Shown here: piece after piece, positions 1 through 64,000 of the stretch
Layout of the letters: every line of letters begins with the position of its first letter
Numbering within the stretch: the first letter of the stretch is position 1
Assembly (NCBI RefSeq): GCF_009931435.1
Contig: NZ_CP043414.1
Strand: one strand, 5' to 3'
Length of the DNA: 64,000 nucleotides
From: Escherichia coli
GTDB lineage: Bacteria; Pseudomonadota; Gammaproteobacteria; Enterobacterales; Enterobacteriaceae
Program-made: the position numbers and the translations under genes
The notes under the pieces: model-generated
What the model was told of the DNA's origin: nothing
What the model saw: the letters and a program-made list of their open reading frames with translations, nothing else
The model's database searches: none

Positions 1-2887
1 CAGAAGGCTGTACCCACCAGTTCACCGGTAATTCACTCACACTGTGTTTTGCACTGTCACGCAGGGGGGCACGGGATGAGGTGCCTTCGCCAAAGGTCAT
101 ATCGTTGTGGCTGCCCAGACGGAAACCGGCACGCACATGTTGTGCACTGCCATGCCCGAACTTCACATAACCGGCGTTGTCCTTACCGTCATCCAGGGAA
201 AGTCCCTGCCAGGTATACTGCAGTTGTGGCTCCAGCATCAGGTTGTCAGTGATACTGAAGGGCAGACCGGTTTCCAGTGAGCCCAGCCAGCCCCAGCCCC
301 GGGCGCGGAAGTCGTTATTGTCCGATGACGCTTTCATGCTGTGGCGGGTTCCCTGTGCCACAATGTCAGCCCACAGGCCGGAGGACGTGTGTGTCAGATT
401 CAGGTATCCGCCCAGGCTGCCGGCATCATCCCGGACCGTGCCGGCACGGGAGCCGTCATCATCCTTAACATCAACGGAAGAATGGCCAGCAGCACCATAT
501 ACCCCCGCGGTCACAGACATACCGGCAACCTCTGTTCTCATCAGGTCACCCTCCAGACGGACGAATCCATAGCTGCCGCTGCTTTCCGGCGTGGCCCCAC
601 GGGCAATACCGCCATTGTTATCGTGACCGAGATGACCGCCCTGAATGCTGAGACGGACGCTGTTGTTTTCACCATTTACACCGGTCTGATGGCTGCGGGA
701 GCCTGCCACAATCCGGTCATAGTCCATTGCCTGTGTCAGCATGGAGGCATACAGGGGGACTTCTGCACGATAAGCATTTTCACTGCGCAGATACCAGCTC
801 TCACCACTGTCCCGGTTGAGGGAGTAGTTAAAGGCACCGGCCTGCAGCCTGTTCCCCTGGACAAAGGCCCCTTCCTCCGTGGTGGCACCGTTAATGGCTT
901 CCACCACCTGAATACCCTTACCGCTGGTCGCCAGCCCCGACGCACTGTTGCCGGCGTTCACCAGGTTCAGGATGGTTTTTCCGGTTGCCCTGCCGCCGTC
1001 AATGACCAGTCTGTCAGCATTGTTCTGTGCCATATCCGGGCGTACACGCAGGCTGATGGTGCCATTCTGTCCGTTCAGGTTTTTCACTTTCAGGGTTGCC
1101 GGTACGAACTTCCCTGTGCGGGTGGAGGTGAAATGAATCTGTCCGGCATGGCTGAGGTCATCCACCACCGACTGCACCGTGGCGTTATCGGGGATATTCC
1201 AGGTGGCACCGGAGGCGAGAGTGACATTCGTGGGGTCAATGGCACCGTTCAGCACAGTGCTGCCGGTCAGCTTCAGGGCTGTACCGCGCTGAGCAATGAC
1301 ATCCGTGGTGACGGTACTGTCGTTCAGCGTCAGCGTGCCTTCATTCAGGTTGACGGCTTTCTGGGTGAGTGTGGTGTTGCTGACAGTGAGTGTGCCACTT
1401 CCTGATTTTTCCACGCTGCCGTTACCGGTGAGAGAGCCTCCCTGCAGGAGTGCATCGCCTTCACGGATGGTCAGGGTATCGTTGTTCACCGTCTTCCCGG
1501 AAAGGGTAAGTATGGCGCCGTTATTCAGCGTGGTGGTGCCCGCCAGTGTGCCGCCCCTGGCGGTGAACAGTCCGCCATTTACCGTGGTATCCGTGGCCGT
1601 ATCACCGGCGTTCAGCGTGAATGAACTGCCTTTTTCCAGCATCAGGGCATCCGCCTGACCGCCTCCGATACTGAATGCCTTTCCGTCGCTCCGGGTACCA
1701 CTGACAGCGGCACCGGAATCGGCCAGCAGTACACCGCCATTTCCCATGGATACGGTGGTGGCGGTACCACCGTTGCGGACATCCAGCGTTCCGCCATCAT
1801 CCACGCGGGTATTAGTGGCTGTGTGTCCGGTCAGCACATCCAGGCGTCCGCCATTTTCCAGTACGACATTATCAGCTTTACCCTCCACAACCGAGAATGC
1901 TCCAAGGCGGTTTATGCCGGTAACGGTTGCAGCCGTACTGGTAACCAGTGCGCCGCCCTGCTTCAGGGTGACATTCGTGGCTGTACCACCGGCGTCCACC
2001 TGCAGTCTGCCCTTCTGATTAACGGTGGTATTCCCGGCCACACCCCCGTTTTTGACAATCTGCCAGCCGTCACTGTTCACAACAGTGTCAGACGCTGTAC
2101 CGCCGTTGTGCACATACTGGTATCCCCCATTCAGCGTGGTATCCAGTGCGTGACCATGTACAGTCTGGTCGCCGCCGGCATAAACCACAGTGGTATTTGC
2201 CGTTCCTTCAGTTCTCACAATCTGGCGACCGTTTTTATTGATGGTTGTGCGTACGGCATCCCCGCGAACAAACTGCCCGGTATCACCGTTTTCTGCATCC
2301 GGTCCCCCTTCCGCCCCGGTATTAACAACGGTATCCGTTGCCACTGTACCGGGCTTGACGACCTGCCAGCCCTTATCATTAATGACGGTTCCTGTGGCTA
2401 TCGCCCCCTCATGCATCCACTGTTCGCCACCATTCAGCGTGGTGTTCACTGCCCGTCCCTGAAGGCTCTGTCCGCCTCCGGCACTGATAACCGTGTCTGA
2501 GACACTTCCACCGGGGTTCACTCTCTGAAGACCACCACTGGTGACAGTCGTTTTGTTGGCTGTTCCGCCATCCTGTACCCATTGCCCGCCGGTATTGGCC
2601 TCGTTATCCGGCCCATACTCCAGCCCGGTACTGATGGTCATTCCGTTGGTCGTACCGAAGACAATCTGGTTGTCATGATTTTCCAGTGTTCCGCCGTTCA
2701 CGGTTTCACCTGCCTGTACAATACTGTCAGCAGCCAGGGCCGGGACTGACGTGACAGCAGCAAGAGACAGAGCAACCGCCACACCGGCGCCTTTTCCCCG
2801 TGAGCGGGCCAGTTCGGAGGCCACCACCAGGGTGCCCGTAATGTGATTCCATACCAGCCTGTAGCTGGTGTTCAGATGTCGTTTCAT
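1..2887 (-). CDS. flu: Antigen 43 (self-associating autotransporter adhesin), 3' end truncated by window edge (about 75 codons missing)
   Basis: Reverse complement from 2887 reads MKRHLNTSYRLVWNH... with long signal peptide and passenger repeats; reverse complement of window start reads ...RAPLRDSAKHSVSELPVNWWVQPS, matching the Ag43 translocator region; the long plus-strand ORFs here are antisense artefacts. Confidence 0.9.
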   Translation of the reverse strand, partial: MKRHLNTSYRLVWNHITGTLVVASELARSRGKGAGVAVALSLAAVTSVPALAADSIVQAGETVNGGTLENHDNQIVFGTTNGMTISTGLEYGPDNEANTGGQWVQDGGTANKTTVTSGGLQRVNPGGSVSDTVISAGGGQSLQGRAVNTTLNGGEQWMHEGAIATGTVINDKGWQVVKPGTVATDTVVNTGAEGGPDAENGDTGQFVRGDAVRTTINKNGRQIVRTEGTANTTVVYAGGDQTVHGHALDTTLNGGYQYVHNGGTASDTVVNSDGWQIVKNGGVAGNTTVNQKGRLQVDAGGTATNVTLKQGGALVTSTAATVTGINRLGAFSVVEGKADNVVLENGGRLDVLTGHTATNTRVDDGGTLDVRNGGTATTVSMGNGGVLLADSGAAVSGTRSDGKAFSIGGGQADALMLEKGSSFTLNAGDTATDTTVNGGLFTARGGTLAGTTTLNNGAILTLSGKTVNNDTLTIREGDALLQGGSLTGNGSVEKSGSGTLTVSNTTLTQKAVNLNEGTLTLNDSTVTTDVIAQRGTALKLTGSTVLNGAIDPTNVTLASGATWNIPDNATVQSVVDDLSHAGQIHFTSTRTGKFVPATLKVKNLNGQNGTISLRVRPDMAQNNADRLVIDGGRATGKTILNLVNAGNSASGLATSGKGIQVVEAINGATTEEGAFVQGNRLQAGAFNYSLNRDSGESWYLRSENAYRAEVPLYASMLTQAMDYDRIVAGSRSHQTGVNGENNSVRLSIQGGHLGHDNNGGIARGATPESSGSYGFVRLEGDLMRTEVAGMSVTAGVYGAAGHSSVDVKDDDGSRAGTVRDDAGSLGGYLNLTHTSSGLWADIVAQGTRHSMKASSDNNDFRARGWGWLGSLETGLPFSITDNLMLEPQLQYTWQGLSLDDGKDNAGYVKFGHGSAQHVRAGFRLGSHNDMTFGEGTSSRAPLRDSAKHSVSELPVNWWVQPS

Positions 2888-3059
2888 CAGCTTTTCCTTA
2901 GATTGAGGGTGAATAAAAAAGCCGGTACCCACAAACGTGGATACCGGCAGGTAAAGGGTTACAGTGCCGGAGGTCCGGCTGTGGGAGTTTCTGAATTGTG
3001 GTTCTGTTGTTCCCTGAATGTCTTTCTGTACGTATCTGTGCATGTTACTGACAAAGGTT

Positions 3060-3120
3060 ATTATTAGCTTATCGATCGATATAAACGATCGATAAAATAG
3101 ATATCGATCGTTTTATTCTA
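3060..3120 (-). promoter_or_regulatory. flu (agn43) phase-variation control region with three clustered GATC (Dam) sites
   Basis: GATC at 3074-3077, 3087-3090 and 3106-3109 within an AT-rich tract about 190-220 nt upstream of the flu start; matches the known Dam/OxyR switch architecture. Confidence 0.7.
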
Positions 3121-3214
3121 TTATTGAGCTATTGCACGGACAAGAGAGACAGTAACGAAAACAGTGCTTTTGTGAGCAGACTCAGAGTCAGGGAGGGCAT
3201 CAGTCACGACAGGT

Positions 3215-4087
3215 TCAGAAGAAAATCCAGTTCCATACCGCACGGGCAACAGAGACCACCGTGTCACGAACAGCGCGCAGGGCCGTACGGACAACAGAGG
3301 CAACACAGACGCTCTCCGCTGTGTCAAATATCCGGTCCACCGCACCGGTAAACTGTTCACGGGCCTGAGAGCGGACAGATTCCGTGCGCAGCTCGTCCTG
3401 CAGTCGGGTCATCAGGGGACTGGCGGCATGGTCGGGAAGCGCTGTCATGAGCGCACTGACCAGCGTATCCAGTTCCCAGCCGGTGCGGGCCGATACGGCC
3501 ACAACCGGATGTACGGGCCGGAACAGACGGAATACCGCCTCCGTTTTTTCGCGAATATTCTGTGCCTGTGCAGGAGAAGGCTGAATACCGGCCATATCCC
3601 ATTCATGGCAGGGCTCCGTTTTGTCGGCCTGCGTCACCACAAACAGTACCCGCTGATGTCCCCGGTGCAGGATGTGTCGCCAGAAATACTCATCCACAGA
3701 CAGGGCACGGTCATCGGCTTTAATCAGCCACAGTACCAGGTCAAGTTCAGGCAGAATGTCACGGTACAGGGCCTCATACTCTGCATCCCTGTCCCGGCTC
3801 TCGCCCACCCCGGGCAGGTCAGTGATAACCATGCTGTGACCGTGGCCACTCAGACGGAAGCGCCGTACTTCCCGGGTGCCGGCGTGAACATCACTGACCG
3901 GGGTGACCTCCCCCTGAAACAGTGCATTACAGAGTGAGGATTTACCGGCCCCGCTTTTACCCATAATGCCAATCACGGGTTCGTGACGGGTGAGTTTGCG
4001 CAGATGTTCCAGGATGTGACGGGAAAGCGAGTAAGGCAGGGAGGAGAGCGGTTTTTCAATTGCCTCAATGGCATCAGACGGATTCAT
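3215..4087 (-). CDS. yeeP: YeeP/YfjP-family prophage GTPase (50S ribosome-binding GTPase-like), apparently full length
   Basis: Translation from internal ATG at 4087 (MNPSDAIEAIEKPL...) with P-loop GIMGKSGAGKSS and DLPG motif; ORF-track start at 4126 is probably an N-terminal over-extension. Confidence 0.8.
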   Translation of the reverse strand: MNPSDAIEAIEKPLSSLPYSLSRHILEHLRKLTRHEPVIGIMGKSGAGKSSLCNALFQGEVTPVSDVHAGTREVRRFRLSGHGHSMVITDLPGVGESRDRDAEYEALYRDILPELDLVLWLIKADDRALSVDEYFWRHILHRGHQRVLFVVTQADKTEPCHEWDMAGIQPSPAQAQNIREKTEAVFRLFRPVHPVVAVSARTGWELDTLVSALMTALPDHAASPLMTRLQDELRTESVRSQAREQFTGAVDRIFDTAESVCVASVVRTALRAVRDTVVSVARAVWNWIFF

Positions 4088-5315
4088 ACATGTATTCCCG
4101 GTGAAAAAAGACAAAACCCCGCGCACCGGAAAGGTGGCGGGGGATTCACGGAGATAATATCTGTCTGAAATTGTTTTTAATCGATGGGATTGTTGCGTAT
4201 TAACATGAAGGAGATCAGGACTTATCCGTTACTGGGTGATCTCCTTCCATGAAAATACGCCGTTATTGTTAAACAGCAGGCTGATTTCTCCGTAAAGGGG
4301 AAAATATTTATCGGCTGCATGATTATCAGGTGTGTCTGTGTTTACTGCTGTGAGTATTTTTCAGTGTATTGTGGGGGAGATGTCAGTGGGAGATATTAAA
4401 TTTACATTTATAATTATCTTACTTCTTCTGTGTGTTTTTTATAAGAGTGCACACGTAATGATATCTGTTGATACCATGTGGTTAAGTGTTTCCCTTCCTG
4501 GTCATGCGTAATGATTAAATGCTTTTGTGACACCATTCTTCCGGTCTGAATATTTATCCCGTTCTTTTTTATTTGTGCAGTGATACTGTCGGAAGAGAAT
4601 TCAGTAATGTGAGGTGTCCTGGTCAGGATAATATCTGCTGAGATATTATTAGTTGAGTGTGTTTTTACTGAGCAAAAGCTGGCTTTTAATTCCTGTACTG
4701 AAACGCTGTTGCTCGTCCGGGGTTAACTGAAACTGGATGATGATGTAAAATGAAGGCTGTTTTTGTGTTTGTCGAAGAAGTGTTATTTTAATCCATTCTC
4801 ATCATTGGCTGGCGATTATACAGAAGTATTTGAAGAAAAAATGGTGCATTTTATCTGCGTCAGCAGGGAGGAAGTATTTTATTGATGTATCAGTATTAAA
4901 TGGTTTTTGTTATTTAGAAATATGTCATCCTGTCCATAGAATATTGTACTCAGCATTCAGTGCAGGAACTGTAGTCTTCTTTATTTTATTCTTCTTCAGG
5001 AGGGGGGATTCCTGAAGGCGTTATTCCCGGTGTTCTGTTTATGATTCATCCCGGCAGGAAACCGGTATCTGCAATACCCGGGATGATGCTTTTTGTTCGT
5101 ACGTGGTTGTGTAAAATTTGAATAGTGGATGTGCTCTGAAGGGAAGGAGGGGACACACAGATTCATTTTGTCTTTCTTCAGCAGCAAAACACACTGTGGT
5201 TATTATTTAACCATTAAATCAACAAAAATTTTTACCTCATATTGATTTGACTGCTATTTTTGCTATTAATAGCCAGAATTGCAGTACTTTTATATCTGTG
5301 TGTAGTGAGGTTACT

Positions 5316-6800
5316 ATGTCATTCGGTCAGCCTTGTGATGAGTTTCCCCTGAGTTCGCTGCCTCCACTCATTCGTGATGCCGTTATTGAAGCTCAGCAAA
5401 TTACGCAGGCTCCCCTTGGGCTTGTGGCAGCGTCTGCCCTGGGCGCTGTTTCACTTGTCTGCCAGAATCTGATTGATGTCTGCAGACTGAATACACTGCG
5501 GGGGCCGGTCTCTCTTTTTTTCCTGACGCTTGCCGAGTCCGGAGAACGAAAAATCGCAGTGGACAAATTATTAATGAAGCCCCTGTATCAGCAGGAGATG
5601 CAGTTATATTCCAGATACAAAAGTGAACTGGCTGTCTGGAAAAACAAGGAAGAGCTTTTAAAGGCTCAGAAAAAAGCATTGTTGTCAAAACTGAATAAAG
5701 AACTCCGCAAAGGAGCGGATGAGTCAGAAACCCTCAGACAACTGGAAGTACTTCAGAAAAACAGTGCGGAAGAACCTGTGAGGTATAAATTCATTTTTAA
5801 TGATGCCACGACTGCGGCAATTAAGAATCAGCTTTGTGGTAAATGGCGTTCAGTGGGTATTATGTCAGATGAAGCCGGTATTATATTTGATGGATATACC
5901 CTGTCTGAGTTGCCATTTATTAACAAAATGTGGGATGGCTCTGTATTGTCTGTGGACAGAAAGAATGAACCCGAACAGATGATTGAAAATGCCAGAATGA
6001 CGTTATCCCTCATGGTGCAACCCGGTCTTTTTGACCGATATATGGAGCGAAAAGGTTCTGTTGCCAGGGACAGTGGTTTTCTTGCCCGTTGTCTTATCAG
6101 TAAACCTGCAACCACGCAGGGGAAACGCTTTATTAACGGAGCTGTGATTCCGGGAGGATCATTAACGGCATTTCATGAACGATTAATGGAACTGGCCAGA
6201 GGCAGTATTGAAAAATCCAGTGAGGATGAACGGTATTGTCTGCATTTTTCGCCTGAAGCGCAAAAAATATTTATTGAGCACTATAATGTTCTGGAGCAGG
6301 ATTTATCTCCCTCCGGTCCGTTAAGTGCGTTTCGGGGACATGTTTCAAAAAAAACAGAAAACATTGCAAGAATTGCAGCGTTATTTCAGTATTTCAGCTA
6401 TGGTGAAGGGAAAATCTCTGCCGATATCATGACGTCTGCTGTCGTAATAAGTTCGTGGTACACAGATGAATATAAAAAATTATTTGCGTTACCTGATGAA
6501 TCTGAACTGCAGCAGAAGGACGCCGAGGAGCTGTTCGACTGGCTCATTGAGGAGTGCCGCGGAGAATGCCCACCCCGTGTCAGGAAAAATTATATTCTCC
6601 AGTGTGGCCCGGGTCGGTTCAGAAACAGGAAAAAACTGAACGCATTGCTGAACATTCTTGAATCTCAGTTCAGGCTTTCTGTCGTGCCGGAAGGAAAAAC
6701 CATGTATGTTCTGCTTCCCCAGATAGCCAGTTTAAAGTTGTCTGATGTCTCTGGTATTTTTACCTCGGGTTATCACTACAATAAGCTGAGAGCGAAGTAA
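5316..6800 (+). CDS. Large island protein, tentatively DUF3987 / YfjI-like (prophage replication-associated protein of unknown function)
   Basis: 494 aa from ATG 5316 preceded by GTGAGG Shine-Dalgarno; motifs recalled from the DUF3987 family (MSDEAG, GSVLSVDRK, LMVQPG, GFLARCL); no P-loop visible; family assignment from memory only. Confidence 0.55.
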   Translation: MSFGQPCDEFPLSSLPPLIRDAVIEAQQITQAPLGLVAASALGAVSLVCQNLIDVCRLNTLRGPVSLFFLTLAESGERKIAVDKLLMKPLYQQEMQLYSRYKSELAVWKNKEELLKAQKKALLSKLNKELRKGADESETLRQLEVLQKNSAEEPVRYKFIFNDATTAAIKNQLCGKWRSVGIMSDEAGIIFDGYTLSELPFINKMWDGSVLSVDRKNEPEQMIENARMTLSLMVQPGLFDRYMERKGSVARDSGFLARCLISKPATTQGKRFINGAVIPGGSLTAFHERLMELARGSIEKSSEDERYCLHFSPEAQKIFIEHYNVLEQDLSPSGPLSAFRGHVSKKTENIARIAALFQYFSYGEGKISADIMTSAVVISSWYTDEYKKLFALPDESELQQKDAEELFDWLIEECRGECPPRVRKNYILQCGPGRFRNRKKLNALLNILESQFRLSVVPEGKTMYVLLPQIASLKLSDVSGIFTSGYHYNKLRAK

Positions 6801-6859
6801 CCGGTGAGCAGTTTTTCTCCATTATGCTTCAGACTTAGATGATTGATTATTATGGGGAT

Positions 6860-6899
6860 TTCATCACCGATATTCAGATGTATGAATATCGGTGATGAA
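6860..6899. repeat. Perfect inverted repeat (17 bp arms, 6 nt loop) between convergent genes; possible bidirectional terminator or protein-binding palindrome
   Basis: ttcatcaccgatattca / gatgta / tgaatatcggtgatgaa read directly; no U-tract on either side. Confidence 0.5.
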
Positions 6900-7121
6900 C
6901 TAAAGCTCAGGAGTTGCGTGGTGGTGATGAATCAACAGGCATATAACTGATACCCGCCGGTCAGAAGTTCCAGCCTGCGACTTTCCTGTCTGCGTGCCCG
7001 CAGTCCGGCGTTCAGGTGCAGCGTGTGACAGAACGCACGGAGAGCGAAACGGCAGGCAGACAGGCTGTTCAGTCAGCCCTGGCACCCTGCCCGGATACCA
7101 GCTTCCCTGAAACAACTGGCA

Positions 7122-7730
7122 TCAGGTGCGCTTATCGTCAACCGTTGTGCGGTATGCCAGGAGCACGTACTGATCCATCAGATCCGTCAGTGCTGCGCTC
7201 TGCTTCTGACGGTTGATGATCCATTCCTCCAGCTCTTTTTCTGATTTCCGTTTCAGATTCTCCGTCCAGTCGTCAAGGCAGTTTCCGGTCATTAAATCAA
7301 GCCAGCAAAGCCAGACCAGTTTGAGGCGCAACTCCGTGCCACCAAACTGACGGAAGAGGCTGATCAGTTTATTTGCCAGCGAACGCTGCCTCAGACGTTC
7401 ACATTCAGACAGGAGAATGCCTTCCAGCATCGGATGATGAACCAGCAGATGTTCACTGGTGCATAAATTCACTATCAGATCATCATCCAGGGGCGGCGTG
7501 GTCCGTTTGTCCGGACCATAAATCAGCCGGTGCAGACTCTGGGGTACGATGGCAATCTCCGGTTTTTCACCATTGAATGACACCCACCCGGGCGTCAGAT
7601 TATGGAAGTAGTAGATATTCGGATGACACACGCCCCAGGATACGGCGTGCCGGGTGAAGCCGGTCAGCCATTTCTGGTAGCTTTCGTGGAGCAGCTCGTA
7701 ACGGGTCTGATACTGTGGTTTCATTTTCAT
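7122..7730 (-). CDS. Hypothetical protein (202 aa) downstream of alpA on the same strand
   Basis: ORF 7122..7871; internal ATG at 7730 (MKMKPQYQ...) has a GAGGAA Shine-Dalgarno 6 nt upstream; no family recognised. Confidence 0.5.
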   Translation of the reverse strand: MKMKPQYQTRYELLHESYQKWLTGFTRHAVSWGVCHPNIYYFHNLTPGWVSFNGEKPEIAIVPQSLHRLIYGPDKRTTPPLDDDLIVNLCTSEHLLVHHPMLEGILLSECERLRQRSLANKLISLFRQFGGTELRLKLVWLCWLDLMTGNCLDDWTENLKRKSEKELEEWIINRQKQSAALTDLMDQYVLLAYRTTVDDKRT

Positions 7731-7810
7731 ATTCCTCACGGGAGATAACAGGCAGCAGAACGCCGCCGGCAGGCCGGAGACTGCGTCTGCTGCAGATGAA
7801 CGGTTAAGAA

Positions 7811-8017
7811 TTACGGACGGGACTGTGCAATACGCGCCTGCAGCCAGGCTTCCACTTCGCTTTTCAGCCATCGGGAGCTGCGGCCCATTTTGATGGGCGC
7901 AGGAAAGTCACCATCCTTGATGAGTTTGTAAAACCACTTATCGGTCAGGCCGGTCAGTTGAGTGATAAATGCCATGTCGACCATCTGGTCATCCATCAGT
8001 GAAACTGGGGTGATCAT
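7811..8017 (-). CDS. alpA: AlpA-family prophage transcriptional regulator (MerR-like HTH)
   Basis: MITPVSLMDDQMVDMAFITQLTGLTDKWFYKLIKDG...RWLKSEVEAWL pattern typical of the AlpA family; ATG 8017 preceded by GAGGAA. Confidence 0.75.
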   Translation of the reverse strand: MITPVSLMDDQMVDMAFITQLTGLTDKWFYKLIKDGDFPAPIKMGRSSRWLKSEVEAWLQARIAQSRP

Positions 8018-8563
8018 GAGAATGTTCCTCCGGATGTTGTTAAACCAGCCGGTGTGGTCATGAAAACAACGCACCACCTTCACCGGCATAACAACCGGGG
8101 AGAAACGTAAAAAATAATCGGGAATGTGACCGCCAGGAGATAAACGGGGAGGTTACGGTGGCTGAGCCGTACCGGTATGCCGGGTGGTTGTTACGAAACG
8201 ATGCTTCCGCACGCGCGCGCGATAAAGAAGGGATGATTTTCGTGAGGAAGAGGGGAAAACTGGCGTTCTGATAATTGCAGAGTTATTTACGGGGCGGTTA
8301 CGATGGGGCAGACCGTGTCCGGTGGGCAGGCGACAGGTATCACCGATGGGATAAGACTGTCTGATTGGTATTATAAATATATAAGAGAGATCAAACACAT
8401 GAGATCAAATACATGAGTTCATATATGTGAAATAAACACGGTGAGTGTGATCAGTGGGCATGATGAGAACGCAGTAGCAACAGACTGCGCTATCCCTGAT
8501 AGCTGGCGTATAACCTGCGTATATAAAACGTACCAGCAACGCACGTGAACAGAGTGCATTAAG

Positions 8564-8579
8564 CATCCGTCGTTGACAC
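8564..8579. repeat. 16 nt identical to the IS100 right terminal repeat (catccgtcgttgacac); solo IS21-family end remnant
   Basis: Exact match to 25513-25528 plus flanking c of the IS100 copy in this window. Confidence 0.5.
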
Positions 8580-9329
8580 CGACCTGGTGAGTGACAGTCT
8601 GAGAGACCGGTTAAGTGGTGGTACGGGAGTAATGAGTTTGGGGTGGGTACCAGAATGCCAGTCTGGCGGTATGCTGACAGTATCACGTTAATTGCAGCAT
8701 AAAGTGATGAGAGGCTAATGGAAGTTAAAACCAGAGCAGTTCCGTCGTTGTTCATCCCGGGAGACGCTGGAAAAAGTGATTTCCCACACGCGTTATAAGC
8801 TTACTCCAGCGGAGATGGAAGCCTTCAACTCTGCGGTCGATCACCGACTGGCAGAACTGACAATGAACAAGCTTTACGATCGTGTTCCCGCTTCAGTCTG
8901 GAAATATGTCATCTGAGCGTTCGGTAATCACAACTGCATCGCGCCAGGTGTTATCCGCTTTGTGATTCTTATTGGCTCTTCTCAGGTTATTAAAAGCTGA
9001 ATATGTTCCTGTTGTCGGGAACCAGGATAATACCGGGAGCGTTAAGCGGTATAGCGACAACAAAGAATTCGAAATCAAAAGGGAATGGTGCCGGAGGCGT
9101 GGGCGGTAATAGGCTGATTTTCAGGTATTACCGGCTTACAACGTGTGGTTGATATTGAGGGGCTGTGAGTTTCGCGTATTTGTCAGAAACCCAGATGAGT
9201 TTTCCTGTATGGGACGAAATAAGGCAGCGGCAATACCTGGAAAATTTAATATGGTATGAAGGAGAACCTGTCGGTTACGCTTAATATACACGGTACACTG
9301 TCAGCTCAGGGGATACATGAACCGTTATC

Positions 9330-9539
9330 TCACCAGCTACACAGTATACACACACTGACGCTGACAGTAGTCAGCAGGACCACAATAATCAGCGCCAGCA
9401 GTATGGTAACGATACGGTCTGTATTCCGGTAGTAGCCGAAGGGGTCGACAGAACCACAATACGGGCAACACACTGTATTATTAGTAATCGCGTTTCCACA
9501 GTCCCTGCACTTCTTTTGCGTATCACCATAACTCCCTCC
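9330..9539 (-). pseudogene. Small zinc-ribbon plus transmembrane-helix protein, apparently frameshifted
   Basis: ATG at 9529 with strong GAGGAGGGAG Shine-Dalgarno opens a 46-codon frame; the -1 frame encodes CRDCGNAITNNTVCCPYCGS followed by a hydrophobic helix (IVTILLALIIVVLLTTVSVSV) but lacks a start codon. Confidence 0.4.
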
Positions 9540-9727
9540 TCACAGCCTTACCCGTAACCGGTTTTTTACATTAAAAAACAACGCTGAAAATTCAACCGTC
9601 AGTCCGGAGACGACCGTTCGGGTTATCACAGAGTGCCTGAGACAGTGTCCTGCCGGAGGTCACTTCAGGGACTCTGCGCATTTTTTACGACGTGGCTATT
9701 CCGTATGAACCATACGGAGATTTAACC

Positions 9728-10297
9728 ATGACCTACAAATACAACCCCTTCTGGCAGCAACGTATTCGTGAGACGGTGCGGCACGCACTGAATGTTCATC
9801 CCCGCCTGACGGCATTGCGGGTTGACCTGCGTCTCCCGGATGTACCGGCAGCAACGGACGCAGCTGTGATATCCCGCTTCATCAATGCCCTGAAAGCCCG
9901 AATCGACGCTTACCAGAAACGTAAGCATCGGGAAGGTAAACGCGTGCATCCCACCACCCTGCATTACGTCTGGGCCCGGGAGTTTGGGGAGTTCAAAGGT
10001 AAAAAACACTATCACCTGATGCTGCTGGTCAACCGGGATACCTGGTGTCGTGCCGGTGATTACCGCGCTCCGGAGTCTCTGGCCGGGATGATTAAACAGG
10101 CGTGGTGCAGTGCCCTGGGAGTGGATGTCGGGTGCCATGCCACGCTGGTGCATTTTCCGGCCTGGCCGGCGGTGTGGCTGGCGCGTAATGATGACACCGG
10201 CTTTCAGCAGGTGCTGGAACGTGCTAACTATCTGGCGAAGGAGCATACCAAAGCTCACTGCACCGGTGAGCGCAACTTTGGCTGCAGTCGTGGCTGA
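9728..10297 (+). CDS. HUH-type rolling-circle Rep-like protein (YagK/YfjJ / inovirus gp2-like family)
   Basis: HUH motif KKHYHLML and YxxK motif (NYLAKE) near the C-terminus; ATG 9728 with GGAG Shine-Dalgarno embedded in an 8 bp palindrome (9700-9718). Confidence 0.65.
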   Translation: MTYKYNPFWQQRIRETVRHALNVHPRLTALRVDLRLPDVPAATDAAVISRFINALKARIDAYQKRKHREGKRVHPTTLHYVWAREFGEFKGKKHYHLMLLVNRDTWCRAGDYRAPESLAGMIKQAWCSALGVDVGCHATLVHFPAWPAVWLARNDDTGFQQVLERANYLAKEHTKAHCTGERNFGCSRG

Positions 10298-10462
10298 GCC
10301 AGACAGACGAGTTATCTGACTTCAGTGTGATGACGTGTTCACGGCCACCACACTGATTTTCCCTTATGAGACTGAACTGAAACCGCCATTCACACCTGAC
10401 CACGCTGCCCGTACCGGGACGGCTGTTGCCTGCGTGTCGTCTGACGGTAAGGAACATATACT

Positions 10463-10855
10463 ATGTACGCAAAATCCTTTCTCGCTCTTGATGGCAACGG
10501 ACGTCTGACGGGCGCCCGTACAGCACAGGCCGCACCTTATGCTCACTACACCTGCCACTTGTGTGGCAGTGCACTCAGATACCATCCGCAATACGACACT
10601 GAACTTCCCTGGTTTGAACACACTGACGACAGGCTGACAGAGCACGGTCAACAGTGCCCTTATGTCAGGCCGGAGCGCAGAGAAATACAGTTGATTAAAC
10701 GTCTGCAGCAATTCGTACCGGATGCCTTACCCGTGGTGCGTAAAGCCAGCTGGCACTGCAGACAATGTCACCACGATTATTATGGGGAGCGGTACTGCAC
10801 ACACTGCCAGACCGGAGGTTTCAGTCTTCCCCGGACAGCTCAGCAACTGTCTTGA
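10463..10855 (+). CDS. Uncharacterised zinc-ribbon protein (paralog 1), CxxC pairs and PWFEH motif
   Basis: 130 aa; CHLC ... PWFEH ... CRQC-x10-CTHC; AAGGAA Shine-Dalgarno upstream; paralogous to 12019..12423. Confidence 0.6.
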   Translation: MYAKSFLALDGNGRLTGARTAQAAPYAHYTCHLCGSALRYHPQYDTELPWFEHTDDRLTEHGQQCPYVRPERREIQLIKRLQQFVPDALPVVRKASWHCRQCHHDYYGERYCTHCQTGGFSLPRTAQQLS

Positions 10856-10864
10856 ACGTAAAAA

Positions 10865-11833
<969 letters not shown>

Positions 11834-12005
11834 GATTACCCATCCTTGCAAATGCGTTATGGCGTACTGACAACTGTTCGGGTTTCAGATGAGTGGCTCA
11901 GTGTATGCGCCATTCGCTGAGCTACGGGCTATGAACCCCTTGAGGGATCGGGCTGCATACACCTTGCCAAATCTAATCACAGTTATTTTAACCAATTGTC
12001 AAGAT
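11834..12005 (-). ncRNA. Candidate IS110-family bridge-RNA region (structured 5' non-coding arm); hypothesis only
   Basis: 8 bp stem (11901-11908 with 11955-11962) enclosing a smaller hairpin; TTGACA hexamer on the minus strand at 12002..11997; analogy to IS621-type elements. Confidence 0.25.
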
Positions 12006-12018
12006 ACAAGGAGGAGAT

Positions 12019-12423
12019 ATGCGAATTCTGAACTGCTATATGGCGAATGACAGCAAAGGCCATTTTGTTACGGCGAAAGAAGCCGCGAAGAACAACCGAC
12101 AGGACGTTTTGTGCTGTGTGTCCTGTGGTTGTCCGTTAACACTTAAGCGGGGCAATGACGGACAACCGCCGTGGTTTGAACATGACCAGATGACTGTTGC
12201 TGCGAAAATCCTGCTGCGATGCACCTGGCTTGACCCGGCAGAGAAAGAGGCCCGTCGTTTGCATCTGCAGGGCATGACGGTTCCGGATTATACGGTGAAG
12301 GTGAGAAAGTGGTTTTGTGTGATGTGTGACGAAGATTATGAGGGGGAAAAGTGCTGCCCGCGTTGTGGTACCGGGGTATACAGCAGGGATAGGGGGGCTG
12401 CAGGAGGGCAACTGGAAGGATAG
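12019..12423 (+). CDS. Uncharacterised zinc-ribbon protein (paralog 2)
   Basis: 134 aa; CCVSCGC ... PPWFEH ... CVMC-x9-CCPRC; strong AGGAGGA Shine-Dalgarno; same architecture as 10463..10855. Confidence 0.6.
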   Translation: MRILNCYMANDSKGHFVTAKEAAKNNRQDVLCCVSCGCPLTLKRGNDGQPPWFEHDQMTVAAKILLRCTWLDPAEKEARRLHLQGMTVPDYTVKVRKWFCVMCDEDYEGEKCCPRCGTGVYSRDRGAAGGQLEG

Positions 12424-12617
12424 GAACTGAGCGGTTCAGTCGCGGAAATCAGTTGCAGAGCTGTAATGATATCTCCGGGAGTGCTGCGTTGGTAGGGGCA
12501 TCCCGGGATAGAGAAATTTTAGCACTTTGCCCTGAATGATTGTAGACGTCCCGAGTACTCGTACCGGCCTGAGTTATTACAGTTAGATATTCGCTTTTTC
12601 TCCCGCATACTTCACAG

Positions 12618-12639
12618 CTGTCAACGACGGATGAAAAGT
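12618..12639. repeat. 22 nt identical to the IS100 right terminal repeat (tgtcaacgacggatgaaaagtg), opposite orientation to the 8564 copy
   Basis: Exact match to the reverse complement of 25507-25528; the following sequence is not IS100 interior. Confidence 0.55.
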
Positions 12640-12713
12640 GGTTCTTCCGCAACTTGGGTGGAAGAAAATGGATGAAACTTTCTGGTGAACAAAGATCTAA
12701 GCTGATTTAAGTT

Positions 12714-13375
12714 ATGGGCAACGCAATGCACTCTCTTAAGACACTTTTAAAGTTACCTTGCGGATGGCGATGCAGTCGACAAATTATTAGCTCTGACGGT
12801 ATAACCCTCCATCTCCACGGAAAACGCAAAACAGCACAATGTCCTGAATGCTTTAAGCGTAGCGACTCTGTTCATAGTTGTCGTCGGCGCCGGATACAGC
12901 ATCTACCCTGCTCAGGGCAGACGCTATGGCTTGTATTTTCCGTCCGCCACTGGTACTGCCGTAACCCGGCTTGTTCACGTAAAATTTTTGCCGAGTCGCT
13001 TGCTCCCTTCGCCAGTTCACACCAGCAGTCTTCACAGGCGTTACAAAATTAACAACGTCAACTGGGATTAATAGCTGGAGGTGAGGCTGGAAAACGGGCT
13101 GCAACGGCAGCGGGTCTCCGTTGCAGTGCTGATACTCTTCTTCGCAGGCTTATCAATACCCCGGAGACGAAACAGTCAGGCGCGCCTCATGTCGGTATTG
13201 ATGAGTGGGCGTGGCATTGGGGCCACCGTTACGGTACGTTAATATTCAATCTTGATACTCACCGCCCCCTGGTCCTGCTTCCCGGCCGTGATCAGCGTAC
13301 GCTGGCGACCTGGTTCAGAAAAGGTCCGGAAATACAGGTTGTATCGCGTGATCGCAGTGGAGTCTATGCGACAGC
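12714..13375 (+). pseudogene. ISL3-family transposase remnant (zf-ISL3 N-terminus, frameshifted, 3' end cut by IS600)
   Basis: N-terminal CPEC...HLPCSGQ...RHWYCRNPACSRKIFAESL pattern; downstream frames encode GIDEWAWHWGHRYGTLIFNL and VSRDRSGVYATAE in shifted frames. Confidence 0.6.
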
Positions 13376-13648
13376 TGAGGTAGCCTGAGTTTAACGGACA
13401 CTCCTTCCTGAAATAGAATGGCATCAGAAGGAGCTAATAATGAGCAGAAAAACCCAACGTTACTCTAAAGAGTTCAAAGCCGAAGCTGTCAGAACGGTTC
13501 TTGAAAATCAACTTTCGATCAGTGAAGGCGCTTCCCGATTATCTCTTCCTGAAGGCACTTTAGGACAATGGGTTACCGCCGCCAGAAAAGGGCTCGGTAC
13601 TCCTGGTTCCCGCACGGTGGCTGAACTGGAATCTGAAATTCTGCAACT
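13376..13648 (+). mobile_element. IS600 5' fragment (left inverted repeat plus first about 69 codons of orfA), truncated by IS30
   Basis: Starts TGAGGTAGCCTGAGTTTAACGG...; orfA MSRKTQRYSKEFKAEAVRTVLENQLSISEGASRL... breaks at the IS30 end. Confidence 0.8.
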
Positions 13649-14869
13649 TGTAGATTCAATCTGTCAATGCAACACCCCTTTCAATTATCTCTTTCGGTGT
13701 TTTGAACTTCAGTGTCTTTCTCGGTCTGTTGTTTAGCTGAGCAGCAACCAGATCTAGTTCATGTTGAGTATATTGGGCAAGACATGTCTTTTTAGGAAAG
13801 TACTGCCGAATTAGCCCATTTGTGTTCTCATTTGTTCCCCGCTGCCAAGGACTCTGAGGATCGCAGAAGTAAACTTTAACGCCGGTGCTGACAGTAAATT
13901 CTAGATGTCTGGCCAGTTCCATTCCTCTGTCCCATGTCAGTGATTTTCTGAGTTCTGACGGTAAACTCAGGAATTTGTCGGTAAGAGCCTGATTTACTGA
14001 GACAGAATCTTTGCCCCTGAGTCTGAGGATGATCGTATAACGTGATTTTCGGTCTACAAGTGTGGCTATATGAGAGTTTTTTGTACCTGAGACTAAATCG
14101 CCCTCCCAATGCCCCAGAGAGCGTCTGTTATCGATATTTCGGGAACGTTCGTGAATTGGTGTTCCGTTCACTATGTTAATCGTACCTCTTTCGCCTTTGC
14201 GGGTATGACGCCTGCCATGGCGAAGGCTATGCGACCGTCGCAGATGCTGTATATTCAGGTGGTGTAGCGCTTCACGGCTACGAAAGTACAGCGTTTTATA
14301 AATTGTCTCAGGTGATATTCGCAGCGTTTTTTGACGTGGTTTTGTTCGCCTTAACCATCCTGATATTTGCTCTGGAGACCATTTCATCTCCAGCTTTTCC
14401 AGAACAAGCTTTCGCAATGGCAAATTTTGATCCAGTAAGCACGGTTTTGGCCTTTTCGCCATTCTGTTGGCTCGGTTATTAGCATCAACAGCTTTGTAAT
14501 AGCGTCTGCCCCGATTACGCTGAACTTCACGTGAGATCGTCGAAGGACTGCGATTCAGCGCAGTAGCTATCGCACGAATGCTCATTTTGGCTGACAAACC
14601 AGCTCGTATCTCCTCGCGCTCAGACAGTGTCAGGTGAGCTACAGCCCGCTTACGCTCATGGGGTTTTATGCCGCCAGTATCCCTTAACATAGTGAAGATC
14701 GTTCCGGGTTTTGAACCCAGGATATTCGCTATTTCACTGAAGCCTGTTCCGTTCTTCCATAGTTCAAAAACAGAGGCTTTTTCCTCTGCTGTAAATGTTC
14801 GTCTCATTCAAAAAACCTCCGCAACCCCATGTTTTCACATAACTGTTGCGTTGACCAATTGAATCTACA
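13649..14869 (-). mobile_element. IS30, complete (1221 bp) with terminal inverted repeats
   Basis: Ends tgtagattcaatctgtcaatgcaaca (13649-) and ctgttgcgttgaccaattgaatctaca (-14869); length equals canonical IS30. Confidence 0.9.
13656..14807 (-). CDS. insI: IS30 transposase (383 aa)
   Basis: MRRTFTAEEKASVFELWKNGTGFSEIANILGSKPGTIFTML... recalled IS30 transposase. Confidence 0.9.
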   Translation of the reverse strand: MRRTFTAEEKASVFELWKNGTGFSEIANILGSKPGTIFTMLRDTGGIKPHERKRAVAHLTLSEREEIRAGLSAKMSIRAIATALNRSPSTISREVQRNRGRRYYKAVDANNRANRMAKRPKPCLLDQNLPLRKLVLEKLEMKWSPEQISGWLRRTKPRQKTLRISPETIYKTLYFRSREALHHLNIQHLRRSHSLRHGRRHTRKGERGTINIVNGTPIHERSRNIDNRRSLGHWEGDLVSGTKNSHIATLVDRKSRYTIILRLRGKDSVSVNQALTDKFLSLPSELRKSLTWDRGMELARHLEFTVSTGVKVYFCDPQSPWQRGTNENTNGLIRQYFPKKTCLAQYTQHELDLVAAQLNNRPRKTLKFKTPKEIIERGVALTD

Positions 14870-15183
14870 GCGGCTTTTTTTAATATGTCCCGTTCGTCGG
14901 TAACCCGTTTCAGCTCTTTCTGGAGACGGCGGATCTCGGCCGGAGCATCTGACTGTTCTTTATTAGTGGAAGAATCCGGACCGTACTTCTTTATCCAGGC
15001 ATAAAGGCTGTGGGTGGTGATATCGAGACGTGTTGCAACGCTGGCAACAGAATAACCGCGATCAACAACCTGTTTGACTGCTTCAGTTTTAAACTCTTCG
15101 GGATAACGCTTACCGCTCATGGGCACTTCTCTTTAAGCCATCTTAAATGACTCTGAGGTGTCTGTTAAACCCGTGGCGATTCA
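14870..15183 (-). mobile_element. IS3-family element 5' fragment (terminal repeat plus orfA N-terminal 85 codons), truncated by IS30; specific IS not assigned
   Basis: orfA MSGKRYPEEFKTEAVKQVVDRGYSVASVATRL...ERDILKKAA ends at the IS30 junction; terminus (reverse complement) tgaatcgccacggg resembles IS3-group ends. Confidence 0.7.
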
Positions 15184-16172
15184 GTACAAAACACAACAAT
15201 AGCTTCATGATATATAAATACGTGATGACGAGTGGTACTCCGCATGGTTATTTAACTTCTCAGCACCACTAATGATCCTGAGCAACTTCGTATTTGGGCC
15301 ATTGCCATGGAGTAGAAAGCTGTGTCTGAGAATGCAGAATTTGAGAAAAGAATTAGCTTTCTTGGAGAGCTTCTGAAAATGGCACGCTAACAACGTTTTG
15401 TTAAAAAATGTGAATCACTTGCCGGGGCTGCATTTTCTATTCGAGGAGAATGTTGACGTAGATATTACAGAAATCTCAGCGCATCAGGATAAACTGCTAC
15501 CTTAGGTCAACCACCAAAAGAAAATACAATACGTCCAGTTTGTATGCCTTTAATAACACATCTTCTAAATGTTGAAGAATTATCCCGCCTGCTGAAGAAC
15601 GTTGCTCTGAGTGTGATAAACCTTTTTATTCTTGATGATGTCAGCGAGAAGATGGAATATATCCCCGACTGGGTCGTGGTTACCCGGTTAAACATCTGGT
15701 GGCGCTAATAAATCTGGCAGGTCACATTCTGTTGAATGCTGTGACAGTGCCTTACCGAGAGAGCGAAATTGTGGTGTTCTAGTGCATAGTCGCCACCATT
15801 CCGGATAATTCTATTGCGTTGTTTTACAAGTTCTTTTACAGCGCAGATCTGTCGCTGACGTTGAATCAATAGCCTGGATTTCAGAACACAATGCCTGTTT
15901 GCTGGTTGGTCCGGCAGTAGCATTAATTCATTATCTGAATGAAATGTGTCAATCCACAGAAACCGCTGTCAATGACGCATTTTGTCGGACGTTAACACGA
16001 GAAAGTTTGGCTATTCCGTAATGCCATCTTATTTCGTAATGGATTGAGAATGCTGGATTTTTAATTATATTACGCGCAGTATTAATCGCGTAAATGTTTT
16101 GCGGTCAGCAACGGTGGGGGATCCATTGTTCTGTTCAATGAATACCATCATACATTTGAATCAGGAGTCGGT

Positions 16173-16718
16173 ATGATGATTTTGGTGACGGGGGGCGCAC
16201 GGAGCGGGAAGAGTCGCCACGCAGAGGTGCTTATTGGGGACTCTTCACAGGTTCTGTATATCGCTACCTCGCAAATCCTTGATGATGAGATGGCTGCACG
16301 GATAGAACATCATCGGCAAGGCCGCCCGGAGCACTGGCGCACAGTGGAGCGCTGGCAACATCTTGATGAATTAATTCATGCAGACATTAACCCGAATGAG
16401 GTTGTGTTGCTGGAATGCGTTACCACAATGGTGACTAATCTGTTGTTTGATTATGGCGGCGATAAAGACCCTGATGAATGGGATTATCAGGCGATGGAAC
16501 AGGCGATTAATGCTGAGATTCAGTCGTTGATTGCTGCCTGCCAACGTTGCCCCGCAAAGGTTGTATTAGTGACTAACGAAGTGGGAATGGGGATTGTGCC
16601 GGAGAGTCGTCTGGCACGACATTTTCGTGATATTGCCGGGCGGGTAAATCAGCAGTTGGCCGCTGCGGCAAATGAAGTATGGCTGGTGGTTTCTGGTATT
16701 GGAGTAAAAATCAAATGA
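16173..16718 (+). CDS. cobU: Adenosylcobinamide kinase / adenosylcobinamide-phosphate guanylyltransferase
   Basis: 181 aa, [18 protein letters not shown]... P-loop. Confidence 0.95.
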
Positions 16719-17458
16719 GTAAATTATTTTGGGCGATGCTCTCATTTATTACGCGTCTGCCTGTACCGCGTCGCTGGTCCCAGGGACTGGATTTCGAGCA
16801 TTATTCTCGCGGTATTATTACTTTTCCTTTGATTGGATTATTGCTTGGCGCGATTAGCGGGCTGGTCTTCATGGTGCTGCAGGCATGGTGTGGCGCACCA
16901 CTGGCGGCACTGTTTAGCGTACTTGTGCTGGTGCTGATGACCGGGGGATTCCATCTGGACGGCCTCGCTGATACCTGTGATGGCGTATTTTCTGCACGTA
17001 GCCGCGATCGCATGTTGGAAATCATGCGTGATAGCCGTTTAGGCACCCACGGCGGTCTGGCATTGATTTTTGTGGTACTGGCAAAGATTCTGGTGTTAAG
17101 CGAGTTGGCTCTGCGTGGCGAATCGATCCTTGCATCGCTGGCGGCAGCATGTGCGGTCAGCCGCGGGACTGCCGCATTATTGATGTATCGTCATCGTTAT
17201 GCGCGGGAAGAAGGGCTTGGCAATGTGTTCATTGGCAAAATTGATGGGCGACAAACCTGCGTCACACTCGGCTTAGCCGCTATTTTTGCTGCCGTATTAT
17301 TGCCGGGTATGCATGGTGTGGCTGCTATGGTGGTGACGATGGTGGCGATTTTCATCCTCGGTCAGCTTCTCAAACGTACGCTGGGCGGGCAAACGGGCGA
17401 TACGCTGGGAGCAGCCATAGAGCTTGGTGAACTGGTCTTCCTGCTGGCACTGCTATAA
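16715..17458 (+). CDS. cobS: Cobalamin (5'-phosphate) synthase
   Basis: 247 aa from [18 protein letters not shown]..., ATGA overlap with cobU stop. Confidence 0.95.
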
Positions 17459-17469
17459 AGAGACGTGAC

Positions 17470-18549
17470 ATGCAAATACTTGCCGATTTACTGAATACGA
17501 TCCCAGCCATCGATTCTGCCGCTATGTCGCGTGCACAACGGCATATTGACGGGTTACTCAAACCTGTTGGTAGCCTGGGAAAGCTGGAGGCGCTTGCCAT
17601 ACAACTGGCAGGAATGCCGGGGTTGAATGGCATACCGCATGTGGGCAAAAAAGCGGTACTGGTTATGTGTGCCGATCACGGCGTCTGGGAGGAAGGGGTC
17701 GCTATTTCTCCAAAAGAAGTGACAGCCATACAGGCTGAAAATATGACCCGTGGAACAACCGGCGTGTGTGTGCTGGCAGAACAAGCGGGCGCTAACGTCC
17801 ACGTAATTGATGTTGGTATTGATACTGCTGAGCCTATCCCCGGGCTTATCAACATGCGTGTCGCACGAGGTAGCGGCAATATTGCTTCAGCTCCGGCAAT
17901 GAGTCGCCGTCAGGCTGAAAAGTTGCTTTTGGACGTCATATGTTATACGCAGGAGCTGGCAAAAAACGGTGTCACGCTGTTTGGTGTAGGTGAACTGGGG
18001 ATGGCAAACACGACACCGGCAGCAGCAATAGTCAGCACAATCACTGGCCGGGATCCTGAAGAAGTGGTTGGGATTGGCGCAAACCTGCCGACAGATAAAC
18101 TGGCTAATAAAATTGATGTTGTGCGTCGGGCGATTACGTTGAATCAACCAAATCCTCAGGATGGTATTGATGTCCTGGCAAAAGTGGGTGGATTTGATTT
18201 GGTCGGAATAGCTGGAGTGATGTTAGGTGCTGCTTCCTGCGGTTTACCCGTGTTGCTGGATGGATTTCTTTCTTATGCTGCTGCGCTCGCAGCCTGCCAG
18301 ATGTCTCCTGCAATCAAACCGTATCTCATTCCTTCTCACTTGTCGGCAGAAAAAGGCGCGCGTATAGCGCTCTCGCATTTGGGGCTGGAGCCTTATCTCA
18401 ATATGGATATGCGTTTAGGTGAGGGGAGTGGTGCAGCTCTGGCGATGCCCATCATCGAAGCTGCTTGTGCGATATACAACAACATGGGCGAACTTGCTGC
18501 CAGTAATATTGTTCTACCGGGGAATACGACTTCTGATTTGAACTGCTAA
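17470..18549 (+). CDS. cobT: Nicotinate-nucleotide--dimethylbenzimidazole phosphoribosyltransferase
   Basis: 359 aa. Confidence 0.95.
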
Positions 18550-18613
18550 AAACGAAAAGTCTGATAAAAGCTATACTTATCGGATAGTATTCGCGACTTA
18601 GGAAAGGGACATG

Positions 18614-19546
18614 ATGCGTCGTGTAAATATTCTTTGCTCATTTGCTCTGCTTTTTGCCAGCCAAAATAGCCTGGCGGTAACTTATCCATTACCTCCAGAG
18701 GGTAGCCGTTTAGTGGGGCAGTCGCTTACTGTAACTGTTCCTGATCACAATACTCAGCCGCTGGAGACTTTTGCCGCACAATACGGGCAAGGGTTAAGTA
18801 ATATGCTGGAAGCGAATCCGGGCGCTGATGTTTTTTTGCCGAAGCCTGGCTCACAACTCACCATTCCGCAGCAACTGATTTTGCCCGCCACTGTTCGTAA
18901 AGGGATTGTGGTTAACGTCGCTGAAATGCGTCTTTATTACTATCCGCCAGACAGTAACACAGTGGAAGTCTTTCCTATTGGTATCGGCCAGGCTGGGCGA
19001 GAAACCCCGCGTAACTGGGTGACTACCGTTGAACGTAAACAAGAAGCACCAACCTGGACGCCAACGCCGAACACCCGGCGCGAATATGCGAAACGAGGGG
19101 AGAGTTTGCCCGCATTTGTTCCTGCGGGGCCCGATAACCCCATGGGGCTGTACGCGATTTATATTGGCAGGTTGTATGCCATCCACGGTACCAATGCCAA
19201 TTTTGGTATTGGGCTCCGGGTAAGTCAGGGCTGTATTCGTCTGCGCAATGACGATATCAAATATCTGTTTGATAATGTTCCTGTAGGCACTCGTGTACAA
19301 ATTATTGATCAGCCAGTGAAATACACAACGGAACCGGATGGTTCAAAGTGGCTGGAAGTTCATGAGCCGCTGTCGCGCAATCGTGCAGAATATGAGTCTG
19401 ACCGAAAAGTGCCATTGCCGGTAACCCCATCTTTGCGGGCGTTTATCAACGGGCAAGAAGTTGATGTAAATCGCGCAAATGCTGCGTTGCAACGTCGATC
19501 GGGAATGCCTGTGCAAATTAGTTCTGGTTCAAGACAGATGTTTTAA
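18614..19546 (+). CDS. ldtA: L,D-transpeptidase LdtA (ErfK)
   Basis: [16 protein letters not shown]... signal peptide, YkuD domain with SQGCIRL active-site motif. Confidence 0.9.
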
Positions 19547-19569
19547 GAGCGTTGGTAATTAGAAAGTAA

Positions 19570-19598
19570 AAAGCCTGCTCGAAAGCAGGCTTTTTTTG
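19570..19598 (+). terminator. Rho-independent terminator after ldtA
   Basis: gcctgct-cgaaa-agcaggc hairpin followed by T7 run. Confidence 0.8.
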
Positions 19599-19602
19599 AA
19601 TT

Positions 19603-19678
19603 TGGCTCCTCTGACTGGACTCGAACCAGTGACATACGGATTAACAGTCCGCCGTTCTACCGACTGAACTACAGAGGA
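19603..19678 (-). tRNA. asnV: tRNA-Asn (GUU)
   Basis: Exact 76 nt tRNA-Asn sequence, reverse complement. Confidence 0.95.
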
Positions 19679-20004
19679 ATCGTGTGAACGGGGCGCATAT
19701 TAATGGCAGTGCATGGTGATGTCAAAGGGTGAAATGTATTTTTTTGTTTGTTTGCTGCCAATTTCAACAAAGTGGTGAGCTTTCAATCTTATTGTGTAAT
19801 GAACCATCGTGGTGCATACCCTCCTTTTATAGGGCAGGTGAATGCGACTGCTGATAAAAAGGGCCAATGACGAATCTATCATAATCTTTTATTTGACAGT
19901 TGGTTAGCTTGCGCATCAACGCCAAAATAGAACTGGCAAGCATCTTGCTTTCTGGTTGTAAGTAATGGCGGCACTTGGGCCGATTCTTAAAAACCGGAGG
20001 CAAC

Positions 20005-20922
20005 ATGAACTTCAGACGCCTGAAATACTTCGTAAAAATTGTAGATATTGGTAGCCTGACCCAGGCTGCTGAAGTATTGCATATCGCACAACCAGCGCTC
20101 AGCCAGCAGGTTGCCACACTGGAAGGTGAGTTAAATCAACAGCTTTTGATTCGCACAAAACGGGGCGTTACGCCAACAGACGCCGGAAAAATTCTCTATA
20201 CCCATGCACGGGCCATTTTACGTCAGTGTGAGCAGGCCCAACTGGCGGTGCATAACGTTGGTCAGTCATTATCGGGGCAAGTCTCGATTGGCTTTGCGCC
20301 AGGAACCGCTGCGTCATCCATCACCATGCCCTTATTACAGGCGGTTCGCGCTGAATTCCCGGAGGTCGTTATCTATCTTCATGAAAATAGTGGTGCAGTG
20401 CTTAACGAAAAACTGATAAATCACCAACTCGATATGGCGGTGATTTATGAGCATTCCCCTGTGGCTGGTGTATCCAGTCAGGCTTTACTGAAAGAAGATC
20501 TTTTCCTGGTAGGGACTCAAGATTGTCCGGGGCAAAGCGTTGATGTTAATGCTATTGCACAAATGAACCTCTTTCTTCCCAGTGATTACAGTGCTGTTAG
20601 ACTTCGTGTTGATGAGGCTTTTTCCCTACGGCGACTCACGGCAAAAGTCATTGGTGAAATTGAGTCAATTGCCACGCTTACCGCAGCGATTGCCAGCGGC
20701 ATGGGCGTTGCAGTATTACCCGAATCGGCCGCGCGTTCGTTATGTGGCGCAGTAAACGGGTGGATGTCACGCATTACCACACCTTCCATGAGTCTCTCTT
20801 TGTCATTAAATTTACCCGCCAGAGCGAACTTATCACCACAGGCACAGGCAGTGAAAGAGTTGTTAATGTCAGTGATGAGTTCTCCAGTGATGGAAAAAAG
20901 GCAGTGGCAATTGGTGAGCTAA
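20005..20922 (+). CDS. nac: Nitrogen assimilation control protein Nac (LysR family)
   Basis: 305 aa from MNFRRLKYFVKIVDIGSLTQAAE... Confidence 0.95.
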   Translation: MNFRRLKYFVKIVDIGSLTQAAEVLHIAQPALSQQVATLEGELNQQLLIRTKRGVTPTDAGKILYTHARAILRQCEQAQLAVHNVGQSLSGQVSIGFAPGTAASSITMPLLQAVRAEFPEVVIYLHENSGAVLNEKLINHQLDMAVIYEHSPVAGVSSQALLKEDLFLVGTQDCPGQSVDVNAIAQMNLFLPSDYSAVRLRVDEAFSLRRLTAKVIGEIESIATLTAAIASGMGVAVLPESAARSLCGAVNGWMSRITTPSMSLSLSLNLPARANLSPQAQAVKELLMSVMSSPVMEKRQWQLVS

Positions 20923-21023
20923 GCGTTATATCGGGATGGAATAAGATGCGGGTTTTTATTATTTGTTATGCCGGGCATTAGACTTTAACAATGACGGAAA
21001 ATCTGAACTGCCCGGAGTTTACC

Positions 21024-21974
21024 GTGAATTTCCAACAACTAAAGATAATCCGCGAGGCTGCACGTCAGGATTACAACCTGACAGAGGTTGCGAATATGCT
21101 TTTTACCTCACAGTCCGGCGTCAGCCGTCATATTCGGGAACTGGAGGATGAACTTGGCATCGAAATATTTGTTCGACGAGGTAAGCGACTGCTGGGCATG
21201 ACTGAACCGGGCAAAGCATTACTGGTCATTGCAGAACGTATTCTGAATGAAGCCAGTAATGTTCGTCGGCTTGCAGACCTGTTTACCAACGATACGTCTG
21301 GCGTTCTCACTATTGCAACAACGCATACTCAGGCACGTTATAGCTTGCCTGAGGTCATTAAAGCTTTTCGCGAACTTTTCCCGGAGGTTCGGCTGGAGCT
21401 AATCCAGGGTACGCCACAGGAAATTGCGACGTTGTTGCAAAATGGCGAAGCTGATATTGGTATCGCCAGCGAGCGTTTGAGTAATGACCCGCAGCTCGTC
21501 GCCTTCCCGTGGTTTCGTTGGCACCATAGTTTGCTTGTTCCACTCGATCATCCCTTGACGCAAATTACACCGTTGACGCTGGAATCAATAGCGAAGTGGC
21601 CGTTAATCACTTACCGACAGGGGATTACGGGGCGCTCACGTATTGATGACGCATTTGCCCGCAAAGGTTTGCCGGCAGATATTGTATTAAGTGCACAGGA
21701 TTCTGATGTCATTAAAACCTATGTTGCTCTTGGGCTTGGGATCGGATTAGTTGCCGAACAATCCAGCGGTGCACAAGAGGAAGAGAATTTAATCCGCCTG
21801 GATACGCGGCATCTTTTCGATGCTAATACTGTCTGGTTGGGACTGAAGCGAGGACAACTTCAGCGTAACTATGTCTGGCGCTTTCTGGAACTTTGTAATG
21901 CAGGACTGTCAGTTGAGGATATCAAGCGCCAGGTGATGGAAAACAGTGAAGAGGAAATTGATTATCAGATATAG
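21024..21974 (+). CDS. cbl: LysR-family regulator Cbl (cys regulon); GTG start inferred from homolog length (alternative ATG at 20991)
   Basis: VNFQQLKIIREAARQDYNLTEVANMLFTSQSGVSRHIRELE... Confidence 0.9.
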   Translation: MNFQQLKIIREAARQDYNLTEVANMLFTSQSGVSRHIRELEDELGIEIFVRRGKRLLGMTEPGKALLVIAERILNEASNVRRLADLFTNDTSGVLTIATTHTQARYSLPEVIKAFRELFPEVRLELIQGTPQEIATLLQNGEADIGIASERLSNDPQLVAFPWFRWHHSLLVPLDHPLTQITPLTLESIAKWPLITYRQGITGRSRIDDAFARKGLPADIVLSAQDSDVIKTYVALGLGIGLVAEQSSGAQEEENLIRLDTRHLFDANTVWLGLKRGQLQRNYVWRFLELCNAGLSVEDIKRQVMENSEEEIDYQI

Positions 21975-21975
21975 C

Positions 21976-22004
21976 AAAAAGCCCGCTATAAAAGCGGGCT
22001 TTTC
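21976..22004 (+). terminator. Rho-independent terminator after cbl
   Basis: gcccgc-tataaaa-gcgggc hairpin then TTTT. Confidence 0.7.
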
Positions 22005-22011
22005 AGAAATT

Positions 22012-22087
22012 TGGCTCCTCTGACTGGACTCGAACCAGTGACATACGGATTAACAGTCCGCCGTTCTACCGACTGAACTACAGAGGA
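22012..22087 (-). tRNA. asnU: tRNA-Asn (GUU)
   Basis: Exact tRNA-Asn sequence, reverse complement. Confidence 0.95.
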
Positions 22088-22247
22088 ATCGCTGTTGAGG
22101 CACATCTTAACGGCGAAAAATCTTTTGTCAAACCCGATTTTTAAATTCCCCAACTGTTTGCCGTTTCTATCAACAGTTTGTTGCATTTGCAGACAATTTG
22201 TTGGCGAAAATCTTTGCAGCTTTGCTGATTCTCCCTCATTATTTGAA

Positions 22248-22876
22248 ATGTGGTTTCACTTTCTGCAATTAAGGTCGGCTTTGAATATCTCCTCTGCTTT
22301 ACGTCAGGTTGTTCACGGCACTCGCTGGCACGCTAAACGCAAGAGCTACAAAGTGTTGTTCTGGCGCGAGATAACCCCGCTTGCTGTTCCTATCTTCATG
22401 GAGAATACCTGTGTCCTGTTGATGGGGGTTCTGAGCACTTTTCTGGTCAGCTGGCTGGGAAAAGATGCGATGGCCGGCGTGGGATTGGCGGACAGCTTCA
22501 ATATGGTCATTATGGCTTTTTTTGCTGCTATCGATCTTGGTACTACTGTCGTTGTGGCATTTAGTCTCGGTAAGCGGGATCGACGACGAGCGAGGGTGGC
22601 GACGCGGCAGTCATTGGTGATCATGACGTTGTTTGCCGTACTGTTGGCAACGCTTATTCATCATTTTGGCGAGCAAATTATTGATTTCGTCGCGGGTGAT
22701 GCCACGACAGAAGTTAAAGCACTGGCGTTGACTTATCTGGAGCTGACGGTACTCAGTTATCCAGCAGCTGCCATCACTCTAATTGGTAGCGGGGCACTTC
22801 GTGGTGCAGGGAATACGAAAATACCGCTACTGATTAACGGTAGCCTGAATATTCTTAATATTATTATTAGCGGCAT
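22248..22876 (+). pseudogene. yeeO: yeeO (MATE-family efflux transporter) 5' fragment, interrupted by IS1
   Basis: MWFHFLQLRSALNISSAL... through ...LNILNIIISG, then the reading frame runs into the IS1 terminus. Confidence 0.85.
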
Positions 22877-23313
22877 GGTAATGACTCCAACTTACTGATA
22901 GTGTTTTATGTTCAGATAATGCCCGATGACTTTGTCATGCAGCTCCACCGATTTTGAGAACGACAGTAACTTCCGTCCCAGCCTTGCCAGATGTTGTCTC
23001 AGATTCAGATTATGTCGCTCAATGCGCTGAGTGTAACGCTTGCTGATAACGTGCAGCTTTCCCTTCAGGCGTGATTCATACAGCGGCCAGCCATCCGTCA
23101 TCCATACCACGACCTCAAAGGCCGACAGCAGGCTCAGAAGACGCTCCAGTGTGGCCAGAGTGCGTTCACCGAAAACGTGCGCCACAACTGTCCTCCGTAT
23201 CCTGTCATACGCGTAAAACAGCCAGCGCTGACGTGATTTAGCACCGACGTAGCCCCACTGTTCGTCCATTTCAGCGCAGACAATCACATCACTGCCCGGT
23301 TGTATGCGCGAGG

Positions 23314-25576
<2,263 letters not shown>

Positions 25577-25603
25577 CTAAATCAGTAAGTTGGCAGCATT
25601 ACC

Positions 25604-26471
25604 TAGCGGCATATTGATTTACGGCCTTTTCTCCTGGCCGGGACTGGGATTTGTCGGGGCTGGGTTGGGTTTAACCATTTCTCGTTATATTGGCGCAGTT
25701 GCAATTTTGTGGGTGCTGGCGATTGGTTTTAATCCTGCGCTAAGGATTTCGTTAAAGAGCTATTTTAAACCGCTGAATTTTAGCATTATCTGGGAAGTCA
25801 TGGGGATTGGTATTCCAGCGAGTGTCGAATCAGTGTTATTTACCAGTGGTCGGTTATTAACCCAAATGTTCGTTGCCGGGATGGGGACCAGTGTTATTGC
25901 CGGAAATTTTATCGCGTTTTCAATTGCGGCTCTTATCAACTTACCCGGAAGTGCGCTCGGCTCTGCTTCTACGATCATTACAGGCCGAAGGTTGGGGGTA
26001 GGGCAGATAGCGCAAGCAGAGATTCAGTTGCGGCATGTGTTCTGGCTGTCCACTCTTGGATTAACGGCCATCGCCTGGCTAACGGCTCCCTTTGCCGGGC
26101 TTATGGCATCGTTTTACACCCAGGATCCACAGGTTAAACATGTCGTTGTGATTCTGATTTGGCTAAATGCTTTATTTATGCCTATTTGGTCCGCCTCATG
26201 GGTGCTACCCGCTGGATTTAAAGGTGCTCGTGATGCCCGTTACGCCATGTGGGTTTCGATGTTGAGCATGTGGGGTTGTCGGGTTGTAGTCGGTTATGTG
26301 CTGGGAATCATGCTTGGCTGGGGTGTGGTTGGTGTCTGGATGGGAATGTTTGCCGACTGGGCTGTGCGGGCCGTGCTGTTTTACTGGCGAATGGTTACTG
26401 GACGTTGGCTATGGAAATACCCTCGACCCGAGCCGCAAAAGTGTGAAAAAAAGCCAGTTGTGTCGGAATAA
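25604..26471 (+). pseudogene. yeeO: yeeO 3' fragment (continues in frame after the IS1 duplication)
   Basis: SGILIYGLFSWPGLGFVGAGL... to stop at 26471. Confidence 0.85.
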
Positions 26472-26524
26472 ACGACAAAATGCAGATTATTTCAGCAAAC
26501 GATTTCAAATTTAAAAAACAGGCT

Positions 26525-26553
26525 TTGACATTGTGGGTGGGCATCGCTAATAT
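26525..26553 (+). promoter_or_regulatory. Probable sigma70 promoter of asnW
   Basis: TTGACA (26525-26530), 17 nt spacer, TAATAT (26548-26553), GC-rich discriminator, about 19 nt before the mature tRNA 5' end. Confidence 0.6.
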
Positions 26554-26571
26554 TCGCCTCGTTCTCACGAT

Positions 26572-26647
26572 TCCTCTGTAGTTCAGTCGGTAGAACGGCG
26601 GACTGTTAATCCGTATGTCACTGGTTCGAGTCCAGTCAGAGGAGCCA
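26572..26647 (+). tRNA. asnW: tRNA-Asn (GUU)
   Basis: Exact tRNA-Asn sequence. Confidence 0.95.
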
Positions 26648-27099
26648 AATTTTAGTTTTGAGACATCTCTATGAGTCTCAAAACAGTTAAAAAATAAAAA
26701 TTATTTTTACCCGGTTACCTTGTAAAAAAGTGACCGGGTTTTTTGATTTCTGTGTTTCGTGCGCTTAATCGAGTCTCACGCTTCAGTGAGCAAGTTGCCC
26801 CCCAACAGACATCACGATTCGCAAGGTCAAAAACTCTGTTCCATGAAGTACCGTACAAAGATAAAGAGAAAAATGCCTTATGCGGGATGTCGCTATCGCG
26901 TCTTTATCGGGAAACTATGCGTTATTGCCACTTTGCCTTCTGTAATCAGAAAAAGAAGAACTGGAATTTTAATAAATATTATTTCTCTGGGGACGGGGAT
27001 TTTTTATAATCAATATGACGAGTTGAACATTATATTTTTTATAAGGGTTATATGAGATTAAAGAAATCTGCCGTAAAGACAGATTTCTTTAAAATATAA

Positions 27100-27816
27100 T
27101 TAGAGATTTGCGACGTTATGATAAACTTTTTGTACATCGTCGTCATCTTCAAGGGCATCAACAAGCCCTTCAAAGATTTCTAAATCTTCTGGGGAAAGCT
27201 CAACTTCAGATTGAGCAATCATTTCTAATTCTGTTGTTGAGAACTCAGTGATTCCAGCTGCTTTTAGAGCCGCGATTCCTTTATGAAGGTCAGTAGGTTC
27301 GGTATAAATAACAATGTTACCTTCTTCTTCAGTCACATCACGAACATCAACTTCAGCTTCAAGTAAAATTTCAAAAATATGGTCAGGGTCTGATCCTTTA
27401 AATACAATCACACCCGTATTGTCAAACATATAGCTGACAGAACCTGCCGCTCCGATATTGCCGCCTTTTTTATTGAAAATTGTGCGAACGTTAGCAATCG
27501 TACGGTTAACATTTGAAGTCAATGTCTCGGCGATAATCATTGAGCCATTAGGACCAAAGCCTTCATAACGTCCCTGCACGAACGTTTCATCTCCGCCGCC
27601 TTTGGCTTTATCAATTGCTTTATCAATAACGTGCTTTGGAACTTGTGCCTGCTTTGCACGTTCAATAACGAATTTTAAAGATGTGTTTAATTCTGGATCG
27701 GGTTCACCTTGTTTAGCAGCAGCATAGATTTCTACACCGAATTTTGCATAAATTTTAGACGTTGCACCGTCTTTAGCCGTTTTTTTAGCAACAATATTGG
27801 CCCATTTACGTCCCAC
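27100..27816 (-). CDS. yeeN: YebC/PmpR-family transcriptional regulator
   Basis: 238 aa, [27 protein letters not shown]... Confidence 0.9.
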
Positions 27817-28158
27817 TGGAATGATCTCCTCGAAAATTTATTTACATTACTGGTAAATCGTTAACATGTGTTAATTCGGCATATTATATCATAACAGGAA
27901 AAATCTCGTCTATTAGGAATAAAAATATTCTAAAGCCATAATCTTATATTTAATTTTATAAAAACTTATATTGTTGGCGGGATTTTTTATAATTGTGTTT
28001 TGAAAGCATACTTGCTTTTAATATGTGGAAATCATTAAGACGATAATAAAACACGTATCCGCCCAAGGAAGCAAACAGCCCACGATTATTGCAGGCTATT
28101 TGCCAGGTCTCTTACTTACTCCTTCACATCTATTTCTGATAAGAAGGTTCAGAACTTA

Positions 28159-29613
28159 TTATCGGAACGGCGGCTCATTAAAGGTTCGTAATTTACGCGA
28201 ATGCAGTCGGTCGCCTTCTGCGCGCAGCAAATCGATCGCCCGAATGCCAATTTGCAGATGTTCGGAAATAGCGCCTTCATAAAAACGGTTAGCCTGGCCG
28301 GGAAGTTTAATCTCGCCATGCAACGGTTTATCTGAAACACACAGTAGTGTCCCGTATGGCACGCGGAAACGATATCCTTGCGCGGCAATGGTTGCACTTT
28401 CCATATCAATTGCTACGGCCCGGCTTAAGTTAAAACGAAGTGCAGAAGCTGAGTAACGTAATTCCCAGTTCCTGTCATCTGTGGTTACCACAGTACCAGT
28501 ACGTAGCCGCTGTTTGACTTCCTCACCGGGCCTGCCGCTCACCAGCTTGGTGGCGTCATAAAGCGCACGTTGCACTTCAGCAATGCTCGGAATAGGAATA
28601 TCGGGCGGCAGAACCGCATCAAGAACGTGGTCATCGCGTAAATAAGCGTGTGCAAGTACATAATCGCCAATGGCCTGACTTTCACGTAATCCGCCACAGT
28701 GACCAATCATCAACCAGACATCCGGGCGTAGCACTGCCAGATGATCGCAGATGGTTTTAGCATTTGACGGTCCCACGCCAATATTCACCAGAGTAATACC
28801 CTGACCATTGGCGGTAATTAAATGCCATGCTGGCATCTGATGTTTTTTCCATGCAAGGTCGGAAATGGCTTCTTCTGGCGCTTCGGTTTCGGCGGTGATC
28901 CAGTTCCCGCCAGCACAAGAAAGGGCAATGTAGGGACTATCAGGATCGAGGATCTGGCTGCATCCCCAACGAACGAATTCATCCACATAACGTGTGTAGT
29001 TGGTAAACAAGACGAACGGCTGAAAATGTTCAACTGGCGTACCGGTATAATGGCGCAACCGCGCGAGGGAAAAATCGACGCGGCGCGCATCAAAATGCGA
29101 TAGCGGGGAGAATTCAGTTGGATGATAAATGCCGTCTGCAGTTTCATCGCCAATTTGCGCCAGTTCTGTTGTCGGGAAGTAGCGAGTTAACCCAGCGCTC
29201 ATTGAGCGATCAAGTGTCAATTCAGAGCCATCGATGACATAAGGATAGGGGATTTCATGCTGCGAGGGTTGCACCGAGATATGCGCACCATAATCCTGAT
29301 ACAGCAACGTAAGTTGTTCATTGAGATACGAACGAAAGAGAGTAGGGCGAGTAATCGTGGTGGTGTAGCTGCCTGCGTGAGTAAAACGACCAAATGCGCG
29401 CGTTTTGGGGGGATTGGTTGTGCTACCGTCCCAGGTTACGGTCAGTGATGGATAGACAAAAAGACCTTGTTTGCGGGCGTTTTCATCAGGTAATTCGCCA
29501 CTTGTAATATAGTTGCCAATGGCGTTGCGTAATGCGACTACAGATTGCTCATACAGCGCGTCGAGTTTATCCAGTGCCTGAGCTGGGGTCAGACCGGAGC
29601 CCTTATTATTCAT
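28159..29613 (-). CDS. amn: AMP nucleosidase
   Basis: 484 aa from MNNKGSGLTPAQALDKLDALYEQ...; ORF-track start at 29769 is an upstream over-extension. Confidence 0.9.
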   Translation of the reverse strand: MNNKGSGLTPAQALDKLDALYEQSVVALRNAIGNYITSGELPDENARKQGLFVYPSLTVTWDGSTTNPPKTRAFGRFTHAGSYTTTITRPTLFRSYLNEQLTLLYQDYGAHISVQPSQHEIPYPYVIDGSELTLDRSMSAGLTRYFPTTELAQIGDETADGIYHPTEFSPLSHFDARRVDFSLARLRHYTGTPVEHFQPFVLFTNYTRYVDEFVRWGCSQILDPDSPYIALSCAGGNWITAETEAPEEAISDLAWKKHQMPAWHLITANGQGITLVNIGVGPSNAKTICDHLAVLRPDVWLMIGHCGGLRESQAIGDYVLAHAYLRDDHVLDAVLPPDIPIPSIAEVQRALYDATKLVSGRPGEEVKQRLRTGTVVTTDDRNWELRYSASALRFNLSRAVAIDMESATIAAQGYRFRVPYGTLLCVSDKPLHGEIKLPGQANRFYEGAISEHLQIGIRAIDLLRAEGDRLHSRKLRTFNEPPFR

Positions 29614-29714
29614 GTGTGTCTCCTGTTCCATACAATTACCGCACATCCGATAGTATGTCACAGGAATGTGAAACAAAAGTGTAAGGCGAAGATCGGATGA
29701 TCTTCGCCAGGCTA

Positions 29715-31031
29715 TCAAGCGCGGTGATTGTCTTTCATCAACAAAGCGGTCATTGCGGAAATCAGACATCCAGCCAGCAAATAAATGGCGACGCTATGCC
29801 AGTTCCCGGCAAAGTAAGTGATGAGCGCAGCGGCAATAAAAGGTGTAAATCCACCGCCAACCACACTGGCGACCTGATAACCGACTCCAGCACCACTATA
29901 GCGATAACTGGCACCAAACATTTCGGTAAACATCGGTTGTTGCACACACACCACCATGTCATGCGCAATGTTTGCCAGCATTATGGAGAAGAAAACTATC
30001 CAGAAAATAGATTGTGCTTCAAGCGCCATAAAGAAAGGAAATGCGCTCAACGTTCCGATTAACGCACCTGTGATATAAACCCTGCGGCGACCAAAACGAT
30101 CGGCAAGCCAGGCAAAACAGGGAATTGTCAGGCAGCTTAATCCACCTACCAGCAAACCAATATTGAGGAAAAGTTCGCGCGGTAACCCCATATTCTGGGT
30201 TGAATAATTAAGTGCAAAGGCAGTAACGATGTACATCGTCAGCAATTCGCACAGTCGTAGCGCAATAATCTTCAGGAAAGCACCGGGATGTCGTAACAGC
30301 GCTTCGATAACCGGGATGCGTTTTTTCGCGGCAGCTTGATAATGTTGCTGTTGTTCAAATTCCGCGGACTCCTCCATGCCATTGCGCACCCACAATGCTC
30401 CCAGTACCAGTACGATGCTAAACAGGAAAGGAATGCGCCAGCCCCAGCTTAAAAACTGTTCGTCAGTCGTCATCATACTGATCAATGAAACCAGTCCGGT
30501 TGAAAGCAGTAAACCTACACCGTAGCCAACTTGTACACCGCTACTGTAAAAGGCTTTTTTATTTTTCGGTGCACTTTCAACGGAAAGCAACGCCGCGCCT
30601 CCCCATTCGCCGCCGACGGCAAATCCCTGAATGGCACGCAGTGTCACCAGCAAAATAGGTGCCCACCACCCAATGGTCGAGAATGAAGGAAGAATACCAA
30701 TCAAGGCTGTCGCGATGCCCATCATCCAGACGGTCAGCATTAACATGCGCTTACGTCCCAGTCGGTCGCCAAAGTGACCGAAAATGACACCGCCGAGCGG
30801 ACGGAAAAGAAATCCGACGCCAAAGGTAGCAAATGCGGCGAGCGTTCCCATCGCCGGGCTTACTTGCGGGAAAAACTCGCGATTAAACACCAGTGCGGCG
30901 GTGATGCCATAGAGTAAAAAATCATACCAGTCGACGACGGCACCAGCGAAGCTGCCTAACGCAGCTCGTCGGGCGCGACTTAACGAAAGCGTCCCTTCAT
31001 CGGGACGAGTGGAGATGAGCGTGGAGTCCAT
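29715..31031 (-). CDS. shiA: Shikimate transporter (MFS)
   Basis: 438 aa, MDSTLISTRPDEGTLSLSRARRAALGSFAG... Confidence 0.9.
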   Translation of the reverse strand: MDSTLISTRPDEGTLSLSRARRAALGSFAGAVVDWYDFLLYGITAALVFNREFFPQVSPAMGTLAAFATFGVGFLFRPLGGVIFGHFGDRLGRKRMLMLTVWMMGIATALIGILPSFSTIGWWAPILLVTLRAIQGFAVGGEWGGAALLSVESAPKNKKAFYSSGVQVGYGVGLLLSTGLVSLISMMTTDEQFLSWGWRIPFLFSIVLVLGALWVRNGMEESAEFEQQQHYQAAAKKRIPVIEALLRHPGAFLKIIALRLCELLTMYIVTAFALNYSTQNMGLPRELFLNIGLLVGGLSCLTIPCFAWLADRFGRRRVYITGALIGTLSAFPFFMALEAQSIFWIVFFSIMLANIAHDMVVCVQQPMFTEMFGASYRYSGAGVGYQVASVVGGGFTPFIAAALITYFAGNWHSVAIYLLAGCLISAMTALLMKDNHRA

Positions 31032-31345
31032 AATGATCCTGTTTGTACTGTCTTTTTATAATTAGTATGGAAAAGGTAACTCACATTGCCGTCGATCTAT
31101 AAACGAACCTTATGAGACTACCTCGACAGAGCGCATCTGCAAATGATTTTATGGCTGATTAGCGGCAACATGAAAAATTCGATGGAAGATGAAAGCGCAG
31201 GAGTTGCTGGTGTTGTTTAAGGATTAAGCAGAGGACCCACAGGTTAGAGATATGAAACATAAAAGTCCGCATATGCACAAAATGGCACCCTGATGAGTCT
31301 GATAGACTGCATTGCATTATAACCAGTAGGGAGGCGAGGTTAGGT

Positions 31346-32398
31346 ATGTTTTTAGCATCATTGTTGAGACGTATTGCATTTAGTTACTACGATTATAAAG
31401 CTTATAATTTCAATATTGAAAAAACAGACTTTGTTGTCATCCATATTCCCGATCAGATTGGCGATGCTATGGCCATCTTTCCTGTTATTCGGGCGCTTGA
31501 ATTGCATAAAATTAAGCATCTATTAATTGTTACGTCGACAATTAATTTAGAAGTCTTTAATGTGCTCAAACTTGAACAGACTAAATTAACATTAGTCACA
31601 ATGACTATGCAGGATCACGCAACATTAAAAGAAATAAAAGATTTAGCGAAGAACATAACACAGCAATACGGTACGCCGGATCTTTGTATAGAGGCGATGC
31701 GTAAAAAGAACCTGAAAACGATGTTATTTATCAGTCAGTTGAAAGCAAAAACGAATTTTCAGGTTGTTGGTTTAACCATGAAGTGCTATTCCCCTGTGTG
31801 TAAGAACGCGTCCCGGATGGATCAGAATCTCCGGGCTCCCGTACCCATGACATGGGCATTTATGATTCGTGAGGCGGGTTTTCCAGCAGTCAGGCCAATA
31901 TATGAATTGCCACTAAGTGAGGATGTACTCGATGAGGTGCGCGAGGAAATGCGATCGTTAGGATCTTACATTGCGCTTAATTTAGAAGGTAGCTCGCAGG
32001 AACGTACATTTTCACTATCGATTGCAGAAAATCTAATAGCAAAAATTCAAAGTGAAACAGATATACCAATAGTGATCGCTCATGGACCAAAAGGGGAAGA
32101 TAAAGCCAGGGTATTAGTGGATTGTTATAATAATGTCTACCGTTTATCCTTATCACCCTCGATTAAACGTTCAGCAGCAATCATAAAAGATGCTTATATC
32201 GCAATAACTCATGACACTTCAATATTACATATGGCAAGTGCCTATAATACCCCCGTTGTTGCAATTTATGCTGATTACAAAACGCGATGGCCCGCAATGG
32301 CCGATGTTTCGGAGTCAGTCGTCGTTGGGCAAAAAATTGACAATATAAGTCTGGATGAATTCGCAAAGGCATTAAAAAGTGTTTTGGCGAGAATATGA
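31346..32398 (+). CDS. yeeL: Glycosyltransferase family 9 (heptosyltransferase-like) protein, intact 350 aa ORF
   Basis: Position between shiA and yeeJ; GT9-like C-terminal region (ITHDTSILHMASAYNTPVVAIY). Confidence 0.7.
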   Translation: MFLASLLRRIAFSYYDYKAYNFNIEKTDFVVIHIPDQIGDAMAIFPVIRALELHKIKHLLIVTSTINLEVFNVLKLEQTKLTLVTMTMQDHATLKEIKDLAKNITQQYGTPDLCIEAMRKKNLKTMLFISQLKAKTNFQVVGLTMKCYSPVCKNASRMDQNLRAPVPMTWAFMIREAGFPAVRPIYELPLSEDVLDEVREEMRSLGSYIALNLEGSSQERTFSLSIAENLIAKIQSETDIPIVIAHGPKGEDKARVLVDCYNNVYRLSLSPSIKRSAAIIKDAYIAITHDTSILHMASAYNTPVVAIYADYKTRWPAMADVSESVVVGQKIDNISLDEFAKALKSVLARI

Positions 32399-32659
32399 GA
32401 CAGTACTTATGCATAGTAATGCCGATCTGTTATGAACGGTGGTGTCATCAATACTCTGAGGCTGGTCAATCATCACAGAAAACCAGCCTTTAGATCAAAG
32501 CAGTACTCACCGAAAATGATCATAGTCACATCGAACGCGATTCTGGCGGTGCCGCATTTTTATTTATTCATTTTCTGTGAGAGAAGGGCTAGTTCTGTAG
32601 AGGGAATGTAAAAAAGAGTGCCCCGAATGGAACACTCTTTAAGAAATTATAACGGAAAA

Positions 32660-39736
<7,077 letters not shown>

Positions 39737-40048
39737 GCTTACCTTCCCTGAACGAGCTAACATAAATGCGCCCTTTCTAGCACAGCGAAAAAATGTAAAT
39801 ACTGATAGCAATATGATTGAAAATTAATAACTTTTCGTTAGGCAGTTTTGGGTGTGAGTTGCAAGAGGGGAGACTACTGAATAACTCAAGTTTTATAATC
39901 GAGGGGAAAATGGTGATGGCGTTCATAGCAAAACGCCCTCAACCATAAAGGTCGAGGGCGCTTAAGATGTTAAAAACCCGCTATCCGTTAAAAAACAATG
40001 TTCAACTAAGGTCAGTGACATTGCGCTAAAAAGCGAATTTTTAGAATT

Positions 40049-40124
40049 TGGCTCCTCTGACTGGACTCGAACCAGTGACATACGGATTAACAGTCCGCCG
40101 TTCTACCGACTGAACTACAGAGGA
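40049..40124 (-). tRNA. asnT: tRNA-Asn (GUU)
   Basis: Exact tRNA-Asn sequence, reverse complement. Confidence 0.95.
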
Positions 40125-40224
40125 ATCGTGTGAACGGGGCGCATATTACTTAGCGGTACCTTGTCTGTCAACACTAAATTTCATAAGTCATTTCAATTGG
40201 TTAATTAATCTGCAAAGTTGTTAA

Positions 40225-41022
40225 TTAATGAACATTCGTCGCCGAAAACGAGTCTGTATCATTAGCGTGATGCAGTCTCTGCAAAGGATCTTGTTGATAA
40301 AATTGGCAGAAACGTTGCCACAATGAAGGGAAACGAGGAGCAAAAAGTTCTGGGGCGCTAAAGAAATATTCAGAAAGTACGGCAAAACATTCAGCAGGAT
40401 CGCTGGCTGCATAAGCATCAATGCTCGCCGCATTCTCGCCAACCAATTCGATTTCTTCCTGAATGTTGTTCATTGCAGCATGAAGATCGTGTTCCCAGCC
40501 AGCAACCTCACGCAACGGAATAAAGGGAACTCCGCTGGCGCGATCGCCGTTACGGGTGTCCAGCTTATGAGCGACTTCATGAATAATCAGGTTAAAACCA
40601 GAAGCATCAAAAGAATCTTGTATATCCAACCAGTTCAAAACGATAGGCCCTTGCTGCCAGCTCTGACCTGACTGAACAATACGTTGGTTATGCACCAGAC
40701 CGATATCGTCTTCCCATTCATCATCGACCACAAATGGCGCAGGATAAATTAAGACTTCATGAAAACCATCCAGCCATTCCAGTCCTAACTCCAGAACGGG
40801 TAGGCAAAATAGAAGTGCTATCCGGCAGCTTCTTAATGAATCCAGTTCAAAGCCCTGTAAAGGAACAAGCCGCTTTTGCTGTAAAAAACGTTCGGCAAGA
40901 GTGACTAATTTGCTTTGTTCCTGTTCCGTCAGACACGTTAAAAGGGGGATCGATAGTGCTTCCTGCCAGGGAAGGGCAGTTTGATGTGCTGATTCTTGTA
41001 CTTTCCAGGGCCACTTAATCAT
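40225..41022 (-). CDS. mtfA: Mlc titration factor A (DgsA anti-repressor)
   Basis: 265 aa from [20 protein letters not shown]...; HEVAH zinc-peptidase motif. Confidence 0.9.
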
Positions 41023-41115
41023 CGTTTTGCTCGCAAACTCGTCACTTGAACAAAATTGCACGGACAGGGACTGTTAAAATGCCAAATTTCCTGGCATCAT
41101 GGCAACCATCTGAAC

Positions 41116-41205
41116 GGAGAGATGCCGGAGCGGCTGAACGGACCGGTCTCGAAAACCGGAGTAGGGGCAACTCTACCGGGGGTTCAAATCCCCCTCTCTC
41201 CGCCA
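41116..41205 (+). tRNA. serU: tRNA-Ser (CGA)
   Basis: 90 nt ggagagatgccggagcggctgaacggaccggtctcgaaaaccgg...cgcca with long variable arm. Confidence 0.9.
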
Positions 41206-41774
41206 CTTTATCAATGACTTATCTCCCGACTTCCCGCCTTGCTTTTCCTAAACAGAACAATCGTAGAATATTCTTGAAGGGTTAGATCGTCACTGTTTTC
41301 TGTTCGATACTGTGACATTCAGCACTTGATTCGCTATGGATCTGACAGGAAGCTTTCGAGCGAAAATGTGCAGTTATTCAGTCGTTTTCTTATCGCTCAC
41401 CATTATTCTTTTAGACATTCATCCTATGAAACTGCCGCAAAGTTGGTGGTGGGAACTGAAGTTGCGTAGAGAAGGGTTCAATAATTGAGTCAAAAAAGGA
41501 ACGCGGCCGTCAGATTAAAGCCGCGGGACAAAGTCCATAATTTCCAAGAGTTGTTGAATTTCCCAGCTTTTTTGAAAGCCTTTGTATCATACTAACAAGT
41601 AAAAAAGGTTTAAATACCAAAATTAACCTGTATTTTTGATAAGTCTTACCATTGTACGATTTACACAGTTTCTGCTCCTCCTTGTTGATAGTGGAAAGGG
41701 TGCATTGTGCACTTGCGTAAACATTTATGACGCGTTGATGTCCATGGTTCACATTTCCTTGTCAGGGGATCGAC

Positions 41775-42305
41775 TTATTTGCGGCGAGGCATCATTCGTA
41801 ACAGAGTATTATCTTTCTGAATGTAGTGATGAAAGAGTGCTGCGCCAGCGTGAGCTGCGATTAAAAAGTAACCTATATTTGCCCAGGTTTCGTGAATATT
41901 TTTTATCAGTGCTTTAATTTCGCTGTTTGGGGTAACAAAGGGAGACACATTGAAACCAAGGAAACTCCACGATTTTCCACTGTAAGCCATCAAAGCAATC
42001 CCCAGCAGAGGAAGTGCAAGGAAGGTTATATAAAGCATGATGTGCATTAGCGAAGCCGCTTTCATTTGCCAGGCAGGTGGCGGTGGCACAATAGAAGGAT
42101 CACTATAACGGTGTTTTATAATCAGGCGTGAAAACATTAACACCCAAACGAATATACCCGCATTGTAATGTGTTTCTCGCATCAGCAGATAAGTACTACT
42201 ACCTTTAGGAAACCAGCCACGGAGTTCCATCGCGGCATAGGTTATTGCAACGAAAAGCAGCGTTATCCAATGTAAATAAATTTGAGTTTTTGAGAATCGG
42301 TTCAT
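41775..42305 (-). CDS. yodB: Cytochrome b561 homolog
   Basis: 176 aa from MNRFSKTQIYLHWITLLFVA... Confidence 0.85.
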   Translation of the reverse strand: MNRFSKTQIYLHWITLLFVAITYAAMELRGWFPKGSSTYLLMRETHYNAGIFVWVLMFSRLIIKHRYSDPSIVPPPPAWQMKAASLMHIMLYITFLALPLLGIALMAYSGKSWSFLGFNVSPFVTPNSEIKALIKNIHETWANIGYFLIAAHAGAALFHHYIQKDNTLLRMMPRRK

Positions 42306-42647
42306 TTTTGTAGCTCCTGTAATTTTTACAGTCAAGCTATCCCACGAACCTTAAAAATTCCTTATACAGATGTGGTTTTAAGAATTTGTTATTTAAAAAA
42401 TTGATAGTGCACATTGTAACCAGCCAATATAAGCAATGGCGTGAGCACAGGTATCTTTCTCTGTTGGCCGTATTGTGTATGGAATCCGTTATTGGTTAAC
42501 TCAATGCGGGTTAGCTTATTAATATACAGACACGTCATAGTGATGAGCGTGTCTGTAGCTAGCTTGCGTTCAGTGGCGTTTGTGGATGGACCAGTGGCAG
42601 TTATGATGACTTACTAAAGCGGCATCGAGGCGTTATCATGAGAATAC

Positions 42648-43298
42648 TCAATGAGACATCATTTCCTCGACCACTTCTTCGCTACTCAACTGATATGGAT
42701 AATACGTTGGCCAGTTTTCCATTTCATTTAATAAAGATTGCTGTGAATCATTACCCATAAAAATGTGAAAATGAGATGATTTTCGTGGTGCAATTATATG
42801 ATCGCTAAATTGTATATATTTAGGGGCTTTGCTTTCAGGATCTTTACATTCGAATAAGTAACGAACGCCTTTCTTGCCTGATTTATAGGTGAGTATTTTG
42901 TATCCATCGTAATCATATTTACAGGATGTTGTTTCATTATTTCTATGGAATTCAACAATGCCGTCCTCAATGCCAATCATCTCGATATCTGTTGCATAAC
43001 CTTTGTGATAATAATCTTTAATTTCAGCAAATGTTTTAGTTTTATCTGCATCCGCTTTCTTCTGAAAGACGGGGTCAAGTTTGCCACTTTGCAGTAAAGG
43101 ATAAACGGATTGCCAGACTCCATCCCAGTCACTGAGCGTTCGGTTTTGTACATTGGCATCATCAAAAACACCATTAGCAGCTTTTTGTTCGACCTCTGTT
43201 AAGGGTTTGCCGTGTGAGTGATGACCATGCGAAAAGGCAGGAGCGCTAACAATAAAGACACCTAAAGCAACAGCCAGTTTGTGAAGACGAATCGCCAA
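42648..43298 (-). CDS. zinT: Zinc/cadmium-binding periplasmic protein ZinT (YodA); TTG start inferred
   Basis: His-rich HGHHSHG after signal peptide; GGAGG Shine-Dalgarno before TTG. Confidence 0.85.
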
Positions 43299-43487
43299 AA
43301 CAGTTTCCTCCAGAGTCATTGTATATGATGTGTAATGTTATATTGTAACATATGGCAAAATGCAACAACTCTTAGGAGATGAGAGCATAGTTTTCTCAGG
43401 TGTACTTATCTATCTTATTGAAATAAAATGAATTATATTGATAATTTGAGGTTGATGACAAACGAAACATAATCTGATGTGATCTGC

Positions 43488-43522
43488 GTAGGCCGGATAG
43501 GGCGCTCGCGCCGCATCCGGCA
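43488..43522. repeat. REP (repetitive extragenic palindrome) unit
   Basis: gtaggccggatagggcgctcgcgccgcatccggca. Confidence 0.7.
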
Positions 43523-43554
43523 GGGATAACGCGTACTTTGTCGGCAATATGAAG

Positions 43555-44190
43555 TTATACAGATAATTTGTTGTGAACCTGCTTGCGTAACCGGTTAAAA
43601 AGGGAACGCAACTTCTTATACCGTAAGGCTAAAAGCAGTACAGCCAGCCCAGCGTAGATGAGCGGCTGCGGTGAAATAATCTTCACTGACCACAGATAAT
43701 GTATTGGGGCCAGGATCGCGACAAGATAGACGAAATTATGCAACTGTTGCCAGTGCTTGCCGAGTTTTCGCTGCATCGCCTGGGTTGAAGTAAACGCTAA
43801 AGCAAGCAAAATAACCCAGCTGATAATTCCTAACGTTAAATAAGGCCGGGTAATTAACTCCTTGCCTAATAACGCCAGATTATTCACGCCCAGCTCCAGC
43901 AATGCGTAACTGGTTAAATGCAGTGTCGCCCAGGCAAAGCACCATAAGCCTAACAGGCGGCGAGTGCGTATCAATAACGGCTGTTTTGCGTAGCGTGCCA
44001 GAGGTGTGATTAACAAGGTCGCCAGCAAAAATTTCAGTGCAGTGCGACCGGTAAAATGCTGAATATCTTTCACCGGATCGGCACCCAGTCCACCGTGATT
44101 GATCGCCCAGACCAGCCAGAGAAACGGCAACAATCCGGCAAGATGCAGGCTAACTTTCAGCCATGTCACCTGTTTTGCTGTCAGACGCAT
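43555..44190 (-). CDS. msrQ: Methionine sulfoxide reductase heme-binding subunit
   Basis: 211 aa membrane protein, [21 protein letters not shown]... Confidence 0.9.
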
Positions 44191-45201
<1,011 letters not shown>

Positions 45202-45303
45202 TCACACTTTTTTGTCGTTAGCCAGCAAGAGCCGTTTACTGTTAATCTGTCAGGGAGTGTCCTCCCTAACAGTAGCAGAGATCTGCTTTTACATATTTAT
45301 GCA

Positions 45304-45717
45304 TTAACTGCCACGATAGGTTGAATACCCATATTGGCTAAGTAATAAAGGCACATGATAATGCTCGTTCACTTTATTAATATGAAATTCAACGGGGATC
45401 TCAGGGAAGAAACTTTCAAGATTTTGTTTCTTGAAATAGTCCCCGGTTTTAAATACGACACGGTAATCGCCCGTAGTTGCAGTTTGCTCGGGCCACAGTG
45501 CCTTAATTCGTCCATCCTTATCTGTTTTGGCGGTATTAAGTTGTAACCAGCCGTTATCCGCCTTCTTTTCAAGAGTGACTGTCACGTCAGCAGCGGGTTT
45601 TCCGGTTTGCTGGTTCAAAATGTGCACGCTAAGAATGTTTTGTTGTGCGGCATAAACCAAAGAAGGTAATGAAAATGCTGCCGTTGCTACCGAGAGTACT
45701 AAATAACGCTTTAACAT
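45304..45717 (-). CDS. hiuH: 5-hydroxyisourate hydrolase (transthyretin-like)
   Basis: 137 aa ending YRGS. Confidence 0.9.
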
Positions 45718-45849
45718 GTTTATATCCTTGTCATGTGAATGAGTTTTGAGGATAGCGAAAAAGCTGCCAGGGTAACCTTACAGCAGCATTACAATTTTGT
45801 AATGAACCAGGCTGTTTCTATAACATATGATTTATGGCATATTATTTTC

Positions 45850-46521
45850 ATGAAGATTTTACTTATTGAAGATAATCAAAGGACCCAGGAGTGGGTAACG
45901 CAGGGGCTTTCCGAAGCGGGTTATGTCATTGATGCCGTTTCTGATGGCAGAGATGGGCTTTATCTTGCGCTGAAGGATGATTATGCATTGATAATTCTGG
46001 ATATTATGCTTCCGGGTATGGATGGCTGGCAGATCTTACAAACGTTAAGAACAGCAAAGCAAACCCCTGTTATTTGCCTTACTGCAAGGGATTCTGTCGA
46101 TGACAGAGTCAGAGGGCTGGACAGTGGAGCAAATGATTATCTGGTAAAACCTTTTTCATTTTCTGAGTTGCTGGCAAGGGTTCGGGCACAATTAAGGCAA
46201 CATCACGCTTTGAATTCAACATTAGAAATCAGTGGCTTAAGAATGGACTCTGTAAGTCAAAGTGTGAGCAGGGACAATATCAGTATTACACTGACGCGCA
46301 AGGAGTTTCAGTTACTTTGGCTACTGGCCTCCAGAGCTGGCGAAATTATACCCAGAACGGTTATTGCGAGTGAAATTTGGGGAATCAACTTTGATAGTGA
46401 TACCAATACGGTGGATGTCGCCATTCGCAGGCTCCGCGCAAAAGTTGATGATCCTTTTCCTGAAAAGCTAATCGCCACAATCCGGGGGATGGGCTATTCA
46501 TTCGTAGCGGTAAAAAAATAA
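45850..46521 (+). CDS. hprR: Response regulator HprR (YedW), OmpR family
   Basis: 223 aa from MKILLIEDNQRTQEWVTQGL... Confidence 0.9.
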   Translation: MKILLIEDNQRTQEWVTQGLSEAGYVIDAVSDGRDGLYLALKDDYALIILDIMLPGMDGWQILQTLRTAKQTPVICLTARDSVDDRVRGLDSGANDYLVKPFSFSELLARVRAQLRQHHALNSTLEISGLRMDSVSQSVSRDNISITLTRKEFQLLWLLASRAGEIIPRTVIASEIWGINFDSDTNTVDVAIRRLRAKVDDPFPEKLIATIRGMGYSFVAVKK

Positions 46522-47879
46522 TGAAAAGATTGTCTATAACCGTCCGTTTAACCTTGCTTTTTATATTGCTGCTGTCTGTTGCTGGCGCTGGAATTGTCTG
46601 GACTCTCTATAATGGCCTGGCAAGTGAGTTGAAATGGCGCGATGATACAACACTCATTAACCGGACAGCACAGATCAAGCAGTTGTTAATTGATGGGGTA
46701 AATCCAGATACGTTACCTGTATACTTTAACCGGATGATGGATGTTAGTCAGGATATCTTGATCATTCATGGTGATGGCATCAATAAAATTGTTAACCGGA
46801 CAAATGTCAGTGATGACATGTTAAATAACATACCTGCTAGTGAGACAATCAGCGCAGCTGGCATTTACAGAAGCATTATTAATGATACTGAGATTGATGC
46901 TTTACGAATTAATATTGATGAAGTTTCGCCATCATTAACGGTTACTGTGGCTAAATTGGCTTCAGCCAGACATAACATGCTTGAACAGTATAAAATTAAT
47001 AGCATTATAATTTGCATTGTCGCCATTGTACTTTGCTCAGTATTAAGTCCGCTGTTAATCAGAACGGGATTACGAGAGATCAAAAAGTTGAGTGGTGTAA
47101 CGGAAGCGCTGAATTATAACTATAGCCGAGAGCCTGTTGAGGTTAGCGCATTACCGAGAGAACTAAAACCTCTTGGGCAGGCGTTGAATAAAATGCATCA
47201 AGCCTTAGTCAAAGATTTTGAACGCCTAAGTCAATTTGCTGACGATCTCGCTCATGAACTTAGAACGCCCATTAATGCATTACTGGGTCAGAATCAGGTT
47301 ACGCTCAGTCAAACCAGAAGTATCGCTGAATATCAAAAAACAATTGCCGGTAACATTGAAGAGTTGGAAAATATTTCGCGGTTAACAGAGAACATACTGT
47401 TTCTTGCCCGGGCAGATAAAAACAATGTTTTGGTGAAACTGGACTCGCTTTCTCTCAATAAGGAAGTCGAAAATTTGTTGGATTATCTTGAATATCTTTC
47501 AGACGAGAAAGAGATTTGCTTTAAGGTCGAGTGCAATCAGCAAATCTTTGCGGATAAAATTTTACTGCAACGAATGTTATCGAATCTTATTGTTAATGCC
47601 ATTAGATATTCACCAGAAAAATCGCGTATTCATATAACCAGTTTTCTTGATACCAACGGCTATCTTAATATTGATATCGCCAGTCCTGGAACGAAAATAC
47701 ATGAGCCTGAAAAACTCTTCCGTAGATTTTGGCGGGGAGATAATTCGCGTCATTCCGTAGGTCAGGGACTTGGTCTTTCTTTAGTCAAAGCGATTGCCGA
47801 ATTGCATGGGGGAAGTGCTTCATATCACTATCTCAATAAGCATAATGTGTTCCGAATTACGTTACCGCAAAGAAATTAA
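46521..47879 (+). CDS. hprS: Sensor histidine kinase HprS (YedV)
   Basis: 452 aa, two TM helices, H-box LAHELRTP, HATPase region. Confidence 0.9.
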   Translation: MKRLSITVRLTLLFILLLSVAGAGIVWTLYNGLASELKWRDDTTLINRTAQIKQLLIDGVNPDTLPVYFNRMMDVSQDILIIHGDGINKIVNRTNVSDDMLNNIPASETISAAGIYRSIINDTEIDALRINIDEVSPSLTVTVAKLASARHNMLEQYKINSIIICIVAIVLCSVLSPLLIRTGLREIKKLSGVTEALNYNYSREPVEVSALPRELKPLGQALNKMHQALVKDFERLSQFADDLAHELRTPINALLGQNQVTLSQTRSIAEYQKTIAGNIEELENISRLTENILFLARADKNNVLVKLDSLSLNKEVENLLDYLEYLSDEKEICFKVECNQQIFADKILLQRMLSNLIVNAIRYSPEKSRIHITSFLDTNGYLNIDIASPGTKIHEPEKLFRRFWRGDNSRHSVGQGLGLSLVKAIAELHGGSASYHYLNKHNVFRITLPQRN

Positions 47880-47986
47880 CATAGGGCTTCAGTACGCCAT
47901 AAATTAACCGTGAAAAAACGCAGCCACGTCGTGAGTACTAACGCGGCTGCGATTAATTATGCGCTTACATTCAAACGTAACAGGGA

Positions 47987-48838
47987 TTAACCCGCGTAAG
48001 CTGCCAGCATTTCCTGCGCCGCCAGTTTACCCAACGCATTCGCTGCGAAAGGACTGTCGCCGGTGAGAAGTTTACGGTCCTTATGTACTCGCCCGGTGAT
48101 GTCGTCATTAATGATGTTCATGCCCATTTGCTTCAGCTCTTCGCCGAAGTACCAGGTGAGATGACCTGGCATATAGCCAATATCTGGCGTTTGTTTGTCT
48201 GCGGCGTCTGGGAATGCGCAAATGGAATAACCATTCAGTGGGTTATCGCCGTGGCGAAGCGCCAGAAAAGCCGCCGGGCCGTGGCAAAGGGAGATAACAA
48301 AACGGTCATTTTTGATTGCCCACTGTAAAGCGGCAGCTACGTCCTGGCTTTCAGGTAAACCAATAAGTGCGCCATGACCACCAGGAACAAAGATTGCTGC
48401 ATATTCGCTATCAGCGTTGAGGCTGGCGACAACATCCGCGAGTTTCTTCGGATTGCGGAACAACGATTTATGCTGCTCAAAGAATGGCATTACTTTTTCA
48501 TCTTTGTGCGGCATAGCCCAGTATTCAAACTTGGTCATCAGACCGGAAATGGTCGCCACTTCGAATTCGAAACCTGCAGCATGGAGATGATACAACGGCA
48601 GCAACGTTTCAATCGGATGGTTACCGGTCGAGAACAGTTTTCCGTTATCGGTTGGCAAATAACGTTCGTCCGCGGCGATCACCAGAATTTTATGCTTACC
48701 GCGATACGGTTTTGGATAGTCCACGCCATCAAGATCAGAGACGGGACTGGTATATTGGCTAAGCGAATATTCTGAAGGGAAGAACGCATTATCTTCAGCA
48801 ATATCGACCTGCGGATTTTTACTTGTTTGAACAGTCAT
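47987..48838 (-). CDS. hchA: Hsp31 glyoxalase / protein deglycase
   Basis: 283 aa DJ-1/PfpI family. Confidence 0.9.
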   Translation of the reverse strand: MTVQTSKNPQVDIAEDNAFFPSEYSLSQYTSPVSDLDGVDYPKPYRGKHKILVIAADERYLPTDNGKLFSTGNHPIETLLPLYHLHAAGFEFEVATISGLMTKFEYWAMPHKDEKVMPFFEQHKSLFRNPKKLADVVASLNADSEYAAIFVPGGHGALIGLPESQDVAAALQWAIKNDRFVISLCHGPAAFLALRHGDNPLNGYSICAFPDAADKQTPDIGYMPGHLTWYFGEELKQMGMNIINDDITGRVHKDRKLLTGDSPFAANALGKLAAQEMLAAYAG

Positions 48839-49349
48839 AGTGTATTCCTTATTGTTGCTTAGTTAGGGTAGTCACTATATTTGCGACTGAGCTGGTCGCT
48901 ATTTTTAACCAGGCTGGAAAATTGAGTCAATATATCGAAAGCGGTAGTCGGCGGGTGTAAGTATGTAATGATGATGCTGCACTGGTGTTGAATATTATTC
49001 ACGCCAAATTTTCCTTATTGAGCAACGTCGTCGCAAGTGGCCTCAATGATTTTAGACCATTATCAGAGATGCGGGGCGGTGGGGAGAGATTTAGTGATGT
49101 GGAATATTGTGGTGCTGATGAATATTTATATCGCGGATTGGTAGAGAAAAAGCTTATTTCATGCACTATTTTTGCAAAGATTTCTATTTGGGAAGCGTGT
49201 TTGTTACGGGGTAATTCATCAGAATGTGCATTTGGGGTGTTGGCTGGAAGAGTCGCTGGTAGATGTTATTGTGGCAGGAGGGGCAGGGTAAGGTGCTGTA
49301 TCGATATGCTTTGGCAATTGCGTGTGCCGCAGATGGAGATGAAATGCCA

Positions 49350-49387
49350 ATAAAAAAGCCTGAGTTCGATGAGGGACGAACTCAGGC
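49350..49387 (-). terminator. Rho-independent terminator downstream of yedS
   Basis: 12 bp stem agcctgagttcg / cgaactcaggct followed by a U-run on the minus strand. Confidence 0.7.
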
Positions 49388-49430
49388 TAGTGTTATGTTT
49401 TACAGTAACACGCCGCGGCGCGTTGGCTGA

Positions 49431-50504
49431 TTAGAACTGGTAGACGATACCAACTGCAAACTGGTCATCAGTTGCGGCATCGGTAATCGCTGCATCGTCT
49501 TTATCCAGCAGGTTAAATTTGTATGCTGTGTAGACGTTCATGTTCTTATTGAAGTAGTACCAGGTACCAACTTCGATATAATTTACGCGGTCAGCATCAA
49601 CACCTTTATGTCCATCACGAGCATAAAGATCTTTGCCTTTGGAATATACGTAGCCTAAAGACGGACGTAAACCGAAGTCGAACTGATACTGTACAACAGC
49701 TTCAAAGTTTTGGGTTTTATTTGCAAAATGATCATTAGCCAAAACGGTCATGTTGCGGGTTTCACCGTACATCATTGCTGCATAGATATTATTTGCATCA
49801 TACTTGGCTGCTAATGACCACACTTCAGCGTTATCACCGTAGCCGTCACCAGCTTGTTCATTAGTACGATCAGATTTGCTATATGCACCTACAAAACCAA
49901 AACCTTCGATGTTGTAGTCTACAGACAACGCATAGCCATCACCGTTTTGTTTAGTAACGCCACGATTGCTGTTCTTACCTTGATATTGCACAGCAAAATT
50001 CAGACCATCAACCAGACCAAAGAAATCAGAGTTACGGTAGGTTGCAACACCGTTGGTACGACCGTTCATGAAGTTGTCAGCGGAAGCCCAGGAATCACCA
50101 CCCCATTCAACTAACATATCGGTATAAGCTGCGGCATCATAAGCAACACCGTAGTTACGACCATAGTCGAAAGATCCTAACTCGTTATATTTCAAACCTG
50201 CGAAGGTTAAACGGGTTTTTTCCTGATTAGAGCCTTCGGGCTTGCTGGCGTCGAGGTTGTATTCAAACTGACCAAAACCAGTCAGTTCGCTGGTGATTTG
50301 GGTTTCACCTTTAACACCGAAACGAGCATAGGAGGTATCTTCGTTTTCGCTGTTATTATCATCAGTATTTGACCAGATGCGTTCGCCAACCATCTTGCCG
50401 TAGAAATCAACTTTATTGCCATCTTTATTGTAAATTTCAGCCGCATTTGCTGCGCCAGCAACTAATAACGCCGGGACCAGCATTGCCAGAACTTTTCTTT
50501 TCAT
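49431..50504 (-). CDS. yedS: OmpC/OmpF-family general porin, intact
   Basis: 357 aa from [21 protein letters not shown]; C-terminal ...VGIVYQF beta-barrel terminus. Confidence 0.8.
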
Positions 50505-51131
50505 TATGTATTCCCTTGTGATTATAATCTTCATGAATATATCAATAAGTGCCGTTATCCAAAAAAAAGCACATTTGGATACTATTCTATGAAGTTCATT
50601 TTATTTTAAGGATTACATGTAACAAATGTATTTAAAAGATTTCAAAATGTTTCTAATCTATTTAATATAATTCAGAATTATGAATTCTAAATATAAATAT
50701 TCATGAAATTATAAATGTATATCAATATGTTATGAGTTGAGCGGAAACATAGGGGGTATCAATGATTGTTGCGCCAAACGGCTGGTGTGATCAGGCGCAC
50801 ATTAATGAAGGCATAAAAAAAGCCGGCATCATGCCGGCCCAAAAAATATAAACAAGACGATAAAAGGCTAATAACGGAAGCATCATGACACAGAATAATA
50901 AAAAGGTATAATTGTAATCAGTGCTAATATATTGATTAAATGAATTAATAAAGCCGATATCAAAGATAAATAAAATCGCTCAAAACGATTTTTCCTGTAT
51001 TCACTGCCGTTGCGCAAAATTTATCTATTTGTTCAAAAAATGATTGAGTCTTGACTGGCTCATCCAATGTGGAAAAATGTGACTTTTATCACATAATAGT
51101 ACTAAGTCTGAATTTTCCGGGTTATCTCAAA

Positions 51132-51434
51132 ATGGAATACGGTTCGACAAAGATGGAAGAGAGACTCTCTCGCAGCCCTGGCGGCAAACCGGCTTTGTGG
51201 GCTTTCTATACATGGTGTGGCTATTTCGTCTGGGCAATGGCGCGTTACATCTGGGTGATGAGCCGGATCCCCGATGCCCCCGTGTCGGGATTTGAAAGCG
51301 ATTTAGGCTCTACCGCGGGAAAGTGGTTAGGGGCACTGGTCGGATTTTTATTTATGGCTCTGGTCGGGGCATTGTTAGGCAGCATTGCCTGGTACACCCG
51401 ACCTCGTCCCGCACGTAGCAGACGCTATGAATAA
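51132..51434 (+). CDS. yedR: Small inner-membrane protein YedR (start uncertain; alternative GTG at 51069)
   Basis: MEYGSTKMEERLSRSPGGKPALWAFYTWCGYFVW... Confidence 0.7.
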   Translation: MEYGSTKMEERLSRSPGGKPALWAFYTWCGYFVWAMARYIWVMSRIPDAPVSGFESDLGSTAGKWLGALVGFLFMALVGALLGSIAWYTRPRPARSRRYE

Positions 51435-51473
51435 AAACTGCTAAGGTGGCGACTCTTTGGCAACGGAGCGCGT

Positions 51474-52169
51474 ATGGACTTACAACACTGGCAGGCACAG
51501 TTCGAAAACTGGTTGAAAAACCATCATCAGCACCAGGACGCGGCCCATGACGTGTGTCATTTTCGCCGCGTCTGGGCTACGGCACAGAAGCTGGCGGCAG
51601 ATGACGATGTCGATATGCTGGTGATTTTAACCGCATGTTATTTTCACGATATCGTGAGCCTGGCGAAAAATCATCCGCAACGGCAGCGTTCTTCAATACT
51701 GGCAGCAGAAGAGACGCGTCGCCTGCTGCGTGAAGAATTCGCGCAATTTCCGGCGGAAAAAATCGAGGCTGTTTGCCATGCCATTGCCGCACACAGTTTT
51801 AGCGCGCAAATCGCCCCTTTAACGGCGGAAGCTAAAATCGTTCAGGATGCGGATCGGCTGGAAGCTCTGGGGGCGATTGGCCTGGCGCGTGTGTTTGCCG
51901 TTTCGGGGGCGTTGGGCGTGGCATTGTTTGATGGCGAAGATCCGTTCGCGCAGCATCGCCCACTTGATGATAAACGTTACGCGCTGGATCATTTTCAGAC
52001 TAAGTTGCTGAAGCTACCGCACACCATGCAAACCACAAAAGGCAAACAACTGGCGCAGTACAACGCGCAATTTTTAGTCGAGTTTATGGCGAAGCTCAGT
52101 GCTGAGCTGGCGGGGGAGAATGAAGGTATCGATCACAAGGTGATTGATACGTTTTCACCGGTTGGCTGA
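51474..52169 (+). CDS. yedJ: HD-domain phosphohydrolase
   Basis: 231 aa with HD motif (CYFHDIV). Confidence 0.85.
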
Positions 52170-52235
52170 GCTCGTGGCCCTAAATGATGGTAATTATGTT
52201 AACCTGTCGGCCATCTCAGATGGCCGGTTAAATCT

Positions 52236-53654
52236 ATGCAGGAAAATATATCAGTAACCGATTCATACAGCACCGGGAATGCCGCACAGGCAATGGTGGA
52301 GCAACTGCTGCAAATTTATGATGTCAAAACGCTGGTGGCGCATCTTAATGGTGTGGGTGAGAATCACTGGAGCGCGGCAATTTTAAAACGTGCGCTGGCG
52401 AATGACTCAGCATGGCACCGTTTAAGTGAGAAAGAGTTCGCACATCTGCAAACGTTGTTACCCATTCCACCGGCACATCATCCGCATTATGCGTTTCGCT
52501 TTATCGATCTATTTGCCGGGATTGGTGGTATTCGTCGCGGTTTTGAATCGATTGGTGGGCAGTGCGTGTTTACCAGCGAATGGAACAAACATGCTGTACG
52601 CACTTATAAAGCCAACTATTATTGCGACCCGGCGGTGCATCACTTTAATGAAGATATTCGCGACATCACTCTCAGCCACAAAGAGGGTATAGGTGATGAC
52701 GCGGCGGCGGAACATATCCGTCAACATATTCCTGAGCACGATGTTTTACTGGCCGGTTTTCCTTGTCAGCCGTTTTCTCTGGCTGGCGTATCGAAAAAGA
52801 ACTCACTCGGACGAGCGCACGGTTTTGCCTGTGATACCCAGGGCACGCTGTTCTTCGATGTGGTGCGTATTATCGACGCGCGTCGCCCGGCGATTTTTGT
52901 GCTCGAAAACGTCAAAAACCTGAAAAGCCACGACCAGGGGAAAACGTTCCGTATCATCATGCAGACGTTGGATGAACTGGGCTATGACGTGGCAGATGCA
53001 GAAGATAATGGCCCGGACGATCCGAAAATCATTGACGGTAAACATTTCCTTCCGCAGCACCGTGAACGCATCGTGCTGGTGGGTTTTCGTCGCGACCTGA
53101 ATCTGAAAGCCGATTTTACCCTGCGTGAGATCAGCGAATGTTTCCCTTCACAGCGAGTGACACTGGCGCAGTTACTGGACCCGATGGTTGAGGCGAAATA
53201 TATCCTGACGCCGGTGCTGTGGAAGTACCTCTATCGTTATGCGAAAAAACATCAGGCGCGCGGTAACGGCTTCGGTTATGGAATGGTTTATCCGAACAAT
53301 CCGCAAAGCGTCACGCGTACGCTTTCTGCTCGTTATTACAAAGATGGCGCGGAAATTTTAATTGATCGCGGCTGGGATATAGCCACGGGTGAGAAAGACT
53401 TTGACGATCCGCAGAACCAGCAACACCGCCCACGTCGGTTAACGCCTCGTGAATGTGCGCGCTTAATGGGCTTTGAAGCACCAGGAGAAGCGAAATTTCG
53501 CATTCCGGTTTCGGACACTCAGGCCTATCGCCAGTTCGGTAACTCGGTGGTCGTGCCGGTCTTTGCCGCGGTGGCAAAACTGCTTGAACCAAAAATCAAA
53601 CAGGCAGTGGCGTTGCGTCAGCAAGAAGCAAAACATGGCCGACGTTCACGATAA
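52236..53654 (+). CDS. dcm: DNA-cytosine (C5) methyltransferase Dcm
   Basis: 472 aa; FAGIGG, PCQPFS and ENV motifs. Confidence 0.95.
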
Positions 53655-54105
53655 GGCTACACGCAGCAAAAATATGCGCGCAATTGCCACGCGCGATACG
53701 GCGATTGAGAAGCGCCTCGCCAGTTTGTTAACCGGGCAGGGACTGGCGTTTCGCGTTCAGGACGCCAGTTTGCCCGGACGCCCGGATTTTGTTCTTGATG
53801 AATATCGCTGCGTGATATTTACCCACGGCTGCTTCTGGCACCATCATCACTGCTATCTGTTTAAAGTGCCCGCGACTCGAACCGAGTTCTGGCTGGAGAA
53901 GATAGGTAAAAATGTTGAGCGCGATCGCCGCGATATCAGTCGCTTGCAGGAGCTTGGCTGGCGCGTACTGATTGTCTGGGAGTGTGCGTTACGCGGGCGC
54001 GAAAAATTGACGGATGCGGCACTTACCGAGCGTCTGGAAGAGTGGATCTGCGGCGAAGGTGCCAGCGCGCAGATCGACACGCAGGGGATTCATTTACTCG
54101 CTTGA
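53635..54105 (+). CDS. vsr: Very-short-patch repair endonuclease
   Basis: 156 aa from [17 protein letters not shown]..., overlaps dcm 3' end by 20 nt. Confidence 0.9.
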
Positions 54106-55014
54106 TGCGTCCTGAATAACTGGCGCAATAACGGGTTTTGCCGGGAAAAGATATTTTCCTAACGTGACTAGTACCACCGCGAAGACAATCACGCCGAGCG
54201 CCAGCCATTCAATCTTAGACAGCGTCTCTCCGCCCACTCCCGTACCCAGCAAGACCGCGACCACCGGGTTAACGTAGGCGTAGCTGGTGGCGAGAGCCGG
54301 ACTGACGTTGCGGATTAAATACATATAAGCGTTAATGGCGATAATCGAACCAAACAGCGCCAGATAGCCGACCGCAAGGAAGCCTGAAAGGGAAGGGATC
54401 GCCGTCAGTTTTTCACCCGCAATCATCGACGCAATCATTAACACCACGCCTGCCGCCAGCATCTCAATCGCACCCGCCATCATTCCTACTGGCAAGGTAA
54501 TGCGCGAACCGTAAACCGAGCCAAACGCCCAGCTAATCGAGCCGATTAAAATCAGAATCGCGCCCCACGGATTGCCGCTTAAATTACCCCCGCTATTGAG
54601 CATGATGATTCCGGCAAGCCCAATGGCGATACCCATCCATTCCAGTTTGCGCGTTTTAATGCCAAACAGGCGGCTGAAGCACAGGGTAAAGAGGGGCACG
54701 GTTGCAACCACTACGGCGGCGATGCCGGATGGAACATTTTGATGTTCGGCAACTGTCACCATGCCATTACCGACAGCCAGCAATAACAGGCCAATCAGCG
54801 CGGCATTGATCAGCGGACGTAGCGGGGGGAGTTTGTGTCCGCGCAGTAGCAAAAATGCCATCAATAAAATACCGGCTGCCAGGAATCGAACGCCCGCCAT
54901 CATTAACGGAGGCCAGCTTTCCACGCCAATCCGAATGACAAAATAGGTTGAGCCCCAAATGATATACAACGCAAACAGCGCGCCAAAAAGCGGTAACAAC
55001 TGGCGAAAACGCAT
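54094..55014 (-). CDS. yedA: EamA/DMT-family transporter
   Basis: 306 aa polytopic membrane protein. Confidence 0.85.
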   Translation of the reverse strand: MRFRQLLPLFGALFALYIIWGSTYFVIRIGVESWPPLMMAGVRFLAAGILLMAFLLLRGHKLPPLRPLINAALIGLLLLAVGNGMVTVAEHQNVPSGIAAVVVATVPLFTLCFSRLFGIKTRKLEWMGIAIGLAGIIMLNSGGNLSGNPWGAILILIGSISWAFGSVYGSRITLPVGMMAGAIEMLAAGVVLMIASMIAGEKLTAIPSLSGFLAVGYLALFGSIIAINAYMYLIRNVSPALATSYAYVNPVVAVLLGTGVGGETLSKIEWLALGVIVFAVVLVTLGKYLFPAKPVIAPVIQDASSE

Positions 55015-55186
55015 AATCCCACACGGTGAAAATAAAAAGGTGGTTCATAGTAAACGTGAAAATCATTCTGCTGGCGAGAGATATAATTGCACTTGATTGT
55101 TAAAAAAATGTTGACCTATGAAGCAAGTATCAGAGCTGCCGTTTTTGCTTCATACTTACTCCCTTCAACAATAAAAATGAGAGGGA

Positions 55187-56104
55187 ATGCTTTTGGCCGG
55201 GAGTAGTTTACTGACGTTGCTCGATGATATCGCCACACTGCTGGACGATATCTCCGTGATGGGCAAACTGGCGGCGAAGAAAACCGCCGGTGTACTAGGG
55301 GATGATTTATCACTCAATGCACAACAAGTTTCAGGTGTGCGTGCCAACCGGGAACTTCCCGTGGTCTGGGGAGTGGCGAAAGGATCGCTGATCAATAAAG
55401 TGATTCTGGTGCCGCTGGCGCTGATCATCAGTGCATTTATCCCGTGGGCGATTACGCCTTTGTTGATGATTGGCGGCGCGTTTCTCTGCTTTGAAGGGGT
55501 AGAGAAAGTGCTGCATATGCTGGAGGCGCGTAAACACAAAGAAGATCCGGCGCAGAGTCAGCAGCGTCTGGAGAAGCTGGCGGCGCAGGATCCGCTGAAG
55601 TTTGAAAAGGACAAAATAAAAGGGGCGATTCGTACTGATTTTATTTTGTCTGCGGAAATCGTCGCCATCACGCTGGGGATTGTGGCAGAAGCGCCGTTGC
55701 TTAATCAGGTGCTGGTGCTTTCAGGCATCGCACTGGTAGTGACCGTGGGCGTCTACGGGCTGGTAGGGGTTATTGTTAAGATTGATGACCTGGGGTATTG
55801 GCTGGCGGAAAAATCCAGCGCGCTGATGCAGGCATTGGGTAAAGGGTTATTGATTATCGCGCCCTGGCTGATGAAAGCGTTATCGATTGTCGGCACGTTG
55901 GCGATGTTCCTCGTCGGTGGCGGGATTGTGGTTCATGGTATTGCGCCGCTGCATCACGCCATTGAACATTTCGCCGGGCAGCAAAGTGCAGTGGTGGCGA
56001 TGATATTCCCGACTGTTTTAAATCTGATACTTGGTTTTATCATCGGCGGCATTGTGGTACTTGGAGTGAAAGCGGTAGCGAAAATGCGCGGTCAGGCACA
56101 TTAA
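55187..56104 (+). CDS. yedI: DUF808 inner-membrane protein
   Basis: 305 aa. Confidence 0.85.
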
Positions 56105-56182
56105 TACTCGCACTGGCTATTATGCAAAATTCGCCATCTTCAACTAAGGTGAACAAGTTTCACTCGAAAAAAGGAGGCGAGT

Positions 56183-56365
56183 ATGAGCTTTATGATTAGT
56201 GAGGAAGTAACGGTTAAAGAGGGCGGCCCGCGGATGATTGTCACCGGCTATTCCAGCGGTATGGTTGAGTGTCGTTGGTATGACGGTTATGGGGTCAAGC
56301 GGGAAGCTTTTCATGAAACCGAGCTTGTTCCGGGGGAGGGGAGTCGTCCTGCGGAAGAAGTTTGA
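56183..56365 (+). CDS. yodC: Small protein YodC
   Basis: 60 aa MSFMISEEVTVKEGGPRMIVTGYSSG... Confidence 0.8.
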   Translation: MSFMISEEVTVKEGGPRMIVTGYSSGMVECRWYDGYGVKREAFHETELVPGEGSRPAEEV

Positions 56366-56535
56366 AAGAGTATCATTAACATCAGGCCGGATCACATCCG
56401 GCCTGATGTGCTAATGCCTGCAATGAATGATAGTCGCGTCTTATCATGCCACCATTATAAAATTATCGCTGTTTTGCGGTACGCTATCGCCAGGTTATGC
56501 CAGAATCATAAAAAAGCAGGTTGGGAGTCGTCAGG

Positions 56536-59060
<2,525 letters not shown>

Positions 59061-59239
59061 TTACCAGGATGTTTCTCAAAACAGCACAAATAATCAAAGA
59101 TGATTTTTTCGGGAGCGATCCCGTTGACGTCAGAGCCACCAAGGGGTGACGCGCGTCACATTTCTATTCATAAGTAGCGTTAATCATTCATATCACGAAT
59201 ATTTTCTTGTCAGCGAAAAAAATTGCGGATAAGGTGATG

Positions 59240-59327
59240 AACACATCAGATTTCCTGGTGTAACGAATTTTTTAAGTGCTTCTTGCTTAAGCAAGTTTAA
59301 TCCCGACCCCCTCAGGGTCGGGATTTT
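59240..59327 (+). ncRNA. dsrA: DsrA small regulatory RNA
   Basis: aacacatcagatttcctggtgtaacgaattttttaagtgcttcttgcttaagcaagttt...cccgaccccctcagggtcgggattt matches DsrA including terminator hairpin. Confidence 0.9.
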
Positions 59328-59339
59328 TTTATTGTGCAT

Positions 59340-59567
59340 TCAACGATTCACTTCAGAGACGCTGAAGTCATGAATATCCAGTTCGAAGGCATCCGCCAAT
59401 TCACGCCATGTATGATATTCACGTCCATCGACACTAACGTGTTCAGGATCGTGCTGGCTGCGATGAACTTCGCTTTCGCTAATTTCATTGATCGCCGCCA
59501 GCAGGGCATCGACATCGACACTGACCTCACGTTTTGCGGTATCGCTGTACTCTTTTGCGGTTTTCAT
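59340..59567 (-). CDS. yodD: Stress-induced small protein YodD
   Basis: 75 aa from MKTAKEYSDTAKREVSVD... Confidence 0.8.
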   Translation of the reverse strand: MKTAKEYSDTAKREVSVDVDALLAAINEISESEVHRSQHDPEHVSVDGREYHTWRELADAFELDIHDFSVSEVNR

Positions 59568-59638
59568 CATCTTTCCTCGCAACCGTTACTCTGTTGTTGC
59601 CGCCAGTCGTTAAGTCCGCTGGCATCTCTTAAGTATAG

Positions 59639-59917
<279 letters not shown>

Positions 59918-59960
59918 TCTAATTCAGCCTGACTGGTGGGAAACCACCAGTCAGAATGTG

Positions 59961-60584
59961 TTAGCGCATGTTGACAAAAATACCATTAGTCACATTATCC
60001 GTCAGTCGGACGACATGGTAGATAACCTGTTTATTATGCGTTTTGATCTTACGTTTAATATTACCTTTATGCGATGAAACGGTCTTGGCTTTGATATTCA
60101 TTTGGTCGGAGATTTGAATGGTTCCCTGACCTGCCATCCACATTCGCAACATACTCGATTCGGTTCGGCTCAATGATAACGTCGGCATATTTAAAAACGA
60201 GGTTATCGTTGTCTCTTTTTTCAGAATATCGCCAAGGATATCGTCGAGAGATTCCGGTTTAATCGATTTAGAACTGATCAATAAATTTTTTCTGACCAAT
60301 AGATATTCATCAAAATGAACATTGGCAATTGCCATAAAAACGATAAATAACGTATTGGGATGTTGATTAATGATGAGCTTGATACGCTGACTGTTAGAAG
60401 CATCGTGGATGAAACAGTCCTCATTAATAAACACCACTGAAGGGCGCTGTGAATCACAAGCTATGGCAAGGTCATCAACGGTTTCAATGTCGTTGATTTC
60501 TCTTTTTTTAACCCCTCTGCTCAACAGATACCCGGTTAAACCTAGTCGGGTGTAACTACATAAATCCATAATAATCGTTGACAT
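59961..60584 (-). CDS. rcsA: Capsule synthesis regulator RcsA (LuxR-type)
   Basis: 207 aa [24 protein letters not shown]... Confidence 0.95.
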
Positions 60585-60873
60585 GGCATACCCTCACTCA
60601 ATGCGTAACGATAATTCCCCTTACCTGAATATTTCATCATGACTAAACGGAACAACATGGGTCACCTAATGCGCCACTCTCGCGATTTTTCAGGCGGACT
60701 TACTATCCCGTAAAGTGTTGTATAATTTGCCTGGAATTGTCTTAAAGTAAAGTAAATGTTGCGATATGTGAGTGAGGTTAAAACAAATATTTCGCCACAG
60801 GAGTATCCTGGAAGATGTTCGTGGGTATTATTTTTCAGATAATCCTTAGGATAACAAGATAAACATTAGGGAA

Positions 60874-61659
60874 TCATATTACAGGTAATTCGCTGATAAT
60901 ATCTGCCAGCAAATTAAAAATTTCACTGAATAAATGTTCGCAAAAAGGAGCAATTAACGGCATTAATGCCGCCATTAATGAGATACCGACAGTCAGAGTT
61001 AATGGAAATCCAATAACAAAAATGGATAATTGCGGGGCCATACGATTCAGTAAACCTAATGCCAGATTCAGTGTCAGCAGCAGAGTAATGAGCGGTAACG
61101 CCAGCATCAGTCCATTGAGGAAAATCAAACTCCCTGCTTTGGTGAGTGCCAGAAACGCATTGCTATTTAGCGGCTCGCCACCAATAGGCAGGGTGTGAAA
61201 GGTATCCACCAGCAGTGAAATCAGCCATAAATGACCGTTAAATGTCAGGAACAGCAGTAACGCCAGCATATCCATGATGCGCGCTAAAACGGGCATATTG
61301 AGATGGCTGCCCGGATCGACAAACGTCGCAAATGACAGTCCCATTTGCAGACCGATAATTTCGCCAGCGGTTCGCACAGCGGCAAAAGCAAACTGCATGG
61401 TAAAACCAAGCGCAATGCCGATCAGGATCTGCTGCACGGCCAGCCACAGAGCAAAGAACGAAAAAACAGGAACATCGTTGGCAGGTAAGGATGGGGCAAT
61501 GGCGAACGTGATCATCATTGCCAGACCCAGTTTGACCCGTTTCGGCACGCTACGTTCGCTCAGAATTGGCGCGGTAGAAATGAGCGCCAGCACGCGCAGT
61601 AACGGCCAGAAGTACAGGCTCAACCAAGAAAGCCATTGATCGCTTGTCACCTGCAACAT
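60874..61659 (-). CDS. fliR: Flagellar export apparatus protein FliR
   Basis: 261 aa. Confidence 0.95.
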
Positions 61660-61667
61660 TATACGGG

Positions 61668-61937
61668 CTACCCGATGATATACGGCAGGTTAGTGAACAA
61701 GGTACGGACGTAATCCAGCAACAGATTGAGCATCCACGGTCCGGCAATAATAATGGCGATAAATACGGCGATGATTTTCGGAATAAACGACAGCGTCATT
61801 TCATTAATCTGCGTGGCGGCCTGCAAAATACTGATGATAAGGCCCGTGACCAACGCCACCAGCAACAGCGGGGCAGCCAGCGCCAGCGCAACTTTCATCG
61901 CTTCAGTCCCCATCATCATGACCGATTCAGGTGTCAT
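61668..61937 (-). CDS. fliQ: Flagellar export apparatus protein FliQ
   Basis: 89 aa. Confidence 0.95.
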
Positions 61938-61946
61938 TTTGCCTCT

Positions 61947-62684
61947 CTAGCTGTAAAAGCTCTGCGCCAGCGAACCGACCAGCAATTGCCAGCCATCCAC
62001 CAGTACAAACAGCATCAGTTTAAAGGGCAGAGCAATGGTGGCCGGGGGCACCATCATCATCCCCAATGCCATCAGTACGCTGGCAATCACGAGGTCGATA
62101 ATCAAAAAAGGAATGAAAATCGTGAAGCCTATCTGAAATGCGGTTTTCAGCTCGCTGGTCACGTAGGCCGGGAGCAAAATGCGCATTGGGACGGCTTCAG
62201 GTCCCTGCAACGGGCCGGTATTCGCCAGTCTGGCAAACAACCCTAAATCTGCCTCGCGGGTCTGACGCAGCATAAACTCACGCAGCGGCTGCGCCCCTTT
62301 TTCCAGCGCCTCCTGCATTGAGATTTTCTCTTCGCTGAACGGCTGGTATGCATCGACATAAATTTTGTCGATCACCGGCGACATTATAAAAAAGGTCAAA
62401 AACAGTGCCAGCCCCAGCAATACCTGGTTCGGGGGGGCGGAGGGCGTGCCCAGCGCGTTTCGCAATAATCCAAAAACAATGATGATACGGGTGAAACTGG
62501 TCATCATCAGTAAAATCGCTGGAATAAACGTCAACGAGGTAATGAACACCAGCGTCTGCACCGGGAGGGACCAACTTTGTCCACCGCCAGGCAGCGGCTG
62601 GCTGGTGATACCCGGCAGTTGCGCGAAGGCGAGGGGCGTAACCAGCCAGAGAAGGACAGGTGCGACAGACAACAAACGACGCAT
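61947..62684 (-). CDS. fliP: Flagellar export apparatus protein FliP
   Basis: 245 aa. Confidence 0.95.
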
Positions 62685-63049
62685 CAGGATCTCCCGCTAC
62701 GCTTAAGCAAGTTTTTCATGACCGACTGAAAATCGGCCTGCGGTATCTCTTCCGTTGGCGCAGAAGGGGGAAGTTTATGCAGCAGATTGATTTGCCCTGC
62801 GGTAACGCCGAGCACCAACCGTGCATCTTCCACATCGACTACCACGACCCGTTCACGCGCGCCCAGCGAAGCACTGGCGCTAATTTTCAGACCGTTAACG
62901 CCAGTTCGTTTGGGGGCAAATCCCAGCCGTTTTACCAGCCAGGCAGCAGCGAGGATCAGGGCAATAATGGCGATCAGTGCGCCGCTCACCTGCAGCAGCG
63001 GCGCAGCAGAAACCGGCGCGGACGGTTGCACAGTAGCGTGGTTATTCAT
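62684..63049 (-). CDS. fliO: Flagellar protein FliO
   Basis: 121 aa. Confidence 0.9.
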
Positions 63050-63051
63050 CG

Positions 63052-63465
63052 CTAACGGCTCAGGCGGCGCATTCGCTCAGACGGAGTAATGATATCGGTG
63101 ATCCGCACGCCATATTTATCGGCAACGACCACCACTTCGCCCTGGGCGATTAAATAACCGTTGATCAGAATATCCAGCGGTTCGCCTGCCAGGCCGTCCA
63201 GCGCTACGACTGACCCTTGTGTCAGGCGCAACAGCTCTTTGATGGTCATCCGAGTGCGGCCCAGTTCGACGGTCAGCTTAACCGGAATATCCATAATCAG
63301 GTCGATATCCTGCAACGTTCCGCTGACATCACCGCCGCCAAATTGCTGGAATACCGCGTCTGCAGCGCTTTTACTGCTGGTTGATTTTTGTTCGCTCAAC
63401 GCTTCAGCCCACAGATCGTCCATTGCGCCGTTGTTATCATCGGCCGGATTATTCAAGTCACTCAT
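63052..63465 (-). CDS. fliN: Flagellar motor switch protein FliN
   Basis: 137 aa. Confidence 0.95.
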   Translation of the reverse strand: MSDLNNPADDNNGAMDDLWAEALSEQKSTSSKSAADAVFQQFGGGDVSGTLQDIDLIMDIPVKLTVELGRTRMTIKELLRLTQGSVVALDGLAGEPLDILINGYLIAQGEVVVVADKYGVRITDIITPSERMRRLSR

Positions 63466-64000
63466 TTGGGCTGTTCCTCGTTCAGAGAATTCAAAATCGG
63501 GTTAATCAAATGTTCAATCCGTAACGCATACTGGCCGTTGAGGGTGCCGTACTGGCTGGTCAGCACCGGAACGCCGTCAACATGGGCGATGATGCGATCG
63601 GGTTTTTCTATCGGCAGGACGTCGCCGGGTTTCAGTTTTAAAATCTGCGACAGACGCAGCGATATATCGGCAAAGTTAGCGACCAGCTCCAGCTGTGAGT
63701 GCTGCACCTGACGCACCAGGTTATCGCGCCAGTTCTGATCTTCATTTCGTGAGTTTTCCAGCGGCGGGTTAACCAACAATTCCCGTAGCGGCTCGATCAT
63801 GCTGAATGGCAGGCAGATATTAAATTCGCCGGTCAGGTTGCCAATCTCCACATGGAACGGTGTGTTAACCACGATGTCGTTCGGCGAGGTGGTGATATTG
63901 GTAAATTTCACCTGCATTTCCGAACGCACGTACTCGACATCCAGCGGATTAATTGCCTTCCAGGCGTCGCTATAGCCTTCCAGCGCCAGCTTCAACATAC
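63462..64000 (-). CDS. fliM: Flagellar motor switch protein FliM, C-terminal part (5' end beyond window)
   Basis: C-terminal 178 aa; ORF runs off the window end. Confidence 0.9.
   Translation of the reverse strand, partial: MLKLALEGYSDAWKAINPLDVEYVRSEMQVKFTNITTSPNDIVVNTPFHVEIGNLTGEFNICLPFSMIEPLRELLVNPPLENSRNEDQNWRDNLVRQVQHSQLELVANFADISLRLSQILKLKPGDVLPIEKPDRIIAHVDGVPVLTSQYGTLNGQYALRIEHLINPILNSLNEEQPK

Follow-up and report, generated by a model that had tools for sequence, protein, structure and literature searches.

The flu (agn43) regulatory region of an Escherichia coli strain closely matches the Dam/OxyR phase-variation switch and IsrC leader of K-12

The left end of the window (i.e., the whole stretch of 64,000 nucleotides of Escherichia coli DNA that was analysed) is occupied by flu, or agn43, which encodes the autotransporter Ag43. 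The coding sequence lies on the minus strand (1..2887) as a stop-free open frame comprising the first 962 codons, starts with an ATG at 2887-2885 on the same strand, and has its last 233 nt past the left window edge. Over these 962 amino acids the protein shares 98.2% identity with K-12 Flu (i.e., 1.8% of residues differ), the gene shows 100% nucleotide identity to agn43 of strain 504239, and identical genomes annotate it as agn43; the gene placed under the switch discussed below is an autotransporter of the Ag43 family. A Shine-Dalgarno sequence (AAGGA; 2895..2899, minus strand) can be read from the sequence 7 nt 5' of the flu ATG, and the stretch TAAGGAAA together with the ATG is invariant or nearly so in ten E. 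coli alleles. The upstream boundary of the regulatory region is formed by a yeeP-type GTPase gene (3215..4087, minus strand), which matches the Pfam family MMR_HSR1 and is annotated as "GTPase family protein" in an identical genome, so that the interval 2888-3214 (327 bp) corresponds precisely to what separates the GTPase stop codon from the flu ATG. This GTPase gene is intact here (290 aa according to the annotation of an identical genome), whereas K-12 yeeP is a pseudogene beside IS2. Elsewhere the window contains four tRNA-Asn genes, serU, RseX, and DsrA, and cobUST lies beside the island in an identical genome. The neighbourhood is that of the cryptic prophage CP4-44 in K-12, in reverse orientation, and the locus is therefore the positional orthologue of K-12 flu.

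Of the 327 intergenic bases, 326 are shared with the yeeP-isrC-flu region of K-12 MG1655. The original prediction, made from the letters of the DNA, held that GATC sites at 3074, 3087, and 3106 are clustered in the AT-rich leader of flu, and proposed alignment to the K-12 agn43 regulatory region as a check. Both the positions and the low G+C content (29.7% across 3040-3130 versus 48.3% for the whole window) were confirmed, and the alignment contains one mismatch, with all three GATCs at the same positions in the two strains. The placement in the flu leader also stands, with the refinement that both the gene and the switch are on the minus strand. Counted along the leader, the promoter-proximal GATC (3106..3109) occupies +1..+4, the middle GATC (3087..3090) occupies +20..+23, and the distal GATC (3074..3077) occupies +33..+36. 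The spacing of 19/13 bp is that of K-12, and no GATC other than these three is found between window positions 1 and 4212. The sole intergenic difference from K-12 falls at 3105, immediately after the first GATC on the sense strand; this base is G here and A in K-12, changing the first site from CGATCA in K-12 to CGATCG. With G at this position all three GATCs are therefore centred in the same 6-bp palindrome.

A cluster of this kind could in principle be a chance feature of an AT-rich intergenic region with no regulatory role. For bare GATC sites this explanation is reasonable, as three of them inside 36 bp are expected about half the time per 64-kb window: the triple is the tightest in the window, yet about 55% of random placements of the 197 sites in 64 kb match it. 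Bare clustering (P about 0.55) was thus dropped as evidence, and the extended CGATCG motif was tested instead. All three sites read CGATCG, and the presence of 3 of the window's 15 CGATCG sites inside 36 bp has P = 3.7e-4; the longer 38-nt pattern CGATC-N14-CGATCGTT-NN-TATCGATCG has a single occurrence in the window and none in 100 shuffles. In addition, alleles that have diverged until their flanks can no longer be aligned all keep the triad unchanged, and the region is near-identical to the experimentally characterised region of K-12. A chance origin is effectively refuted by the K-12 alignment, the allele footprint, and the CGATCG statistics, and is left with almost no probability.

The region is widespread, being present in about 4,100-4,500 of 5,426 complete E. 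coli genomes, at a median of two places per genome and a maximum of seven. The footprint was drawn from ten aligned E. coli alleles, ranging from 100% identity down to cah and other loci of the Ag43/Cah family with non-aligning flanks. Across the ten alleles the invariant elements are the -35 region (TCTCTTG), the -10 region (TAGAATA), the CGATC cores, the terminator, and the Shine-Dalgarno sequence with the ATG, and nothing else. At the second and third GATCs the invariant sequence is CGATCGTT..TATCGATCG, and at the first it is CGATC. The spacing of the triad is kept in all ten E. coli alleles (19/13 bp in nine, 18/13 bp in one) and in all three Citrobacter loci that were found to carry it. 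Several E. coli alleles (L004, L005, and L007) retain an intact promoter, triad, and terminator although the cargo gene behind them is destroyed, the damage consisting either of a truncated ESPR/AIDA pseudogene or of an IS66 inserted right after the leader.

A promoter scan of positions 2700-3400 returned TTGTCC-17-TAGAAT as the only promoter-like site, corresponding to a sigma-70 promoter on the minus strand (3115..3143) with its -35 at 3143->3138 (TTGTCC), a 17-nt spacer, and its -10 at 3120->3115 (TAGAAT). The transcription start (+1) was set at 3109, the G of the first GATC, by carrying over the 5' end of K-12 isrC through the alignment; with this base as +1, the GATCs begin at +1, +20, and +33, the terminator spans +162..+195, and the ATG lies at +223. 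In the uropathogenic (UPEC) strain EC958, 5' RACE mapped the start of the operon to a position 228 bp 5' of the ATG (PMC4807369), which is the same base as 3109 in alleles with a 6-nt longer leader.

For OxyR, the 37-bp tetramer consensus ATAGnTnnnAnCTAT-N7-ATAGnTnnnAnCTAT, with 20 specified positions (PMC2909390), was scanned across the entire window on both strands. The maximum score of 14/20 is reached at only 3 sites in 64 kb, two of which are overlapping registers in this region. The best match (3075..3111, minus strand) extends from -2 to +35 and begins directly downstream of the sigma-70 promoter; the alternative register, 3089->3053, ties with it at 14/20. In the register 3111->3075 the three GATCs overlap ATAG/CTAT-type elements, the geometry that would be expected if adenine methylation disturbs OxyR binding. 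By consensus match and identity to the K-12 region, for which binding has been demonstrated, the triad is thus located within a predicted OxyR site that overlaps the transcription start. An alignment that put the triad outside the OxyR site would have spoken against the original prediction; the GATCs were instead found inside the top-scoring consensus match. The exact OxyR-DNA register is left unclaimed because cah-type alleles fit it poorly in their first half-site, which is much weaker in the register 3111->3075.

Since the single difference from K-12 directly flanks a Dam site, and flanking sequence is reported to affect Dam kinetics at other switches (PMC2909390), the switch could be locked or altered in this strain, either through the G at 3105 or through the strain background. 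This is very improbable given that G is the majority base (8 of the 10 alleles) and the A of K-12 the minority, that the OxyR-consensus score is 14/20 with either base, and that many other complete E. coli genomes carry a regulatory region with 100% identity to this one. A switch that operates as in K-12 is the reading retained here.

Downstream of the start site lies the IsrC (or IS102) RNA, which is the leader transcript of flu (2908..3111, minus strand). The original prediction expected IsrC in this interval and had been unable to verify it from the sequence; it is present at full length, matching the Rfam family IS102 (RF00124) with 253.5 bits, where the gathering score is 46 (E = 4.8e-50), in an untruncated match that covers model positions 1-206 of 206. 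It lies on the same strand as flu, in the interval that separates flu from yeeP, and ends at an intrinsic terminator. K-12 isrC (b4435, 2071317-2071511) maps to window positions 3109->2915, a length of 195 nt, and its 3' end coincides with the T-tract of the terminator (2915..2948, minus strand). This terminator was recovered by a terminator scan, RNA folding, and the Rfam structure, and consists of a 12-bp stem (2948->2921) followed by T6 (2920->2915); 9-10 alleles have the same stem, apart from a single U-G/U-A change. Its end is separated from the flu ATG by 27 nt. Because IsrC and flu have their promoter, start site, and strand in common and IsrC ends 27 nt before the ATG, these sequence features identify IsrC as the terminated leader of flu; the RNA is therefore in the predicted interval, but not as a separate gene. 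In published work IsrC is described as a flu leader subject to attenuation/antitermination (PMC5389530, PMC5811629), and in an RNA-seq study the levels of isrC and flu dropped in parallel (PMC13168525).

The leader RNA folds with a predicted energy of -63 kcal/mol (z = -4.2 versus shuffled controls) into a 5' hairpin built from the second and third CGAUCG palindromes and the terminator hairpin. No covariation signal was obtained for the two main leader helices, which are invariant in nine alleles (covariation term -0.58), and structural claims are limited to the terminator and the 5' hairpin. The consensus fold also pairs 3105-3108 (AUCG, from the first GATC) with 2885-2890 (UGAU, around the start codon), and 2897-2899 with 2911-2913 (CCU with the AGG of the Shine-Dalgarno sequence). 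All bases in both pairings are invariant, and in this model the pairings might affect the translation of read-through transcripts.

Alternatively, IsrC could act in trans as a small RNA and be more than a by-product of leader termination; the switch would then also govern how much of a regulator of other genes is made. In favour of this are its discrete nature, its strong structure (z = -4.2), its curation as an sRNA family, and the conservation of its middle section among Ag43-type alleles, and cyoD has been put forward as a target on the basis of IntaRNA and anticorrelated expression (PMC13168525). However, the cyoD target is a prediction, the published descriptions concern attenuation and antitermination, and the RNA uses the promoter, start site, and strand of flu and ends at the leader terminator. 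In cah-type alleles unrelated sequence stands in place of the leader's middle part, and only the triad and terminator persist, which argues for cis-acting elements and against a conserved seed region. A trans-acting role is consequently considered unlikely, and IsrC is treated here as the terminated leader of flu.

Comparison with known systems places the locus closest to its K-12 counterpart. K-12 agn43/flu has the same promoter, 19/13-bp triad, OxyR-consensus region, leader, terminator, ribosome-binding site, downstream gene, and neighbourhood, and differs in the base at 3105, the yeeP pseudogene beside IS2, and 1.8% of the Ag43 protein. The regulatory regions of cah, which encodes a calcium-binding Ag43 homologue, and of other Ag43/Cah-family genes in O157:H7 and other strains have the same -10, the same CGATC(G) triad with its spacing, and the same terminator and ribosome-binding site, whereas the interval between the first and second GATCs and the whole middle of the leader are unrelated and the first OxyR half-site is poor in the register 3111->3075. 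The Salmonella/P22 gtr and opvAB systems resemble the locus in having GATCs within OxyR half-sites and in the exclusion of OxyR by methylation, as described in PMC2909390 (see also PMC4856963). In those systems, however, four GATCs are arranged in two pairs over three or four OxyR half-sites that are occupied alternatively, and OxyR acts as both activator and repressor (PMC2909390), whereas the sequence here suggests one repressor site, with three GATCs over the start site in a contiguous OxyR-consensus region. An architecture of the gtr/opvAB type was rejected on these grounds (i.e., only three GATCs and one contiguous OxyR-consensus region). The pap switch, based on Dam and Lrp, is similar in that a surface adhesin is under the control of regulatory GATCs whose methylation pattern is heritable; it differs in that its two GATCs, spaced by 102 bp, lie in two sets of Lrp sites and PapI takes part. 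A pap-type switch was also rejected, given the spacing of 19/13 bp and the distance to the next GATCs (>1.1 kb upstream and >3 kb downstream). The allele of strain 09A19CPO009 (L006 1501-1845) contains a fourth leader GATC 102 bp downstream of the third, and its agreement with the pap spacing is probably a coincidence.

The DNA on either side of the triad is devoid of GATC (window positions 1-3073 and 3110-4212), a span of ~1.1 kb upstream through the GTPase gene and ~3.4 kb downstream through the whole autotransporter coding sequence. The flu coding sequence has no GATC in the 2887 nt present here and none in the 3120 nt of K-12, compared with expectations of 7-8 from a second-order Markov model and 8.2-8.5 from permutation of synonymous codons, in which zero was reached in 0 of 5000 permutations. 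By the same permutation, only one of the 256 tetramers is more depleted in flu than GATC (z about -3.8). Full autotransporter coding sequences from six alleles (82-100% nucleotide identity; loci L002 5100-9607, L001, and L015-L018) have 0 GATCs versus 5.9-8.7 expected, and the GTPase coding sequence has 0-1 versus about 3 expected. The depletion extends no more than 61 nt past the agn43 stop codon, to a point shortly ahead of the yeeR-like gene, which contains 20 GATCs versus 15.8 expected and thereby rules out a depletion that is island-wide.

It is possible, if rather doubtful, that these GATC-free flanks are a selected part of the switch, isolating the triad from neighbouring Dam targets. 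If so, the isolation could tune how fast Dam or SeqA arrives at the operator after replication and in this way set the heritability of the ON and OFF states. A second GATC-free stretch of 3.06 kb (8882-11945), in which about 8 GATCs would be expected, covers an IS110 transposase pseudogene, zinc-ribbon genes, a gene of the inovirus Gp2 family, and part of a gene of the Hha family. GATC-free stretches of at least 1 kb are a known general feature of mobile elements (PMC4659465). Taken together with that report, the occurrence of this second stretch among IS and inovirus remnants keeps a generic mobile-element explanation alive, and such an explanation is at least as likely as one specific to the switch.

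A scan for the triad pattern with one genome per species returned four loci only. In Citrobacter braakii (L012 5108-5145, minus strand) and C. amalonaticus (L014 941-978, plus strand), the same -10 and triad are found downstream of a yeeP-like GTPase gene, with the spacing of 19/13 bp and an OxyR-consensus score of 14/20. The triad is followed in both by an uncharacterised 154-aa open reading frame that is not Ag43 and whose hydrophobic N-terminus resembles a signal peptide by eye; neither an IsrC leader nor a terminator was found in these two modules. In C. werkmanii (L011), an agn43-like promoter and triad (7175-7212, minus strand) precede a small open reading frame with a hydrophobic N-terminal stretch (by eye). 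The Citrobacter reading frames behind the triad gave no match in Pfam, NCBIfam, or PADLOC, and the idea that they are IrmA-like was rejected for lack of any similarity to that protein. About 1.2 kb downstream on the same strand in C. werkmanii, PADLOC identifies a 2TM (SLATT) effector and a CBASS-type oligonucleotide cyclase (239 and 383 bits), the genes behind the triad lying within L011 4705-7130 (minus strand). No terminator is predicted before the cyclase gene, and the locus may represent a putative Dam/OxyR phase-variable CBASS-like defence locus. The fourth locus is a cah-type regulatory region on a 1560-nt contig (L013) of a metagenome-assembled genome (MAG) labelled 'Collinsella sp.'; mis-binning of an E. 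coli contig most likely accounts for its presence there.

Considered as a whole, the interval 2888-3214 is very probably the regulatory region of flu/agn43 at the K-12 CP4-44 position and would work as described for K-12, i.e., as a Dam/OxyR switch followed by a terminated leader. The original prediction of a Dam/OxyR phase-variation switch upstream of flu is supported by the near-identity to K-12, the OxyR consensus, the adjacent promoter, and the conservation among alleles, and nothing in the sequence contradicts it. The elements, their positions, the near-identity to K-12, and the conservation come from the sequence itself; OxyR binding, the effect of methylation, heritable switching, and attenuation are carried over from published work on K-12 and UPEC. 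The genes dam and oxyR lie outside the window and are presumably present in the genome, as would be assumed for the species E. coli.

In the proposed mechanism, the sigma-70 promoter would start transcription at or within one base of 3109, and all three GATCs would fall inside a single OxyR-tetramer site from approximately -2 to +35. In the OFF state the unmethylated GATCs would allow OxyR to bind, block RNA polymerase, and shield the sites from Dam; in the ON state methylation by Dam would exclude OxyR and the promoter would fire. Each state would be self-perpetuating, with switching taking place after replication as Dam and OxyR compete for hemimethylated DNA. The 222-nt leader would then be transcribed, most transcripts should end at the terminator to yield the 195-nt IsrC, and read-through would give the flu mRNA, probably as part of a flu-yeeR-irmA operon mRNA. 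For K-12 it has been reported that unmethylated GATCs bound by OxyR correspond to the OFF state and methylated GATCs to the ON state, and that the states are heritable and switch at a rate of ~1e-3 per generation (PMC3764049, PMC4872104, PMC13337833, PMC2909390). The switch is already known and near-identical to this textbook case, and the mechanism itself gains nothing new. Potentially new are the conserved absence of GATC around the triad and the reuse of promoter plus triad in Citrobacter, once upstream of a CBASS-like pair.

As far as can be read from its DNA, the flu locus of this strain comprises a complete Ag43 switch and IsrC leader, both intact. Ag43-dependent aggregation and biofilm formation, and probably the expression of yeeR-irmA, should therefore vary between cells and colonies, and SMRT or nanopore reads should show a mixture of methylated and unmethylated copies at the three GATCs.

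Follow-up and report, generated by a model that had tools for sequence, protein, structure and literature searches.

Positions 4130-16170 of the window, by which we mean the whole 64,000-nucleotide stretch of Escherichia coli contig NZ_CP043414.1 that was analyzed, most probably (about 85%) constitute the cobU-proximal arm of an immobile CP4-44-type antigen-43 island that is passed on with the chromosome. This arm is composed of a set of backbone genes, an IS110 element, an IS-scarred former cargo slot and a K-12-like edge (Table 1). It is a familiar E. coli island that was already known, with nothing new in kind. A preliminary description made from the sequence had listed the genes and IS elements between yeeP/flu and cobU, and the RefSeq annotation available for a record of 100% identity, together with our own checks, places every one of them where it had been reported. 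The same annotation and that of K-12 also bear out its assignment of a CP4-type element to the CP4-44 position, which lies between cobU and tmaR/yeeX. Membership in this island type is further seen in the collinear yeeP-isrC-flu genes, which by BLAST are 96.6% identical to K-12 over positions 2426-3767 and include an IsrC RNA at positions 2908-3111 (Rfam IS102/IsrC, 253 bits). In addition, the backbone of GTPase, YfjI, AlpA, Rep and zinc-ribbon genes is found in strains 042, AF14 and GABEEC132, as well as in Klebsiella where the gene order differs.

Table 1. Features of the island arm, with coordinates given as positions in the window.
Feature	Position	Strand	Basis or remark
YeeP-like GTPase, intact, 290 aa	3215-4087	-	RefSeq CDS WP_001069680.1, GTPase family matches; just left of position 4130
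AT-rich spacer between divergent yeeP and yfjI	4088-5315	.	~39-43% GC
YfjI-family DUF3987 protein, 494 aa, putative helicase	5316-6800	+	Pfam DUF3987 5.8e-94
200-aa protein, no assigned function	7122-7724	-	downstream of AlpA-like gene, co-oriented
AlpA-family helix-turn-helix regulator, 68 aa	7811-8017	-	Pfam Phage_AlpA 1e-8, HTH_17
hha paralogue, N-terminally truncated, 49 aa	8767-8916	+	Hha profile match
YfjJ/YagK ('inovirus Gp2') family HUH Rep-like protein, 189 aa	9728-10297	+	Pfam YagK_YfjJ_C 8.9e-48
Zinc-ribbon protein 1, DUF7828 + Zn_ribbon_11	10463-10855	+	Pfam; dN/dS 0.15
IS621-like IS110-family element, 1167 bp (one CT core copy counted)	10844-12010	-	between zinc-ribbon genes
IS110 recombinase pseudogene	10865-11833	-	NCBIfam transpos_IS110 on both halves, 8e-27 and 8e-32
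Bridge RNA gene, 5' non-coding left end of IS110 element	11834-12008	-	fold + guide matches
Zinc-ribbon protein 2, 134 aa	12019-12423	+	RefSeq CDS
ISL3-family (ISEc38-like) 5' remnant, internal stop	12619-13375	+	96% to ISEc38-family element from 12619 on
IS600 left end + 5' part of orfA, 273 bp	13376-13648	+	100% identical to IS600 copies
IS30, complete, 1221 bp, intact 383-aa transposase	13649-14869	-	26-nt inverted repeats, RefSeq CDS
Second IS3-family element, 5' fragment (terminus TGAATCGCCACGG...)	14870-15184	-	head to head with IS600 fragment
K-12-like debris: IS4-family fragments (yoeG/yeeH) + cobalamin-synthesis (cbi) remnant at 15878-16021	15185-16021	.	chromosomal edge

Backbone genes of the island arm

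The backbone genes (positions 3215-12423) are intact and, as judged from a comparison with one other island copy of ~90% identity, are under purifying selection, with dN/dS values of 0.10-0.56 across five genes. The YeeP-like GTPase, which the preliminary description had correctly considered full length, has a dN/dS of 0.10 relative to another island copy; in K-12 the gene is a fragment kept only up to the equivalent of position 3767. The spacer that separates yeeP from yfjI has no convincing reading frame in the list of ORFs and no Rfam match, and is ~90% identical to the diverged island copy, similar to its flanking genes. The YfjI-family protein (dN/dS 0.32) matches PHROG 2373, 'DNA helicase', at 4.4e-81, and 5'-3' helicase activity has been demonstrated for a DUF3987 protein (PMC11724360). 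The AlpA-family regulator (dN/dS 0.12) matches PHROG excisionase/regulator families, and the Rep-like protein, a putative HUH endonuclease of the inovirus gpII type, displays in its translation the HUH metal-binding (HYHLML) and catalytic tyrosine (YLAK) motifs along with a match to Pfam REP_ORF2-G2P (2.5e-5). The two zinc-ribbon proteins are paralogous to each other (32% identity, E 4e-17).

Two genes in this region, those for the 200-aa protein and the truncated Hha, are absent from the preliminary description. The 200-aa protein matches no Pfam, NCBIfam, PHROG or PADLOC entry, its AlphaFold2 model is of low confidence (pLDDT 58.9), and neither Foldseek against the PDB nor a profile search of PDB sequences returned anything below E = 0.8. 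It has 188 homologues, which share an invariant HLLxHHPMLEGxLLSEC block and which all belong to Enterobacterales where a source is named, and the arrangement of an AlpA gene followed by this gene recurs in Klebsiella. The truncated hha aligns to the 72-position Hha profile from position 24 to 71 and scores 79.8 bits, which is under the 90-bit cut-off; in the GABEEC132 island copy hha is annotated as a pseudogene without its N-terminus.

Searches for regulatory and defence features gave little. Promoter- and terminator-like sites in positions 4000-12500 are not commoner than in shuffled sequences, and Rfam at a permissive threshold reported only IsrC and one tRNA in positions 1-22000, with the long spacers and the bridge RNA unmatched. 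PADLOC identified no defence system, with YeeP exhibiting only a weak similarity to LeoA/LeoBC-like GTPases.

The domains of these proteins suggest that the backbone would represent the replication and regulation end of an Enterobacterales integrative-island family, in which the Rep-like protein and the helicase may ancestrally have had a replication role. We infer this 'replication module' from the domains and not from a conserved operon, since gene order differs from that of both K-12 CP4-57 and Klebsiella. A more far-reaching reading, which we consider unlikely, is that the backbone is a selected functional unit and not junk. In this view the AlpA regulator and its 200-aa partner would make up a module of their own which, alongside the Rep-like protein, the DUF3987 helicase and the DUF7828 pair, would lie next to the cargo slot and might govern the expression of cargo, the replication of the island or defence against phage.

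An inactivated IS110 element and its bridge RNA

Both junctions of the IS110 element carry a CT core, which reads AG on the + strand, and its ends have no terminal inverted repeats. Strain 042 provides the empty site; it is otherwise collinear, its two flanks overlap by 2 bp, and its uninterrupted zinc-ribbon gene 1 continues on to overlap zinc-ribbon gene 2. In the window the final codons of zinc-ribbon gene 1 are now supplied by the right end of the element. An alignment of the recombinase gene with an intact plasmid relative reveals a single in-frame amber codon (11354-11356) where relatives have CAG. This amber codon is also present in a diverged copy of the element that is 98.6% identical, and on these alignments it appears to be ancestral.

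The bridge RNA region folds 2.7 sd below shuffles, and an RNAalifold consensus lends modest support, as from only four relatives it has 41 pairs, three of them compensatory, arranged as two stem-loops with internal loops. Variable columns of this alignment sit on both sides of the first internal loop. Both donor guides fit the ends of the element, with the left donor guide (ACAGUUG) equaling the right-end terminus ACAGTTG and the right donor guide (CAAG) being complementary to CTTG of the left end. The left guide/flank mismatch described below was also examined as a possible register error, which was rejected as several registers and one-base bulges gave a maximum of four contiguous matches.

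The proposed course of events is that an IS621-like element entered a CT dinucleotide between the zinc-ribbon genes, apparently via its own bridge RNA, and that a CAG-to-TAG mutation would then have disabled its recombinase before this island variant spread. Regarding the first step, the right target guide (AGCUCAG) can pair at 7/7 positions with CT+GAGCT in the right flank, and this complete match, which includes the CT core, is also seen in pCFSAN004179G, pMB7355_2 and pTP10-2 p1, so that it holds in four elements despite four different flanks. The junction is also exact at the CT core, and pTP10-2 p1 fits its flanks on both sides (8/9 left and 7/7 right). The left target guide AUCCCUCAA, however, matches the left flank at only 4/9 positions in every copy of this element examined, and the case for RNA guidance to this precise site is thus only half supported. 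The poor left match, which has a parallel in pMB7355_2 (4-5/9), would fit with arrival by another route, either off-target or homology-independent recombination or transfer between islands of a zinc-ribbon region that was already interrupted; given the right-guide matches, the exact junction and the two-sided fit of pTP10-2, we consider such a route rather unlikely relative to guided insertion. A separate notion, also unlikely, is that insertion may have needed just the right guide plus ~4 bp of the left guide.

Nested IS elements at the former cargo slot

The ISL3 remnant stops exactly at the left end of IS600, in contrast to 042 where a full-length ISL3 pseudogene continues past the equivalent of position 13375. 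IS600 is in turn interrupted within orfA by IS30, and we infer from these junctions that IS600 first landed in ISL3 and that IS30 later landed in IS600. A direct reading of the IS30 junctions shows no target-site duplication (flanks ...GCAACT and GCGGCT...), and the two flanks are orfA fragments of two different IS3-family elements in opposite orientation. The second of these fragments is 98% identical to a transposase fragment beside yagB in K-12-derived strains, and its insertion point is uninterrupted in K-12 and 042. The inverted IS3-family neighbour and the missing duplication thus point to a deletion or a later rearrangement. Specifically, an IS30-associated deletion or IS30-IS30 recombination probably removed the intervening DNA, which would have included the ggt and phosphotriesterase gene fragments that 042 retains.

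That this IS pile (positions 12619-15184) occupies a cargo region, as had been proposed, is supported by related islands which at this location carry the hly operon (AF14), IS66 and nan/iha (GABEEC132) or BREX (Klebsiella). Beyond the pile, the IS4 debris and the cbi remnant mark the chromosomal border of the island. Over the final 1 kb (15184-16170) identity to K-12 is 99.4-99.5%, with K-12 having an additional IS5 at 15779-15782. The description of the region as carrying other genes 'instead of K-12-like content' is therefore in need of revision, as what the window contains is a more complete form of that very island, and one that ends in K-12-like sequence.

Age and mobility of the island

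The IS scars are old and inherited and are no signal of recent IS expansion. The complete IS nest with identical junctions is found in 195 complete genomes, the whole 20-kb layout in 459 complete genomes from pigs, humans, birds and seawater, and the amber-bearing IS110 copy in 731 genomes. The preliminary description had read the IS load, in which it counted IS1 and IS100 from outside positions 4130-16170, as evidence for an IS-expanded Escherichia/Shigella lineage, an interpretation that these counts do not sustain since scars shared by 195-459 complete genomes are uninformative on recent expansion. A recent transposition burst in a Shigella-like lineage would agree with the presence of five IS families in 5 kb, with none of the best matches listed from complete E. 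coli genomes covering the rest of the window in one unbroken piece (they are joined from several pieces), and with the window being ~1.96 kb longer than strain ZH48 between two tRNA-Asn genes. Nevertheless, beyond this wide sharing among varied hosts, four of the five IS elements are truncated or contain stops, with IS30 alone intact, and annotation or sequence shows the IS110 copy to be inactivated, single and fixed at this one site in every one of the 731 carriers, which makes such a burst very improbable. The same description had offered 'satellite/PICI-like or CP4-type' as the nature of the element, of which the CP4-type half stands while the satellite half does not. An AlpA-family regulator and a DUF3987 protein, both recognized here by Pfam, are typical of PICI and P4 gene sets, and a Rep-like protein is present as well, such that one could envision the remnant of a PICI/P4-like satellite in which AlpA would switch on a primase/helicase replication module after helper-phage induction. 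We regard this as very unlikely. The AlpA-like gene (-) and yfjI (+) are convergent and do not form an operon; the eight proteins searched include no packaging, capsid-size, capsid-redirection or helper-interference function, with PHROG matches confined to helicase, excisionase/regulator and unknown families; and the module is always linked to GTPase, Ag43, antirestriction, RadC and CbtA genes in islands of tens of kb, far above satellite size.

Mobility functions are likewise missing. As previously reported there is no integrase reading frame, with none annotated and tblastn with K-12 IntA giving a best E of 2.3. The search for att-like direct repeats that had been suggested was run over the entire island of the identical strain, and it yielded short chance pairs only with none flanking the island or pairing its ends. 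No tRNA is adjacent to the island, as none occurs before position 19603 which is beyond cobUST-ldtA. Lacking an integrase, att repeats and packaging genes, the element is not PICI-like.

Discussion

The chromosomally inherited island arm described here indicates that K-12 CP4-44 is a heavily deleted form of a larger island, and that the backbone genes of this larger island are both conserved and under selection throughout E. coli. It also offers a clear natural case of IS elements decaying one inside another in an island cargo slot, and one more fixed, inactivated IS621-like element with bridge-RNA guides that lend themselves to comparison with its flanks. For work on the role of these very common islands, the 200-aa AlpA partner and the DUF7828 zinc-ribbon pair would be sensible choices. 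Beyond such bookkeeping the importance of the segment is small.

IS621 inserts at REP sequences. The IS110 element resembles IS621 (Durrant et al., 2024; PMC11208160) in its transpos_IS110 recombinase, in the CT core at both junctions and in its ~175-nt 5' non-coding RNA, which has two internal loops with the 5' side of the second equaling the right-end terminus, a layout that corresponds to the IS621 architecture described in that study. The likeness is one of architecture. The sequence differs, and plasmid elements of 73-84% identity are the closest E. coli relatives found. It also differs from IS621 in its amber codon, in the 4/9 match of its left guide, and in being single-copy and fixed instead of scattered over REP sequences.

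Relative to K-12 CP4-44 (yeeP-isrC-flu-yeeR...cbtA), the island has the same position between cobU and tmaR, the 96.6% identity noted above covers the flu 5' end, isrC and the 3' part of yeeP, the 99.4-99.5% identity extends over the yoeG/yeeH debris and cobU, and neither island has an integrase. In contrast, K-12 is without the equivalent of positions 3767-15184, comprising the full yeeP, yfjI, the AlpA-like, Rep-like and zinc-ribbon genes and all of the IS elements, and has yoeH, yoeA, IS2 and IS5 there. In strain ZH48, the source of the identical record, it is the other arm, yeeS-cbtA-yeeW, that is missing. K-12 CP4-57 (intA-yfjH-alpA-yfjI-yfjJ) contains paralogues of YfjI (53% identity), YfjJ (35.5%) and AlpA (24%); however, it has an integrase beside ssrA and its alpA, yfjI and yfjJ are co-oriented, whereas in the window the AlpA-like gene points towards yfjI, is followed by a different partner gene and is accompanied by no integrase. 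The Klebsiella island also differs in that its AlpA, unknown and Rep genes are co-oriented.

The closest correspondence is with islands of other E. coli strains. The 042 island is 96-99% collinear over positions 3106-10299, 10375-10843, 12009-13375 and 15184-16872, and differs in having no IS110 element while having the full-length ISL3 pseudogene, fragments of ggt and of the phosphotriesterase gene, and an IS3-family element unlike those of the window. In AF14 and GABEEC132 gene order is identical all the way from the zinc-ribbon genes to cbtA. There the backbone forms the distal end of large pathogenicity islands which, unlike the window with its IS remains, carry hly or nan/iha cargo at this slot.

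Identity of the island

Positions 1-20000 of the window match the E. coli ZH48 chromosome at 100% identity, and the RefSeq annotation of the ZH48 record gives the gene order tabulated here. Of 5426 complete E. coli genomes, 459 have at least 80% of this stretch in one place, and 4312 match some part of 4130-12700. The sole Rfam match in the region is IsrC (IS102) RNA at 2908-3111, and the earliest tRNA of the window lies at 19603. Further along, between two tRNA-Asn genes (22087-26572), the window exceeds ZH48, to which it is otherwise identical, by ~1.96 kb, with the third tRNA-Asn at 26572 and its position expected from ZH48 at 24613; an IS100, listed in the preliminary description, would fit this surplus in size. 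Among the best matches listed from complete E. coli genomes, none was contiguous over 20001-45000.

Gene order of the cobU-side arm of the island in the RefSeq record of ZH48 (window positions)
Feature	Position	Strand
agn43 (flu)	left window edge to 2887, runs off edge	
GTPase (YeeP), intact, 290 aa	3215-4087	-
YfjI-family protein	5316-6800	+
Hypothetical protein, 200 aa	7122-7724	-
Helix-turn-helix regulator (AlpA-like)	7811-8017	-
Hha fragment	8767-8916	+
'Inovirus Gp2 family' protein	9728-10297	+
Zinc-ribbon protein 1	10463-10855	+
IS110 pseudogene	10865-11833	-
Zinc-ribbon protein 2	12019-12423	+
Then, in order: partial ISL3, partial transposase, IS30, partial transposase, partial IS4, cobalamin-gene remnant		
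cobU	at 16173	

The K-12 island CP4-44 occupies the same cobU-tmaR interval as the window island, in line with the 'CP4-type' label first given to it. Only two stretches are common to K-12 and the window, namely 2426-3767 (flu 5' end, isrC and the 3' part of yeeP) and 15184-16937 (yoeG/yeeH debris and cobU), and K-12 differs within the latter by an added IS5 at 15779-15782. Strain 042 is collinear with the window at 96-99% over 3106-10299, 10375-10843, 12009-13375 and 15184-16872, and position 15184 is read through jointly by K-12 and 042. By this collinearity, the window holds a fuller form of the CP4-44-type island, mostly deleted in K-12, rather than foreign content. The earlier proposals that the region stands in place of K-12-like content, or that it is PICI-like, find no support. 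A search for att-site direct repeats found none that bracket the island, and tblastn with K-12 IntA over 1-20000 detected no remnant of an integrase (best E 2.3), in agreement with the reported loss of the integrase. In ZH48 the island's other arm, yeeS to yeeW, is missing, and yeeR adjoins tmaR.

Backbone genes

The genes named in the preliminary description are all present, including a full-length yeeP. The AlpA-like regulator matches Pfam Phage_AlpA (1e-8). In YfjI the DUF3987 domain is complete (5.8e-94), and the protein also hits a phage 'DNA helicase' family (4.4e-81). The Gp2-family protein matches YagK_YfjJ_C (8.9e-48) and REP_ORF2-G2P (2.5e-5), and its translated sequence contains the motifs HYH and YLAK, so the label 'HUH Rep-like' is fair. 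The zinc-ribbon proteins are paralogs (32% identity, E 4e-17), the first of which has DUF7828 and Zn_ribbon_11 domains. The five backbone genes measured are maintained and show no decay; dN/dS against the ~90% identical GABEEC132 island copy is 0.10 for yeeP, 0.32 for yfjI, 0.12 for the alpA-like gene, 0.56 for the Rep-like gene and 0.15 for zinc ribbon 1. Because a DUF3987 protein partnered with a mobile-element replicase has been shown to have 5'-3' helicase activity (PMC11724360), the Rep-like nuclease and the helicase plausibly served the ancestral element as its replication module.

The gene for the 200-aa protein lies downstream of the AlpA-like gene. Its product is one of a family with 188 members detected, and those named by source are all from Enterobacterales. 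An HLLxHHPMLEGxLLSEC block is invariant in this family. No known domain was matched by the 200-aa protein, its predicted structure was of low confidence, and a structure search returned nothing similar. The gene diverges between island copies much more than its neighbours do; it has no DNA match in the GABEEC132 copy, where the flanking genes are ~90% identical, and its protein homologues fall into two groups (>80% and ~60%). This pattern suggests allelic replacement.

The IS110 element and its bridge RNA

Read on the strand of the element, the empty site of 042 is ...CATATTTCCTC-CT-GAGTTGTCC...; at this place the window has an additional 1165 bp and a second CT (10844-12010). Inverted repeats are absent from the element's ends. 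IS110-family matches cover each half of the recombinase, as the original assignment to this family had it, and its gene carries a single stop, an amber codon at 11354-11356 that is CAG in an intact plasmid relative. The same stop is present in a diverged 98.6% copy. The element occurs in 731 genomes, every time as a single copy at this site.

At the 5' non-coding end, 175 nt (11834-12008) fold with an energy 2.7 sd lower than that of shuffles. Their alignment with three plasmid relatives (73-84% identity) yields a consensus of two stem-loops with internal loops and three compensatory pairs, and the variable columns lie on both sides of the first loop. Read by IS621 rules (PMC11208160), the right target guide AGCUCAG is the 3' side of the first loop and is complementary to the right flank CT+GAGCT, just as the relatives' guides UAAACAG, GAUACAG and AUAUCAG are each complementary to the flank of the element concerned (CTGTTTA, CTGTATC and CTGATAT, respectively). 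The donor guides ACAGUUG and CAAG match the right-end terminus and the left-end start, respectively. The left target guide fits well only in pTP10-2 (8/9); that of the window, AUCCCUCAA, matches its flank ATCTCCTCC at 4/9.

The element's final 221 bp (10844-11064; recombinase 3' end and right end) match at ~87% a truncated 'IS110 family transposase' fragment of GABEEC132 (L011 2126-2346) that has a fixed chromosomal place near kps genes, and matches of this type are the best match in ~1600 records. GABEEC132 and other backbone copies also carry, in the AlpA-hha spacer, a 182-bp insertion flanked by CTGAGAG repeats (L011 20360-20543; equivalent to window ~8599) that is lacking in the window. 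The ~66 bp at the start of this insertion, counted from the CT core, are a piece of an IS110 left end (~88% identical to 11951-12018), and unannotated 60-bp matches akin to it are listed for many genomes.

The IS graveyard

The nested cuts originally described in the former cargo slot are present. An ISL3 element resembling ISEc38 runs from near 12619 to 13375, at which point the IS600 terminus TGAGGTAGCC takes over, and 13376-13648 is 100% IS600. The IS600 orfA is cut after ...EILQL by IS30 (13649-14869), which has 26-nt inverted repeats and an intact transposase. On the far side comes another IS3-family element, represented by its 5' end in opposite orientation (14870-15184). This piece terminates in ...DILKKAA and shares 98% identity with a fragment beside yagB in K-12-derived strains. 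Because the IS30 flanks have no target duplication, and two orfA 5' ends from different elements face each other across IS30, simple insertion cannot account for these junctions. They would stem from a deletion mediated by IS30 or from two IS30 copies recombining, an event that would have removed the rest of ISL3 together with the ggt and phosphotriesterase fragments still present in 042. The whole nest is common to 195 complete genomes, which does not support the suggested IS-expanded lineage. Several other genomes and plasmids also have IS30 beside IS600, or with 17-26 bp of IS3-family orfA sequence at its flanks. IS911A of K-12 is likewise split by IS30. IS30 may have a preference for a site in IS3-family orfA genes.

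Comparison with related islands

Overall, the finding is real and was accurately described. As a variant of a known cryptic island, the region is ordinary, widely shared and already annotated. Only two points are mildly interesting, these being a fixed and inactivated IS621-like element whose bridge RNA can be read and whose left guide matches poorly, and backbone genes that are under selection yet uncharacterised.

A cobalamin-synthesis gene remnant (15878-16021) forms the island border on the cobU side, and 042 has a short EutP/PduV-family gene at the opposite island end (L005 11-193). Seen against the gene order of Salmonella, these border genes fit a replacement of the ancestral cbi-pdu region by the island.

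The AF14 haemolysin island and the GABEEC132 island, the latter adjoining kps genes, have the same gene order as the window backbone, running from the zinc-ribbon genes through Rep-like, hha, AlpA-like, unknown, YfjI, GTPase and Ag43 to cbtA. A related island of Klebsiella pneumoniae differs in having CbtA to GTPase on one strand; AlpA, the 200-aa unknown and Rep-like come next on the opposite strand, and a BREX system lies beyond them. In this island family the variable cargo therefore starts just past the Rep-like and zinc-ribbon genes, which agrees with the earlier view of an IS-hit cargo slot. CP4-57 encodes paralogues of the window proteins (YfjI 53%, YfjJ 35.5%, AlpA 24%), but its gene arrangement differs from that of the window.

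Follow-up and report, generated by a model that had tools for sequence, protein, structure and literature searches.

The tract studied here occupies positions 4088-5315 (1228 bp) of the window, by which we mean the whole 64,000-nt stretch of Escherichia coli DNA that was analyzed. It is a divergent intergenic region within an island of the CP4-44/CP4-57 type, and its limits are set by two divergent start codons: the ATG of a yeeP-like GTPase gene at 4087 on the minus strand, and the ATG of a YfjI/DUF3987 gene at 5316 on the plus strand. The GTPase gene (3215-4087, minus strand) encodes 290 aa matching Pfam MMR_HSR1, with the start codon as PGAP annotates it in an identical locus (L001); the YfjI product has 494 aa. 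Moving leftward from the tract on the minus strand, the GTPase gene is followed by the agn43 regulatory region (3000-3111, minus strand), recognized by its Rfam match to IS102/IsrC, and then by agn43 itself. The same layout is present in the identical annotated locus of strain 504239, where an AlpA-family gene and a hypothetical gene converge on yfjI, with an Hha-family gene and a YfjJ-like gene beyond them. The distance from the tract to a YagK/YfjJ (Rep-like) gene is 4.4 kb. In K-12, CP4-44 is truncated and lacks the tract.

A preliminary description of this DNA had called the tract AT-rich and free of open reading frames, and both observations held. Its GC content is 38% (0.35-0.40 locally), compared with 0.58-0.60 in yeeP and ~58% over the two genes on the flank, yeeP and agn43. 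Among ORFs with a start codon, none is longer than 63 aa; the longest stop-free stretch spans 102 aa and has no early start. The plus strand is rich in G and T, giving a GC skew of +0.2 to +0.3 and an AT skew of about -0.2.

Of 5426 complete E. coli genomes, 1857 hold a full-length copy of the tract, either near-identical or related; none of the 70 record rows listed carried an annotated feature on its copy. Five lineages were retrieved, comprising the window type, copies with ~88% identity (L002 and L004), copies with ~82% identity (L003 and L120) and a more distant form (L121). Gene order was the same in all of them: Ag43, GTPase, ~1.2 kb of tract, yfjI, a hypothetical gene and an AlpA-like gene. 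Another 65 complete copies, 51 of them unique, came from a metagenome scan. Of these 65, 64 were 1181-1347 bp long; the remaining copy, at 2669 bp, contains a 406-aa stop-free stretch and probably carries an insertion sequence. GC content (0.37-0.39) and length are kept among lineages while the sequence drifts. Scans of viral contigs returned few loci.

We compared the tract with the upstream regions of other island GTPase genes. Homology was limited to the first 89-98 bp, ending near position 4185; beyond this point other islands hold different content, including a 384-aa ORF, an Rpn pseudogene, IS debris, and rnlAB or perR. The earlier suggestion that the position beside the GTPase gene is a variable slot is borne out by this comparison. 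The contexts that share the GTPase-proximal segment include E. coli ATCC 8739, MS1494 and O157 Sakai SpLE1, as well as plasmids of E. coli, Salmonella and Klebsiella. We refer to this shared segment (4088-4185, minus strand) as the cassette.

On the minus strand the cassette reads, in order, TTAAAA, 15 nt, TATTAT, 11 nt, a GC hairpin, a U-run, ~16-17 nt and the ATG. The first part is a sigma-70 promoter-like motif (4154-4180) with a -35 hexamer TTAAAA (4175-4180), the 15-nt spacer ACAATTTCAGACAGA and a -10 hexamer TATTAT (4154-4159); the motif is at the same time a 25-bp imperfect palindrome, TTCAGACAGATATTATCTCCGTGAA. The second part is an intrinsic-terminator-like element (4104-4142), consisting of a GC stem-loop at 4117-4142 and the U-run TTTTGTCTTTTTT at 4104-4116, which was flagged by a terminator scan and has a predicted folding energy of -19.5 kcal/mol. 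The untranslated stretch read between the U-run and the GTPase ATG (4088-4103) presumably holds the ribosome-binding site.

Conservation of the cassette is pronounced. The ~30-nt promoter-like motif is nearly invariant among 24 unique variants and in distant paralogues from ATCC 8739, Klebsiella plasmids and IMG/VR contigs. The hairpin and U-run are retained in every paralogue examined despite differing stem sequences, with the start codon placed after the U-run. In ATCC 8739 and Klebsiella an A:U pair of the stem has become U:A by a compensated double change; in the IMG/VR contigs and upstream of K-12 yfjP and ykfA the whole stem has been replaced. Both traits expected of an intrinsic terminator, a GC stem-loop directly before a U-run and a structure kept despite sequence change, were thus found here.

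The closest characterized relatives are the K-12 promoters of yfjP (CP4-57) and ykfA (CP4-6). The promoter tables of a genomic SELEX study with RpoD holoenzyme give constitutive promoters of the form TTGAAA-15-TATCAT for both genes (Shimada et al. 2014, PMC3946193); this in vitro binding concerns the homologous K-12 spacers and not the window locus, and neither the hairpin nor the U-run that follows is mentioned in the tables. Sequence comparison identifies these hexamers as the K-12 version of the motif in the window: the 15-nt spacer has the same TTCAGA(C/T)AGA core, the position before a GTPase gene is the same, and the promoter is likewise followed by a hairpin, a U-run, a ribosome-binding site and an ATG. 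The window copy differs in its hexamers (TTAAAA and TATTAT), of which the -35 is weaker than the K-12 TTGAAA, and in that its hairpin begins only ~5 nt past the predicted start. A 15-nt spacer is short for sigma-70, and a simple promoter scan, whose range did not extend to 15-nt spacing, flagged neither this promoter nor the one proposed below for yfjI.

We infer that the conserved motif at 4154-4180 is the promoter of the GTPase gene, and that the hairpin would attenuate or stabilize the GTPase transcript. An Hfq-dependent sRNA gene would be expected to have its own promoter and a terminator, with a conserved body of at least ~50 nt between them. An RNA beginning at this promoter and ending at the U-run would span only ~40-45 nt and would be essentially the terminator hairpin. 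In O157 Sakai, which has the cassette and lacks the filler, a table of Hfq crosslinking data contained no EcOnc or Hfq-bound sRNA peak at the cassette, and we found no entry for yfjP or ykfA in Term-seq supplements. The Esr41/EcOnc sRNAs of O157 SpLE1 were considered as candidates and set aside: Esr41 (1,422,407) lies ~20 kb from the SpLE1 GTPase gene (1,443,047), and Sakai does not have the tract. The preliminary description had also offered the tract as a regulatory leader for yeeP or the DUF3987 gene. The region does lie upstream of both genes; yeeP has no need of a long leader, because the promoter-like motif is less than 100 bp from its ATG.

The other end of the tract, from ~4990 to 5315, also contains conserved sequence. 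An inverted repeat at 4993-5017 (CTTCAGGAG...TTCCTGAAG), noted earlier as a further short hairpin, is real, with a folding energy of -13.2 kcal/mol and z = -3.2. It is kept in five lineages (-7.4 to -15.8 kcal/mol), and the changes within it are mostly one-sided or produce wobble pairs. TTCAG-N-CTGAA half-sites, common to this repeat and the GTPase promoter, were weakly enriched. Next to it lies the best-conserved interior block of the tract (5040-5100; ...TCCCGGCAGGAAACC...CTGCAATACCC...GATGCTTTTTG), defined by alignment of 50 unique copies and of the five lineages; no conserved fold was found in this block. A 26-codon ORF overlapping it (5041-5121) was examined and rejected: a hand count gave 9 amino-acid-changing substitutions and 1 silent substitution between lineages, and the frame is truncated in L121. 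Together with these two elements, the last ~120 bp of the tract are conserved in all lineages.

Within those last ~120 bp, a self-match revealed a 36-bp palindrome, ACTGCTATTTTTGCTATTAATAGCCAGAATTGCAGT, at 5250-5285, 31 nt upstream of the yfjI ATG. It is built of four GCTAT units, two direct and two inverted. We searched for YfjI in one genome per species and obtained 16 loci at ~50% protein identity; in nearly all of them the palindrome recurs 50-67 nt ahead of yfjI, in most cases immediately past alpA. These yfjI homologues come from Dickeya, Pectobacterium, Citrobacter, Siccibacter, Kluyvera, Erwinia and other Enterobacterales, and the palindrome is also present in K-12 CP4-57 and in IMG/VR contigs. 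Its inner arms co-vary between loci, as TTCCGC/GCGGAA in some and TTTTGC/GCAAAA in others. We read the palindrome as operator-like, perhaps overlapping the yfjI promoter, for which TTGATT-16-TGcTATTAA is a possible candidate.

A more elaborate reading ties the two ends together. The promoter-then-terminator arrangement shared by yeeP, yfjP, ykfA and the Klebsiella plasmid homologues might be a dedicated switch, with the yfjI palindrome as a second operator of the same circuit. Constitutive transcripts would then be stopped within ~45 nt unless a factor encoded by the island or by a phage permitted read-through, and that factor would act at the invariant spacer/palindrome. Lambda PR'-tR', controlled by Q, and Pseudomonas aeruginosa PalpB-tB, controlled by AlpA (PMC9371919), resemble the cassette in layout only: they share a constitutive-looking promoter, a conserved element between the -35 and -10 hexamers, and a close intrinsic terminator before the genes. 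In contrast to those systems, no antiterminator was identified in the island. Its AlpA-family protein, a 68-aa helix-turn-helix protein, is shorter than P. aeruginosa AlpA, in which the DNA-contacting helix-turn-helix residues lie at 128-142 (PMC9371919). The P. aeruginosa AlpA binding element GGGACG (PMC9371919) was sought as a candidate shared site; it is absent from the window cassette, which has a different sequence. We regard such a switch as unlikely; if real, it would gate a GTPase-led island operon, here possibly extending to the agn43 side.

We then turn to the DNA between the conserved ends. Between lineages, substitution divergence over the tract was 0.12-0.32, with 11-25 indel events, against 0.06-0.22 at the fourfold sites of yeeP and yfjI. 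These values mark the AT-rich segment at 4261-4985 as fast-evolving, and other lineages carry their own specific inserts within it. Conserved patches are found at 4265-4365 and 5040-5100. These comparisons indicate that the tract as a whole is under no purifying selection on its sequence; the excess of divergence over the flanks could instead reflect recombination homogenizing the genes.

The preliminary description had raised the possibility of a non-coding RNA locus. Such a locus might encode an sRNA, or else an extended leader or antisense transcript, that regulates yeeP/agn43 or yfjI. The strong strand asymmetry of the tract, its two stable hairpins, the two conserved patches and some promoter-like and terminator-like matches are what such a locus might present. 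The interior, however, accumulates substitutions at least as fast as the synonymous sites of the neighboring genes do and suffers frequent indels; the main hairpin is dispensable (see below), and the block at 5045-5100 has no conserved fold. Promoter-like sites are not enriched (6 in the tract versus 3.5 +/- 2.0 in shuffles). An Rfam search of the tract returned nothing at gathering score and, at E <= 10, nothing above chance level. The lack of an Hfq-bound sRNA peak at the Sakai cassette points in the same direction, for a genome that has the cassette and not the filler. We therefore consider an RNA gene in the interior improbable, and this part of the earlier interpretation found no support.

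Neutral-like evolution would suit decayed coding sequence, the remains of one or more old cargo genes between yfjI and the GTPase gene that are now unrecognizable. Genes do occupy this slot in other islands, and yfjI is inverted here relative to the CP4-57 order alpA-yfjI-...-yfjP, so that former downstream cargo could lie at this position. Every search for coding remnants was nevertheless negative: three-base substitution periodicity was absent from four comparisons, ten stop-free fragments of the tract had no Pfam match, and no lineage contained a longer conserved ORF. A 127-aa stop-free stretch, searched against 5.8 billion proteins, had no matches other than spurious, partial "hypothetical" entries of E. 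coli that come from this very locus. ORF fragments from 23 related loci, from K-12 CP4-57 and from the rest of the window had no protein-level similarity to the tract; the only matches were at the DNA level, to the cassette and the palindrome. As a candidate ancestor, the 384-aa ORF that fills the slot in MS1494 was discarded for lack of any similarity. Decayed cargo is, in our view, as improbable an origin of the filler as an RNA gene is a function for it.

An AT-rich, ORF-free stretch adjoining a DUF3987 gene could also be a replication or transfer origin of the island, acting through the helicase-like YfjI or through the nearby YfjJ/Gp2-like initiator. The repeat-bearing palindrome that accompanies yfjI across genera, and the Rep-like YagK/YfjJ gene 4.4 kb away, would fit such a role. 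In CP4-57-type islands, however, the palindrome sits in a 128-bp gap between alpA and yfjI with no long AT-rich tract, and in the tract itself there is no iteron family and the interior is not conserved. We consider an origin here quite improbable.

Close to the cassette lies a hairpin that the preliminary description had singled out as an interrupted stem with a GATC in each arm. The hairpin is real and larger than noted: an outer stem, GCGTATT/AATACGC, extends the inner stem to a 66-nt imperfect palindrome at 4195-4260, with ATTGTT on both sides and GATC at 4213 and 4238. It folds at -28 to -30 kcal/mol, with z = -5.3 on the plus strand and -6.0 on the minus strand relative to shuffled sequences. 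Islands and plasmids unrelated to this locus also carry the 66-nt unit with its sharp GCGTATT...AATACGC ends: it lies downstream of cdtC on pVir68, within a PerC-type island and next to an IS3 remnant on a plasmid, and a half copy follows a cah gene. Its copy number is low, at 1-6 places per genome.

Presence of the unit within the tract is itself polymorphic. Both GATC sites were found in 37 of the 65 metagenomic copies, 22 had the hairpin without GATC, and 6 had no hairpin. In L003, L120 and L121 the hairpin is absent as a clean 73-bp gap; in L002 (type B) both GATC sites have been lost and two stem positions are unpaired. Type B also carries a second hairpin insert elsewhere in the tract, of 71 nt, with the same ends, a different interior and two GATC sites of its own. 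Nissle 1917 has the type-B allele, and ETEC TW11681 that of the window. A sharp-ended unit in unrelated contexts, present in some copies of a locus and absent from others, has the behavior of a dispersed repeat. It shares with REP/BIME, ERIC and MITE- or PATE-like units a discrete palindrome with sharp ends, presence/absence variation and unrelated intergenic sites. Unlike them, it is low in copy number, and the ATTGTT repeats flanking the window copy have no counterpart as a shared target-site duplication in four other contexts; no transposase is linked to it. To our knowledge, its sequence is not that of a REP or ERIC element. We conclude that the GATC hairpin is a dispersed palindromic repeat of low copy number that has inserted in a permissive spacer, and that it is incidental to the function of the tract.

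The GATC sites call to mind the agn43 (flu) Dam/OxyR switch with IsrC/IS102, which lies 1 kb away in the same island and also has closely spaced GATC sites upstream of a gene. Its three sites, at 3074, 3087 and 3106, fall in the IS102-matched region (3000-3111, minus strand) and presumably within the OxyR operator. In the hairpin, by contrast, the GATC sites occur in some lineages only, and the conserved promoter cassette does not include them. Nor are they two independent events: because GATC is its own reverse complement, a site on one side of an inverted repeat is necessarily mirrored on the other. Counts of GATC are 2 observed versus 4.7 expected in the tract, which is no enrichment, and 6 versus 23 in the surrounding 7 kb. 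A Dam-methylation-sensitive switch controlling yeeP or agn43 from the hairpin is highly improbable. In its favor are the two GATC sites, which are separated by 25 bp and belong to a folded element 100-150 bp from yeeP on its upstream side, the scarcity of the motif nearby, which makes the few remaining sites stand out, and the paired sites of the type-B insert. Against it, the two sites reduce to a single mirrored event, 22 of the 65 copies keep the hairpin with no GATC and 6 have no hairpin, and the unit also sits in unrelated places such as downstream of cdtC. The hairpin is upstream of the cassette and not inside it, unlike the sites of agn43/pap-type switches, which are conserved at the promoter within a regulator's binding site.

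With these alternatives weighed, we return to the filler as non-coding DNA. The tract has been kept at ~1.2 kb in lineages that differ by up to 30% in sequence, a constancy that purely neutral filler would hardly show given the deletion bias of bacteria. There may therefore be an element that escaped detection, or a role set by composition or by length. A composition-dependent role, such as putative H-NS silencing or promoter insulation, is plausible. The tract is AT-rich relative to its flanking genes (38% GC against ~58%), as H-NS-silenced DNA and "promoter islands" are; it lies in an acquired island that encodes an Hha-family protein, and its composition and length are conserved while its sequence drifts. 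The xenogeneic silenced DNA suggested in the preliminary description is thus in keeping with the base composition; ChIP data from K-12 have no bearing on it, since that strain lacks the tract. The tract differs from "promoter islands" in that its promoter-like sites are not significantly enriched.

Taken together, our analyses make it probable that the tract is the divergent non-coding spacer and control region of a CP4-44/CP4-57-type integrative island, in which only the two ends have sequence-specific function. The region is an ordinary one, with two small conserved cis-elements that we found undescribed. The observations of the preliminary description were correct, and its interpretation was partly right: the tract is non-coding, appears regulatory at its ends and occupies a variable slot.

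We envisage the following arrangement, based on sequence comparison. The GTPase end would be an autonomous control cassette that moves together with the GTPase gene, the first gene on the agn43 side. The GTPase transcript would start from a sigma-70 promoter whose 15-bp spacer is unusually conserved, and a few nucleotides into that transcript, ahead of the ribosome-binding site, the RNA would form the GC hairpin followed by the U-run. Expression may be gated at this hairpin, in that most transcripts would stop there, or the hairpin at the 5' end may stabilize the message. The yfjI end would be the control region of yfjI, with the four-repeat 36-bp palindrome, read as an operator, at its core. 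The ~800 bp in the middle (~4186-4985) would be AT-rich filler that tolerates substitutions, indels and insertions of small palindromic repeats, of which the GATC hairpin is one. If the filler acts at all, it would do so through composition and length and not through sequence, for example as DNA silenced by putative H-NS binding, or by buffering the two divergent promoters from each other.

The island module to which this tract belongs, with its GTPase, Ag43, antirestriction and toxin-antitoxin genes, is carried by about one in three sequenced E. coli, pathogens among them, and little is known of its regulation. Recognizing most of the tract as drifting filler guards against over-reading, whether as an RNA gene or as a switch driven by methylation. 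At the same time, the analysis provides two concrete handles: a putative GTPase promoter with an immediate terminator, conserved from E. coli to Klebsiella plasmids, and a four-repeat palindrome that accompanies yfjI across Enterobacterales. Neither is surprising in kind; both ends could help to explain how genes are controlled in CP4-type islands.

GATC sites were strongly depleted across window positions 1-7171, an interval spanning the 5' part of agn43, yeeP, the spacer and yfjI, with 6 observed against ~23 expected from the trinucleotide content. By site count, positions 1-3073 contained no GATC at all, and three sites fell at 3074, 3087 and 3106 in the agn43 regulatory region; the others comprised two in the window hairpin (the 66-nt palindromic repeat of the spacer) and one in yfjI. 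An Rfam match to IS102/IsrC (3000-3111, minus strand, 125 bits), clipped at the edge of the searched interval, corresponds to the regulatory region of agn43 that holds three of these GATC sites.

Hairpins related to that of the window were found in other loci. The type B lineage carries a 71-nt hairpin insert, GCGTACTTGC...GGAATACGC (L002 3376-3446, and also in L004), at a site corresponding to window ~4506; its ends are the same as those of the window hairpin, and each of its arms contains a GATC. A chimera of the 66-nt window hairpin and the 71-nt type B unit was present in L034, a locus adjacent to cah.

Slippage-prone repeats within the spacer also differed by lineage: the unit (CCCTGCG) is repeated x4-5 in L003 (2885-2912) but present only 1-2 times in L120, and L121 has a poly-T run of 32 nt at 4165-4196. 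The 2669-bp tract of another locus, L082, includes a 406-aa stop-free stretch, and its greater length is probably the result of an IS insertion. Within the window, positions 4200-5100 were markedly strand-asymmetric, with a G/T-rich plus strand (GC skew +0.2 to +0.3, AT skew about -0.2), which could arise from a mutation bias linked to transcription or replication.

The GTPase-type promoter motif occurs a second time in SpLE1 of O157 Sakai (L124 11661-11688), where it reads TTGAAA-15-TATTAT, its spacer includes TTTCAGATATA, and it lies ~260 bp 5' of the DUF932 gene ECs_1401; no hairpin directly follows this copy. TTCAG-N(9-17)-CTGAA inverted repeats (window 4995-5016 and 6618-6640; 3374-3392 in L001, the identical locus of strain 504239) were mildly over-represented in the island (3 observed versus 0.2-0.5 expected); they are similar to the outer arms of the palindrome at the GTPase promoter.

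Upstream of yfjI homologues, a palindrome of four GCTAT repeats is kept across Enterobacterales (window 5250-5285; 4908-4938 in K-12 CP4-57, L130; also in the yfjI-homologue loci L008-L029), and its usual place is the alpA-yfjI gap. No description of this palindrome was found in the literature searched. In K-12 CP4-57, alpA and yfjI follow one another in one direction, whereas in the window yfjI and its palindrome are inverted. An AlpA-family gene (7811-8017, minus strand) converges on yfjI, as does a gene encoding a 200-aa hypothetical protein. This inverted arrangement (window 5316-8017), with its converging AlpA-family and hypothetical genes, is common to all five lineages of the tract.

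Follow-up and report, generated by a model that had tools for sequence, protein, structure and literature searches.

The region studied here, in a 64-kb window of Escherichia coli DNA (the whole stretch analysed), belongs to a degenerate CP4-44-type integrative island adjoining cobUST, of which it forms the regulatory and replication end. It is a mosaic whose two units differ in standing. One is an operon of two genes that belongs to the conserved backbone of an Enterobacterales island family: alpA, followed by an orphan gene that we name FAM (labelled 'Aec62' in UniProt). The other is yfjI, which converges on this operon and is a facultative occupant of a variable slot. We hold these anatomical and evolutionary statements, together with the cassette exchange of FAM described below, with high confidence as a set; the explanation as a whole, which adds a proposed role for FAM, we consider moderately probable. 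The features that define the locus are collected in Table 1.

Table 1. Features of the alpA-FAM/yfjI locus, in coordinates of the 64-kb window
Feature	Coordinates	Strand	Basis and remarks
YeeP/YfjP-type GTPase	3215..4087	-	RefSeq; 50% identical to K-12 YfjP; conserved gene bordering the slot on the left
Variable slot of the E. coli island family	~4186..7105		Lies between FAM and the YeeP-type GTPase
YfjI-family DUF3987 protein, 494 aa, putative SF6-type replicative helicase	5316..6800	+	RefSeq 'YfjI family protein', same coordinates
Perfect palindrome, 17-nt arms, 6-nt loop	6860..6899 (arms 6860-6876, 6883-6899)		Arms 100% complementary
3'-terminal relic, stop codon included, of a second FAM paralogue (190-aa type)	6935..6997	-	tblastn and DNA comparison
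FAM, orphan 200-aa protein ('Aec62', WP_000804452)	7122..7724	-	RefSeq; first-pass start 7730 (202 aa)
Two-tier stem-loop, terminator- or attenuator-like, then CCUGUUAUCUCC and the FAM ribosome-binding site	7752..7793	-	Fold and terminator-like scan match
AlpA-family HTH, 68 aa, excisionase or transcriptional-activator type	7811..8017	-	Pfam, PHROG
Inovirus-Gp2/YfjJ-like putative HUH Rep	9728..10297	+	RefSeq name; 36% identical to K-12 YfjJ; same backbone block

The 64-kb window is the cobU-proximal end of the island, and the first-pass annotation's assignment to a CP4-type island is borne out by homologous island context and by the RefSeq annotation. Twenty kilobases of the window are 100% identical to E. 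coli ZH48, and the gene set in this matched stretch comprises agn43, the GTPase, YfjI, a hypothetical gene, an HTH gene, Hha, Gp2, Zn-ribbons, IS debris and cobU. Positions 2908-3111 contain an isrC/IS102 RNA, and an Rfam scan of 4000-10000 returned zero matches at E<=1. The GTPase matches NCBIfam GTPase models, all far under the curated cut-offs, and homologues of the Gp2-like gene in other loci carry PF23343/PF11726. An AlpA-like excisionase and a HUH Rep-like gene are both present, as in CP4-type/defence-island mobile genetic elements (MGEs), and a genome sharing the identical core (L001) has an antirestriction, JAB/RadC-like, YeeU and CbtA module, which lies left of the window. The integrase-proximal end is filled by IS110, ISL3, IS30 and IS4 remnants, and the element meets a truncated cobalamin gene via IS remnants, with no tRNA-adjacent integrase found. 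A tblastn search with K-12 IntA found no IntA-like integrase anywhere in the 64-kb window, leaving AlpA without a paired P4-type integrase there, and the module may therefore be non-functional in this strain.

The standing of FAM is apparent from its linkage in other genomes. A genome scan spanning about 20 Enterobacterales genera gave 38 informative loci, in 37 of which AlpA lies upstream of FAM on the same strand; in 38 of 40 loci the co-oriented block also includes a Gp2-like HUH Rep gene. Nine further locus types have FAM downstream of AlpA or near it, and two related loci have an integrase 4.6-6.4 kb downstream. The block order in other genera is (Rep)-AlpA-FAM-(Rep)-(Zn-ribbon), followed by variable cargo that includes BREX, Dnd, type I restriction-modification (R-M), VgrG and LlaJI/McrBC-like systems; in a Salmonella island (L009) FAM is present though no cargo follows. 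FAM is not cargo, since it follows AlpA in nearly all informative loci and variable genes appear only beyond it. The family is restricted to this setting. The first-pass annotation had put this gene in a position typical of cargo or regulators; it is instead among the most constant backbone genes, although its alleles are exchanged as cassettes. Of 5,426 complete E. coli genomes, 3,494 carry FAM, and 64% have FAM together with alpA, with a median of two copies. Set against the arrangement in other genera, the E. coli alpA-FAM unit lies inverted between its flanks, so the operon context seen in those genera may not transfer, and no inverted repeats that could account for the inversion flank the segment.

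The reading frame first proposed at 7122-7730 (202 aa, minus strand) is present, but its start is probably two codons early, because a start at 7724 agrees with the N-terminus of the family (MK..) and is preceded, at about 9 nt, by a conserved AAGGAA box. Homologues (~200, 56-66% identical) occur in Salmonella, Klebsiella, Yersinia, Hafnia, Serratia, Pantoea and others. The dN/dS ratio, taken across genera and among E. coli alleles with dS reaching 0.46, is 0.12-0.37, indicating purifying selection, which within each allele lineage acts at a rate similar to that of the neighbouring GTPase. FAM, alpA and yfjI are intact open reading frames in >1,000 genomes. The frame is thus a real gene, conserved across genera, and not the spurious one that the earlier reading had allowed for.

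FAM has no recognisable motif, as had been remarked from the sequence, with zero Pfam matches even at E<=10. FAM and ten distant members match no family in Pfam, NCBIfam, PHROGs or PADLOC, and no PADLOC defence model at E<=0.01. An exhaustive HMM search of 1.84 billion representative proteins recovered only 125 FAM representatives, all hypothetical, and a second, word-indexed profile search recovered 263, all named hypothetical, with no remote annotated relatives in either. The family profile gave noise only against PDB sequences (E=0.8). The confidently predicted structure (pLDDT 88) is mostly alpha-helical and has no structural neighbour in the PDB, and Foldseek against AFDB50 returned the FAM family itself only, under the propagated misnomers 'malate transporter', 'secretoglobin' and 'Aec62'. 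The literature on 'Aec62' consists of a gene-table entry (PMC6174562). One phage match, OR851001, was disregarded, being an unverified, low-coverage 3.6-kb contig and the sole FAM match in 50,697 phage records. Homology lends no support to the role that we tentatively propose for FAM below. Its pI is near-neutral (5.6-9.1), which gives no support for DNA binding, and together with the negative GRAVY this suggests a soluble, cytoplasmic protein. Residues 99-146 form a near-invariant helix region. Within it, Cys109, once considered invariant, is Leu in the paralogue of a sister E. coli island (L022), which makes a Cys-based catalytic centre unlikely. FAM paralogues occur in tandem in one locus (L011).

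The gene upstream of FAM matches Pfam Phage_AlpA (PF05930, E=1e-8) and HTH_17 (PF12728, E=9e-7) as well as PHROG 66 'excisionase and transcriptional regulator' (E=8e-10), in keeping with its initial description as an AlpA-family regulator; it is 72% identical to a Klebsiella island AlpA and about 24% to K-12 AlpA. The alpA-FAM spacer is 86 nt here and 86-110 nt across loci, with a hairpin in every locus inspected and a ribosome-binding site likewise conserved across genera. The inner stem of the hairpin is 91% paired across 25 loci and includes one covarying pair (GC 13, CG 8, AU 1, UA 1), and 0 of 500 shuffles attain the score observed. RNAalifold recovers the 4-5-bp inner stem only, the register of the outer stems differs between subfamilies, and folding of the whole spacer gives modest z-scores (-0.9 to -3.7). 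The hairpin could equally be a DNA operator.

The second unit sits in a slot whose content varies. Homology to three other E. coli islands (L019, L020 and L021) ends at about 4172-4185 and restarts at 7106-7138, and the slot of these islands is occupied by IS elements or by unrelated hypothetical genes. The slot content of the window comprises a leader of 1.1 kb, AT-rich and ORF-free, followed by yfjI, the palindrome and the gene relic, and is found in 1,921 of 5,426 complete E. coli genomes. The leader has no remnants of the ~305-aa neighbour or of YfjH, and the orientation of yfjI opposes an otherwise co-directional leftward gene array. DUF3987 had initially been taken as part of the conserved backbone of the element; it is not, since a DUF3987 gene is missing within 7 kb of FAM in all 40 loci from other species and the E. 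coli slot elsewhere holds unrelated genes. One genome considered as an 'empty slot' (H63/L017) was rejected, as it carries a deletion joining FAM to a truncated GTPase gene and is uninformative on the slot.

Comparison with the sister island L022 delimits what has been exchanged. Its AlpA and YfjI are 93% and 90% identical to those of the window, but its FAM paralogue only 37%. The exchangeable cassette thus comprises FAM, the hairpin and the final ~25 codons of yfjI. The relic translates to ARRQESRRLELLTGGYQLYAC, and the L022 paralogue ends in ARKREKRELELMIDEYLLYAC; the two are 57% identical over 21 aa by tblastn and 73% identical over 105 nt of DNA. Two diverged E. coli versions of yfjI converging on a FAM paralogue and alpA are found in ~1,175 and ~740 genomes. 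The lack of co-variation between AlpA and FAM in L022 speaks against a tight allele-specific partnership of the two proteins.

The identity of yfjI itself was called correctly from the sequence. Its 494-aa product matches PF13148 over the full length (E=5.8e-94; residues 31-391 against model positions 1-363 of 364) and PHROG 2373 'DNA helicase' (E=4e-81), and it is 53% identical to K-12 YfjI. The remark that it has no P-loop holds for the canonical motif, GxxxxGK[ST], which is absent. At the P-loop position, however, there is a family-conserved variant, AESGERK, followed by I in the window, S in K-12 YfjI and T in another allele (the Ser/Thr form is kept in both K-12 and L022), and a Walker-B-like GIMSDEAG lies downstream. 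Judged by their positions, these may be true NTPase motifs; that the window allele has Ile in place of the Walker-A Ser or Thr of other alleles weighs against our overall explanation. DUF3987 proteins are classed as SF6 helicases (PMC4889955, PMC11724360), and 5'-3' helicase activity has been shown for one member, AgaPH (PMC11724360). By analogy with these proteins and with the phage helicases of PMC4889955, window YfjI, with its full-length PF13148 match and its P-loop-like and DE motifs in the expected places, can be read as a putative SF6-type helicase. In other DUF3987 proteins an AEP or DnaG primase is fused or encoded immediately upstream (PMC4889955), whereas window YfjI has no adjacent or fused AEP or DnaG primase, no PriCT domain and a non-canonical Walker A. 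The 1.2 kb upstream of yfjI (4088-5315) has no ORF >63 aa, and no primase is annotated in the island.

Between the convergent units lies the perfect palindrome with 17-bp arms that the first-pass annotation had described. It begins 59 nt past the yfjI stop codon, has 6 G+C among the 17 positions of each arm, and was matched in 0 of 100 dinucleotide-preserving shuffles of the window. As RNA it folds at -28.1 kcal/mol (z=-6.8) on the plus strand and -25.4 kcal/mol (z=-7.7) on the minus strand. Neither strand has a U-run and the terminator scan does not list it, so that termination is not supported by the consensus scan; with its stable stem, low G+C and missing U-run it is not a canonical intrinsic terminator. 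In 1,175 genomes it is restricted to the yfjI/FAM junction, and a dispersed REP/MITE-like repeat was therefore rejected. The sister allele in L022 has a different hairpin in its place. The palindrome probably serves the two convergent units as a hairpin at the RNA 3' end or as an insulator; alternatively, it could be a protein-binding site or a mere recombination scar.

These observations describe an ordinary island backbone that contains one uncharacterised, order-restricted protein family. In the explanation that we prefer, FAM would be co-transcribed with alpA through the conserved, weak terminator-like hairpin in the 86-nt spacer, and the junction palindrome would form a very stable hairpin in both convergent transcripts, serving as a 3'-end/insulator structure. 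We tentatively suggest that FAM is an accessory, partner-binding factor in island activation, either in excision or in rolling-circle replication by the Gp2-like Rep, and that it probably acts via the near-invariant helix region. A more specific and considerably less likely proposal is that FAM is a new-fold, Enterobacterales-restricted family acting as a specificity or sensor subunit of island induction, which would sense a helper phage or host signal and couple AlpA to the Gp2-like Rep. This would explain the swapping of FAM cassettes between near-identical AlpA and YfjI flanks, the occasional tandem duplication and the position of FAM at the head of BREX, Dnd and R-M cargo.

FAM might instead be kept as an effector and not for mobility, as an anti-phage defence, anti-defence or abortive-infection protein or as the toxin of an AlpA(HTH)-FAM addiction pair. 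It heads defence cargo in several genera, and the same islands carry anti-restriction (ArdB/KlcA), RadC and CbtA/CbeA modules; allele replacement (37% inside 90-93% flanks) and the tandem paralogues of L011 resemble specificity or arms-race genes, and toxin-antitoxin loci commonly consist of a small HTH gene with a ~200-aa gene behind it. However, the 86-110-nt spacer with its terminator-like hairpin is unlike tightly coupled type II toxin-antitoxin pairs, and the Leu at position 109 disfavours a Cys-based catalytic centre. FAM also stays constant while cargo varies and persists in the cargo-less Salmonella island, selection within each allele lineage is purifying at a rate similar to that of the GTPase, and PADLOC has no match. 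We consider an effector role unlikely, though less so than the two readings that follow.

The locus might also be decaying debris with no current function in this strain, in which the palindrome is a recombination scar and FAM appears conserved only via recent acquisition. The missing integrase, the IS remnants, the gene relic, the deletion variant fusing FAM to a truncated GTPase and the Walker-A Ile of the yfjI allele are all consistent with decay. Yet FAM, alpA and yfjI are intact in many genomes, FAM dN/dS is well under 1 among E. coli alleles and across genera, and the spacer hairpin and ribosome-binding site are conserved across genera, which together make this improbable. Most doubtful of all is a functional yfjI/FAM pair, in which FAM would modulate or load the YfjI helicase and the palindrome would be a shared cis site (an origin or protein-binding site). 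Two diverged yfjI-FAM-alpA versions circulate in E. coli, the YfjI C-terminal tail is swapped together with FAM, and CP4-57 has yfjI directly after alpA, the position of FAM here. Against such a pair, other-species FAM loci lack a neighbouring DUF3987 gene, other E. coli islands have FAM without yfjI (3,494 genomes for FAM, 1,921 for this yfjI), the sister allele has no such palindrome, and the co-replacement of the tail is more simply explained by the location of the recombination breakpoint.

The comparison with CP4-57 of K-12 (intA-yfjH-alpA-yfjI-yfjJ), which the first-pass annotation had proposed, shows both likeness and difference. Both elements have an AlpA-family HTH, YfjI, a Gp2/YfjJ-like gene and a YfjP/YeeP-type GTPase, but the AlpA proteins are only about 24% identical, and DNA comparison detects no FAM homologue in CP4-57, whereas FAM follows alpA in the window. 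In CP4-57 alpA, yfjI and yfjJ are adjacent and co-oriented and intA is present, the cargo (AbpAB, RnlAB) is flanked by the control genes on one side and the GTPase on the other, and the far end has an anti-restriction/RadC/CbtA-type module. In the window, which has no integrase, yfjI is convergent and in the variable slot, and the Gp2-like gene lies on the other side and on the other strand. CP4-44 of K-12 (cobU-yeeX region) shares the position adjoining cobUST, agn43/flu, isrC and the YeeP-type GTPase; we take its layout to be yeeP, isrC, flu and yeeR-W in the cobU-yeeX region, the alpA side presumably having been lost to IS elements. Relative to this presumed layout, the window retains the alpA-FAM, yfjI, Hha, Gp2 and Zn-ribbon genes. 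PICI/P4-like satellites have an AlpA-family regulator, and some carry DUF3987-type replication proteins. The earlier likening of the locus to a PICI-like satellite nevertheless fails, as 1-20 kb of the window has no int-alpA-pri/rep array and no packaging or capsid-redirection genes, and the sole phage match to FAM is the unverified contig.

This class of element has been described independently, as uncharacterised tRNA-integrating defence-island MGEs, which in section 11 of PMC12458937 (bioRxiv 2025) are characterised by an integrase, an AlpA-like excisionase, a HUH Rep, 16-20-nt flanking direct repeats and a RadC/ArdB and CbtA/CbeA module opposite the integrase end, with Dnd and BREX among the cargo. 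This gene set matches the FAM-bearing loci of Klebsiella, Yersinia and Pantoea; the same section mentions no FAM-like gene, and the window copy differs in being degenerate and without an integrase.

Few mobile elements are commoner in E. coli than CP4-type islands, which in other genera carry BREX, Dnd, restriction-modification and type VI secretion cargo. The gene first singled out as candidate cargo is to be reclassified as backbone, and it offers a practical marker for the start of the cargo slot. Linked to AlpA and a Rep-like gene and without family, fold or literature of its own, FAM is a candidate for a missing piece in the excision, replication and movement of these islands.

The elements described in the first-pass annotation are all present in the window: a 494-aa plus-strand ORF (yfjI), a perfect inverted repeat beyond it, and a convergent minus-strand pair comprising an orphan ORF of about 200 aa (FAM, 'Aec62' in UniProt) and a 68-aa ORF (alpA). 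The same genes are annotated by RefSeq on an identical E. coli chromosome, where the middle gene begins at 7724 and encodes 200 aa; we prefer this start to 7730, since it better fits the family N-terminus and a conserved ribosome-binding site. The 494-aa protein matches DUF3987 over its full length (PF13148, E=5.8e-94) and, as had been claimed, lacks a canonical P-loop. The 68-aa protein belongs to the AlpA family (Phage_AlpA, E=1e-8, and HTH_17) and is about 24% identical to K-12 AlpA versus 72% to its counterpart in a Klebsiella island. The observation is thus confirmed, and the interpretation attached to it is partly supported.

Features of the convergent module and its surroundings (window coordinates)
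Feature	Position	Strand	Description
GTPase-yfjI interval	4088-5315		1.2 kb, AT-rich, about 39% G+C, unannotated
Candidate operator	5250-5285		imperfect palindrome ACTGCTATTTTTGCTATTAATAGCCAGAATTGCAGT, 21-nt arms, 86% complementary, ending 30 nt 5' of the yfjI start codon
yfjI	5316-6800	+	DUF3987, 494 aa
Walker-A-like motif	5535-5558		AESGERKI, YfjI residues 74-81
Palindrome	6860-6876 / 6883-6899		perfect 17-nt arms, 6-nt loop
Paralogue relic	6935-6997	-	last 21 codons and stop of a 190-aa-type FAM paralogue
FAM	7122-7724	-	200 aa (ORF 7122-7730)
Spacer hairpin	7752-7793	-	two-tier stem-loop, then U-rich run
alpA	7811-8017	-	68 aa
Tandem repeats	8387-8421		2.5 copies of the 14-nt unit GAGATCAAA(C/T)ACAT
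Zinc-ribbon paralogue	10463-10855		
IS110-family pseudogene	10865-11833		internal stop
Zinc-ribbon paralogue	12019-12423		

The locus itself is an ordinary, degenerate end of a CP4-44-type island; the K-12 cryptic prophage CP4-44 occupies the same chromosomal position. The first 20 kb match E. coli strain ZH48 at 100% identity and run from agn43 through an isrC/IS102 RNA (Rfam, 253 bits), a YeeP-type GTPase gene, yfjI, FAM and an HTH gene to a Hha-like gene, an inovirus-Gp2-family gene and two zinc-ribbon genes separated by an IS110 pseudogene, followed by ISL3, IS30 and IS4 debris and then cobUST, ldtA and tRNA-Asn. No IntA-like integrase was detectable across the whole window. Leftward of the shared core, another genome carries DUF905, DUF932, antirestriction, JAB/RadC-like, YeeT and YeeU/CbtA genes. 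The zinc-ribbon paralogues split by the pseudogene are 32% identical and lie adjacent to each other in other islands. Past 20 kb the spacing of the window departs from that of strain ZH48, and 20000-64000 holds three more tRNA-Asn genes, one tRNA-Ser and several segments of low G+C, among them 27-28 kb (35%) and 50-51 kb (37%).

FAM is a real gene, and the 202-aa ORF passes the check on its conservation: homologues of equal length and 56-66% identity are found in Salmonella, Klebsiella, Yersinia, Hafnia, Serratia, Pantoea, Cronobacter and others. Its pairwise dN/dS is 0.12-0.37, much as in the adjacent AlpA and GTPase genes. This is a narrow family: 1.84 billion representatives searched exhaustively by HMM yielded 125 matches, mostly fragments, and a second profile search returned 263, all of them called hypothetical and without any Pfam domain. 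When one genome per species was scanned, 40 loci turned up across about 20 genera; apart from two MAG contigs that are probably mis-binned, they all belong to Enterobacterales. The AlphaFold2 model from a diverse alignment is confident (pLDDT 87.9, pTM 0.86) and predicts a long N-terminal helix, a beta-hairpin and a six-helix C-terminal bundle; neither sequence nor fold searches found relatives beyond the family. Residues 99-146 are nearly invariant within the 56-66% identity group, and P62, G103, L105, S107, E108, R111, L112, L140, C141, W142 and Y187 are conserved family-wide, Cys109 being Leu in one paralogue. The predicted pI is near neutral.

The convergent yfjI gene is a facultative part of this arrangement, an occupant of a variable slot. 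Other E. coli islands share homology with the window through the GTPase gene to about 4172-4185 and again from 7106-7138, just beyond the FAM stop codon; between these limits they hold IS elements or unrelated hypothetical genes of 290-383 aa. In the window the slot contains a 1.1-kb AT-rich, ORF-free leader, yfjI, the palindrome and a G+C-rich tail, at 39-45% G+C against 54% for FAM and alpA. This content occurs in 1,921 of 5,426 complete genomes; alpA-FAM is found in 3,494, its median copy number being two. The proposal that DUF3987 belongs to the island backbone is not supported: among the loci in other species, 0/40 have a DUF3987 gene within 7 kb of FAM. Beside these counts stands the possible reading of FAM as a partner of YfjI. 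The GTPase-yfjI interval, which has no ORF longer than 63 aa and no Rfam match, is part of the slot module and conserved together with yfjI. We also note a deletion variant in E. coli WP2-S18-ESBL-08 (locus L017, 9001-9190), without yfjI and the palindrome, that fuses the FAM 3' flank (window 6951) to a 5'-truncated GTPase gene.

YfjI of the window is 53% identical to K-12 YfjI and matches a PHROG named 'DNA helicase'. The DUF3987 family has been assigned to the SF6 helicases, relatives of MCM, and 5'-3' helicase activity was demonstrated for one member (PMC4889955, PMC11724360). At the expected place of the P-loop, after a hydrophobic strand, lies AESGERK-[S/T], whose final residue is Ser in K-12 YfjI and Thr in the sister allele of E. 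coli Ecol_743. It is Ile in the window, and judging from the sequence the ATPase of this allele may be impaired. A Walker-B-like motif, GIMSDEAG, follows downstream. A candidate operator precedes the gene.

The palindrome is a junction-specific hairpin. Its inverted repeat was matched in 0/100 shuffles of the window, and the hairpin is very stable in RNA from either strand (-28.1 and -25.4 kcal/mol; z near -7). The arms contain only 6 G+C each, a U-run is missing on both sides, and the palindrome was not among the hits of the terminator scan. The palindrome is found in 1,175 genomes, always at the yfjI/FAM junction, by which a dispersed repeat was rejected; in the Ecol_743 allele the corresponding site carries another hairpin, of 9 bp. 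The palindrome would most simply be a 3'-end or insulator structure that separates the convergent units and was passed on with the cassette; a protein-binding site is a possible alternative.

Exchange at this junction extends into FAM. Ecol_743 (L022) has the same arrangement, with AlpA 93% and YfjI 90% identical to the window, and between them lies a paralogue of 190 aa that shares only 37% identity with FAM. Divergence begins near 6725, ~25 codons before the end of yfjI, and ceases at about 7752, inside the alpA-FAM spacer (L022 7142-7937), so that the intergenic hairpin and the C-terminal ~25 residues of YfjI are also replaced. The relic just downstream of intact FAM implies an ancestral tandem pair or allele replacement, and comparison locus L011 (7273-8525) carries two intact paralogues of 191 and 174 aa in tandem after AlpA. 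Together, these three cases indicate that FAM alleles have undergone duplication, replacement and partial deletion while the flanks on both sides stayed conserved.

The alpA-FAM spacer is 86-110 nt long, and every locus examined (L003, L004, L007, L009, L023-L062 and the window) has a stem-loop about 35-45 nt 5' of the FAM start codon. The majority follow the pattern ..TCCGG-loop-CCGGAGGTTTTCTGCTGCC.., in which A-rich sequence on the 5' side pairs with the U-run. Pairing of the inner stem reaches 91% over 25 loci, and there is covariation at its closing pair (GC 13, CG 8, AU 1, UA 1), at a level attained by 0/500 shuffles. This conserved, covarying hairpin suggests that transcripts starting at the alpA promoter would reach FAM by passing a weak terminator or attenuator; the element could equally be a DNA operator. 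In E. coli the alpA-FAM segment (window 7106-8400) is inverted relative to the GTPase gene that flanks it at one end and the Gp2 and zinc-ribbon genes at the other, when compared with Salmonella and Klebsiella islands (L003, L009, L026); no inverted repeats flanking the segment were found that would explain this. The divergent alpA/Hha region contains the tandem repeats, some 370 nt 5' of alpA; each full copy has a GATC (Dam) site, and the array may have a regulatory or iteron-like role.

All inspected FAM loci are CP4-type islands with an AlpA gene nearby. Among the 38 loci of the genome scan with enough upstream DNA, AlpA lies directly upstream of FAM on the same strand in 35 and is separated from it by one zinc-ribbon gene in two more. 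A Gp2-like (HUH Rep-like) gene lies directly 5' of AlpA or 3' of FAM in 38/40 loci, and the GTPase gene and an unannotated gene of about 305 aa are usually found divergently upstream. The genes that follow this block vary: BREX in Klebsiella (CP025629), Dnd with a DndFGH-like cluster in Pantoea and Yersinia ruckeri (CP009539), a type I R-M system together with an HNH gene in L011, VgrG with effector-like genes in another locus, an LlaJI/McrBC-like system in yet another, and nothing in Salmonella. Sequence conservation ends at the FAM stop codon. A recent preprint sketches the same class of mobile element as a carrier of several defence islands (PMC12458937), and its section on this class makes no mention of a FAM-like gene.

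FAM had been placed where cargo or regulators occur. The constant AlpA/Gp2-like block, the varying downstream genes and the end of conservation at its stop codon instead make it an AlpA-linked backbone gene, with the cargo slot starting past it. Beside this reading, FAM may possibly be an effector or toxin, and the alpA-FAM module may possibly be debris. Taking FAM as a backbone gene, we tentatively propose, with low confidence, that it is an accessory in island activation or replication.

Follow-up and report, generated by a model that had tools for sequence, protein, structure and literature searches.

The perfect palindrome at positions 6860-6899 of the analyzed Escherichia coli DNA (a stretch of 64,000 nucleotides, here called the window) is real and, judged from its homologs, an evolutionarily maintained hairpin. 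We tentatively read it as a 3'-end stem-loop without U-tract, of the kind seen at Rho-dependent transcript ends, which quite possibly serves one or both of two convergent transcripts.

Direct reading of the window showed that the sequence at 6860-6899 is exactly as the earlier note had described it, a perfect palindrome with 17-bp arms and the loop gatgta. The left arm (6860-6876, TTCATCACCGATATTCA) and the right arm (6883-6899, TGAATATCGGTGATGAA) are 100% complementary and enclose a 6-nt asymmetric spacer, GATGTA (6877-6882); no strand is assigned to any of these elements. A repeat search identified it as the longest perfect inverted repeat of the 64 kb window. In 100 sequences simulated with a first-order Markov model of the window, with loops of 3-20 nt allowed, the longest perfect arm measured 8-13 nt, compared to the 17 nt observed. 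Folded as RNA, the 81-nt region reaches -28.6 kcal/mol, whereas shuffled sequences reach -15.3 ± 2.5 kcal/mol (z = -5.3; 0 of 200 shuffles were as good), and the folding energies of the hairpin are alike on both strands. By fold strength the palindrome ranks about 10th of 42,634 windows of 50 nt on both strands, in agreement with the claim that it is among the strongest hairpins of the window. Only 6 of the 17 stem pairs are G-C (35%), so the stem is AT-rich and not GC-rich as in intrinsic terminators; the centre of the palindrome is 73% AT in the window type.

The outer 9 nt of the left arm, TTCATCACC, are the part which is common with sister islands, and the outer 9 nt of the right arm, GGTGATGAA, are homologous to GGTGACGGA in the sister loci L003 and L005. 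A third exact copy of TTCATCACC is located at 6923-6931 on the minus strand, 32 nt downstream of the right arm and in direct repeat to its outer 9-mer. Three exact copies therefore lie within 72 bp, compared to three others in the rest of the 64 kb. The third copy is improbable by chance, yet it is not conserved in the sister lineages. L003 and L005 lack it or have it in degenerate form, and it stayed unchanged in the variant L002, where the arms changed; it was thus rejected as a conserved third binding site.

The absence of a U-tract, also claimed before, was found on both strands: 3' of the stem the plus strand continues with CTAAAGCTCAGG and the minus strand with ATCCCCATAATAATC, and a terminator scan did not flag 6860-6899. 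The stem is flanked by ...TATGGGGAT and CTAAAGCTC..., without U-tract or A-tract, and the same applies to L002, L003 and L005. No promoter-like site was predicted at the palindrome, and an Rfam covariance-model scan of 4000-10000 gave matches at chance level only (E > 1). Several other candidates were rejected. A small ORF (MIDYYGDFITDIQMYEYR) crosses the hairpin from 6840, but its ATG and frame are lost in L002. Compared by eye with the consensus sequences, a DnaA box shows 3 mismatches, and a Tus-Ter site has only AACTAAAG in common while its GTTGTAAC core is absent.

The gene order of the locus was taken from the RefSeq annotation of an identical strain and the families from Pfam. The locus, part of an island that is CP4-44-like in the naming used for K-12, comprises agn43 (-), a GTPase gene (-), a YfjI-family gene (+), a 200-aa gene (-) and a 68-aa HTH gene (-), followed by hha, an 'inovirus Gp2 family' gene, zinc-ribbon genes, IS debris, cobU and tRNA-Asn. 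The yfjI-family gene (DUF3987, 5316-6800, plus strand; Pfam E 5e-94) encodes a predicted AAA+ helicase, which is MCM-like and has a putative winged-helix domain at its C-terminus. Converging on it is the hypothetical 200-aa gene (7122-7724, minus strand, PGAP annotation), whose protein has no Pfam or NCBIfam match. It forms a minus strand pair with the AlpA/excisionase-like HTH gene (7811-8017), the first gene of the pair. The 'inovirus Gp2 family' (YagK/YfjJ) gene is annotated in RefSeq at 9692-10297 on the plus strand. Within about 9 kb on either side of the palindrome no recombinase gene is annotated.

The palindrome had been placed between the converging DUF3987 gene and a 202-aa gene. The convergent arrangement holds, but the gene is annotated by PGAP with 200 aa, and it is not the nearest feature on the right-hand side. 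This is a remnant of about 105 nt, missed earlier, which represents the 3' end of a paralogous 190-aa gene (6924-7028, minus strand). It encodes ..YQLYAC* with the stop at 6932-6934, is 73-77% identical to the last ~105 nt of the 190-aa gene of sister islands and contains one frameshift. The palindrome starts 59 nt after the yfjI stop and lies 32 nt from the stop of the remnant gene. A further fragment at 7047-7083 is inverted and originates from the same family as the paralogous 190-aa gene. Together, the remnant and the inverted fragment indicate that the spacer 6900-7121 is the scar of a rearrangement or recombination, a module swap that installed the present 200-aa gene. The 3'-end remnant also shows that the ancestral position of the hairpin was about 32-39 nt past the stop of the 190-aa gene.

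The present 200-aa gene is followed, 23 nt past its stop, by a separate strong hairpin (7050-7099, minus strand, -24.3 kcal/mol). This hairpin belongs to the top 0.4% of the local background, is followed by UUUCGCUCU and is possibly the own terminator of the 200-aa operon; probably it represents the proximal 3' structure of this operon. The hairpin shares sequence with an inverted repeat whose arms are located at 6985-6998/7051-7064.

The window matches E. coli chromosomes, and the same 601 bp are present with at least 99% identity in about 1160 complete genomes. Of 5426 complete E. coli genomes, 1178 contain the 160-bp spacer, which is invariably chromosomal and found in the same context. With this 160-nt intergenic query, 1461 places were counted in the 1178 genomes (median 1, maximum 3 per genome), corresponding to one to three islands. 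The 58-nt palindrome query matches both strands, so its counts are doubled. Over the 58 nt around the palindrome, 1094 of the 1178 genomes show no difference, a degree of conservation close to that of the flanks. A BLAST search with the 160-bp spacer detected the palindrome on no true plasmid or phage; the plasmid matches are three records of 1.4-4.9 Mb, evidently chromosomes filed as plasmids. The same search, with no meaningful phage match, did not point to an oriT mimic or phage site either. A dispersed palindromic repeat (REP/BIME, ERIC, MITE ends) was rejected in view of the single context and the median of 1 per genome. We found nothing on the intergenic element of the palindrome in the literature on YfjI/DUF3987 and YfjJ/YagK.

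Variants of the window type are few. L038 and L039 differ in the flanks only. In L040 and L041, T12 of the left arm is changed to C, which results in an uncompensated stem mismatch. L002 and L042 are about 94% identical and carry a C8:G to T:A exchange on both arms in addition to C3 to T, which forms a G·T pair.

In about 800 genomes, including CFT073, the island carries a yfjI gene which is 93% identical until about 75 nt before the stop and divergent from there on. The spacers of these sister islands (L003/L046) and of a third type (L005/L045) can be aligned with the window spacer, with a cross-lineage identity of only about 70%, and contain a shorter homologous hairpin at the same place (CCGTCACCC..GGGTGACGG in L003 and TTCGTCACCA..TGGTGACGGAA in L005). 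In L003 and L005 it is located 41-49 nt past the yfjI stop and 37-39 nt past the stop of the converging gene, within a spacer of 114-120 bp. The lineages show homology in the outer 9 nt of the arms (TTCATCACC/GGTGATGAA), while the inner 8 bp are palindromic in the window lineage only. Between the conserved outer arms lie 22 nt in the window type (16 of them paired) compared to 16-17 nt, largely unpaired, elsewhere, and the conserved cores are shifted by 5-6 bp centre-to-centre between lineages. The hairpin centre is GC-rich in L003.

Stem pairing is kept through compensatory changes at 3-5 positions. Across lineages, arm position 2 is T-A, C-G or T·G, position 4 is A-T or G-C, position 8 is C-G or T-A, and position 10 is G-C, C-G or A-T in three lineages, while positions 5-7 (TCA) and 9 (C) are invariant. 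In the outer 9-bp stem 96% of the cells pair, and three pairs are altered on both sides (UA/CG/UG, AU/GC and CG/UA). The covariation score is 0.356, compared to 0.209 ± 0.047 in shuffled alignments, none of which reached this value (0 of 500), in a small sample of six haplotypes from about four lineages. Slid controls showed a pairing of only 26-58%. Conservation in related elements, named before as a check on the palindrome, was thus found as a homologous hairpin at the same place in four lineages, with compensatory changes. Such covariation of an inverted repeat is equally expected for two identical protein sites or for templated self-correction of quasi-palindromes. An assignment to one strand by the asymmetry of G.U and A.C pairs was rejected: there are two cases per strand (L002 position 3 and L005 position 2 versus L040 position 12 and L003 position 1), with similar folding energies.

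The hairpin accompanies yfjI and not the HTH/190-aa pair, which is present without the repeat in L043 and L044, two loci lacking yfjI. The yfjI lineage of the window type is restricted to E. coli, and all the remaining YfjI proteins that were found share about 50% identity with it. No yfjI relatives between about 55% and 77% identity were found outside E. coli, so no hairpin lineages could be added. Using a covariance model of the hairpin on the window and 43 loci, no related repeat was found after the yfjI genes of about 50% identity. One match of this model at 20823-20900 (E 0.02) proved on reading to be a poor partial repeat and was judged to be chance.

Strong hairpins after yfjI track convergent gene order and not yfjI itself. 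The best 45-nt fold was compared in 29 spacers downstream of yfjI; its mean is -20.5 kcal/mol where the next gene is convergent (n=6) and -11.7 kcal/mol where it is co-directional (n=23; Mann-Whitney p = 3e-4), the six convergent cases representing about three independent origins. In a Kosakonia locus (L021, ~4440-4490), a perfect AT-rich palindrome with 16-bp arms and a loop of 6 nt, followed by a U-tract, lies between yfjI and a convergent yfjJ-like gene. By its sequence this is a textbook bidirectional terminator, and its form is that of the repeat of the window. In islands without yfjI, the HTH/~200-aa operon has strong 3' hairpins of unrelated sequence, and weaker ones before a co-directional Gp2-like gene.

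As a 3'-end structure, the stem-loop would sit in the 3' UTR common to yfjI (+) and the AlpA-like-HTH/200-aa operon (-). Because it is palindromic, the hairpin would form in both transcripts. Because no U-tract follows, the stem alone would probably not release RNA polymerase, and transcription would end further on, probably via Rho. The RNA would subsequently be shortened by 3'-to-5' exonucleases as far as the stem, which would define and protect the mature 3' end and limit antisense read-through into the opposing gene. Here we infer RNA as the relevant molecule, the involvement of Rho and exonucleases, and the strand of greater weight. For the minus strand the palindrome may be redundant, because the 200-aa gene has its own hairpin 23 nt after the stop.

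Rho-dependent transcripts of E. coli were shown to end precisely just past stable stem-loops, which have reduced U, no upstream A-tract and a mild excess of C over G downstream and shield against 3' exonucleases (Dar & Sorek 2018, PMC6061677). The palindrome has in common with this class a stable 3' UTR stem-loop without U-rich tail and without upstream A-tract. In contrast to this class, its stem is unusually long, perfect (17 bp) and AT-rich; the AT-rich stem (35% GC), longer than typical terminator stems, counts against a 3'-end function. On the minus strand a weak C-over-G excess is seen, and the plus strand is G-rich at first. In the 80 nt past the hairpin the minus strand has 20 C versus 11 G (23 versus 9 in L002 and 22 versus 14 in L003), only about 1.5 sd of the background, in which the difference C minus G has an sd of 6.7 per 80 nt. 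On the plus strand, 6 C and 14 G are found in the first 40 nt past the hairpin, which is not rut-like.

Of the functions suggested before, a terminator-like one in its U-tract-less form is partly supported and fits best, an RNase processing site is conceivable, and an AlpA operator fits least. For a bidirectional terminator, the position midway between the convergent stops and the conservation across lineages agree with the earlier suggestion, while the canonical intrinsic form does not. A true intrinsic (Rho-independent) terminator which releases RNA polymerase on both strands is therefore quite improbable here. Like known bidirectional intrinsic terminators, the palindrome is one stable hairpin midway between converging stops, with a stable stem after the stop codon, and L021 shows that such terminators occur in related islands. 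Unlike them, it lacks the 3' U-tract and the 5' A-tract on both strands in all four lineages, and its stem is AT-rich. Use of the palindrome as a double-stranded operator by a dimeric regulator, with the AlpA-like HTH protein and the 200-aa protein as candidates, would explain the perfect dyad symmetry, the invariant core and the third half-site copy. However, the site is located at the 3' ends of both genes without predicted promoter, L043 and L044 have the HTH/190-aa pair but no such repeat, and the distance of the conserved cores varies by 5-6 bp (22 versus 16-17 nt between the outer arms). This variable spacing would be tolerable for a stem-loop and not for a dimer site of fixed geometry, and the AlpA binding site proposed earlier is poorly supported and very unlikely. 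To our knowledge, AlpA/Xis-type proteins do not typically bind perfect palindromes. In its form, with inverted 17-bp arms around the asymmetric 6-bp GATGTA, the palindrome also resembles a core site of a tyrosine recombinase (lox/dif-like). But the spacer-proximal halves of the arms, which are most important in such sites, lack palindromic symmetry in L003 and L005, the annotation shows no recombinase gene over ~9 kb to the left or to the right, and one copy is present per island and none on plasmids or phages, which makes this explanation extremely improbable.

The palindrome might also have no present function. An ancestral hairpin of 9-10 bp would have been lengthened to 17 bp by template-switch 'correction', a known mutational route in quasi-palindromes of E. 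coli, and would persist through the recent spread of the island. The inner 8 bp are palindromic in the window lineage only while the outer 9 bp are shared, the surrounding 6900-7121 carries the gene remnant and the inverted fragment left by the rearrangement, the identity over 58 nt in 1094 of 1178 genomes resembles that of the flanks and gives no sign of extra constraint, and L040/L041 is a natural variant with an uncompensated mismatch. Against this, the hairpin is kept in place across spacers of about 70% identity with several independent double changes, and the link to convergent gene order suggests selection for at least the basal stem. As a whole this explanation is unlikely, if to be taken seriously, and it is plausible for the extra 8 bp in particular. 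Slightly less weight we give to a loading site or SaPI-like origin, in which the opposed TCACC repeats and the third copy would be DNA sites for the C-terminal winged-helix of YfjI. The repeats would flank an AT-rich, easily melted or extruded centre directly 3' of the helicase gene. DUF3987 proteins are helicases of mobile elements, and AgaPH is a tested 5'-3' helicase (PMC11724360; PMC5862659). The AlphaFold2 model of YfjI (pLDDT 78) shows an AAA+ core whose best PDB matches are MCM subunits, with weak Foldseek E-values (0.008-0.5), and, in the C-terminal part (residues ~395-466), the a-b-a-a-b-b topology of a winged-helix; the final 23 residues are disordered in the model and differ between island lineages. 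In SaPIs the origin lies directly downstream of rep, with opposed iterons around an AT-rich centre which are read by the winged-helix domain of Rep (PMC9371898). The locus resembles this layout in the position 3' of a mobile-element helicase gene with predicted C-terminal winged-helix, in the opposed repeats and in the AT-rich centre. It is unlike it in having 2-3 repeats instead of 6-12, namely one per side and one extra where SaPIs have at least 2 per side, in their length of 9 nt instead of 5-6, and in a sister-lineage centre which is not AT-rich. The repeat 59 nt after yfjI, the 73% AT centre, the constant positions 5-7 and 9 (position 8 is C or T), the three copies of TTCATCACC within 72 bp versus three in the remaining 64 kb and the linkage of the hairpin to yfjI rather than to the HTH/190-aa pair favor an origin. 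Not in line with it are the GC-rich centre in L003, the third copy, which is absent from L003 and L005 and did not co-vary in L002, and the loci with about 50% identical YfjI, where the covariance-model search (44 sources) found no related repeat and hairpin strength follows gene orientation.

The (+) origin of filamentous phages contains gpII-binding repeats, with beta and gamma inverted and delta direct. The palindrome resembles these in the inverted pair with a third copy direct to the second, and the island encodes an 'inovirus Gp2 family' protein. Unlike in the phage origin, 2.8 kb separate the palindrome from the Gp2-like gene, the sister lineages do not keep the third copy, and no nick-site motif was identified.

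As a U-tract-less 3' stem-loop the palindrome would be an ordinary feature, one more of its kind, which chiefly aids the annotation of transcript ends. The host island, which encodes Ag43, is very common and occurs in about one in five complete E. coli genomes. If the repeats served as an origin, the SaPI-like layout of helicase gene and then origin would exist in CP4-44/CP4-57-type islands, and widespread 'cryptic prophage-like' islands would be able to replicate alone after excision, which such an origin would make directly testable. That the TCACC repeats are such an origin read by YfjI, by which the 'cryptic' CP4-44/CP4-57-type islands self-replicate after excision, is by analogy a rather doubtful assumption.

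Further observations concern the window and related islands. An imperfect inverted repeat of 30 nt at 3065-3131, in the interval from agn43 to the GTPase gene, is rich in GATC/ATCGAT; presumably it is the region through which Dam and OxyR control the phase variation of agn43. The segment 19603-41205 contains four tRNA-Asn genes and one tRNA-Ser gene. The island borders on cobU and the asn-tRNA cluster, a side on which the annotation of the identical reference strain shows no intact integrase. The 68-aa AlpA-like HTH protein and a ~197-202-aa protein without known family form a conserved pair in islands of Enterobacterales (L047-L053 and L057-L062), which adjoins variable defence cargo such as BREX, Dnd and type I restriction-modification. 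In Yersinia ruckeri (L050, 3121-3200), two adjacent inverted repeats with a common AGCTATC, one of them with 13-bp perfect arms, are located between the 197-aa gene and dndB and are followed by several ACGTA motifs. The AT-rich yfjI-yfjJ spacers of the CP4-57 type (L006 at ~4925-4960; L007, L023, L025, L031, L012 and L036) contain recurrent palindromes just upstream of the Gp2-like yfjJ, e.g., ATCCCTGTGA..TCACAGGGAT and TAGGTAATATATA..TATATATTACCTA, which may be an operator or origin for the Gp2-like protein.

Follow-up and report, generated by a model that had tools for sequence, protein, structure and literature searches.

A probable pseudogene allele of a horizontally acquired hha2-type Hha paralogue in a CP4-44-family island of Escherichia coli

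Gene organisation of the island

The window analysed here is a stretch of 64,000 nucleotides of Escherichia coli DNA (contig NZ_CP043414.1 of assembly GCF_009931435.1). Comparison with strain KSC9, which is 100% identical to it, identifies the cobU / CP4-44 / yeeX (tmaR) region, with an island lying between cobU on one side and agn43 and yeeR on the other. According to the KSC9 annotation, the genes follow one another along the + strand of the window in the order yeeR (−), agn43 (−), a GTPase gene (−), YfjI (+), a hypothetical gene (−), an alpA-like gene (−), hha (+) and an inovirus Gp2 gene (+). Beyond the last of these come zinc-ribbon genes, then broken copies of IS110, ISL3, IS30 and IS4, and then cobU. 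The alpA-like helix-turn-helix regulator gene (7811–8017, − strand, mapped from the PGAP annotation of KSC9) and the inovirus Gp2 family (YfjJ-like) gene (9728–10297, + strand) are respectively the upstream and downstream neighbours of the hha gene in all related islands. A position between alpA-like and inovirus-Gp2-like genes of a CP4-44/CP4-57-like island, linked to agn43–yeeR, is that of the hha2- and hha3-type genes.

No integrase gene is present in the island in the KSC9-mapped annotation of the window. The cobU-side end of the island is made up of the broken IS110, ISL3, IS30 and IS4 copies together with a cobalamin-gene fragment. This end takes in 10865–11833 and the IS fragments between the second zinc-ribbon gene, which ends at 12423, and cobU. 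Four tRNA-Asn genes and one tRNA-Ser gene are found in the window, at 19603, 22012, 26572, 40049 and 41116.

The alpA-like gene is separated from the hha start by some 630 bp of non-coding DNA (8090–8717), which shows high identity across islands. A long leader, an H-NS nucleation site and a regulatory region are all candidate roles for this segment. An Rfam scan of 7700–9800 at E ≤ 1 returned just two sub-threshold chance matches and no known RNA element, and a consensus scan of 8000–9700 for promoters and terminators found none upstream of the gene, its sites being no more numerous than those in shuffled sequences.

Downstream, on the − strand at 9330–9529, lies a small ORF for a cysteine-rich membrane protein with a hydrophobic C-terminal stretch. 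In BH100 and EC14 it is 65–66 aa long and is annotated as a 'hypothetical protein'. In the window it is frameshifted by the loss of one A from an A-run at 9514–9517, and it is unannotated in the identical KSC9. With this neighbouring ORF and the IS110 and ISL3 genes also broken, the island as a whole appears to be decaying. The stretch between the alpA-like and inovirus Gp2 genes does look empty, and a preliminary description of this DNA had called it ORF-poor; it nevertheless holds two small genes of a decaying CP4-44-type island, both of them frameshifted near their 5′ ends.

Identity of the open frame

The first of these genes was noticed as an orphan C-terminal protein fragment. On the + strand, the frame that opens immediately after the TAA at 8716–8718 reads WKLKPEQFRRCSSRETLEKVISHTRYKLTPAEMEAFNSAVDHRLAELTMNKLYDRVPASVWKYVI and closes with the TGA at 8914–8916. 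The peptide originally quoted from this frame is correct as written, whereas the coordinates given for it, 8763–8915, are slightly off: position 8763 does not fall on a codon start, the frame itself opening at 8719 and RETLEK starting at 8758.

Positions 8719–8913 encode a near-complete Hha/YmoA domain. The Pfam model PF05321 (HHA) is matched across profile positions 3–57 of 57 with an E-value of 6.2e-27 and a score of 94.1 bits (cut-off 25), and the NCBIfam Hha subfamily model NF008191 is matched with 95.2 bits against a cut-off of 90. By sequence match, then, the frame is a member of PF05321. The Pfam and NCBIfam matches both exceed their cut-offs, and the frame is far from a chance one; the possibility of a random open frame, conditional on no homologue being found, falls away with the E-value of the HHA match.

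With an intact hha2-type allele as the tblastn query, 8737–8913 aligned to residues 12–70 at 96.6% amino acid identity (E = 6e-37), a close identity to the hha2 type. The Hha-homologous coding remnant supported by tblastn, Pfam and NCBIfam thus comprises residues 12–70 of a 70-aa protein and the stop codon (8737..8916, + strand). No complete Hha gene of some 70 aa, translatable from a proper start and covering helices 1 to 4, is present. In a megablast search, the 1-kb region around the frame was found in 3604 of 5426 complete E. coli genomes, and the gene was annotated as 'Hha/YmoA family nucleoid-associated regulatory protein' in all of the records listed.

A 14-bp deletion near the 5′ end

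Strain DETEC-S566 carries an intact 70-aa gene between alpA-like and inovirus-Gp2-family genes, with the product MEVKTKEDWLYQFRRCSSRETLEKVISH...WKYVI. The window is collinear with this gene, including the upstream region, the Shine–Dalgarno-like AGAGG and the ATG, with the sole exception of 14 bp (alignments A1 and A5). The missing 14 bp are AGGACTGGCTGTAT in DETEC-S566, and intact alleles carry A(G/A)GACTGGCTGTAT between positions 8736 and 8737, which form the deletion junction according to alignments A1, A2 and A5 and the comparison of alleles. Falling just after codon 6, the deletion takes out codons E7–Y11 and shifts the frame.

The ancestral start region is still in place. The AGAGG motif (8710–8714, + strand) was read from the sequence and is the same in intact alleles; its duplex with the anti-Shine–Dalgarno sequence has a calculated energy of −5.8 kcal/mol. 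Intact alleles begin MEVKTKEDWLYQFRRCSS... at the position equivalent to the ATG at 8718–8720 (+ strand), and as a result of the 14-bp loss this ATG and the Hha frame are now offset by 1 nt. From the ATG the window reads MEVKTRAVPSLFIPGDAGKSDFPHAL and then a stop, a frameshifted 5′ reading frame of 26 codons plus TAA (8718–8798, + strand). Ribosomes starting at the retained ATG would be expected to make an unrelated 26-aa peptide, terminating at 8796–8798, and no Hha-like protein would be made from the window locus. That the 59 downstream Hha codons are still open is accounted for only by the youth of the lesion in this lineage and the shortness of the frame.

These alignments bear directly on the earlier proposal that the fragment is the 3′ remnant of a gene with a deleted 5′ part, perhaps that of the missing integrase or of some other island gene. 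The proposal could draw on the absence of an integrase from the island and on the replacement of its cobU-side end by IS fragments, and Hha fragments with missing or replaced 5′ ends do occur at other loci (hha3 of strain 042, Ec42 and NMBU). At the window locus, however, nothing of the 5′ end, the ATG or the upstream region is lost save for the 14 bp, and all are collinear with intact alleles, which refutes a 5′-deleted remnant here. The HHA models gave the sole family matches, with no similarity to tyrosine or serine recombinases, and an integrase remnant was rejected on this ground and on that of the intact 5′ region. Nor is a stray piece of some other island gene involved, an hha2-type Hha/YmoA paralogue being a normal resident of this island family. 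The supposition that the gene is damaged rather than working was borne out, and it was indeed comparison with homologues, as had been proposed at the outset, that decided the matter.

It might also be asked whether the frameshift is overcome during expression. Were ribosomes to slip by +1 on an A-run, the Hha frame would be restored, and the product would be either a fusion peptide or a 65-aa Hha lacking a short internal segment; the runs AAA-A at 8727–8730 and GAAAAAG at 8770–8776 are suitably placed, and a slip at either gives an in-frame product. However, no stimulatory element accompanies them, whether a rare or stop codon in the A site or an upstream Shine–Dalgarno sequence at the right distance, and transcriptional slippage would call for longer runs than these of four and five bases. 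Nor did the Rfam scan yield anything of the kind. The arrangement moreover arose by deletion within an ordinary gene, whose intact alleles need no recoding. Restoration of the frame by slippage is accordingly rated extremely improbable, and a programmed frameshift was rejected because the stimulatory signal is absent and the intact ancestor needs none.

The reading that we favour, to which we assign a probability of roughly 0.85, is that the orphan peptide belongs to a pseudogene allele of a horizontally acquired hha2-type Hha paralogue carried by a CP4-44-family island. The gene family, the island context and the common pseudogene allele are all already known.

Predicted structure and function of the intact protein

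Gapless alignments were obtained of the intact allele with Hha residues 7–71 (PDB 1JW2, 4ICG), with YmoA (2K5S) and with Cnu (2JQT), and the ADHRLAELTMNKLYD core is conserved between it and the Hha family structures. In an AF2 model of the intact allele (mean pLDDT 78), helices span residues 6–13, 19–30 and 35–60. With helix boundaries taken from this model, the deletion is predicted to destroy helix 1. By homology to Hha, YmoA and Cnu, the intact 70-aa helical protein would bind the N-terminal domain of H-NS and strengthen the silencing of foreign genes, an effect reported of hha2/hha3 in the case of an antigen-43 gene. This H-NS-binding, co-silencing function would be lost at the window locus.

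Essential roles in H-NS binding are reported for two residues of Hha, E25 and D48. Their equivalents here, E23 and D46, are both encoded in the open frame of the window.

The core hha gene has tomB upstream of it, and no broken copy of it is known in E. coli. Upstream of the window copy, no tomB/ybaJ-like gene was found: 8090–8717 contains no ORF of note, and a tblastn search of the window with TomB, in itself a weak test, gave a best E-value of 1.3. No second hha-like sequence is present in the window.

Is a truncated product made?

The frame had been said to lack any ATG, GTG or TTG start. This proved incorrect, as the in-frame GTG at 8776 gives a 46-aa ORF (8776–8916, + strand), the longest in the Hha frame with a canonical start. 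In identical and near-identical genomes, PGAP instead calls a 49-aa CDS with a CTG start (8767–8916, + strand; WP_071527034.1). A Shine–Dalgarno-like GGGAG at 8759–8763 lies 11–12 nt 5′ of the GTG, with a duplex energy of −7.4 kcal/mol; a match as good is found at 21% of positions in the region and is thus not unusual. GTG 8776 corresponds to V25, inside helix 2 of the AF2 model, so that the product would begin midway along that helix, and E23 is encoded upstream of the GTG and would be missing from the 46-aa product.

It is conceivable, then, that translation of the locus from GTG 8776 (46 aa) or CTG 8767 (49 aa) still gives rise to a functional Hha-like peptide with a truncated N-terminus. 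Such a peptide, consisting of half of helix 2 with helices 3 and 4, would bind H-NS or interfere with Hha/H-NS complexes and would be under selection. In favour of this are the in-frame GTG with the GGGAG upstream of it, the retention of D46 as the equivalent of Hha D48, and the PGAP calls. In public protein collections the exact 49-aa product is found on at least 999 contigs and the 46-aa product on 270, under names that place them in the Hha/YmoA family or call them 'hemolysin activation protein'. The deletion allele is present in 23% of complete E. coli genomes and, as set out below, pN/pS is low between some deletion alleles. In enteroaggregative E. coli (EAEC) 042, hha3 is similarly truncated; this 5′-replaced gene is reported to affect ag43 expression, its mutant reportedly altering that of EC042_2242 (PMC4864382).

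The first point against a functional peptide is that a small helical bundle would lack helix 1 and half of helix 2, making stable folding doubtful; another is the position of the Hha E25 equivalent upstream of the GTG. The Shine–Dalgarno spacing is poor for both starts, and the motif itself is matched equally well at a fifth of positions in the region. The pattern of private changes among deletion alleles (16 nonsynonymous, 4 synonymous) resembles neutral change, and second frameshifts occur in some of these alleles. As for the precedent in 042, hha3 is expressed weakly, and later work from the same laboratory (PMC6480617) defines 'hha null' without hha3. A functional truncated product at the window locus is therefore considered unlikely. 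The same doubt attaches to the broader idea that loci with the 14-bp deletion and loci of the hha3 type yield helix-1-less Hha peptides of 46–58 aa which engage H-NS or titrate Hha, an improbable proposal. If true, it would account for the greater frequency of the broken allele over the intact one, and for the pristine state of the 3′ frame in many lineages, including beside ag43 EC042_2242.

Frequency and decay of the deletion allele

Returning to the pseudogene reading, the spread of the lesion was assessed with 40-mers centred on the junction, which can seed a megablast match only across that junction, so that the counts refer to close alleles only. The deletion-junction 40-mer was found in 1263 of 5426 complete E. 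coli genomes, at 1405 places and up to four times per genome, and the intact-junction 40-mer in 338. At about four times the frequency of the intact junction, the frameshifted form is the commonest form of the island-borne hha paralogue in complete E. coli genomes.

Alleles whose backgrounds have diverged carry this deletion, namely those of the window, 4/1-1, D8, JNE141411, ETEC4073 and D10, the last with quite different flanks. Reading of alignments A1 and A5 revealed no microhomology at the deletion ends, which makes a recurrent hot-spot deletion unlikely. A single origin, followed by spread through recombination between island copies, is favoured over recurrence.

Several deletion alleles have decayed further. 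ETEC4073 carries an additional 1-nt deletion, D10 an additional 12-nt deletion and stops, and the alleles of EC14 and 042 carry R48W, a change at a residue that does not vary in alignment A4. Among nine deletion alleles sampled, private substitutions in the 3′ part number 16 nonsynonymous to 4 synonymous, against 1–2 nonsynonymous to 3–4 synonymous in 5′-intact alleles, both of these being small samples. The ratio of 16:4 is close to the roughly 3:1 ratio of sites and thus looks neutral, so that the private changes in deletion alleles would fit neutral decay.

The 3′ part of the window allele itself has no private substitutions and keeps all residues conserved among alleles. Between the window and 4/1-1, both of which carry the deletion, 25% of synonymous and 1.5% of nonsynonymous sites differ (pN/pS 0.06), and some pairs of deletion alleles have pN/pS values of 0.05–0.15, as in intact genes. 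Recombination with intact island copies can explain these low values; otherwise continued selection would have to be invoked.

Independent pseudogenisation of the hha paralogue is frequent. The 99E2750 allele has a 22-bp tandem duplication of the Shine–Dalgarno and start region (AAGTGATGAGAGGCTA...) and several internal deletions, and the MEI2A allele has a 5-nt deletion.

Annotation and PCR detection

Genome annotation treats this one sequence inconsistently. For the same lesion, PGAP calls a 49-aa CDS beginning at a CTG in the genomes KSC9, BH100, EC14 and D8, whereas 94_0962, 4/1-1 and JNE141411 have it as a pseudogene 'missing N-terminus'. The lesion also matters for detection. Both published hha2 primers (PMC4864382, Supplementary Table 1; window 8800–8905) lie 3′ of the deletion site, and as a consequence the 'virulence indicator' PCR is blind to the difference between intact and frameshifted alleles. 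Against the window allele the two primers show 4 and 2 mismatches. BLAST-based calls of hha2 presence could share the problem. For biology at large the significance of the locus is small.

Comparison with other Hha-family genes

The chromosomal protein Hha (1JW2, 2MW2, 4ICG), together with YmoA (2K5S) and Cnu/YdgT (2JQT), shares a fold family with the product of the window copy, with the difference that the window copy is broken.

The closest counterparts are the island-borne paralogues of EAEC 042, in which hha2 (EC042_4516) and hha3 (EC042_4796) were defined and linked to agn43 (Prieto et al. 2016, PMC4864382). Both are reported to modulate ag43 EC042_2242 (PMC4864382), the only ag43 copy reported to respond to Hha paralogues, and both have been tied to the flu-yeeR-irmA cluster of CP4-44-type elements (Bernabeu et al. 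2019, PMC6480617).

The 70-aa hha2 gene of NC_017626 is intact and has the same architecture around it; the published primers match it exactly. It resembles the window copy in gene family and in gene order (alpA-like, hha, inovirus-Gp2, near agn43/yeeR), and the two differ by 3 nonsynonymous changes over the aligned 59 residues. Whereas hha2 is intact, the window copy is frameshifted, with 14 bp missing after codon 6, and it lies at the CP4-44 (cobU–yeeX) locus and not at that of hha2.

The published hha3 is itself N-terminally truncated or replaced. It is a 58-aa ORF (NC_017626, minus strand, 28133–28309 of the extracted region) whose 5′ end is unrelated sequence: the similarity to hha2 sets in at GGAGACGC, and through the loss of 1 nt a foreign frame with a GTG start (VAARNTSGDAGK...) has become joined to the Hha frame, leaving the product without helix 1 and without the equivalent of E25. 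Like the window copy, hha3 is island-borne, lacks the N-terminal helix and has the same gene neighbourhood; the lesions differ, however, in that the 5′ end of hha3 has been replaced and that of the window copy is the original one. In strain HS, an hha3-type copy is found at the CP4-44 locus.

A third hha-like locus is present in EAEC 042, where PMC4864382 and PMC6480617 count hha2 and hha3 only. It lies at the CP4-44 locus, adjoining ag43 EC042_2242 (NC_017626.1, 2329380–2329529, minus strand), and has the same 14-bp deletion together with A44V and R48W. The deletion alleles of KSC9, BH100, Nissle 1917 and the CP4-44 locus of EAEC 042 (WP_071527034.1, WP_052318419.1) share both the lesion and the type of locus with the window copy, from which they show no difference of substance; it is their annotation which alternates between a 49-aa CDS and a pseudogene.

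Follow-up and report, generated by a model that had tools for sequence, protein, structure and literature searches.

The window analyzed here is a 64,000-nucleotide stretch of Escherichia coli DNA (contig NZ_CP043414.1), and the locus of interest lies on its minus strand between a truncated hha-like pseudogene and a gene of the inovirus Gp2 family. The features referred to below are, in the order in which they are met along the minus strand:

9728 to 10297, plus strand: inovirus Gp2 family (YagK/YfjJ-like) gene, divergent from the small gene (from the open reading frame list and syntenic annotation)
9561 to 9579, minus strand: perfect palindrome GTTTTTTA-ATG-TAAAAAAC, in the conserved leader and divergent promoter region
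9532 to 9541, minus strand: Shine-Dalgarno-like GAGGAGGGAG, with two bases (TT) between it and the start codon
9527 to 9529, minus strand: ATG, probable start codon of an ancestral 66-codon gene, now heading a 46-codon out-of-frame reading frame
9389 to 9529, minus strand: 46-codon out-of-frame reading frame, MVIRK followed by unrelated sequence, the probable product of a frameshift
9514 to 9517, minus strand: AAAA run, site of a 1-nt deletion (AAAAA in intact alleles) at ancestral codons 5-6 (from the DNA alignment)
9456 to 9509, minus strand: zinc-ribbon coding remnant C8-x2-C11-x10-C22-x2-C25 (restored numbering), in the -1 frame relative to the ATG
9333 to 9413, minus strand: remnant of a C-terminal transmembrane helix, IVTILLALIIVVLLTTVSVSVCILCSW, a predicted tail anchor (Kyte-Doolittle, AlphaFold2)
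9330 to 9332, minus strand: TGA, probable stop codon of the ancestral gene (from the frame translation)
8737 to 8916, plus strand: truncated hha-like pseudogene (C-terminal part only), convergent with the small gene (mapped from the E2865 annotation); the open reading frame at 8776 to 8916 lies within it

Read directly from the minus strand, GAGGAGGGAG at 9541-9532 is followed by TT and then by ATG at 9529-9527, the position of the annotated start codon of intact RefSeq coding sequences in strains ATCC 11775 and HUSEC2011. The frame of this ATG is open for 46 codons, ends in TGA and translates to MVIRKRSAGTVETRLLIIQCVARIVVLSTPSATTGIQTVSLPYCWR; the same 46-codon frame is seen in an allele of strain CV839-06 with four A's. 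The -1 frame opens at 9539, a TGA occupying 9542-9540, and stays open until another TGA (9332-9330); it reads GGSYGDTQKKCRDCGNAITNNTVCCPYCGSVDPFGYYRNTDRIVTILLALIIVVLLTTVSVSVCILCSW. Its sole start-type codon is a GTG at 9473, inside the ribbon, with no ATG, GTG or TTG between 9539 and that position. This GTG was considered as an alternative start for the ribbon frame and rejected, as it lies past the first CxxC and has no Shine-Dalgarno sequence.

A preliminary description of the locus, made from the sequence alone, had reported the Shine-Dalgarno sequence, the ATG, the 46-codon frame and the start-less -1 frame, all of which are present where it placed them. The zinc ribbon that it described is also there, with ten residues instead of eleven between the two CxxC knuckles (C8, C11, C22 and C25, plus an extra cysteine at position 21), and the hydrophobic helix, given as roughly 23 residues, spans about 26 and reaches the C-terminus.

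The palindrome sits 32-50 nt upstream of ATG 9529 and is conserved across paralog classes, among which the length of the T run varies (T6, T7 or T8). It may serve as an operator or belong to a promoter spacer. Over the divergent intergenic region of roughly 160 nt, conservation is no lower than in the coding sequence, and GAGGAGGGAG is mostly kept in the paralogous copies, with one or two substitutions in three of these. A promoter and terminator consensus scan of positions 9100-9800 returned nothing on the minus strand.

A one-base deletion and its alleles

Positions 9250-9700, used as a megablast query against 5,426 complete E. coli genomes, have matches in 3,544 of these. Where the copy is exact, nothing is annotated; where it is one or two bases longer, a "hypothetical protein" is. 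The DNA alignment contains a single gap in the coding region, with CGC AAAAA GAAG in the intact copies versus CGC AAAA GAAG in the window and in strain E2865, in which the segment under study is 100% identical to that of the window. The intact copies, represented by WP_001297219.1 and WP_001297900.1 (66 residues, "hypothetical protein"), read ATG GTG ATA CGC AAAAA GAAG TGC. Alignment with intact homologs, the check proposed in the preliminary description, thus locates the indel as a single extra A after codon 4 of the intact copies, within the run that forms nucleotides 13-16 of the mRNA in the window (9517-9514).

In ATCC 11775 and HUSEC2011, the coding sequence is 201 nt long and translates to MVIRKKKCRDCGNAITHNTVCCPYCGSVDPFGYYRNTDRIVTILLALIIVVLLTTVSVSV[C/Y]ILCSW. 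Restoring one A to the window yields a single 66-codon open reading frame from ATG 9529, MVIRKKKCRDCG...CILCSW, of the same length as the two RefSeq proteins. The restored protein finds its best database match at E = 2e-35, with 97% identity over 100% of its length, and is 97-98% identical, full length, to WP_001297219.1, WP_001297900.1, WP_001547002.1 and WP_001545803.1 (64-66 residues). Conversely, a tblastn search of the window with the intact protein aligns residues 5-66 in one frame at 98.4% identity.

Alleles were counted as exact matches to allele-specific 65/66-mers in the 5,426 complete genomes, these words also spanning a linked single-nucleotide polymorphism shortly before the ATG, where the window has T and most strains have G. 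The counts are:

A5+G (intact): 2,220 genomes
A5+T (intact): 261 genomes
A4+T (deleted, the allele of the window): 200 genomes
A4+G (deleted): 11 genomes

Intact alleles hence outnumber deleted ones by 2,481 to 211 exact matches, about 12:1, with A5 accounting for about 92%. A4+T is carried by numerous complete assemblies of independent origin, O26:H11 strain 11368 and further O26 strains among them, and is linked to specific flanking polymorphisms.

These counts bear on whether the missing A could be a homopolymer sequencing or assembly error in a genome that truly carries an intact A5 allele. Long-read and 454 assemblies often get the length of homopolymers wrong, and the A4+G haplotype occurs in 11 genomes only. 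However, 200 complete genomes, which come from numerous laboratories and lineages and include many O26:H11 strains, have the exact A4+T 65-mer together with its linked polymorphisms, and a run of four to five bases is short for a systematic error. Such an error is therefore very unlikely; recurrence in many independent complete assemblies indicates that A4 is a real, inherited allele and no one-off artifact. The haplotype of the window (upstream T, AAT at codon 17) also occurs with A5, in strain CFSAN061763, which identifies A4 as the derived state. In CV839-06, A4 is found on the haplotype with upstream G and CAT at codon 17; the run may have lost an A a second time there, or the copy may be recombinant or misassembled.

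The presence of all four combinations of A4 or A5 with upstream T or G, and of A4 on two otherwise different haplotypes, would fit recurrent change, and the run might accordingly be viewed as a reversible on/off switch of the contingency-locus type with A4 as an "off" phase. The tract is only four to five A's long, however, well below the seven to eight or more of known phase-variable homopolymers. Recombination between paralogous islands, as seen in a mosaic copy described below, can produce four haplotypes with no recurrence, and the occurrence of A4+T in 200 genomes looks like descent within lineages. Irreversible losses of the gene occur as well (an insertion sequence fragment, a 29-nt deletion and other frameshifts). 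We regard a reversible switch as improbable.

Positions 9330-9529 very probably derive from a gene of 66 codons, encoding a small, presumably tail-anchored zinc-ribbon protein, and became a pseudogene recently through loss of one A from an A5 run. The preliminary description had favored a small membrane-anchored zinc-ribbon protein gene turned into a pseudogene by a 1-nt indel, and the alignment with intact homologs and the allele counts now bear this out. The loss of one A at codons 5-6 leaves the AAAA run at 9517-9514 as the point at which the start codon parts from the functional frame. Ribosomes would be expected to load at the strong Shine-Dalgarno sequence and ATG 9529 and to read MVIRK and then 41 unrelated codons, making a 46-residue nonsense peptide the sole predicted product of this ribosome-binding site. 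The ribbon and the C-terminal helix would lie beyond the reach of these ribosomes, in a -1 frame that lacks a start codon. In the ancestral protein, the N-terminal ribbon (net charge +4) would bind zinc in the cytoplasm, and the C-terminal helix, as a tail anchor, would tether it to the inner membrane. The deletion in the A run would be one lesion among many in a decaying island crowded with insertion sequence elements and pseudogenes.

Joining of the two frames by programmed -1 frameshifting or by transcriptional slippage at the A run, such that the full protein is still made, was the less favored alternative of the preliminary description. Consistent with this idea, the strong Shine-Dalgarno sequence and ATG are retained, the ribbon frame is undamaged (one codon differs from ATCC 11775 and none from the CFSAN061763 haplotype), and the required -1 shift adjoins the A run, which is followed by the rare codon AGA. 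The arrangement also resembles dnaX and the IS1- and IS3-family transposases in its two overlapping frames, the second of them start-less, with an A-rich junction. Unlike in these systems, there is no slippery heptamer or stimulatory structure, and the two-frame allele is a derived minority. The shift would have to fall within codons 1-7, and a search for slippery motifs there found no X_XXY_YYZ heptamer; for each of codons 1-8, at least one of the first two bases changes in the -1 codon. The downstream 73 nt have a minimum free energy of -16.5 kcal/mol versus a shuffle mean of -15.96 (z = -0.19). Slippage of RNA polymerase is known from runs of about nine or more, for which A4 is too short. 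Finally, about 92% of the genomes matched by the 65/66-mers have an in-frame A5, so the two-frame state is not conserved and most homologs need no shift. Recoding at this site is thus exceedingly unlikely, and the frameshift itself adds nothing new on that subject.

The pseudogene largely escapes annotation. In 60 of the 60 A4 genomes listed, PGAP places no feature over the allele, not even a pseudogene, an example being NC_013361.1 at 2809202-2809266. The gap affects about 200 complete genomes, with O26:H11 Shiga-toxin strains among those listed. The main value of the present finding is therefore one of annotation, a recognizable pseudogene of a protein that is annotated in thousands of other E. 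coli genomes, and the residual interest lies in the intact protein family.

The intact 66-residue protein

To compare substitutions, we used paralogous copies from different island classes, represented by AR_0162, N1229 and 39EVA. Over the first 120 nt, variable columns number 10, 9 and 25 at codon positions 1, 2 and 3 of the zinc-ribbon frame. For codons 1-40, the Nei-Gojobori method gives dN/dS values of 0.12-0.16 when the window-type class is compared with that of AR_0162 or N1229, and 0.31 when the latter two are compared with each other. C8, C11, C21, C22, P23, C25 and the motif GYYR.TDR are invariant in 11 intact homologs, and the zinc-ribbon frame matches proteins of 64-66 residues annotated in other genomes, with E values down to 2e-35. 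From the third-position excess, the dN/dS values and the invariant cysteines, the zinc-ribbon frame is, as far as sequence comparison goes, the selected coding frame, and the 46-codon frame is accidental. The converse possibility, with the 46-codon frame as the conserved product and the ribbon as a chance reading, finds no support: substitutions among the paralogs concentrate at the third positions of the zinc-ribbon frame.

The helix-coding half behaves differently. The nominal dN/dS there exceeds 1 between classes, in a part where the alignment is uncertain, and the sequence is heavily turned over while remaining hydrophobic, with a Kyte-Doolittle maximum of 2.8-3.0 across classes (2.99 for the window, as the maximum 19-residue mean). 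AlphaFold2, run with an 11-sequence alignment, predicts a helix at residues 31-65 with a pLDDT of about 92 over residues 41-60; its model of the ribbon is of low confidence (pLDDT below 50; shallow alignment).

A further reading takes the ribbon and helix frame as a chance one and ascribes the conservation of the region to regulatory DNA of the divergent Gp2-family gene. Literature searches on the gene neighborhood and the RefSeq accessions found nothing specific and no sign that the intact gene is expressed or its protein made, curated families in Pfam and NCBIfam all score below threshold, conservation of the upstream leader matches or exceeds that of the open reading frame, and disruption is frequent. 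The third-position excess (10/9/25) and the ribbon-part dN/dS of 0.12-0.16 argue against it, as do the invariance of the cysteines in intact homologs, the maintenance of helix hydrophobicity despite sequence turnover, the correctly spaced strong Shine-Dalgarno sequence and the occurrence of distant homologs with the same architecture and motifs on unrelated contigs. We therefore give it very little likelihood. Nor was a known antisense or regulatory RNA partner, of the kind that accompanies type I toxin-like small hydrophobic proteins, found at the locus: positions 7000-12000 of the window have no Rfam match at E values up to 1, and no known small RNA or antitoxin RNA was found there.

Island setting and repeated loss

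The module lies in a CP4-44-type island adjoining cobUST and tRNA-Asn genes. This island contains Ag43, a YeeP-like GTPase and many frameshifted or truncated genes, along with IS3, ISL3 and IS110 elements, a frameshifted zinc-ribbon gene and the truncated hha. In this it is like other cryptic prophage-like islands of the CP4-44, CP4-6 and CP4-57 types, where gene decay by small indels is the norm. In 10 of 10 annotated loci from several strains and paralog classes, the small gene is found between a convergent hha-like gene and a divergent inovirus Gp2-family gene; one or two "putative zinc ribbon" genes come next, with a gene for an AlpA-like regulator nearby. At the position of the truncated hha, other islands have intact genes of the Hha/YmoA family. 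Searches of the CP4-6 and CP4-57 regions of K-12 by tblastn and blastn found no copy of the small gene and no named ortholog.

The window is collinear with E2865 in blocks only, including 5847-13375 at 99.1% identity; full collinearity over 24 kb was considered and failed on mapping. Several differences and neighboring features were noted along the way. An IS110-family transposase gene at 10865-11851 (minus strand), just downstream of the "putative zinc ribbon" gene, is one coding sequence of 322 residues in E2865 versus two open reading frames (140 and 165 residues) in the window. The next "zinc-ribbon domain-containing" gene (about 12019-12421, plus strand) is marked as frameshifted in E2865. 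A DUF3987 (YfjI-like) gene at 5247-6800 (plus strand) is a continuous open reading frame of 517 residues in the window, and its E2865 counterpart (L004, 14903-18831) is split by an insertion of ISEc8, of the IS66 family; the window hence comes from a strain other than E2865. Next to the island and cobUST, a stretch of 7 kb contains three tRNA-Asn (GTT) genes, at 19603-19678, 22012-22087 and 26572-26647. Genes for tRNA-Asn are typical integration targets for such islands.

The small gene has been lost by routes other than the A-run deletions of the A4 alleles. In CFSAN061763 (L014, about 1580-1697), an A5 copy is interrupted after codon 19 by a 118-bp fragment with 97-98% identity to an IS1414 (IS256-family) transposase gene elsewhere, and PGAP annotates no feature. 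In E500002 (L006, 1672-1845), a 29-nt deletion removes the second CxxC, and the open reading frame is still called, as a coding sequence of 57 residues. The copy in 39EVA (L008, 1617-1813) has a frameshift in the helix part and is marked as a pseudogene by PGAP; this lesion and that of E500002 arose independently. C-terminal frameshift variants also occur. Repeated loss by several routes fits a dispensable accessory gene in decaying islands, and the frequency and variety of the disruptions suggest that present-day selection on the gene may be weak.

The helix-coding half falls into at least two sequence classes. The copy in strain M8 (L013, 1519-1716) is a mosaic, its 5' half of the window type and its 3' half of the other class, which points to recombination between paralogous islands.

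Relatives of the protein

The E. coli island proteins of 64-66 residues, annotated as hypothetical or "zinc-ribbon domain-containing," share their start, stop, Shine-Dalgarno sequence and position between the hha-like and inovirus Gp2-family genes with the copy in the window. The latter differs in being one A short in the A5 run, which splits the open reading frame and makes it a pseudogene member of this family. The annotation of the intact gene goes no further than "hypothetical protein."

Searched exhaustively with the family profile, 1.84 billion representatives gave only 25 matches at E ≤1e-10, many of them truncated or frameshift-extended versions of the same gene. A word-indexed search returned only Escherichia, Shigella, Salmonella and Klebsiella entries, labeled "hypothetical" or "zinc-ribbon domain-containing." The ancestral E. 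coli gene is thus lineage-restricted, an accessory gene of CP4-type integrative islands in E. coli and close relatives. With the E. coli protein, no curated family in Pfam, NCBIfam, PHROGs or PADLOC reaches its threshold. In Pfam and NCBIfam, the only matches are to generic zinc ribbons below threshold, the restored protein scoring 13.4-13.7 bits against PF13248, PF13240 and PF12773 with cut-offs of 25-27.3. It has no match to DUF2116 (PF09889) at E values up to 1. PADLOC gave nothing meaningful, matches in PHROGs were weak and confined to families of unknown function (best E = 1.6e-5), and a PDB sequence search with the family profile gave only zinc-knuckle matches at chance level.

The weak tail of the profile search contains proteins of 60-80 residues with the pattern CxDCG-x9/10-CxxC-[GS][ST]xDPFG-x3-R-x2-DR and a helix directly after it. 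This distant group keeps the two CxxC knuckles and shares the juxtamembrane DPFG/R..DR motif. Comparison of the E. coli family with the group by hhalign gives a probability of 99.1% over 40 columns, a value to be read with the fact that the same profile had selected those sequences. The distant relatives match DUF2116 ("probable treble clef") at 17.6-23.7 bits, below the gathering threshold of 26.8, and align with it over both ribbon and helix (profile positions 4-57/59, 22-24 bits). The E. coli family likewise has, as in DUF2116, Zn_ribbon_3, Zn_Ribbon_1 and DZR, a CxxC...CxxC knuckle pair at the N-terminus of a protein of about 60 residues. Unlike DUF2116 and the generic zinc ribbons, it has the juxtamembrane motif DPFGYYRNTDR and a tail anchor.

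What can be flagged here is a small tail-anchored zinc-ribbon family with purifying selection in its ribbon part, tight linkage to the Gp2-family gene of CP4-type islands and a thin but real set of relatives, apparently carried by other mobile elements. The wider family of mini-proteins may generally be linked to mobile elements. A bolder proposal would make the intact gene a member of an undescribed superfamily of tail-anchored zinc-ribbon mini-proteins with a membrane role, with the A5 run and the T6-T8 runs of the leader as on/off points; we consider this improbable. If correct, it would imply a role at the membrane in island maintenance, in regulation of the adjacent Gp2-family gene or in phage exclusion, and the A5 and polymorphic T6-T8 runs would be recurrent on/off points, with the window in the "off" state and not in random decay.

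As a separate observation on the distant group, one of its members, P0087, adjoins genes for a PLD-like nuclease and an HTH protein (L011, 4001-4237; Logan SRR12667847), and the same contig also bears a DotM-like type IV secretion gene.
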